From an uncultured Pirellulales bacterium (GTDB lineage Bacteria > Planctomycetota > Planctomycetia > Pirellulales > CAYNRE01): a DNA stretch of 28,446 nt. Location: NCBI GenBank assembly GCA_964434905.1, contig CAYSXM010000001.1:1-28446 (forward strand), given 5' to 3'. A program made the translations under genes and the position numbers. Below, in pieces: positions 1 through 28,446 of the stretch. How positions within the stretch are numbered: the first letter of the stretch is position 1; the number at the start of each line of letters is the position of its first letter. The notes beneath the pieces were generated by a model that saw only the letters and a program-made list of their open reading frames with translations, was not told where the DNA came from and did not search any database.

Positions 1-15
1 CGCTGGCAATGGGTC

Positions 16-40
16 CGGCCGGCGCCGGCCGTCCTTTTTT
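16..40 (+). terminator. Possible intrinsic terminator of an upstream transcript
   Basis: Perfect 16-bp GC palindrome cggccggc|gccggccg (16-31), then tcc and a T6 run (35-40). Confidence 0.5.
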
Positions 41-44
41 CACG

Positions 45-59
45 CCCCCCCCCCCCCCC
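45..59. repeat. C15 homopolymer tract (G15 on minus strand)
   Basis: Direct count: cacg + 15 C + g. The next longest C runs I noticed are 7-8. Confidence 0.9.
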
Positions 60-209
60 GGGTCCAGCGCGTGGGCCACGGGTTCTTGATTTCCTGAAGA
101 CCCGCTGCCCGATGCCGAAAAACCGCGAACCCTACCGGTCTGGCGACCGCTGGCGACTGGTGCCTGGGGGCGGCGCCGGCCGACTGTGCCTGCCAACTGC
201 GCCGGCGGT

Positions 210-215
210 TACAAT
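210..215 (+). promoter_or_regulatory. Candidate -10 box (TACAAT) for the GT2-ligase operon
   Basis: TACAAT 50 bp upstream of ATG 266; only a weak -35 (gtgcct, 186-191, 18-bp spacer). Confidence 0.35.
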
Positions 216-265
216 GGAAAGAATCGGTACCAGGTAGTTCGCCGGTCTGGCCCCGCAGGGCGCGC

Positions 266-2626
266 ATGAGCACGGACAACCAAACTTCGCCCGGCGGTTG
301 GCCGGTGCTGTCGATCGTGGTGCCTTGTTTCAACGAGGCAGCCAACGTGCCCGAACTGGCGCGGCGGTTGTTGACCACCTTCGATGCGTTGGGGTTCGCG
401 GCCGAAGCGCTGCTGGTCGACGATGGCAGCCACGACGGCACACTGCGCGCGGTGCGGGCCGAGGCAGCGCGCGACGCACGGATTCGCCCTTTGGCGCATG
501 CCAGCAATCGGGGTCTATTTGCCGCGTGGCGCACCGGGTTGGCCGAGGCGCGGGGCGACTATTTCGGCGTGATCGATGCCGATTTGCAGTACCAGCCCGA
601 GGACCTGGCGCGGCTGCTGGCGCGGCTGGCGCAGGGCGATTGCGACGTGGCCCAGGGGGTGCGGGTCAATGTGCGCGAAAAGGGGGGCTTGCGGTTCTGG
701 CTCAGCCGGGGTTTCAACGCGCTCTTGAACCTGGCATTTCGCATGGCGTTGGCCGACAACAAGTCGGGTTTTTTCCTGACCCGGCGCGACGCGGCGCTCG
801 ATTTTCTGGACTACGGCAGCCGCTACGTCCACCCGCAATCGTTTGTCATGGTATCGGCGCATCAGCATGGTTACCGCATTGGCGAGCTGCGCACATTCTT
901 TGCGCCGCGCGAGCAGGGCGCATCGTTCTTGGGGCGTTGGCCACTGCTGGCGGCCTGGGTCTGTTTTGTCGACGTGTTGCGCGCGCTGCCTGAGTTTCGC
1001 TGGCGGCGGCGGCGCATCGAGGCAGTGGGGCGGGCCTTGGCGGTGGCCGGGGTCGACGTGCGCCGGGGGTTGCCGGTCCGCGCGCCGGCTGAAGCCCGGC
1101 GCTGGCGGCGCTATGTGCGCGCCATGCCGGTGCATCATTGGATGATTGGCCGCGACGCCGGCGAGTATTACGAGCAGTTGGCGCAGTCGCAGTGGCTTGC
1201 ACGCCCGGCGCTCGAGGAACTGCAGCGCACTCGGCTGGCGCACCTGGTGCGGCATGCCTACCGGCATTCGGCGTTTTATCGTCAGCGGATGGATGCGGCG
1301 GGCATTCGCCCCGAGCGGGTGCAGTCGATGGCCGATTTGGCGGAGCTTCCCCCGCTGACCAAGGACGATATCCGCGCCCATCTGCACGCGGGTTTGTTGG
1401 CCGACAATGTGCAGGTGCGCGACCTGTATCCCATTCGCACCAGCGGCTCGACCGGCAATCCCCTGTTGATGTATGTCGATCGACCGCAACTGGAAATGCG
1501 GTGGGCCGCGACCTTGCGCTCGCAGGAATGGACCGGGTATCGGTTTGGTGATCGCTGCGCGCGGCTGTGGCATCAGACGATCGGCATGTCGCGGCGGCAG
1601 GTGGCACAAGAACGGCTCGACGCCTGGCTTTGTCGGCGGCACTTCGAACCGGCCTGGCAGATGCGGGCAGACAACCTGGCAGCGGTCGTCGAACGGCTCC
1701 GCGGGCATCGCCCGGTGCTGATCGACGGCTACGCCGAGAGCCTCGACCTGTTGGCCCGATTTCTGGCCGAGCAACCGGGAAAGTTTCCGGGGTTGACCGG
1801 CCTGATGTCGTCGGCGCAGACCATGCCGGGGGCCAGCCGCGCGCGGATCGAAGCGGCGTTTGGCGCGCCGGTGTTCGATAAGTATGGCGCTCGCGAGTTC
1901 AGCGGCATCGCCTACGAGTGCGCCGAGCACCAGGGCTATCATGTGGTAGCAGAAAACGTCATCGTCGAGATCGTGCGCGATGGCCGCCCCGCGCGCCCGG
2001 GCGAAATGGGCGAGGTTTGGGTGACCGATCTGAACAACCTGGCGATGCCGCTGTTGCGGTACCGCTTGGGCGACCTGGCACGGGCGATGGACGATCGGCC
2101 GTGTGCCTGTGGTCGGGGGTTGCCGCGGATTGGCGAAGTTCTGGGGCGCACACAGTCGATCGTGGTGGGGACCGAGGGGCAATTGGTGCCGGGGAGTTAT
2201 TTCGCGCACCTGCTCAAGGAATATGACTACGCGATCGAGCGCTTCCAAGTGGTTCAAGAGCGCGTGGGAGAACTGGAGCTGCGCATCGTGCGTGGGGGGC
2301 GTTTTTCGCCTGCGGTCGTCGAGCAAATTCTAGCGCAATTCCACGAGCGTTTGGGTGCCAGCCTGCGGATCGCCGTGCGGTTCGTCGACGAGTTGCCGCT
2401 GGGGCAAACCGGAAAATTCCAACACAGCGTGAGCCGGTTGCGGTTCGATTTCCAGTCGGCCCAGGTGGCGTGTGCACCGCAGGAATGTGGAGACGACCAG
2501 ACCGGCGCCACGCACGATGCAATAGGTCACGGCGCAATGGGTCACGACACTGCGGGGCCCGACAACCCTGCGCAGCGGCAGGCCGATCGTTGGTCTCCAC
2601 CTCGCACAGGGACTTCCAAGGAATAA
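266..2626 (+). CDS. Fusion: N-terminal GT2 (DPM1-like polyprenol-phosphate glycosyltransferase) + C-terminal CapK/phenylacetate-CoA ligase-like adenylate-forming (ANL) domain
   Basis: GT2 motifs LSIVVPCFNE, LLVDDGSHDGT, NRG, IDADLQY (DxD). ANL motifs LPPLTKDDIR, RTSGSTGNP, DKYGAREF, VTDLNNLAMPLLRYRLGD, RFQVVQE. One uninterrupted 786-aa frame. Confidence 0.85.
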   Translation: MSTDNQTSPGGWPVLSIVVPCFNEAANVPELARRLLTTFDALGFAAEALLVDDGSHDGTLRAVRAEAARDARIRPLAHASNRGLFAAWRTGLAEARGDYFGVIDADLQYQPEDLARLLARLAQGDCDVAQGVRVNVREKGGLRFWLSRGFNALLNLAFRMALADNKSGFFLTRRDAALDFLDYGSRYVHPQSFVMVSAHQHGYRIGELRTFFAPREQGASFLGRWPLLAAWVCFVDVLRALPEFRWRRRRIEAVGRALAVAGVDVRRGLPVRAPAEARRWRRYVRAMPVHHWMIGRDAGEYYEQLAQSQWLARPALEELQRTRLAHLVRHAYRHSAFYRQRMDAAGIRPERVQSMADLAELPPLTKDDIRAHLHAGLLADNVQVRDLYPIRTSGSTGNPLLMYVDRPQLEMRWAATLRSQEWTGYRFGDRCARLWHQTIGMSRRQVAQERLDAWLCRRHFEPAWQMRADNLAAVVERLRGHRPVLIDGYAESLDLLARFLAEQPGKFPGLTGLMSSAQTMPGASRARIEAAFGAPVFDKYGAREFSGIAYECAEHQGYHVVAENVIVEIVRDGRPARPGEMGEVWVTDLNNLAMPLLRYRLGDLARAMDDRPCACGRGLPRIGEVLGRTQSIVVGTEGQLVPGSYFAHLLKEYDYAIERFQVVQERVGELELRIVRGGRFSPAVVEQILAQFHERLGASLRIAVRFVDELPLGQTGKFQHSVSRLRFDFQSAQVACAPQECGDDQTGATHDAIGHGAMGHDTAGPDNPAQRQADRWSPPRTGTSKE
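2513..2572 (+). repeat. Degenerate 15-bp in-frame tandem repeat (about 4 units) in the C-terminal tail
   Basis: cacgatgcaataggt / cacggcgcaatgggt / cacgacactgcgggg / cccgacaaccctgcg = HDAIG HGAMG HDTAG PDNPA. Confidence 0.6.
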
Positions 2627-2767
2627 CCGGAACCATTGGTTTTGCGTGCCACGGGCTGGGGCAGCGCGGAAGAGGGGCTGGTCCATCCGACGGGCAGGGC
2701 CCGTGGCCACACGCATCGCGTATCCACCCATGCCACACGGTCCACGTCATTCTTCGGCCGACTCTGA

Positions 2768-2826
2768 CGGGGCGCCGGGTGCCATGGGGCGCGGGGCGCC
2801 GGGTGCCTTGCGGCGCGGAGCGCCGG
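2768..2826 (+). repeat. 24-bp tandem repeat (about 2.5 units) spanning the likely DUF362 start
   Basis: cggggcgccgggtgccatggggcg / cggggcgccgggtgccttgcggcg (2 mismatches) / cggagcgccgg. Confidence 0.75.
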
Positions 2827-4169
2827 TCGCTCTGGCGCGGGTGGCGCCGCACAACCATGGCTTGCACTGCGCTATCGGTGCAGGGTGGGCGGCCTGCCCT
2901 GTGGCCGCGGCGGTCGATCAATTGTGGACGGCGCTCGACGACCCCTGGCAGGCCGTGCCGGTTGGGGGCCGGGTGGTGGTCAAGCCGAACTTTGTGGCCG
3001 ATCGCGATCGCGAACACGTGCTTTCCGACGCCGAACTGGCCGCCACCTGTACCGACACGGTGCTCTTAGAGTTGGTGTTGCGACGCGCCTGGCAGGCGTT
3101 GGGCCAGCGGGGTGAACTACTGGTCGTCGATTCACCCATTGAAGGGACGGACATTCAGGCGACGCTCGACCGGTTGGGCGTGAACCACTGCCTGGCGCGC
3201 TTGCGTGCGGAAGGTATCTCCGTGGCGTTTCGCGATCTGCGCGATTTCACGCTGAAGCGACACTTCTGGCTGGACGATGCGCGATTTGCCAGACGCTCTT
3301 GGAATGTTGGCTGGCTCGAGCGGCAGGCTTTGCCCGGCGACCCCGAGGGCTATCAGGCGATCGACCTGGGCAGGGCCAGCTATTTCGAGGACGGTTTTAC
3401 CGACTTCGACCGCTTGCGGTTCCACCAAAGCGCGCGCGGCAATTTGCGCGCCTGGCACGCCCCGGGTCGGCATGTTTACTGGCTGGCCCGCTGCGCGCTG
3501 GCGGCCGATTTTTTTGTCTCGCTGGCCAAGCTCAAAACACACAAGAAATGCGGCGCCACGTTGGCGATGAAGAACCTGGTGGGGCTCACGCATCGCAAGG
3601 AGTGGATTCCGCACTATCGCCGCGGCGGGCCGCCCGGCGGCGACGAGTTCAACACCGAAACCACTTGGGCGGCGCGGCGCGCCTCGCGCTGGCGACGCGT
3701 GAGCATTCCGGGTGGCCACTCGCTGGTGGTCAATGTGGTGCGTCGTGAAGGCCGGGCGGGCGGCGTGGAATCGGGCAACTGGCATGGCAACGACGTCGTG
3801 TGGCGCGTGGCGCGCGATTTGAACATCGCCTTGCTTCAGACCGATGCCGGGGGCCAATTACAGCCGCGGAGAACTCGCGGCTATCTGGCGCTGATCGATG
3901 GCCTGACCGGTGGCGAAGGCGAGGGCCCGTTGCGACCCGTGCCCGTGGCGTCGGGTGTGCTGGTGGCCGGTTGCGATCCGTTGAGCGTGGATCGCGCGGC
4001 GTGCCGGTTGATGGATTTTCCCAAGGGCAGCGTGCCGATGGTCGAAGCGCCTTTGTGGGGTAGTTATTGGTTGGGGACCAACGATCTGGCGGCGCTGGAT
4101 ATCCGCCCCGCCGAAGCGGCCGACTGGCGGATTCCGTTTCGCCCACCATCGGGCTGGCTCCGCGCGTAA
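2784..4169 (+). CDS. DUF362 domain-containing protein
   Basis: Motifs VVVKPNFV, LLVVDSP, ADFFVSLAKLKTHKKCGATLAMKNLVG, LIDGLTGGEGEGP, LVAGCDPLSVD. Start uncertain: ORF track gives 2646; ATG 2784 chosen because domain-like sequence begins at PVALARV. Confidence 0.8.
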   Translation: MGRGAPGALRRGAPVALARVAPHNHGLHCAIGAGWAACPVAAAVDQLWTALDDPWQAVPVGGRVVVKPNFVADRDREHVLSDAELAATCTDTVLLELVLRRAWQALGQRGELLVVDSPIEGTDIQATLDRLGVNHCLARLRAEGISVAFRDLRDFTLKRHFWLDDARFARRSWNVGWLERQALPGDPEGYQAIDLGRASYFEDGFTDFDRLRFHQSARGNLRAWHAPGRHVYWLARCALAADFFVSLAKLKTHKKCGATLAMKNLVGLTHRKEWIPHYRRGGPPGGDEFNTETTWAARRASRWRRVSIPGGHSLVVNVVRREGRAGGVESGNWHGNDVVWRVARDLNIALLQTDAGGQLQPRRTRGYLALIDGLTGGEGEGPLRPVPVASGVLVAGCDPLSVDRAACRLMDFPKGSVPMVEAPLWGSYWLGTNDLAALDIRPAEAADWRIPFRPPSGWLRA

Positions 4170-4195
4170 GGGCCAGGCAAATTCGCGGCGATCGT

Positions 4196-5044
4196 TCATT
4201 CCGACCGGGCTGGGTCGGCTTCGTTCAAGGTCCAGTCGTAGGGCAAGTAGCTCACCTGGGCCCGGCCGCTGGTGGCCAGGTCGCGGCTGGCATCGTCGGG
4301 CAGGAAGGGGGCGATACGCCGCAGCACGGCCGCCGTGTCGGGACCAAAATCGCGCGCGAAGTAATCCAAGATCCATGACATTTCCAGCCGGCCCCGCGGC
4401 ACATCGGCCCGGAACTTGGTGGGGTCAGCGAAAAAAGCCCGCGCATTGGCGTCGAGTTGTTCGTCGAGGGTCGCCTGGTGATAGGCCTGATTCAAGAGCC
4501 GGGGACAACCCCGCGCCGCGCAGACCAGCGCGAAATGAATTCGCGGATCGCCCAGCGGGCGCAGGCGACGATGCTCGATGGCGTCGAGCGACACCCACTC
4601 GGCGCCGACCGGCAGCAGCAAGTGGTACCAGATGTGGTAGCCCCACCAGCGTGGCGTGTGATTCCGAATGCTCGAGGTCGGATACTCGCGCAAGATGCCC
4701 CGCACCGTGACGGCGTTGTAGGCGTTGATCCAAAACGCCAACTCGGCGGCGCGCGGGCCGTTTTGGTGGAGGTCGCCGTGTGCTAGTTCGGCCAGATAGC
4801 CGTCGAGCGCGGCTACGTCGGCCGGGGTGGCCAGCCAGCCTCGATAGTCCACCAGGCCGGCGTCGTTTACATAGCGCGCCAGTAACTTGTTCCAGGCCCC
4901 GTGTTCGATTGCCGACAGCGGCCGGCGCTCCGCGGCGGGTACCGGTTGCCCCAGTCGCACGCGCTGCTGCCGCTGCCAGCCGATAAGCACGCAGGCTGCG
5001 ACCAGCGCCCCGCCAAGGCCGATGATCCAAGGGCGCGCGGTCAT
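4196..5044 (-). CDS. DUF547 domain-containing protein with N-terminal membrane anchor
   Basis: W..LLARYV...GLVDY, AELAFWINAYNAVTV, SLDAIEH, DPRIHFALVCAARGCP, LDEQLDANARAF, YDWTLN; hydrophobic N-terminus WIIGLGGALVAACVLIGW. Confidence 0.88.
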   Translation of the reverse strand: MTARPWIIGLGGALVAACVLIGWQRQQRVRLGQPVPAAERRPLSAIEHGAWNKLLARYVNDAGLVDYRGWLATPADVAALDGYLAELAHGDLHQNGPRAAELAFWINAYNAVTVRGILREYPTSSIRNHTPRWWGYHIWYHLLLPVGAEWVSLDAIEHRRLRPLGDPRIHFALVCAARGCPRLLNQAYHQATLDEQLDANARAFFADPTKFRADVPRGRLEMSWILDYFARDFGPDTAAVLRRIAPFLPDDASRDLATSGRAQVSYLPYDWTLNEADPARSE

Positions 5045-5262
5045 GCGAACAGCCGCCGTTCTAGCGTCGCGGTGCCAGGATGAAATCGCGTTCGCGGTAC
5101 GGGTCGGGGCCAGGGGCTACTTGGGATAGCCAAGGCGTGCCGCTGGGGGGCCAATTCACACCCATACTTCGGATTTCGCACGTGGCATGCGACCCGGGTG
5201 GTGCGGAGCGCACACCCAGACAGCGTGGGAGCGAACCTGCAGCCCGGCAGCCGCGCGGGGCG

Positions 5263-6639
5263 CTATTTTCCGGCGCTAGCCGGGACGTCGGTGGGACCCA
5301 CGATGCGGACATTGGTCGACAGGAAGTAGGGGGCGCCTTCCTCGCCAAACACTGCTTCGCCGAAGACCGCGGCGAAGCCGGTGGCGGGTACCGGCATTTC
5401 GTAGCGATAGCCATCGGCCGTGGTTTGCACCGGAAACGAAGACCACTTGGCCGGCCGAAAGTCCTTGGTGGGCGAGGTGGCTACCCAGGCGACGACTTCG
5501 CGGGGAGGCTGATCGCTGGACAGGTTCAGGGTCAACTTGTTTTCGGCTTCAGCCAACTTCCACGAGAGCTGGGGTAGTTTCATCTGGCCCGTCATGTGCT
5601 TGTGCAGCGCGCTGATGCTGCCGACCAGCCGTCGGAAATCGTTCAGGCCATGCACGTTGTTAGGCACGTAGAGAATGTATTTCTCGCCTTGCAGATCGTC
5701 CCAATAGATGTTCAACGCGTCGAGGGTCCAGTAGGGATCGTTGGTGCCCATGATCAGCAACTTGGGCTGGGTCAGTGCGTCGCGATAGCTATAGGGGTCG
5801 ACAATGGCCGACAGGGCCTTGCCCTCGGGGGTTTGGTTCTTTCCTTGGATGCCGCGCTTGGTATAGTCCTCGATCTGCACCGAGTACTCGCCCCAGGTGG
5901 CCAACTGATGTTCCATCTGCTTGGTCGTGTTGAGCATGTCGATCACCATCGGGGCAATGGCCTTGGCACGAGGATCGACCGCGCCGGTCAACCAAGTCGT
6001 CCAGCCGCGCTTGCTCGCGCCGGTAACCGTGAAGTTTTTGATGCCGAAGCCCCATTCCTTTTGCGCAAATTCTTGCGCGGCATCCATCGCGCGTACCGCA
6101 CTTTTCACCATGGGCAACAGCAGCGGCCATTCGGGATCGCCGGTTTTTAGATACTCGTCGAACGTATAGGCGATGATTTCGTCTTCCACCTTGCCGTCGA
6201 AAATCGGCTGGAACGGTACGTGGTTCAACAGCACCACCGGCGCGTCGAGCTGCGCCACCACGCTCGACAAGACCGACAGTTCGCCCGGCAGCCGATCCTT
6301 ACTGGCGTCGAAGGGGCGCTCGAAGTGTTCGTCCCAGCCCCCGCCCGAAATCAACATCAGGGCATCCTTGGCCTCGGTCATTTTTGCAGGCCGCAGGATG
6401 ATGACCTGGTGCTTCCAGACGATACCGCGCCAGGTTTGCGAGGTGAGAATCAACTCGGTGGCCACCGTCTTGCCCAGCTCGCGCTCCGAGCGAATGGCCC
6501 AGTGGTAGCTGTCGTCGGGCTTTGCCACATAGGCGGCCAGGGCGCCAGGCGCGGCCTCGGCCGCGTTGGCTCGCGGAAGGGAGCCCGCCAGCACGGCCAC
6601 GCCAAACGCCACACCGATCCACCAGGCCGATCGCGTCAC
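5263..6639 (-). CDS. PhoPQ-activated pathogenicity-related (PqaA-family) secreted alpha/beta hydrolase
   Basis: LTSQTW, W.H.V.I, VPFQP, EDEIIAYTF, WPLLLPMVKSAVRAMD, nucleophile-elbow VTGASKRGWTTWL, IVDPYSY, GTNDPYW, VPNNVH. Start moved to GTG 6639 (SD GAGGAG upstream; signal-peptide-like N-terminus ending RANA). Confidence 0.85.
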   Translation of the reverse strand: MTRSAWWIGVAFGVAVLAGSLPRANAAEAAPGALAAYVAKPDDSYHWAIRSERELGKTVATELILTSQTWRGIVWKHQVIILRPAKMTEAKDALMLISGGGWDEHFERPFDASKDRLPGELSVLSSVVAQLDAPVVLLNHVPFQPIFDGKVEDEIIAYTFDEYLKTGDPEWPLLLPMVKSAVRAMDAAQEFAQKEWGFGIKNFTVTGASKRGWTTWLTGAVDPRAKAIAPMVIDMLNTTKQMEHQLATWGEYSVQIEDYTKRGIQGKNQTPEGKALSAIVDPYSYRDALTQPKLLIMGTNDPYWTLDALNIYWDDLQGEKYILYVPNNVHGLNDFRRLVGSISALHKHMTGQMKLPQLSWKLAEAENKLTLNLSSDQPPREVVAWVATSPTKDFRPAKWSSFPVQTTADGYRYEMPVPATGFAAVFGEAVFGEEGAPYFLSTNVRIVGPTDVPASAGK

Positions 6640-7002
6640 GGAAGTGCTCCTCAACGATGTAGGGAAGAAGGATGCCGGGCCGGTGGCCACGACAAGGTTT
6701 CAGACGGTGTTTCCAGGAATCGCTATTCGCCAGAACACCTGACCAACGCGACCGATCGCCACGCTGCACGAACCCGGCACGCTGCACAACCAAGCAGATT
6801 GCCAGCCGAGTGCCATATTATTCCTTGGCAGGGCGAGGTTCACAACCGGCCGCCGACCAACGGCAATGCGCGCTGCATCGCCCGCGCAACCCCAGGGGGG
6901 CGGCGAAACCAAGCCGGTTGAGTTCTGTAGCACCGCACCTGTCGGGAATACCCGGTGCCGGGTCGGTGGGTTTCAATTGGCGGTCTCGGGGCAGCGGCGC
7001 AA

Positions 7003-7021
7003 GCTAGGCAGGCTGCCTAGC
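7003..7021. other. Perfect inverted repeat in the divergent pqaA/bamA intergenic region (operator or hairpin)
   Basis: gctaggca-ggc-tgcctagc, 8-bp arms. Confidence 0.4.
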
Positions 7022-7209
7022 AAGGCCCCCCCCACTTGGCACGACACGCGGGCGGAAGTCGCCTTGTGGCCTGTTGGGGGTTCGGATATCTGTACGCCGC
7101 CGCGCGGCCTGCCGTCTCGTCTTTTCCGTCGCGTGGTCGCCTGGGCAGCCCGGTGCTGCCTCTTGTCGATGGTCTCTTCTGGTCTTTTGTGCCTACGGAA
7201 CCGCACTGC

Positions 7210-10200
7210 ATGGCCGGCGCTGGCTGGACCCGCCGTGTGATGGTTATTTCCGCCTGCCTGTGTGCAGCCGCGGTGGCACGCGCGCAAAGCGCCCCAGAGG
7301 AGCTGCCGCCGCCCGTTCCGCGGCAGGTGGCCGAAGACGCAACCCAGGTGGTCGACGTGCAGATTCAGGGGCACCGGGAAACTCCGCTGGCGCGCATCAG
7401 CCCCCATATTCGCACGCGTGCCGGTCGCCCCTTCGACCCCGAGATTGTCGAGGAAGATGTCCGCCGGCTCATTCGTTCGCGGCAGTTCATCGACGTGCGC
7501 CCGCACACCCAGCAGGTGCCCGGGGGCGTGGTGGTGGTGTTCCAAGTGGTCGAGCGGCGCACCATTCGCTATGTGCGGTATGTCGGTCGGGTGAAGGTCC
7601 GCCGAGAAAAAGCCCTCGCCGATAAGACCACGCTCAAGGTGGGCGATGCGCTGGACCCCTTTGCGGTGGAAGAGGGTCGCCGCAAGCTGGAAGAGTTTTA
7701 TCAGGAACGCGGCCACGGCAAGATCCGCGTGGCGGTGCTCGAAGGTGACAAACCCGACGACCGGGGCGTGATCTATCTGATTCACGAAGGCCCCCGGCAG
7801 CGCGTCTCCCAAGTGTCGTTTGTCGGCAATAGCGATATCGTCAGTGGACGCCGGTTGCAAACGCAAATCCAAACCCGCAAACCCTATGTGTGGTTGTTCA
7901 AGGGTTATGTCGACCGGGCCAAGATCGACGAGGACCAGGATCGGCTCACCGCCTACTACCGCAGCCTGGGTTTTTTCCAGGCGAAAATCGGCCGCGAGCT
8001 CGAGTGGGACGATGACAGCGACCGGTTGCACGTGACCTTCGTGATCAGCGAGGGCCCGCGCTACCAGTTGCGCGACGTGCGATTCCTGGGTCACACCAAA
8101 TTTCAGGAGGCCGAGCTGCGCGAAAAGCTCGAACTCACGGCGGGCGAGTTCTTTGATCAGGCCACGATGGACCAGGACGTTCGCAACATTCAAGACGTGT
8201 ACGGCGGCGCCGGCTATGTGTTTGCCAACGTCGTGGCGGAACCGCGATTCCTGGAAGAACCCGGCCAGCTCGACCTGGTGTACCGGGTGGAAGAGGGGTC
8301 GCGGCACCGCATTGGCACGATTACCGTGAAGATCACGGGCGAACACCCGCACACCAAGCAAACGGCGGTGCTCAACCGGTTGTCGCTCTACCCTGGCGAT
8401 ATCGCCGACATTCGCGAGCTGCGTTCCAGCGAGTTGCGGCTCAAGCGGTCGAGCATCTTCATGAACAACCCGGCGCAAGGGTCGGCGCCGCGGATCGTGT
8501 TTAGCGAACCAGAAACGGATGTGGAAAACCTGGCTGAACGCCCCACGCAGGACGGGGTGCGTGGTCAAAGCCCCGATCAGCCGCACGTGGTCCGCCGCCC
8601 GCCGGCCGGGGGATCGGGCGAGGGGGCCGACGTCCGGCCGCTCGATGTGGCGATTGTCGAGGAAGCCGAGCTCGAACAACTCAACGCGCCAGGCGCTGCG
8701 CGCCGCTGGAAGACTTTGGCACGCGGGTTGACGACCCTGCCGGCCGCGGTGTGGTCGTGGCGCGAGTCGCTATTCCCCAGGGGCGTGGCGCCGGGCGCTG
8801 TGCCTGGCGCGCCGGCTCCTTCAGCGACGAATCCCCAAGCTACTGCGCCGGCCGCCGGAGCCAGATCGTCGAACCCTCCGGCGCCTGCGGTGGCGAGGCC
8901 GGTGGTGGTGCGCGGCCAAGATGGCTGGTCCCCCTTCGGTGGCGCGGAAATGCCTAGCCCCTCGACAACCAACCGTGGAGTTTTTGGGCGACGCAGCCCG
9001 CCTGTCGCGTCGCCTGGCAGCGTGGCGCGGCGCGTGCCGCAATACACGGCACAGGTTCCCCCACCGTCGACCGATCCGCAACCGCCTCCATTGGTGCCGC
9101 TGGGTGCGCCGAACTCCGTTGGCGCTGCGCCGCAGGGCTATGCTCCGCCTGGTGGTTATGTGCCACAACCAACCTCTGGGGCCTCCGCTCCGTACACGTC
9201 GCCCTATTCGACTGCCGCGCCGCCGGCACCGTTTGCGCCGCCATCGACGAATCCTGCAGGCAGTGTTTATGCGCAGGTGCCCACCGGCGGCCTGCCGGCG
9301 CCGAACTATGCACCACCCTCGCAGGGCGCGCCGCCCATCGGCTATGCCGCGCCCGGCGGCGTGGGGGCACTGCCAGCCTCTGGCGCGTCTGCGAACCCGG
9401 GCATGGCGCCGCCGAGCGGTTACGACAATCCGGGAGAACTTTTTCCCGAGGGAGGCTACCTGAACGCTGCCGAGGAACCGACCCAGGACGTGCCGGTGGT
9501 GGTGGAGGTGGAAGAGACGCAGACCGGTCGGATCATGCTCGGAGCGGGTGTGAACTCGAATGCGGGTTTGGTCGGCAATTTTATTGTCGACGAGCAGAAC
9601 TTCGACATCAGTCGCTGGCCTGGCAGTTGGGCTGAACTGCGCGACGGGGTGGCGTTCCGCGGCGCGGGCCAGCAGTTTCGCCTGGAGGCGGTGCCGGGGA
9701 CGCAGTTCCAGCGCTATTCGGCCGTGTTCCGCGAGCCCTATCTGTTCAACACCCCGATCAGCTTTGCTCTGAGCGGGCACTTTTTCAATCGCCGTTATCG
9801 CGATTGGGACGAAGAGCGTTTGGGGGGCCAGTTGACCTGGGGATATCAGATACGGCCGGACCTTTCGGGCACGATCGGGCTGCGCGCGGAAAACGTCAAT
9901 CTGAGCAATCCGCGTACGCCTGCTCCGTTGGCGGTGACGCGCGCGCTAGGCAACAACGGGCTATACACCGCGCGGTTTGGGCTAGTGCAAGACACGCGAG
10001 ACAGCGCGTTCATGCCCACCGAGGGGCATCGCATCGACTTGGGCTATGAGCAGGCGTTTGGCGAGTTCTTGTTTCCCAAGATCGAACTCGACTTGCGCAA
10101 GCACTTCTTGATCCGCCAGCGGGCCGACGGATCGGGTCGCCACACGATCACGTTGTCGAGCACCACCAATGTCGGCCTCAGCACCTTGCCGGTGTTCGAG

Positions 10201-10557
10201 AACTATTTTGCCGGTGGTTTCTCCACGATTCGCGGTTACTCGTTCCGCGGTGCCTCGCCGCGCGATCTGGGGGTGATTGTCGGCGGTCGGTTCATGTTCC
10301 TGGCCTCGGCCGAATATATGTTCCCCATCACCGCCGACGACATGTTGCGGGGGGTGATCTTCTGCGACACCGGTACCGTGGAAACCGATGTGAAAATTCG
10401 CAGCGAGAACTTCCGTGTGGCGCCGGGTTTTGGCCTGCGGATTACCATCCCCGCCATGGGCCCGGCGCCGATCGCGCTCGACTTCGCCTTCCCCGTGCTG
10501 AACGCACCGGGCGACGCGATCCAGAACTTCAGCTTCTTCGTGGGCTTCAATCGGTAG
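7210..10557 (+). CDS. bamA: Outer membrane protein assembly factor BamA/Omp85 (5 POTRA domains + beta-barrel) with a large low-complexity insertion
   Basis: Five POTRA-like units ending ...VVER / IHEG / ISEG / VEEG. Barrel begins EETQTGRIMLGAGV; FREPYLF; loop-6 motif IRGY; C-terminal strand NFSFFVGFNR. Start moved to ATG 7210 (signal-peptide-like, AVARA-Q). Confidence 0.9.
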   Translation: MAGAGWTRRVMVISACLCAAAVARAQSAPEELPPPVPRQVAEDATQVVDVQIQGHRETPLARISPHIRTRAGRPFDPEIVEEDVRRLIRSRQFIDVRPHTQQVPGGVVVVFQVVERRTIRYVRYVGRVKVRREKALADKTTLKVGDALDPFAVEEGRRKLEEFYQERGHGKIRVAVLEGDKPDDRGVIYLIHEGPRQRVSQVSFVGNSDIVSGRRLQTQIQTRKPYVWLFKGYVDRAKIDEDQDRLTAYYRSLGFFQAKIGRELEWDDDSDRLHVTFVISEGPRYQLRDVRFLGHTKFQEAELREKLELTAGEFFDQATMDQDVRNIQDVYGGAGYVFANVVAEPRFLEEPGQLDLVYRVEEGSRHRIGTITVKITGEHPHTKQTAVLNRLSLYPGDIADIRELRSSELRLKRSSIFMNNPAQGSAPRIVFSEPETDVENLAERPTQDGVRGQSPDQPHVVRRPPAGGSGEGADVRPLDVAIVEEAELEQLNAPGAARRWKTLARGLTTLPAAVWSWRESLFPRGVAPGAVPGAPAPSATNPQATAPAAGARSSNPPAPAVARPVVVRGQDGWSPFGGAEMPSPSTTNRGVFGRRSPPVASPGSVARRVPQYTAQVPPPSTDPQPPPLVPLGAPNSVGAAPQGYAPPGGYVPQPTSGASAPYTSPYSTAAPPAPFAPPSTNPAGSVYAQVPTGGLPAPNYAPPSQGAPPIGYAAPGGVGALPASGASANPGMAPPSGYDNPGELFPEGGYLNAAEEPTQDVPVVVEVEETQTGRIMLGAGVNSNAGLVGNFIVDEQNFDISRWPGSWAELRDGVAFRGAGQQFRLEAVPGTQFQRYSAVFREPYLFNTPISFALSGHFFNRRYRDWDEERLGGQLTWGYQIRPDLSGTIGLRAENVNLSNPRTPAPLAVTRALGNNGLYTARFGLVQDTRDSAFMPTEGHRIDLGYEQAFGEFLFPKIELDLRKHFLIRQRADGSGRHTITLSSTTNVGLSTLPVFENYFAGGFSTIRGYSFRGASPRDLGVIVGGRFMFLASAEYMFPITADDMLRGVIFCDTGTVETDVKIRSENFRVAPGFGLRITIPAMGPAPIALDFAFPVLNAPGDAIQNFSFFVGFNR

Positions 10558-10663
10558 TCCACCGCGCGGAACCAGCGCCGACCTGAGTGTGTGGGGCGGC
10601 TTCACCGCGGTTTCTCGCGGTTTCAGTGCGGCTGCGCGACCTGCCCCCCCGCGCAAGATCGGA

Positions 10664-10693
10664 TTGACCCCCAACGCGCTGGTCGGCTATACC
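10664..10693 (+). promoter_or_regulatory. Candidate sigma70-type promoter for the wzm-wzt operon
   Basis: TTGACC (10664-10669) - 18 bp - TATACC (10688-10693), in the 309-bp gap after bamA. Confidence 0.4.
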
Positions 10694-10866
10694 ATCTGCC
10701 CGGGTCGGTCCGTGAGCCAGGAGGGCGTGCGGTGTTGGCCCGGGGCCAGGTGGCCCGGGCAGGGCCTGCCTGTGGTCCTCATGCATTCCGAGTCTGGTTG
10801 CATCGACGACGGGTTCGCCAACTCCCTGGCGCCCTGACACTCGCCGCAAGGAAGAGGCGCTCTGGG

Positions 10867-11649
10867 ATGGGTAGCTACTTGGCCAGCGTGTGGCGCTGCC
10901 GATATTTTTGGCTTTCGCTGGCACGGCTCGATCTGATGAATCGATACCGTCGCAGCATGCTGGGTATCGGATGGTCGCTGTTGAACCCCGTGGCCATGGC
11001 CTTGGTGCTGTGCGTGGTGTTCAACAAATTGTTTCAACTCGACGCGCGCGATTTCTGGTTGTTTCTGCTAGCCGGGCTGAGCTTTTGGAATTTCATAGCC
11101 GGCAGCGTCATGCAGGGTTGCCAGGCGTTTCGCATGGGCGAATCGTACATTCGCCAGCACCGCACGCCGCTGGCGATCTACCCCCTGCGAACGGTGTTGT
11201 CGGGCTCGTTCCATTTGATACTGGCGCTCTTGGTCGTGGCGGTGATCAGCACCATTCTGCACGGCGGCGCCGACCCGACCGCGTGGGTCAGCCTGGTGCC
11301 GGCGCTGGGGCTGATCTTGGTCTTGGCGTGGTCGCTGGCGGTGGTGGCGGGGTTGGCCACGGTTTATTTTCCCGATGTGCAACACCTGAGCGAGATTGGG
11401 TTGTCAATCTTGTTTTACGCCACGCCGATTATTTACCCCACCACCTTGCTGCGCGAGCGCGGCCTGGGCTGGCTGGTCGATTACAACCCGCTGGCGTCGT
11501 TCGCCGACCTGGTGCGGCAGCCGCTGCTGGCAGGTGAAATCGCCTCGGGCGCGGCCTTTGCTACGGCCACGGTCACAGCCGGCGTGGCGGCCCTGGCGGC
11601 CGGTTGGCTGCTTTCGCGGTTTGAACATCGGCTAGTTTTCCACCTCTGA
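10867..11649 (+). CDS. wzm: ABC-2 polysaccharide export permease (Wzm/RfbA-like)
   Basis: DL..RYRRS.LG..WSLLNP signature, about 6 hydrophobic helices, YATPIIYP, NPL; directly followed by the ATPase. Start set at ATG 10867. Confidence 0.9.
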   Translation: MGSYLASVWRCRYFWLSLARLDLMNRYRRSMLGIGWSLLNPVAMALVLCVVFNKLFQLDARDFWLFLLAGLSFWNFIAGSVMQGCQAFRMGESYIRQHRTPLAIYPLRTVLSGSFHLILALLVVAVISTILHGGADPTAWVSLVPALGLILVLAWSLAVVAGLATVYFPDVQHLSEIGLSILFYATPIIYPTTLLRERGLGWLVDYNPLASFADLVRQPLLAGEIASGAAFATATVTAGVAALAAGWLLSRFEHRLVFHL

Positions 11650-11674
11650 TGTCGCACCCGGGGCAAACCTGGCC

Positions 11675-12433
11675 ATGGCCCATATTCATCTTGATCACGT
11701 CGGTCTGACGTTCCGGGTCCGCAAGGCGGGCCGGGTCAGCCTCAAGGAATTCCTGTTGCGGCGGCTGTTTCGACCCACTGTCAATCCGGTGGTCGAAGTT
11801 CCCGCACTGCGCGACGTCTCGCTCGATTTTCGCGAAGGCGACCGCGTGGGGGTAATCGGCCACAACGGGGCGGGTAAGAGCACCCTGCTCAAGGTGCTGG
11901 CCGGCGTTTATCCGCCGAGTGCCGGCAAGTTGTACGTTACCGGGCGAGTCAGTTCGCTGTTCGACATCTCGCTCGGCTTCGAGCCCGAGGCCGACGGCTG
12001 GACGAACATCAAGCTGCGCGGCTATTTGCAAGGCGAAACACCGCAATCACTCCGCGCCAAGACCCAGTCCATCGCCGAGTTCAGCGAACTGGGCGAATTC
12101 ATGGACCTGCCCGTGCGGTTCTATTCGGCGGGCATGTTGGTACGGCTGGCGTTTTCGATCGCCACGGCCATCGAACCCGAGATCCTGCTCGTCGACGAGG
12201 CTCTGGGGGCCGGCGACATCGCTTTTCAAGAAAAAGCCCGCGAACGGATCCGGCAGATGGTCGAACGCGCCAAGATCGTGGTGGTGGTGAGCCACGACCT
12301 GGATACCCTGGTGCGGCTGACCGATCGTGTGGTCTGGCTAGACCACGGGCGGGTGCGGTTGGTGGGCGCCCCGCGCGACATTGTGGAGGCTTACCGCCGA
12401 CACATGCAGTCGGACGTGGCCCGCGCCGCGTGA
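11675..12433 (+). CDS. wzt: ABC polysaccharide export ATP-binding protein (Wzt/RfbB-like), ATPase domain only
   Basis: Walker A GHNGAGKS, signature FYSAGMLVRLAF, Walker B ILLVDE, H-loop VSHD; 252 aa. Confidence 0.92.
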   Translation: MAHIHLDHVGLTFRVRKAGRVSLKEFLLRRLFRPTVNPVVEVPALRDVSLDFREGDRVGVIGHNGAGKSTLLKVLAGVYPPSAGKLYVTGRVSSLFDISLGFEPEADGWTNIKLRGYLQGETPQSLRAKTQSIAEFSELGEFMDLPVRFYSAGMLVRLAFSIATAIEPEILLVDEALGAGDIAFQEKARERIRQMVERAKIVVVVSHDLDTLVRLTDRVVWLDHGRVRLVGAPRDIVEAYRRHMQSDVARAA

Positions 12434-12690
12434 TCGCGGCGCATGGCGCAGCGCACCGGCCATCTGGCACGGCCTGGCGCCAGCAGTGCTAGCAGTACGT
12501 TGACGAATTCGACGGGCTGCTGGCAGTACACACCGGGCGCGGTCGGGCAGTCGTTCGGCCATGGGTTCGCGCTGGCGCGTGCGTCGCACGGAATCCGGTC
12601 TTGGCCCAGGCTACCTGGTTCGGCTAACCTGCCCGACTCGGCCCCGCGACAGGGAGCCGTGGCCAAGTGGTTCGCAGCCCGAGGCGCACG

Positions 12691-13893
12691 ATGCGCATCT
12701 TGTTCGATGGCCTGCCGTTGCGTGGGCAAGTAACCGGCGTCGGCCACTATGGCCGGCAGCTCCTGGCAGCGCTTTCGCGCCACTGCGCCGTCGAGCGCGT
12801 GGGTGTGTTCGATGGTTGGCGCGTCGACAGTGCCGCTAGTTTCTTGGCATCATTGGAAACCGCACGCCCCGAAAACACTTGGCGCCGACAACTGGCCCGC
12901 GTGCGTTGGAACCTGCCGCTAGGTCGCCAGGTAGCTCAGCCGTGGCGTTCTTGGCGTTTGGCGCGGCAAGCGCGCCATGCCGAGTGGTCGCTGTTTCACG
13001 AACCCAACTACGTGGCGCCCCGCTTCGCGGGTCCGGTGGTGACCACCGTGCACGACATGGCGTTCTTGCGCTACCCGCAGTTTCTGCCGCGTGATCGCCG
13101 GCGGTTCTTGACCGCGGCGATTCGACCGGCGCTGGAACGATCTGCGGCGATACTGGCCGATAGCCAATTCACCCGCGACGAACTTCTGGAGTTGTGTCCG
13201 TGGGTGGAATCCCAGCGCGTGGTGGTGGCGCACCTGGGAGTCGATCGCGAGGCGTTTCGGCCGGAGGCAGATTGCCAGGCCGACCGGGAACGGTTGCGCC
13301 CTTGGGGTTTACCCGAGCAGTTCCTGTTGTACTTGGGTACGCTCGAACCGCGCAAGAATTTGCAAGGCTTGCTGGCGGCCTATGCGCAGTTGCCGGACCG
13401 CCTTCAGCGTGCCTTTCCATTGTTGCTGGCGGGCATGCGGGGCTGGAACGAATCGTATTTTCGCGGACCGCTGCGGGCCTTGGAGCAGGCGGGGCGGATT
13501 CGGCGCTTGGGATATGTGCCCCAGGCCGTGGTGCCGGCGCTGTTGCGGTCGGCCACGTTGTTTTGTTTTCCCAGCCTGTACGAGGGCTTTGGCTTGCCTC
13601 CGCTGGAAGCCATGGCCGCGGGAACCCCGGTGCTGGCGGCCAGCGCGGCCTCGCTTCCCGAGGTGCTGGGGCAGGCCGCGCTGTGGGTCGATCCGCACTC
13701 GCCCCAGGATATCGCGCGCGGTCTACACGATCTGCTAGAGGACGAGCATCTGCGTGCCGCCTATGCGCGACGGGGCTTGGCCCATGTCGGACAATTCACT
13801 TGGGATCGCACAGCCGAGGCCACGGTCTCGGCCTATCGACGCGTGTTGTGGGAGCGAGCCAGCGGTCGACCGATGGCGCGGCAGGCCGCGTAG
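12691..13893 (+). CDS. GT4 (GT-B fold) glycosyltransferase
   Basis: [46 protein letters not shown] (EX7E), FTW..TA. Start moved to ATG 12691. Confidence 0.92.
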
Positions 13894-13945
13894 TGCAACC
13901 GCGCGCGCCAGGCGCGCGGTGGAGCGTGGCCGAGGGGGAATCTGC

Positions 13946-15619
13946 GTGACCAAAACTAGCCAGCCACGAACTGTCGCGGCTTTGCCTGCCGCGTGGGCCA
14001 GTGACCCACGCTGGTTGTCGGTGGCGCTGCTGTTGACCATGGGGATCGAGGCGGTGTTGCTTACCGCATCGCCGATCGTGGCGCGCGATGGTCTGGGGTT
14101 TATCGAATATGCGCGCCAATTGTCTATGGAACCGCTCCGCGCGGTGCGCACGCACGACCAGCACCCTGGCTATCCGGCGCTGGTCTGGGGTGCCGAGCGC
14201 GCGCTGGCCTGGTGCGGCGCGGCGGAAGACACCGAAACCTGGACCGCCGCGGCCCGCCTGACTTCGGCCGTGGCAGGGGTTGTTTGCGTGGCGTTGCTGT
14301 GGTGGCTGGCCCGGGAGCTGCATGGGGTCGAGGTGGCCAACGCCGCGGCGCTCGTGGCCGCGGTGTTGCCTGTGTTGCGACAGAACGCCGCGGATGCACT
14401 CTCGGACATGCCCCATTTGGCCTGCTACCTGGGTGCCACCGCGGTAGGGTTGTGGGGGCTGCGCCACGCGCGGCTGAGTGCCTTGGCAAGCGCCGGAGCG
14501 CTGTCGGGCGCGGCGTATTGGATTCGCCCCGAAGGCCTGAGCGTGGCCGCCGTGCTCATGGTTTGGTTGGCCATGGCACGAATGGCCGAGACGGCCTGCA
14601 ATTGGCACTGGCGCAGCCGCGCCGTGTTGGTGGTCGGCCTGGGCGCGGCCCTGGTGGCGGCGCCCAACATGCTACTTACCGCCCGCGTGACCGGAAAACT
14701 GGCCAACAAGGCGCTGTGGGCCAGCACGGCGACACCGACCGGGCCCTTGGCCGCAGAGGTGGCGAGCGCCGCGACACCACGGCGCGTGGCCGCCGGGCCC
14801 GACTACGCGCACGAGCGGCGCGAATCGGAGCGACGCGAGTTCTTGGATCGCTCGCGCCTCAAGTTGGCGGCGGGTGCGGTGACGGAACTGGCCACCGAAT
14901 GGACCAAGGCGCTGCAGTATGTCTTGATTTGGCCGCTGGCCGTTGGGTGGGCTCGGCTACGCCGCGCGTCGCCGCGGGGCGTTGGCGCGGGTCTGGTAAC
15001 CGCACTGATGGCCTGGCAAGGCGCGCTACTCCTGGCGCTATACTTCGTGGGGGGCTACATCAGCCATCGACACGTGATGCCCATCGTGGTCTTGTGTCTG
15101 CCGGCGGTGGCAGTAGGGGGGGGCGATGTGGCGAGGCGCATCCAGACCACGGCCTGGGGCGCGCGCTACCCGCGCTGGGCAGCGGCCGCGGTGGCGGCGG
15201 GCCTATTGGCGTTGTGCCTGCCGCGCGGTTTGCGCCCGATCAACGCGGCGTTTCGGCCCTTGCACGAAGCCGGCATTTATGTGCGCACCCACGCGGCGCC
15301 CGGCGATCGCGTGCTGACCAACGTGCCGCATGCGCTGTTCTATTCCGGGCAGCCGGGCCTGGTGCTGGTGAAAGATGGCGTTTACGACGTGGCCACGGCG
15401 CTGGATCTAGCCCGCGACAAGCCGTACGCCTTCGTGGTGTTGGATGTGGGCGATCCGCTGCACTTTGACCAGAGCTGGCTGGCCCCACTCCAGGTGGACT
15501 ATGAGCGGGTACACGACAGCAACACCGCAGCGGTGAAAACGCACCACCACGTGGCGGTGTTTCGCCGGCGCGGCCTGGCCCAGGTGGCCACCCGGCCAGA
15601 AGCACCGCCGCCGCGCTAG
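13946..15619 (+). CDS. Polytopic GT-C fold glycosyltransferase (GT39/ArnT/PMT-like)
   Basis: First helix followed by an acidic loop (ARDG..F), HPGYP, about 11 hydrophobic segments, LSDMPH, YWIRPEG, soluble C-terminal domain. GTG 13946 with purine-rich SD (gaggggg). Confidence 0.65.
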   Translation: MTKTSQPRTVAALPAAWASDPRWLSVALLLTMGIEAVLLTASPIVARDGLGFIEYARQLSMEPLRAVRTHDQHPGYPALVWGAERALAWCGAAEDTETWTAAARLTSAVAGVVCVALLWWLARELHGVEVANAAALVAAVLPVLRQNAADALSDMPHLACYLGATAVGLWGLRHARLSALASAGALSGAAYWIRPEGLSVAAVLMVWLAMARMAETACNWHWRSRAVLVVGLGAALVAAPNMLLTARVTGKLANKALWASTATPTGPLAAEVASAATPRRVAAGPDYAHERRESERREFLDRSRLKLAAGAVTELATEWTKALQYVLIWPLAVGWARLRRASPRGVGAGLVTALMAWQGALLLALYFVGGYISHRHVMPIVVLCLPAVAVGGGDVARRIQTTAWGARYPRWAAAAVAAGLLALCLPRGLRPINAAFRPLHEAGIYVRTHAAPGDRVLTNVPHALFYSGQPGLVLVKDGVYDVATALDLARDKPYAFVVLDVGDPLHFDQSWLAPLQVDYERVHDSNTAAVKTHHHVAVFRRRGLAQVATRPEAPPPR

Positions 15620-15733
15620 CAGCCTGTTGATTCATTCGACAGGCTGCGACGTCGCATGGATGCGATGACAGAATCGCGACGTTTGTCGTGATTCTGCGAG
15701 CCGTGCGGAGTGGCTCTCCGCACTTGGCGAGGT

Positions 15734-15760
15734 TGAAAAATGCCACGACGGCATTTTTCA
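15734..15760. terminator. Bidirectional intrinsic terminator between convergent genes
   Basis: tgaaaaatgcc-acgac-ggcatttttca: perfect 11-bp inverted repeat giving a short GC core plus a T run on either strand; 8 bp past the stop of the minus-strand gene (15769). Confidence 0.75.
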
Positions 15761-15768
15761 TCGGGCTG

Positions 15769-16320
15769 CTAGCGCGGCGGCAGCACCCCGGGCTTGAGCT
15801 TGCGAGCAAGTTCCGTGCAACCGCTGGCCAAGCGGTTGAATTGGCCGAGGCATTGAATGATTTCGTCCACGCCCGATTGCCCCAGGAAGGGGACGTTGAC
15901 CCGCAACGATTCTGGCTCGAACTCCAACAGCTCGTGCAGCCAGATGATGCCGAGTTTTTCCTCGAGCAGGTTGATAACCCGCAGCGACAAGCCCAGCGCT
16001 TCCAATTGGGCGATTCCAAAATCGCGCGAGTCGACCGCCATCAACAACGAGAACCGCGCGGACGAATCGATCGAGTCGACCAGCCGAGCTTTGCGCGCCG
16101 GGGAAGCACTCAGCGCAACGCGGCCGAGTGCGCGCTGTTCCAAGGGCGCCGAGGGTCGCGGCGCTGGCTGTTCCAACACCCGCCGCGCGGTGGCCGTTTG
16201 GCAACGTTCGCGATCTTGTGGAGCGCGCGCGTGGGGCGTCGGGCGACCGGGCGCGCCGCGCTCCGGCCGAGCGGCTGCGGAAACACCACGGCGACGAGAT
16301 TTCATGGATGCAGTCGACAC
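15769..16320 (-). CDS. Stand-alone RNA polymerase alpha-subunit C-terminal-domain (alpha-CTD)-like protein with a basic, low-complexity N-terminus
   Basis: aa ~103-160 (IAQLEALGLSLRVINLLEEKLGIIWLHELLEFEPESLRVNVPFLGQSGVDEIIQCL) aligns by eye with the alpha-CTD pattern [51 protein letters not shown]. GTG start with SD-like AGGTGA; terminator downstream. Alternative start ATG 16041. Confidence 0.75.
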   Translation of the reverse strand: MSTASMKSRRRGVSAAARPERGAPGRPTPHARAPQDRERCQTATARRVLEQPAPRPSAPLEQRALGRVALSASPARKARLVDSIDSSARFSLLMAVDSRDFGIAQLEALGLSLRVINLLEEKLGIIWLHELLEFEPESLRVNVPFLGQSGVDEIIQCLGQFNRLASGCTELARKLKPGVLPPR

Positions 16321-16706
16321 AACTCACCTTCCCTCTGGATCGATGTAGCGACACGGCTGGGGGGCTCGAAGTTCGGAGGCAGAGCCACACGCAGGTGCCG
16401 AGTCTGAATGGCCGGCGCGCGGTATTTGGTCCGGCGGCGCCGCTGACGTGGGTACGTGTGCCACGGAGAATTGGATCGCGCAGGGAGCAAAAAAACGGGA
16501 AAATTCCCCCAGTTTTCGGGAATATTCGCCCCGCGAAAGGACTTGCGATCAGGGCGGATAACCAACCAGGGGGTGTTGGACAGTTGGTTTTGTTGCCGTG
16601 CCACAAGAACGGACGAGTACGTCCCGCACGCCGAAAGGCCCGAGCAGGCGCGCGGCCGCTGCACGCGACCTGCTCGAACCGACAGGCGACAATTTGCCAG
16701 GCGGCA

Positions 16707-17357
16707 TTATGCCAGGCCACCTGACGCGGCGCGCTGCCGATAGCACCACCAGGAATAGCCCACCGGCACCACCCCTGTCGCGACGAACGTCGCGGTCGGT
16801 ACCCACACCCAACCGAACACGGCGGCGGTCAGGAATCCGACGGCGCCCATGGCCGGAAACCACCAACTGGCCATGCGATGCGTGTCGTCCCAGGTATTGA
16901 CATCGGCCAGTGTCCAGGGAGTGCGCACACCCATCCAAAAGTTTGGCCGGACCGAGCGCATGGGCGGACCTAGCGCGGCAATCAACAACGATACGCTTGC
17001 CAGGATGGCGCGCCCCACGTCGAGCCGCGGCCAAAAAGCGCCACCCAGCACCACGGCATGCATGGCGACCAGGAACGTCGTGACCAGCAGCACCACCGCA
17101 GCGTAGGTCGCGGCAAACGGTTCGACCTCGAAACGCCGCGGCGACAACCAAGGCAGCACCGCCAGCAAGATCCACACCAGCACCGGGGTGGCCAAACCCA
17201 CCCACGCCGCCCAGATCTTCTGGCCATGGCCGTCCACCTGACCCTGCAGGTTCCAATGGATCGGCAGTTGATCCGGCAAGCGAGGGTAGATCGCAGCGGT
17301 GCCCAACGCTGCCAGCGCGATGAGTGCCAGGGAAGCCCACCAGCAAGCCTGTCGCAT
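16707..17357 (-). CDS. SdpI/YfhL-family membrane protein (DUF1648 + SdpI)
   Basis: YPRLPDQLPIHWNLQGQVDG, PNFWMGVRTPWTLAD..TWDDTHR, about 6 TM segments. Confidence 0.88.
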   Translation of the reverse strand: MRQACWWASLALIALAALGTAAIYPRLPDQLPIHWNLQGQVDGHGQKIWAAWVGLATPVLVWILLAVLPWLSPRRFEVEPFAATYAAVVLLVTTFLVAMHAVVLGGAFWPRLDVGRAILASVSLLIAALGPPMRSVRPNFWMGVRTPWTLADVNTWDDTHRMASWWFPAMGAVGFLTAAVFGWVWVPTATFVATGVVPVGYSWWCYRQRAASGGLA

Positions 17358-17507
17358 GGATCACCTTGGTGTGCCGAGCGCGTCCCGTGGCGTTCGGGCC
17401 CATCGCACATAGCGCTGAATTGTTAGCTGCGCCAAGCAATGTGTGTGGCGATCCGGTCGGCAGGTCGAAAAAACTCTCGACAGCTTACCCAGGCAGCACC
17501 GCCAGGC

Positions 17508-18647
17508 TTACTGCGGCAGGGCCTCGAGCACCGCGTTGACCACAGCTTGTTGACCTTCGCGAAGTAGCTGCAATTTTACCGTGGCCCCGACTTCCAAGCG
17601 ATCGATCCGCCGGTACAGATCGTCGGCCTTTCGGATCGGCTCGCCGTCGATGGCGACAATAACATCACCCAGGACCAATCGTCCCTGTTCGCCAAATTGA
17701 GTGGCCCGCAGGCCGGCCTTCTCGGCTGCGCTGTCTGGCGACACGCCTACGACCAGCACGCCTGGCAACTGCAGCTTGCGCGTCACGGCATCGGCGGCAA
17801 TGGTCACCCCCAGCCCGGGGCGAATCACACGGCCATGGCTTATCAGTTGCGGTACTACACGGTTGACAGTATCGACCGGCACGGCGAACCCAATGCCCGC
17901 ATAGGCGCCCGAGGGGCTAACGATCGCGCTGTTCACGCCGATCAACCGGCCGGCGCTGTCCAACAATGGCCCGCCCGAATTGCCAGGGTTGATCGCGGCA
18001 TCGGTTTGGATCACGCCTTGAATGGGTCGTCCGGTGACGGCGCGGACTTCGCGGTCGAGTCCGCTGATGATGCCGGTGGTGAGTGTTTGGTCGAGGCCAA
18101 ACGGATTGCCGATTGCGAAAACTTTTTGGCCGACTTCCAGGTCGTGCGAACTACCGACCAAGATGGCTGGCAAACGCTCCTCGGGCGCCGCGATGCGGAG
18201 CACGGCCAGGTCCTTGTCGGGCGCGGCGCCCACAACTTGGGCTTCCCAGGTGCTGTGGTCCGACAGCGTCACGCGCGCCGCATTGGCCTGTTGGATCACA
18301 TGGAAATTGGTGACCACATGCCCCGCCCTGTCCCACAAGAAGCCGGACCCCGTGCCCGATGGTGTTTCGGCCAAGTCCATGCTCAAGGCGTTGCGGCGCA
18401 CGGTGAGCGTGGTGATAAACACCACCGAGGGTGAAGCTTCGCGAAACAGCGAGATGGTGGCCGTCTCATCGGCCGCCAGGTCGCCCCGCGCGGTCACCGG
18501 TCGCGGCTCGACCGCGCCTTGCCTGGGCACGTTTTGAAACCGCCACCAGACCAGCCCCGCCAAGAGCACCCACAGTGCCACCAACGTCCACCGCGCGGGG
18601 GCCGTTGCAGTTCGATCCCGCCACGTGGCACCGTGGTCGCCTTCCAT
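17508..18647 (-). CDS. HtrA/DegP-family (S1C) serine protease, N-terminal TM, single PDZ domain
   Basis: Triad motifs TNFHVI, DKDLAVL, DAAINPGNSGGPL; GSGF; C-terminal PDZ (GDVIVAIDG). ATG 18647 with SD AGGTG. Confidence 0.93.
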   Translation of the reverse strand: MEGDHGATWRDRTATAPARWTLVALWVLLAGLVWWRFQNVPRQGAVEPRPVTARGDLAADETATISLFREASPSVVFITTLTVRRNALSMDLAETPSGTGSGFLWDRAGHVVTNFHVIQQANAARVTLSDHSTWEAQVVGAAPDKDLAVLRIAAPEERLPAILVGSSHDLEVGQKVFAIGNPFGLDQTLTTGIISGLDREVRAVTGRPIQGVIQTDAAINPGNSGGPLLDSAGRLIGVNSAIVSPSGAYAGIGFAVPVDTVNRVVPQLISHGRVIRPGLGVTIAADAVTRKLQLPGVLVVGVSPDSAAEKAGLRATQFGEQGRLVLGDVIVAIDGEPIRKADDLYRRIDRLEVGATVKLQLLREGQQAVVNAVLEALPQ

Positions 18648-18664
18648 GATCACCTAGGCTACAG

Positions 18665-18670
18665 ATGATA
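18665..18670 (-). promoter_or_regulatory. Candidate -10 box (TATCAT) for the htrA-like gene
   Basis: TATCAT on the minus strand 17 bp upstream of the ATG; weak -35 TAGCCT at 18-bp spacing. Confidence 0.3.
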
Positions 18671-18686
18671 TAGGCCGCCAGATGAT

Positions 18687-18854
18687 TCAGGCTATGGCCT
18701 CTGCCAGCGCCCTTTGTCCCGCGGCTTGTACTACCGATCCGTCGGGATACTCGATGTGCAACACCACTTGGTTGCCTTGAATTTCACAAACCGTAATGCG
18801 GATGTCCTCACCGATTAGCAATTGGTCTTCGGCACAAAGCGACATCTCTCGCAT
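18687..18854 (-). CDS. Small (55 aa) divergent CsrA/RsmA-fold protein; absent from the ORF track
   Basis: Hand translation: MREMSLCAEDQLLIGEDIRITVCEIQGNQVVLHIEYPDGSVVQAAGQRALAEAIA*. Gapless match to the CsrA core (L.IG, TV, GNQV, P37). SD GAGG 6 nt upstream of the ATG. Confidence 0.8.
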   Translation of the reverse strand: MREMSLCAEDQLLIGEDIRITVCEIQGNQVVLHIEYPDGSVVQAAGQRALAEAIA

Positions 18855-19155
18855 GGCTGGCCTCGAAGGAAGTAGCGTATTCGATCCGACCGCACGCGAC
18901 GAACCCGCGCGAACATCTCCCCAACACAGGGTTGCCGCGCGATCATCCGCGATCGGTGTGGGCCGCGAAACGGCTCACGAGGGTTCATCCTCTCGATCCA
19001 AAAACTATTGTCAAGAACTTCGCGGAACGAATGTCGCGCCAGGCGGAAATTCGATTTGGAACTAGGGTCTTGACAGCGGGCGCAGCGGGCATTCCGCGCT
19101 GCCAGCAATGCTGGCACGCGGTACGGCGGTCGTTGGCTCGCGAAAAATTCGGCTG

Positions 19156-20310
19156 TTACAGGCGTTCGACCACGGTGGCCGTACCTTGCCCGTGGCCGAT
19201 GCAGATTGCCAACAGGCCCAACGTGCCCTGCACATGTTCCAATCCGCTGAGCAGCTTTGCCAACAAGCCGGGCCCAGTGGCGCCGAGCGGATGGCCATGC
19301 GCGATAGCGCCCCCCCAAGGATTCACCCGCGATAAATCGGCGCCGGTCGCCTGCGCCCAAGCCAACACCACGCTGGAGAAAGCCTCGTTGACTTCGATCC
19401 AATCCAACTGATCGATCGTCACGCCGGCCCGCGCCAGCGCACGCTGCGTGGCCGGAATAACGCCCAACAGGCCCATGGTTGGGTCGCTGCCGACGGCCAC
19501 CCGCGCGCGGAACCTGGCCTTGGGGCGCAGTCCCGCCGCCAGCGCGGCCTGTCGATCGGCCACCAGCACCGCGGCGGCGGCGTCGGCCAGTTGGCTGGAA
19601 TTGGCCGCGGTGAGCACACCCTGACCCGCGGGGCGATAAGCAAGAGGTAGCGACGCCACCTTCGCGGCGTCGACGGTGGTGCGAATGCCCTCATCGCGCT
19701 GGGGAAGACACGCCGCGCCTGCGCTATCCAGCGCCGGTGTTTCGATCAACTCGCGGTGCCAGTGGGCGGCCGCTGCTGCTGCGGCGCGGCGCTGGCTTTC
19801 CATGCCATAGTTGTCGAGCATCTGGCGCGACAGCCCGAACTGCTGCGCGATGCGTTCGCCGCTTTCGCCCTGATGCACCAGTTCGTATCGTTCGGCCAGG
19901 GCGGGGTTCAACCGCTCCAATCCACCCACGTCGCTGAACATGGGCACGTGCGACAAATGTTCTACCCCGGCCGCGACCACGAATTGTGCATCGCCGGCCG
20001 CCACGGTTTGCGCGGCGAAGTGCAGCGCTTGCTGGCCTGATCCGCACCAGCGGTTGAGCGACACCGCCGGCACCTCGGGGGGCCAGCCCGCCAACAGCGA
20101 GGCCAGCCGCGCCACATTGGCTCCTTGCTCGCCACACTGGAACACGCAACCAACCTGCACATCGTCGACCCGCGCGGGGTCGATTCCGGTGCGGCCTGCC
20201 AATCCGCCCAGCGCATGTGCCAACAAGGCATCGGATCGCGTGTGCCGATAATAGCCATTGTTTTTGCCAAAGGGTGTGCGCACCGCATCGACAATCACCG
20301 GTTCGTACAT
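19156..20310 (-). CDS. Thiolase (acetyl-CoA C-acyl/acetyltransferase family)
   Basis: VDAVRTPFGK, catalytic Cys in LNRWCGSG, NEAF, GGAIAHGHPLGATG, C-terminal ICIGHGQG. ATG 20310 with SD GAGG. Confidence 0.93.
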   Translation of the reverse strand: MYEPVIVDAVRTPFGKNNGYYRHTRSDALLAHALGGLAGRTGIDPARVDDVQVGCVFQCGEQGANVARLASLLAGWPPEVPAVSLNRWCGSGQQALHFAAQTVAAGDAQFVVAAGVEHLSHVPMFSDVGGLERLNPALAERYELVHQGESGERIAQQFGLSRQMLDNYGMESQRRAAAAAAAHWHRELIETPALDSAGAACLPQRDEGIRTTVDAAKVASLPLAYRPAGQGVLTAANSSQLADAAAAVLVADRQAALAAGLRPKARFRARVAVGSDPTMGLLGVIPATQRALARAGVTIDQLDWIEVNEAFSSVVLAWAQATGADLSRVNPWGGAIAHGHPLGATGPGLLAKLLSGLEHVQGTLGLLAICIGHGQGTATVVERL

Positions 20311-20354
20311 GCATCCCTCGCGTGGTCTTTGTCCCAATGTCCATCGCCGCGAAA

Positions 20355-20384
20355 TTGACCCGGCTTTGGCAGCCAGACTACACT
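20355..20384 (+). promoter_or_regulatory. Candidate sigma70-type promoter for the DUF1553-DUF1501 operon
   Basis: TTGACC (20355-20360) - 18 bp - TACACT (20379-20384), in the divergent intergenic region. Confidence 0.55.
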
Positions 20385-20464
20385 ATAGGAGAGTCCGCTC
20401 GATTTCACGCCTTCGATCTTTCCACCCTGCCTCGCCGCACAACCGAGCGACTGGGGGCCCGCCA

Positions 20465-23314
20465 GTGGACCGGCACCGCAAGACCCGCTGGTTCGTCGTG
20501 CTCGCGTCGGCTGGCGTGTGGTATGCCGTGCTTGCGCCCGGCGGTGCCTGGGCCGCGGAAGCCCCTGACGATCTGTTCGAGCGCGCGGTGCGACCGCTGT
20601 TCGAGAAGCATTGTTGGGAGTGCCATGGTCCGCTGAAACAAGAAGCGGGCTTGCGGCTCGATAGCCAGGCGGCGCTGCTCAAGGGAGGCGATCATGGTCC
20701 GGTGCTAGCACCGGGCGATAGTGCCGGCAGCCGGCTTGTGGCGGCCTTGCGCTACGAGGGCGAGGTGCAGATGCCGCCACCGGGCCAGTTGCAATCCGAC
20801 GAGGTGGCTGCCGTGGCCCGTTGGGTCGAGGCGGGCGCGCCCTGGCCCGAGTCTCCTTCGGCACCGACGGGGCCCGCGCCGTTTAGCGAGGCGTATTACG
20901 ACCAGGTGGTGGCCCAGCACTGGGCCTTCCGCCCACCGGAAATGGCGCCGCTGCCCGCGGTGGCCGACGTGGCCTGGCCGCGTAGCGAGATCGATCATTT
21001 CATTCTGGCCGAGCTCGAGGCACACGGCCTGCGCGCGTCGCCAGCCGTCGATCGCCGTCGGTGGTTGCGCCGCGTGACGTTCGATTTGCACGGTTTGCCA
21101 CCGAGTGCAGAGGAGTTGGCCCAGTACCTGGCCGACTCGACGCCCGACGCCGACGCGCGCGTGGTCGACCGTTTGCTGGCCTCGCCGCGTTATGGTCAGC
21201 GTTGGGGGCGCCACTGGCTCGACGTCGCGCGCTACGCGGATACCAAGGGGTACGTATTCACCCAGGATCCGCGTTATCCCTATTCCTATACCTATCGCGA
21301 TTATGTGGTTCGGTCGTTCAACAACGACTTGCCGCTCGATCGCTTCCTGCTCGAGCAGTTGGCCGCCGACCAACTCGATCTGGGAGACGATCGCCGACCG
21401 CTGGCGGCGCTGGGTTTCTTAACCCTAGGGCGCCGCTTCATGAACAACACACACGACATCATCGACGATCGGATCGACGTGGTGGGACGAGGCTTGTTGG
21501 GGCTGACCATTGGCTGCGCGCGGTGCCACGACCACAAATACGACCCGATTCCCACCGCGGATTACTACTCGCTATATGGCGTGTTTGCCAGTTCGGTCGA
21601 GCCCGACGATCTGCCGATTATTGCGCCGGTAGCGCAGTCGGAAGCCTATGCCGAGCACCAGCGCGAACTGGCCGCGCGGCGCGCAGCGCTCGAGGAATTC
21701 ATGGCGCGGCAGGTGGCCCATCTGCGCGCCGAACTGATCGAACAGGCGCCGCGCTACCTGGCCGCCGCCGCGCTTGCGGCCGATGGTGCGCCAGGTGACT
21801 TCACCATGATTTCCTTCGATCCCGGCGATCTCCGACCCCCGGTGGTCGATCGATGGAGGCAATTCATTCGAGATCAAGGGCCCAACCACCCGGTGTTCGG
21901 CCCGTGGAATCGCCTGCTGGCACAGCCACCGGCAACCTGGCCCGAGGTGCTGTGCACGTTGGCCGGCGGAGCAGGCAGCGACGCCGCGTCGCTGGTCGCT
22001 TTCGATCCGCGCATTGTGGCGCATCTGACAGCCACGCCCCCGACCACCGCCGAGCAAGTGGGCCAATGCTATGGCGCGGCGTTCGCAGAGATCGGCGAGC
22101 ACTGGCGGGCGATGCAACAGGCCGCCGTATGGGCGGCGGCCGCCGGCCGGAAGGCCTCGCCACCTGCCGCGTTGCCCCAGGCGAGCGACGACAGCCTGCG
22201 GCAGTTGTTGCTGGCTGCCGATTGCCCGACGCAAGTTTCGCCCGAGCAGGCTTCCGCGGTGTTCGATCGCGCGACTTCGCTCGAACACGGCAAGCTGCGG
22301 CGCGCGGTGGGCGAACACGAAGCAGCATCTCCGGCGGCGCCCCCCCGCGCCATGGCGCTGGTCGATGCGCCAACGCCGGCCGACCCTCACGTGTTCTTGC
22401 GTGGCAGTCCTCATCGCCCCGGTCCGGCAGTTCCCCGGCAGTTCCTGCGTGTGCTGACGGGCGCGTCGCGGCAGCCGTTCACGCAGGGGAGCGGCCGCCT
22501 GGAACTGGCCGAGGCGATTGCCACATCCACCAACCCGCTAACAGCCCGGGTGCTGGTGAACCGGATTTGGCAACACCACTTTGGCCGGGGGTTGGTGGCC
22601 ACACCCAGCGATTTTGGCACGCGCGGCGAAGCGCCTTCTCACCCGGCGCTGTTGGATTATCTGGCAGTGCGGCTGGTGCGCGACGGTTGGTCGCAGAAGC
22701 GCATGCATCGGCTGTTGTTGTTGTCGTCGACCTATGCGCAAGACAGTGCGTCCTGGCCCGAGGCCGAGGCAATCGATCCGGAGAATCGTTGGTGGTGGCG
22801 CATGCCGAGAATGCGTTTGGAGTTTGAGGCGCTGCGCGACGCGGTGCTGGCCACCTCCGGCCTGCTCGACGATTCGCTCGAAGGCAAGAGCGCGCCCTTG
22901 TTTGGCGGGCCGCCGCACGTGCGGCGTACAATCTATGGCTGGATCGATCGGCAAGATCTGCCAGGAGTGTTTCGCGTGTTCGATTTTGCCAGTCCCGATT
23001 CCAGCACGCCGCAACGGCCGCAAACCGTGGTGCCCCAACAAGCGTTGTTTTTGATGAATTCCGAATTCGTGCTCGAGCAGTCTCGCCAGTTGGCTGAACG
23101 CGTGGCCGCGCAGGGCGAGCCTGCCGAACGCGTCGCCGCGCTGTACGGCCGGGTGCTGGGCCGTCCGCCCGCGCCCGAGGAACAAGCCCTGGCCCTGCGC
23201 TATGTGGCCCAGGCGGCGCTGCAATTGGGACCGGGCGCTAAGCCGCCGGCTGGCCCCTGGGCGCGGTTGGCGCAGGCCCTGTTGATGACCAACGAATTTG
23301 CCGTGGTGGATTAA
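20465..23314 (+). CDS. Planctomycete cytochrome c (PSCyt1) + DUF1549 + DUF1553 (PSD1-type) secreted protein
   Basis: CWECHG followed by [98 protein letters not shown]. Start moved to GTG 20465. Confidence 0.92.
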
Positions 23315-23318
23315 GCGC

Positions 23319-24746
23319 ATGTCCCCCCACAAACAACCTCTCCACGTTTCGCGCCGCGAGCTATTGCGCCGCAGTGGCCTGGGGCTGGGCTGGCTGGGGC
23401 TGGCTGGCCTGATCGGCGAACCCGCCGCGCAAGCGGCCGACGCCAACCCTCTGGCGCCTCGCGCGCCGCACTTTCCGGCCCGCGCCAAACAGGTGATCCA
23501 CCTGTTCATGAATGGGGGGCCGTCGCATGTCGATACCTTCGACCCCAAGCCGTTGTTGGCCCAATATGCGGGCCGGAACCTGCCCACCGACAATTTGCCG
23601 ACCGAGCGCAAGACCGGCGCGGCGTTGCCGTCGCCGTTTGCGTTCCACCAGCATGGCCAAAGTGGCATCGAGGTCAGCGATTTGTTTCCCCACACGGCCT
23701 CGATGATCGACGAGGTGTGCGTGGTGCGCTCGATGTTCGCCGAACTGCCCAACCACGAACCGTCGTTGATGTTGATGAACTGCGGCGAAGCGCGCGCCGT
23801 GCGCCCCAGCCTGGGCAGTTGGGTCACCTATGGGCTGGGGACCGAAAACCAGAATCTGCCAGGCTTCGTGGCGATGTGCCCGGGCGGGTACCCCATCAAG
23901 GAAACGGAAAACTGGCAAGCGGCGTTCTTGCCGGGTGTGTTCCAGGGCACCTATATCAATTCCGAGCATCAAGCGATCGACCGATTGGTGGAATACATTC
24001 GCAACCCCCAGTTGCCTCTCGACGAACAGCGCGCGCAACTGGCCCTGACCACCGCGCTCAACCGCAGGCACCTGGCCGAGCGCGGCGCCGACCCCTTGCT
24101 GGAAGCTCGCATACATTCGTTCGAGTTGGCCTATCGCATGCAGATCGAGGCGTCCGACGCTTTCGATGTCAGTCGCGAGCCACAGCACGTGCTCGATGCC
24201 TATGGACCGGGCACCCAGGCGCGCCAGATCCTGATCGCGCGCCGATTGGTCGAGCGCGGTGTGCGCTACGTGCAGGTGTGGCACGGCCAAGGCCAGCCCT
24301 GGGATAGCCACGACGATTTGGAAGAACGCCACCGCACCTTGGCCGGTCAATGCGATCGCGCCATCGGGGCGTTGCTGCGCGATCTGAAGCAACGCGGCCT
24401 GCTGGAAGAGACCCTGGTCATCTGGGGAGGCGAGTTCGGACGCACGCCCACCGTGGAACTGCCTCAACCAGGCGCTAATGCCGGCAAGATCAATGGCCGC
24501 GATCACAATCATCACGGGTTCAGCATGTGGCTGGCCGGCGGAGGCATTCGCGGCGGCCAGGTGTACGGCGCCACCGACGAGTTCGGCTTCCGCGCAGTAG
24601 AGAATCGTGTGCACGTTCACGATCTCCACGCGACGATCTTGCGGTTGTTGGGCTTCGACCACCAGCGCCTCACCTATCGCTACGCCGGTCGCGACTTCCG
24701 GCTGACCGACGTCCACGGCCAGGTGGTCGAGGCGTTGTTGGCCTAA
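23319..24746 (+). CDS. DUF1501 (sulfatase/alkaline-phosphatase-like) protein with Tat-like signal
   Basis: SRRELL twin-arginine-like motif, AKQVIHLFMNGGPSHVDTFDPKP, RRLVERGVRYVQ, WDSH, WGGEFGRTP, GRDH, D.HATIL..LG.DH..LTY. ATG 4 nt after the upstream TAA. Confidence 0.93.
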   Translation: MSPHKQPLHVSRRELLRRSGLGLGWLGLAGLIGEPAAQAADANPLAPRAPHFPARAKQVIHLFMNGGPSHVDTFDPKPLLAQYAGRNLPTDNLPTERKTGAALPSPFAFHQHGQSGIEVSDLFPHTASMIDEVCVVRSMFAELPNHEPSLMLMNCGEARAVRPSLGSWVTYGLGTENQNLPGFVAMCPGGYPIKETENWQAAFLPGVFQGTYINSEHQAIDRLVEYIRNPQLPLDEQRAQLALTTALNRRHLAERGADPLLEARIHSFELAYRMQIEASDAFDVSREPQHVLDAYGPGTQARQILIARRLVERGVRYVQVWHGQGQPWDSHDDLEERHRTLAGQCDRAIGALLRDLKQRGLLEETLVIWGGEFGRTPTVELPQPGANAGKINGRDHNHHGFSMWLAGGGIRGGQVYGATDEFGFRAVENRVHVHDLHATILRLLGFDHQRLTYRYAGRDFRLTDVHGQVVEALLA

Positions 24747-24953
24747 ACCCGGCTGATCCATGAACTTCGTCGCCAGCGATCGAAAGTGTTGTGGCCGCGA
24801 AGTGCTATTTGCTTTGCCAGTGCTCTGGGGCCTCTTGGTGATAACGTGAGTCCGGGCCGATGGCGGTTTGTCGCAGCGCGCGGACCGCCGGTCGCTAAAC
24901 GAAGCGGTACCTGGCACAAAGCTTCTCGACACACCAACCAACACGAGCAAGAC

Positions 24954-25589
24954 ATGACGCACTTGGTTCAAGGCCAGCGTGTGCTGGTTCGCGAAATGGT
25001 CAACGCCGACGCTCCCGCGCTGGTTGCCTGGCGCGGCGCGCCCGACGCACGGCGCTGGCTCGTCGATTGGCAGCCCCCCACCGTCGAAAGACACCTCGCC
25101 TGGTTCGCCTCGGCACAACAGGCGGGCGATGTGTTGCTGGTGTTTGCTGAACCCGGCACGAACCGGCCCTTGGCGGCCGGCGCGCTCTACCATTTCGATC
25201 GGGCTGGCACCTGCGGAGAATACGGCCGGTTGATCAAGGACCCCCAGGTCAGCGATTGGCTGATTCCGCGCGAGGGTCTGTATTGGACCTATCGACTGGC
25301 GTTCGACCTCTTGGGCGTGGCCCGGCTGCACACCGCCACGGGCGATGGCAACCAGGCGGTCCACCGTTTGGCTGAGGAATTCGGCTTCTTGCGCGAGGGC
25401 TTGCGACCACGGCATTTTCTCACACCCGAAGGCTATCGCGACATTGTCGAGTTTGGCATGTTTCCCGAAACCTTTGGTGCCTGTCGACCGGCGCTGGAAC
25501 AGGCGCTGTACGCGCCAGGCACGCCGCCCGAGTTCCTGCCCGACGCGGCACGTTACGCCGACCGCTGGCGGGCGCGATTTGGCCGCTGA
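24954..25589 (+). CDS. GNAT N-acetyltransferase (RimJ/RimL/PseH-like)
   Basis: REM...D...LVAWR, T.E.H.AWF, GEYGRL, LAFDLLG..RL, N....L.EEFGF.REG.. Start moved to ATG 24954. Confidence 0.8.
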   Translation: MTHLVQGQRVLVREMVNADAPALVAWRGAPDARRWLVDWQPPTVERHLAWFASAQQAGDVLLVFAEPGTNRPLAAGALYHFDRAGTCGEYGRLIKDPQVSDWLIPREGLYWTYRLAFDLLGVARLHTATGDGNQAVHRLAEEFGFLREGLRPRHFLTPEGYRDIVEFGMFPETFGACRPALEQALYAPGTPPEFLPDAARYADRWRARFGR

Positions 25590-25626
25590 CGGTGCGACGT
25601 GCCCACCCGCTTTTCTGGAGCCCTCG

Positions 25627-28311
25627 ATGATCGTACGCCAAGCGCCTGCTCGCGGTCCTATTTGCCTTAACATGCTGGTGCTTGCGTGGGCGGTGTGGCC
25701 GGGGTTGTCTGGCGGCGCCGCGGCGGCACCGCCGGCCGCTCCCTGGGCGGTCGAGATCACGCTCGACGCGCAGATGGGCCCCGACCTGGGGCAGCCCTGG
25801 GGCACGCTGTTCGAATGCTTCGGCGCCGAAGGGCAATCGATCGCCGCGGCCGGTTTTGCGGAATCGTCGAACACCCAAGATCGTAGCGATCGTCGGCTGG
25901 TCCAGGTGCATCTGCACGTGGCCGACTCCGACCAGCGCTTGCCCCTGGAACCCCTGCCGCGCCCCAGCAGCGATGCCGGTGTGTACCTGGTGGGCTTTCA
26001 GAATCGATTGTTCGCCAAAACGCGCGGCGGAACCGATGGCCAGGTGCGCGTGTGGGATCCGGTGGCGGGCGCCTGGCAAGCCGAGCCCTCGCCGCGGTCC
26101 TGGGCCATCGAACTGGCGGGCGACGTGCTCTACGCCACACGCCACACCATCTGCCATGGAGCGAACGTGCTGGTCGAGGTTCCCGCGGAAGATACCTTGA
26201 CCGAAGTTTACTATGGCGCGGGGCTGTTGGTGTGGCGCCATTTACGAGGCGACGGCGCGGCCGAATTGAACCAAGTTGTTGCCGCGCGCTGGCAGCCGGG
26301 CCAGAAGCCGCCCCGCCGCGAGGCGTTTGTCACGCGACCGCTGACCATGCCGCGCGAGTTCATCTATTGCCACGGGCAGCACCACGGCGCCGTGGTGGCC
26401 ATCTCGAACACTGGCAGCATCTTGGTGTGCGATGGCCAGGCCTGGAACACGGTCCGCGCGGGCCAGGCCGGCGTGAGCTACCAGGTTTACGCCAGTTTGC
26501 AGTTTGGCGAGCGGCTGCTGTTGGGCCAGTATCCCACGGGCGAGTTGTTCGAGTTCGATCACCGTGCCCCGGTGCGTTTGCCAGGTTGGCCAGGCGTGAT
26601 GCCGGGTGTGAGCACCGCGGCACGTGAAGCGCAGACGTTGGCCGTGTACGGGGGCCGCCTGTACGTAGGCGTGTGGCCCTGGGCCGAGGTGTGGCGGCGC
26701 GACCGGCGTGCCTGGCACTGGCTGGGCCGCGCTCTGACGCACCCTGCCCCCACCGACGCCACCACGCACCCCTATGAACGAGAAACGCAGGCCATTGATC
26801 CGGTGCTCAATCGCTGGGGCCAGCGCGTGACGAGCCTGGTTCCCTGGGGCGATTCGCTGTACATCTCGACCAGCGCCAAGGCCTCTGCCCCCCACGAACC
26901 GAAATTCGAGTTTCTCTCGCCGGCACAGGCCAGTGAATACGGCGCCGTGTATCGCCATCGATTGCCCGGCAACCTGGCCGCGCCCGTCGTCTGGAAGTCG
27001 AGCCCCTCGACATGGACGTTTCGGCTGGCGCCGGGCGAGCTGTCTATCTGGCAAGACGGACGGCAGTGCGGTCGCAGCGTCTGGAACACGACCGGCCAAC
27101 CGGCTGCCGCGCCAACCCACGTGACGTTTGGTCGTGGGCTGTTTGGCCCAACCAGTTGGACCATCGCCGGTCGCTGGCGCGTCGACGCGCCCCCCCGCGC
27201 AACAACGCCTTGGCTGGCCACCTATCTCGATTTGGGGAAAGCGATCGGCGACCAGGTCGATGCCCCGGCGCGCCAGACACAACTTGCCGCCGCGGCGGCC
27301 CAGGTGGCCGCGGCCGGGTTCGACACCGCCATGCCGTATGCCAACACCAGCAACGGACAAACCTATTATCCCAGCCAGGTGGTCGGGCGACCGCGGTTCG
27401 AAGATGGCGATGCGCTGGGCGATTTCATTGCCGCGGCGCGACAGAACCATCTCGCGGTGTGGCCGGCAGTGTGCGTGCTAGCCAGCGGGCACTTCGAACC
27501 ACGCGGCGTACTCGAAGAGCACCCCGACTGGGCCTTGCGACAACTCGACGGGCGCCCGTGGGGGTTCCTGTCGCCTGCGCACCCTGACGCACGGCGGTGG
27601 GTCGTGGCGCAGCTTGTGGAACTTGTCCGGCGTTACCAACCCGAGGGGCTGTTGCTGGACTATCTGCGCTATTTTAATCGCCCCTATCAGCTCGACGCCG
27701 CGGCTCAGGCCGTGCTCGATGCCCAGGTGGCGCTGGTGGTCGACGAGCAACAGCGTAAGCAACTAGTTCAGGCCTGCCACGAAGCGCATCTATCGTCGCT
27801 GATGGAGGCTATCTGCCTGGCCCTGCGCGCCGAAAAACCAGACCTGAAGATCGGCCTCTACACTTGGGGACCCCACGTTTCCCAAAATCACCTGGTGGCA
27901 CAGGCCTGGCCCCGTTGGGTCGATCGAGGGTGGATCGATCTGGTGAATGTGTCGGGTTACTATTACCCGGAAAAATACGGCGACCACACCCAGGCGCTGT
28001 ATCACAGCCGACTTGCCGAAGCCGTGCAGTTGGCCGGCGGCGCGCATCGCCGTGTGCCGGTCACACTGACGCTGGGAATCGAAACCAGCCACGGCAGTTT
28101 GACCACGGGCGAACAAGTGGAAGACTATCTGCTGCGCGCCGCCCAGGCGGGCGTCGACGGCGCCGCGGCGTTCACCTGGTCTGCCTGGACGCGTTTGGGC
28201 GACGACCTGGCCCGGCGCGGCACACTGGCCCGATTCGCCGCCGAACTACTTCTTCCTGCACGCGAAAATGATGGGCCAGAAAGTGATGGGCCACGCGCTC
28301 CAACACCATGA
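25627..28311 (+). CDS. Secreted multidomain protein: beta-propeller-like N-terminus + C-terminal GHL10/DUF187-like glycoside hydrolase barrel
   Basis: Signal-peptide-like N-terminus, blade-like repeats, and a C-terminal domain from ~27211 (HPDWAL, FLSPAHPDARRWV, YQPEGLLLDYLRY, W..RGWIDLV). ATG 25627 with SD GGAG. Confidence 0.7.
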   Translation: MIVRQAPARGPICLNMLVLAWAVWPGLSGGAAAAPPAAPWAVEITLDAQMGPDLGQPWGTLFECFGAEGQSIAAAGFAESSNTQDRSDRRLVQVHLHVADSDQRLPLEPLPRPSSDAGVYLVGFQNRLFAKTRGGTDGQVRVWDPVAGAWQAEPSPRSWAIELAGDVLYATRHTICHGANVLVEVPAEDTLTEVYYGAGLLVWRHLRGDGAAELNQVVAARWQPGQKPPRREAFVTRPLTMPREFIYCHGQHHGAVVAISNTGSILVCDGQAWNTVRAGQAGVSYQVYASLQFGERLLLGQYPTGELFEFDHRAPVRLPGWPGVMPGVSTAAREAQTLAVYGGRLYVGVWPWAEVWRRDRRAWHWLGRALTHPAPTDATTHPYERETQAIDPVLNRWGQRVTSLVPWGDSLYISTSAKASAPHEPKFEFLSPAQASEYGAVYRHRLPGNLAAPVVWKSSPSTWTFRLAPGELSIWQDGRQCGRSVWNTTGQPAAAPTHVTFGRGLFGPTSWTIAGRWRVDAPPRATTPWLATYLDLGKAIGDQVDAPARQTQLAAAAAQVAAAGFDTAMPYANTSNGQTYYPSQVVGRPRFEDGDALGDFIAAARQNHLAVWPAVCVLASGHFEPRGVLEEHPDWALRQLDGRPWGFLSPAHPDARRWVVAQLVELVRRYQPEGLLLDYLRYFNRPYQLDAAAQAVLDAQVALVVDEQQRKQLVQACHEAHLSSLMEAICLALRAEKPDLKIGLYTWGPHVSQNHLVAQAWPRWVDRGWIDLVNVSGYYYPEKYGDHTQALYHSRLAEAVQLAGGAHRRVPVTLTLGIETSHGSLTTGEQVEDYLLRAAQAGVDGAAAFTWSAWTRLGDDLARRGTLARFAAELLLPARENDGPESDGPRAPTP
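28269..28293 (+). repeat. 10-bp direct repeat at 15-bp period in the C-terminal tail
   Basis: tgatgggcca at 28269-28278 and 28284-28293 (NDGPE-SDGPR). Confidence 0.6.
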
Positions 28312-28446
28312 AATCCGCCCTGGGTTAGCCAACACCTAGGCGTGCAGGTCGGTGTGGATACCGAGTAGCTATAAGGGCAGGCCCCTGGCGGCCAGCCCTT
28401 TGTAGGTGCCTCAGCGGCGTTTTGGATGAGCTTTTCTTTGGGCCAG

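Follow-up and report, generated by a model that had tools for sequence, protein, structure and literature searches.

A single gene of an uncultured Pirellulales bacterium encodes a two-part enzyme, in which a GT2 glycosyltransferase domain of the polyprenyl-phosphate type is joined to a CapK/PaaK-type ligase of the adenylate-forming (ANL) superfamily. The gene is located at positions 266 to 2626 on the + strand of the window, i.e. the whole 28,446-nucleotide stretch of DNA that was analysed, and it is real and intact. In the best reading of this fusion, which we hold with slightly less than even confidence, the synthesis of a polyprenyl-phosphate uronic acid is coupled to an ATP-dependent amidation.

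The ORF listing and the translation show a frame that is uninterrupted for 786 codons up to the stop codon at 2624-2626. The protein contains the motifs IDADLQY (residues 103-109), TSGSTG (392-397), YGAREF (540-545) and RYRLGD (598-603), and within the coding frame GC content reaches its maximum at codon position 3 (0.78). A long antisense ORF (515-2326) has its GC maximum at position 1, as is the behaviour of a shadow frame in DNA of 67% GC. The first-pass annotation had described an intact DPM1-like GT2 fused in frame to a full CapK/PaaK-like ANL domain by an Arg-rich linker of about 60 residues. This description holds throughout: the frame is open, all quoted motifs were found, both sets of catalytic residues are kept and the linker, at residues 223-292, contains 16 Arg and Lys versus 5 Asp and Glu residues. 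The AF2 model of the full protein has a mean pLDDT of 82.6 and a pTM of 0.73. Its C-terminal tail (residues 736-786, positions 2471-2623) is unconserved and predicted to be disordered (pLDDT about 30), and homologues end near residues 735-750. Homology searches returned at least 762 related proteins, and the best 120 of these, all from independent assemblies, are 720-795 amino acids long and 49-64% identical across more than 90% of the length.

The N-terminal GT-A catalytic domain (residues 15-222, positions 308-931) is matched by Pfam Glycos_transf_2 (PF00535; residues 16-177, E 1e-29) and by the NCBIfam ArnC model (residues 15-222, E 5e-19). Among PDB sequences it is closest to ArnC (5e-21), DPMS (3e-13) and GtrB (6e-10), and the best structural match in Foldseek is DPM1 (TM 0.84 by hit, rmsd 2.1). 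The best matches by sequence and by structure are thus all polyprenyl-phosphate glycosyltransferases, namely ArnC, DPMS, GtrB, DPM1 and RgtE, the last of which is the dodecaprenyl-phosphate galacturonate synthase. With ArnC, GtrB, PfDPMS, DPM1 and RgtE the domain shares the GT-A fold, a DxD-x-Q motif, an Arg/Arg/Ser triad, a donor-binding loop with Arg and Ser, and juxtamembrane helices. A study of ArnC has assigned individual residues to the binding of UDP, Mn and Und-P and to catalysis (PMC12690121), and these residues could be mapped onto the fusion protein. The donor-nucleotide contacts D48, N77, R205 and S210 of ArnC correspond to D53, N81, R215 and S220, and D100, D102 and Q104 correspond to the metal and catalytic-base motif D104-A-D106-L-Q108 (positions 575-589), whose first Asp, D104, is the candidate base. 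The acceptor-phosphate residues R128, R137 and S141, equivalent to R117, R131 and S135 of PfDPMS, are present as R133, R143 and S147. All of these positions are invariant in 36 homologues. The N-terminal domain is therefore a DPM1/ArnC/GtrB-type GT2 in which the donor, metal and acceptor-phosphate residues are complete.

No TM helix is found anywhere in the fusion protein (top 19-residue Kyte-Doolittle mean of 1.4), unlike in ArnC, GtrB and DPMS. Eukaryotic DPM1 has no TM helices either, so that a C-terminal TM anchor is not universal among polyprenyl-phosphate glycosyltransferases. As ArnC and GtrB have TM helices that the GT2 domain lacks, the assignment of lipid-phosphate use rests on the conserved residues and on the DPM1 precedent. 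The Arg-rich region between the domains (residues 223-292, positions 932-1141) is predicted by AF2 to form helices at 226-246, 253-261 and 274-285, and in Foldseek and in the alignment it coincides with the juxtamembrane part of ArnC and RgtE. It therefore does more than passively connect the two domains. D236, E243 and W292 of this region are invariant in the 36 homologues. Since the protein has no TM helix, we propose that its Arg-rich amphipathic helices may hold it at the membrane.

Unlike glycosyltransferases of the ArnC/GtrB/DPM1 type, the protein also carries a C-terminal PaaK/CapK-type ANL ligase domain of about 440 residues (residues 293-735, positions 1142-2470). NCBIfam models of PaaK-type ligases match residues 307-703 (E 1e-47 to 1e-28), Pfam AMP-binding matches weakly at 474-587, and a precomputed record assigns Pfam CapK_C (PF27533) to the fusion protein. 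In the ESM Atlas clusters nearest to this domain, 71-88% of the members carry CapK_C. The closest solved structures are PaaK1, PaaK2 and BT_0428 (2y27, 2y4o and 4r1l; sequence E values of 3e-28 for 4r1l and 4e-24 for PaaK1/2, Foldseek E 3e-26 for PaaK2), which have the same compact ANL architecture at only 22-25% identity. The PaaK alignment spans the N-terminal helical subdomain through to the hinge, and both Foldseek and the family model show the compact PaaK-type fold including this subdomain; a CxCGR region is shared with BT_0428. The acyl-pocket segment (about 413-502) aligns poorly with PaaK, and the fusion family has invariant Arg, Glu, Trp, His and Gln residues there. The top Swiss-Prot structural match in Foldseek is Staphylococcus aureus CapK (P39860; E 1e-27, residues 273-726), the founder of CapK_C, which is a stand-alone protein with 18% identity to the domain.

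The adenylation motifs are invariant and can be aligned with those of PaaK. They comprise the P-loop TSGSTG (T392-G397, positions 1439-1456), which aligns to the SSGTTG loop of PaaK, Y540, G541 and E544, the ribose-binding D588, the hinge residues R598, Y599, G602 and D603, and G716 and K717. K717 (positions 2414-2416) is the conserved C-terminal catalytic Lys of the adenylation half-reaction; its placement in motif A10 follows what is established for the superfamily. The C-terminal domain thus belongs to the CapK clade of ANL enzymes, and its adenylation apparatus is complete. An orthologue of PaaK, i.e. a phenylacetate-CoA ligase, was ruled out because the scores are far under the equivalog cut-offs, as for TIGR02155 (97 bits versus 646).

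Three systems are informative on what such a ligase could do. In Vibrio cholerae, the PaaK/CapK-like protein VpsH was shown by genetics and LC-MS to be required for the glycine on the GulNAcA residue of a bactoprenyl-PP-linked disaccharide (PMC13463779, mBio 2026). VpsH resembles the proposed activity of the ligase domain in the conversion of a carboxylate into an amide on a lipid-linked sugar, although its own activation chemistry is unproven, and differs from the fusion in being a stand-alone protein that has no glycosyltransferase, acts on a PP-linked disaccharide and belongs to a Wzx/Wzy pathway. The link between the ligase domain and VpsH or S. aureus CapK is at the family level only, being based on Pfam CapK_C, the 18% identity in Foldseek and the VpsH paper's own description. 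The type 1 capsule of S. aureus, to which CapK owes its name, contains taurine in amide linkage to GalNAcA (PMC12043029); a published demonstration of S. aureus CapK activity was not found. The GT2 of Campylobacter jejuni Cj1438 is fused to what the paper describes simply as an ATP-dependent amidoligase, which amidates the C6 carboxylate of GlcA in the capsule (PMC11800397). Domain order and overall logic are the same as in the fusion; in contrast, the GT2 of Cj1438 extends a chain and its substrate is the growing polysaccharide rather than a polyprenyl-phosphate sugar. The amidoligase domain of Cj1438 is presumably of the ATP-grasp type and not an ANL enzyme. VpsH, the taurine-amidated capsule that goes with CapK and the logic of Cj1438 speak for amidation, while the PP-linked disaccharide of VpsH and the growing chain of Cj1438C speak against a polyprenyl-phosphate monosaccharide as substrate.

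The neighbourhood of the fusion was counted in 80 loci, where the gene usually lies in a module of two to four genes rather than in a complete polysaccharide locus. Depending on the clade, the neighbour is a DUF362 protein (29/80, directly downstream) or an SDR sugar epimerase/dehydratase (34/80), often with a methyltransferase alongside (26/80); NCBIfam assigned no specific sugar reaction to the neighbouring SDRs. Genes for a UDP-sugar 6-dehydrogenase, an amine supply, an aminotransferase, an acyltransferase, a GT-C or a flippase are not conserved beside the fusion in these loci. Omp85, Wzm/Wzt, GT4 and PMT_2 genes of the window were considered as parts of the system and rejected, since a tblastn search of the 80 loci did not detect any of them close to the fusion, and the PMT_2 of the window is barely similar to the PMT beside the closest long relative. 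The ABC transporter, the GT4 and the PMT_2 of the window are thus local context and not conserved partners.

According to the preferred reading, the fusion would be a peripheral-membrane, bifunctional glycan-building enzyme. The GT2 domain would transfer a sugar, most likely a (2-acetamido) uronic acid, from an NDP-sugar to polyprenyl phosphate on the cytoplasmic side of the membrane. The ligase domain would adenylate the C6 carboxylate of that sugar with ATP, and an amine, such as an amino acid or a similar compound, would displace AMP to yield a lipid-linked uronamide. The DUF362 protein, or the SDR epimerase/dehydratase in other clades, may provide stereochemical or redox tailoring of the same sugar, the methyltransferase may often add a further decoration, and the lipid-linked product would then be flipped and used in an envelope glycan. 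In this scheme the identities of the sugar donor, of the carboxylate and of the attacking amine are all inferred.

The possibility that comes next is that the substrate of the ligase is a free small carboxylic acid, which would be adenylated and then attached to the polyprenyl-phosphate sugar loaded by the GT2 domain, at one of its amino or hydroxyl groups, so as to yield an N- or O-acylated product. We consider this possible, at about one chance in four. Candidates for the acid are an amino acid, a short acyl group or a 2-hydroxy acid whose configuration would be set by the DUF362 protein with its probable LarA-type fold. ANL enzymes usually activate free acids, and this is also true for the closest solved relatives, i.e. 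PaaK, AjiA1, NatL2, ClxA and 2-hydroxyisobutyryl-CoA ligase. Moreover, the DUF362 partner appears to share the fold of the LarA family, whose substrates are 2-hydroxy acids (PMC11770544), and no uronate-forming dehydrogenase is conserved nearby. However, VpsH, the sole CapK/PaaK-like protein with functional data from a glycan pathway, attaches an amine to the carboxylate of a sugar, and the founding CapK accompanies a capsule with taurine-amidated uronic acid. An aminotransferase, which would point to an amino-sugar acceptor, is not conserved beside the fusion, and DUF362 was found nowhere in four of the five genomes with SDR-type loci, so that it is not an obligatory supplier of an acid.

It is less probable, and in our view unlikely, that the GT2 domain works without polyprenyl phosphate, its acceptor being a glycan under elongation, as for Cj1438, or some other molecule, and that the ligase decorates the polymer. 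Cj1438 is a precedent for this. The fusion protein is free of TM helices, fusions of this ligase clade to GT4 enzymes, which normally extend lipid-PP-linked oligosaccharides, are also known, and stand-alone CapK-DUF362 pairs occur within Wzx-type heteropolysaccharide loci. These observations are opposed by the invariance of R133, R143, S147 and of the proposed base in the DxD motif, and by top structural matches that are exclusively polyprenyl-phosphate glycosyltransferases, among them the TM-less eukaryotic DPM1 (TM 0.84). The location of the gene, mostly in a two- to four-gene module and not in a full polysaccharide locus, argues in the same direction.

An ordinary acyl-CoA ligase that feeds a separate acyltransferase, with the fusion reflecting co-regulation and not coupled chemistry, is quite improbable. 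It would agree with the automatic annotation of the fusion as a phenylacetate-CoA ligase and with PaaK homology over the whole domain. On the other hand, the NCBIfam PaaK/CoA-ligase equivalogs score far under their cut-offs (126 versus 700 for NF041878 and 163 versus 300 for another model), no acyltransferase is conserved nearby, and the recurrent fusion of this ligase clade to glycosyltransferases of two folds suggests that it acts on the glycan itself.

Amidation of a lipid-linked uronic acid remains the preferred reading, and it agrees with the acylated or amidated lipid-linked glycan unit that had been proposed from the first inspection of the sequence; VpsH (PMC13463779) and Cj1438 (PMC11800397) now serve as its precedents. 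The statement that CapK chemistry is poorly defined no longer wholly applies since the VpsH work of 2026, the earliest indication of what the CapK type does. That the ligase is naturally fused to a sugar transferase of the polyprenyl-phosphate type narrows down its probable substrate to a lipid-linked sugar, and a single fusion protein allows both activities to be assayed jointly. If a lipid-linked uronamide is the product, it would represent a charge-neutralising route analogous to Arn (L-Ara4N) and Rgt (GalA). The scope of the finding is moderate, as both domains are of known enzyme kinds and the fusion is already present in databases.

The DUF362 partner is encoded directly downstream (507-aa ORF, positions 2646-4169, +; the true start may be further in) and is recognised by PF04015 (E 2e-23). 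It appears to have the fold of the LarA N-domain: VIA-align returned Z scores of 16-17 to LarA, Mar2 and LarAH, with the next-best at 5.8, and covered only LarA residues of about 33-300. As hhalign gave no match between the DUF362 alignment and the genome's own LarA homologue, the fold link rests on VIA-align and on the Pfam clan that DUF362 and LarA have in common (PMC11770544). H299, K309 and H323 of the DUF362 protein, candidates for a catalytic His, a cofactor-tethering Lys and a Ni-binding His as in LarA, are invariant, and their spacing, H-x9-K-x13-H, compares with H-x9-K-x15-H in the genome's LarA homologue. LarC is encoded in the genome, but it is uninformative on the use of a nickel-pincer cofactor by DUF362, since canonical LarA is encoded in these genomes as well. 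The idea that the fusion always requires DUF362 was rejected, as the two are adjacent in only 29 of the 80 loci and DUF362 was found nowhere in four of the five genomes with SDR-type loci; it also pairs with stand-alone CapK genes, within Wzx-type heteropolysaccharide loci. In bacterial polysaccharide loci, few genes of unassigned function are as common as those for CapK-type ligases and DUF362 proteins. A more far-reaching idea, which we regard as doubtful, is that the fusion makes polyprenyl-phosphate uronamides, which would be lipid-linked donors of a new class, and that DUF362 is a LarA-fold hydride-transfer sugar epimerase, possibly with a nickel-pincer, which can be swapped with the SDR epimerases found in its place in other clades. 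If so, it would be the first LarA-type enzyme known to act on a building block of a glycan, and the wide occurrence of CapK-DUF362 gene pairs would be explained.

The GT2-CapK architecture is found in hundreds of proteins and in at least 314 species genomes, mostly of Polyangia, including culturable Sorangium and Polyangium strains, and the full-length fusions form at least 27 separate clusters at 50% identity. It also has an AlphaFold DB cluster, and some copies carry the JGI label 'PaaK-like adenylate-forming protein/glycosyltransferase'. The first-pass annotation had not recognised this architecture as characterised; our literature search likewise found no published characterisation of it, nor did the literature on CapK as an adenylate-forming enzyme, a member of COG1541, a phenylacetate-CoA ligase or an F390 synthetase yield one, although the fusion itself turned out to be widespread and already annotated. 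A split form also exists, in which the gene order is SDR, GT2 (243 aa), CapK (477 aa, with start/stop overlap), SDR and two methyltransferases, and ligases of this clade elsewhere occur as fusions with GT4, in either domain order, and with a methyltransferase plus a glycosyltransferase. In many lineages GT2 and CapK thus stay associated, either in one protein or as neighbouring genes.

The window derives from a Pirellulales (planctomycete) MAG, and the fusion gene is present in only 3 of 401 Pirellulales genomes, which makes horizontal acquisition probable; together with DUF362 it looks like a horizontally acquired accessory cassette. A chimeric assembly or decaying pseudogene has a negligible probability, because, despite a fragmented MAG (1079 contigs, 5.3% contamination) and the rarity of the gene in its order, the frame is intact, every catalytic residue is kept and the same architecture and junction recur in hundreds of assemblies made independently, among them complete chromosomes of Sorangium. 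The misassembly of the junction that had been raised as a concern is accordingly rejected, also in view of the full-length top 120 homologues and the invariant linker residues. A PhoPQ-related gene 3 kb from the fusion has orthologues with 63-67% identity in family relatives, which indicates that the contig belongs to the bin and rules out mis-binning. The DUF362 or SDR and methyltransferase partners, the split-gene form and the rarity in planctomycetes had escaped the first inspection.

The fusion gene occupies positions 266-2626 (+) as a single open frame of 786 codons, and the motifs quoted in the first-pass annotation are all there (IDADLQY, residues 103-109; TSGSTG, 392-397; YGAREF, 540-545; RYRLGD, 598-603). 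Residues 16-177 match Pfam Glycos_transf_2 (E 1e-29), residues 474-587 give a weak hit to the AMP-binding family, and PF27533 (CapK_C) is present in the precomputed Pfam annotation. Among the NCBIfam models, ArnC covers residues 15-222 and PaaK-type ligases cover residues 307-703 (E 1e-47 to 1e-28), with all scores far below the equivalog cut-offs. GC content in this frame is highest at the third codon position (0.78), and the antisense ORF of 603 codons opposite the fusion is a shadow frame, the DNA being 67% GC. The window is one entire contig, of which positions 1-265 are non-coding; a run of 12 C at 48-59, near the contig start, is possibly an artefact of the assembly end, or else a homopolymer tract.

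The in-frame joining of a GT2 glycosyltransferase to a CapK/PaaK-type ligase, as proposed earlier, is borne out by the same architecture and a conserved junction in many independent assemblies. A word-indexed search returned at least 762 homologues, of which the best 120, from many independent assemblies, are all 720-795 aa long, with identities of 49-64% across more than 90% of their length. Searching the 50%-identity representatives exhaustively revealed approximately 27 further full-length fusion clusters with identities down to 32%, and AlphaFold DB contains a cluster with the same GT2 and ligase architecture (TM 0.75-0.80). In a scan of one genome per species, a relative was encoded in at least 314 genomes, from which 80 loci were kept, complete Sorangium chromosomes among them. 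A 36-sequence alignment shows invariant residues in the GT2 domain, the ligase domain and the junction. The full-length homologues in independent assemblies and the invariant junction residues rule out an artefact. The fusion is real, intact and widespread, and it is built of two known enzyme kinds; a search of the literature found no characterised member of the family.

The best solved sequence relatives of the GT2 domain are ArnC (E 5e-21), P. furiosus DPMS and GtrB, and the AF2 model of the fusion (mean pLDDT 82.6, pTM 0.73) resembles the ArnC and GtrB structures. Among reviewed proteins, the model matched eukaryotic DPM1 over residues 15-241 (TM 0.84 by hit, rmsd 2.1 Å), as well as ArnC and RgtE, the dodecaprenyl-phosphate galacturonate synthase. 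Residues were mapped by HMMER alignment to ArnC, with roles taken from the ArnC structure paper (PMC12690121). D53, N81, R215 and S220 are the counterparts of the ArnC UDP contacts D48, N77, R205 and S210, and D104, D106 and Q108 those of D100, D102 and Q104, the candidate base and Mn ligands (PMC12690121). R133, R143 and S147 correspond to R128, R137 and S141, acceptor phosphate residues in ArnC as are R117, R131 and S135 in PfDPMS (PMC12690121). All ten mapped residues are invariant in the 36-sequence alignment of the family and, together with invariant ligase core motifs, uphold the view that the catalytic residues of both domains are intact. The Arg-rich linker noted in the first reading is likewise present (residues 223-292, 16 Arg and Lys). 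It is predicted to fold into three helices, which superimpose on the juxtamembrane region of both ArnC and RgtE. No transmembrane helix was found in the fusion protein; on the model of DPM1, which also lacks one, residues 223-292 read as a membrane-interface element.

The alignment of residues ~293-735 with PaaK1, PaaK2 and BT_0428 begins in the N-terminal helical subdomain and continues through the hinge. The P-loop, YGxRE, D588, RYxxGD and G716-K717 are invariant in the 36-sequence alignment, so that, judged by its motifs, the domain is expected to be competent for adenylation. Residues ~413-502, the acyl pocket segment in PaaK, align poorly with PaaK and contain many invariant Arg, Glu, Trp, His and Gln residues, which suggests that the substrate may be polar. 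S. aureus CapK (P39860) is the best reviewed structural match (E 1e-27, residues 273-726), and in the ESM Atlas the clusters closest to the domain belong to CapK_C families.

Outside the fusion family, the 50%-identity representatives include hundreds of ligases of ~450 aa that stand alone and share 31-48% identity with residues ~285-730. The ligase clade is also fused to GT4 in both orders, to a methyltransferase plus a glycosyltransferase, and to itself in tandem; it is coupled to glycosyl transfer. A split form occurs at a close stand-alone relative (48% identity), where the gene order is SDR, GT2 (243 aa), CapK (477 aa, with overlapping stop and start codons), SDR and two methyltransferases. 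At a second relative, inside a Wzx-type heteropolysaccharide locus, a DUF362 gene overlaps the 3' end of the ligase gene. A third, CapK-like relative on a metagenomic contig (L100:1-12468) is accompanied by a 435-aa gene, DUF362, GT4 and a radical-SAM/SPASM-methyltransferase. There, small ORFs and a phage tape-measure gene of 1679 aa (PhageMin_Tail) come after the ligase, and phages or prophages may be a further vehicle for the CapK-DUF362 tailoring set. The same MAG as the window encodes a stand-alone CapK-like paralogue (L002, G000:C107:5691-7001; 36% identical to residues 303-739), in which one in-frame TGA could mark a pseudogene, a sequencing error or a recoding site.

The fusion probably couples lipid-linked sugar synthesis to carboxylate ligation in envelope glycan tailoring. 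V. cholerae VpsH, earlier annotated as phenylacetate-CoA-ligase-like and called partly CapK-like by its authors, is needed for GulNAcA to be modified with glycine on a bactoprenyl-PP-linked disaccharide (PMC13463779). In the S. aureus type 1 capsule, from which the CapK name originates, taurine is amide-linked to GalNAcA (PMC12043029). C. jejuni Cj1438 resembles the fusion in combining, in one polypeptide, an N-terminal GT2 (1-325) with a C-terminal ATP-dependent amidoligase (453-776), which amidates glucuronate at its C6 carboxylate (PMC11800397). By analogy with these three systems, and given the polyprenyl-phosphate glycosyltransferase signature, we tentatively propose as the most likely mechanism that the GT2 domain would synthesize a polyprenyl-phosphate uronic acid and the ligase domain would carry out ATP-dependent amidation. 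In the main rival, a free acid activated by the ligase would instead acylate the sugar, which we consider unlikely. Use of a non-lipid acceptor by the GT2 domain, which carries the counterparts of the acceptor phosphate residues, is rather improbable, and that the PaaK-related domain is a plain CoA ligase is very doubtful indeed.

A DUF362 gene, in the window at 2646-4169 (+), lies directly downstream of the fusion in 29 of the 80 loci. An extended-SDR sugar epimerase/dehydratase adjoins it in 34, mostly those without DUF362, and a class I methyltransferase in 26; DUF362 or SDR is found within 3 kb in 59. Both partners take the same position in different clades (loci L021-L079), and the partner type switches several times between clades of the family tree. 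The DUF362 partner was absent from four of five genomes with SDR-type loci, and non-homologous replacement of one tailoring step could account for the exchange. The DUF547, PhoPQ-related, Omp85, Wzm/Wzt, GT4 and PMT_2 genes of the window are not conserved partners across the 80 loci. A one-strand run of envelope genes (7036-15619) opens with a 1173-aa Omp85/POTRA protein, whose N-terminal ~340 aa lack an assignment. Next come ABC-2 exporter genes like Wzm and Wzt, for which NCBIfam gives galactan export as the best match, then GT4 and PMT_2 (ArnT-like GT-C); the run may form a cluster for exporting or attaching a glycan.

Pfam DUF362 and the LarA N-terminal family share a clan (PMC11770544). 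The AF2 model of the partner (pLDDT 71) matches LarA, Mar2 and LarA-homologue structures with Z 16-17 (next-best 5.8), the match being confined to the LarA N-terminal domain; profile comparison gave no confirmation of the homology. All 17 partners compared have H299, K309 and H323, which in spacing (10, 14) and local pattern are similar to the H-x9-K-x15-H motif in the LarA homologue of the same genome. In LarA, the residues of that motif are the catalytic His, the Lys that tethers the cofactor and the His that binds Ni. The presence of LarC is uninformative, because the genomes also contain canonical LarA.

A neighbouring gene on the contig has 63-67% identical orthologues in family relatives, and the contig thus belongs to the bin. 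The named homologues of this gene place the host in the planctomycete order Pirellulales. The fusion occurs in only 3 of 401 Pirellulales genomes, one copy being split over two contig ends and another 47% identical. A search of the 30 nearest relatives did not find it, and the DUF362 partner is represented there by distant relatives only. In the family tree, the window copy falls into a well-supported seven-member clade, apart from a 70-member Myxococcota clade. Horizontal transfer is the simplest reading and probably explains the patchy distribution of this two-gene cassette. At 20258-24746, the gene for a 1018-aa PSCyt1/PSCyt2/PSD1 protein overlaps that for a 482-aa DUF1501 protein, a typical planctomycete gene pair consistent with the Pirellulales assignment. 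At 25345-28311, a 988-aa ORF has ~640 N-terminal residues without assignment, whereas its C-terminal half contains a domain like the GHL10/GHL6 glycoside hydrolases; its predicted start and the end of a GNAT-like ORF (24786-25589) overlap.
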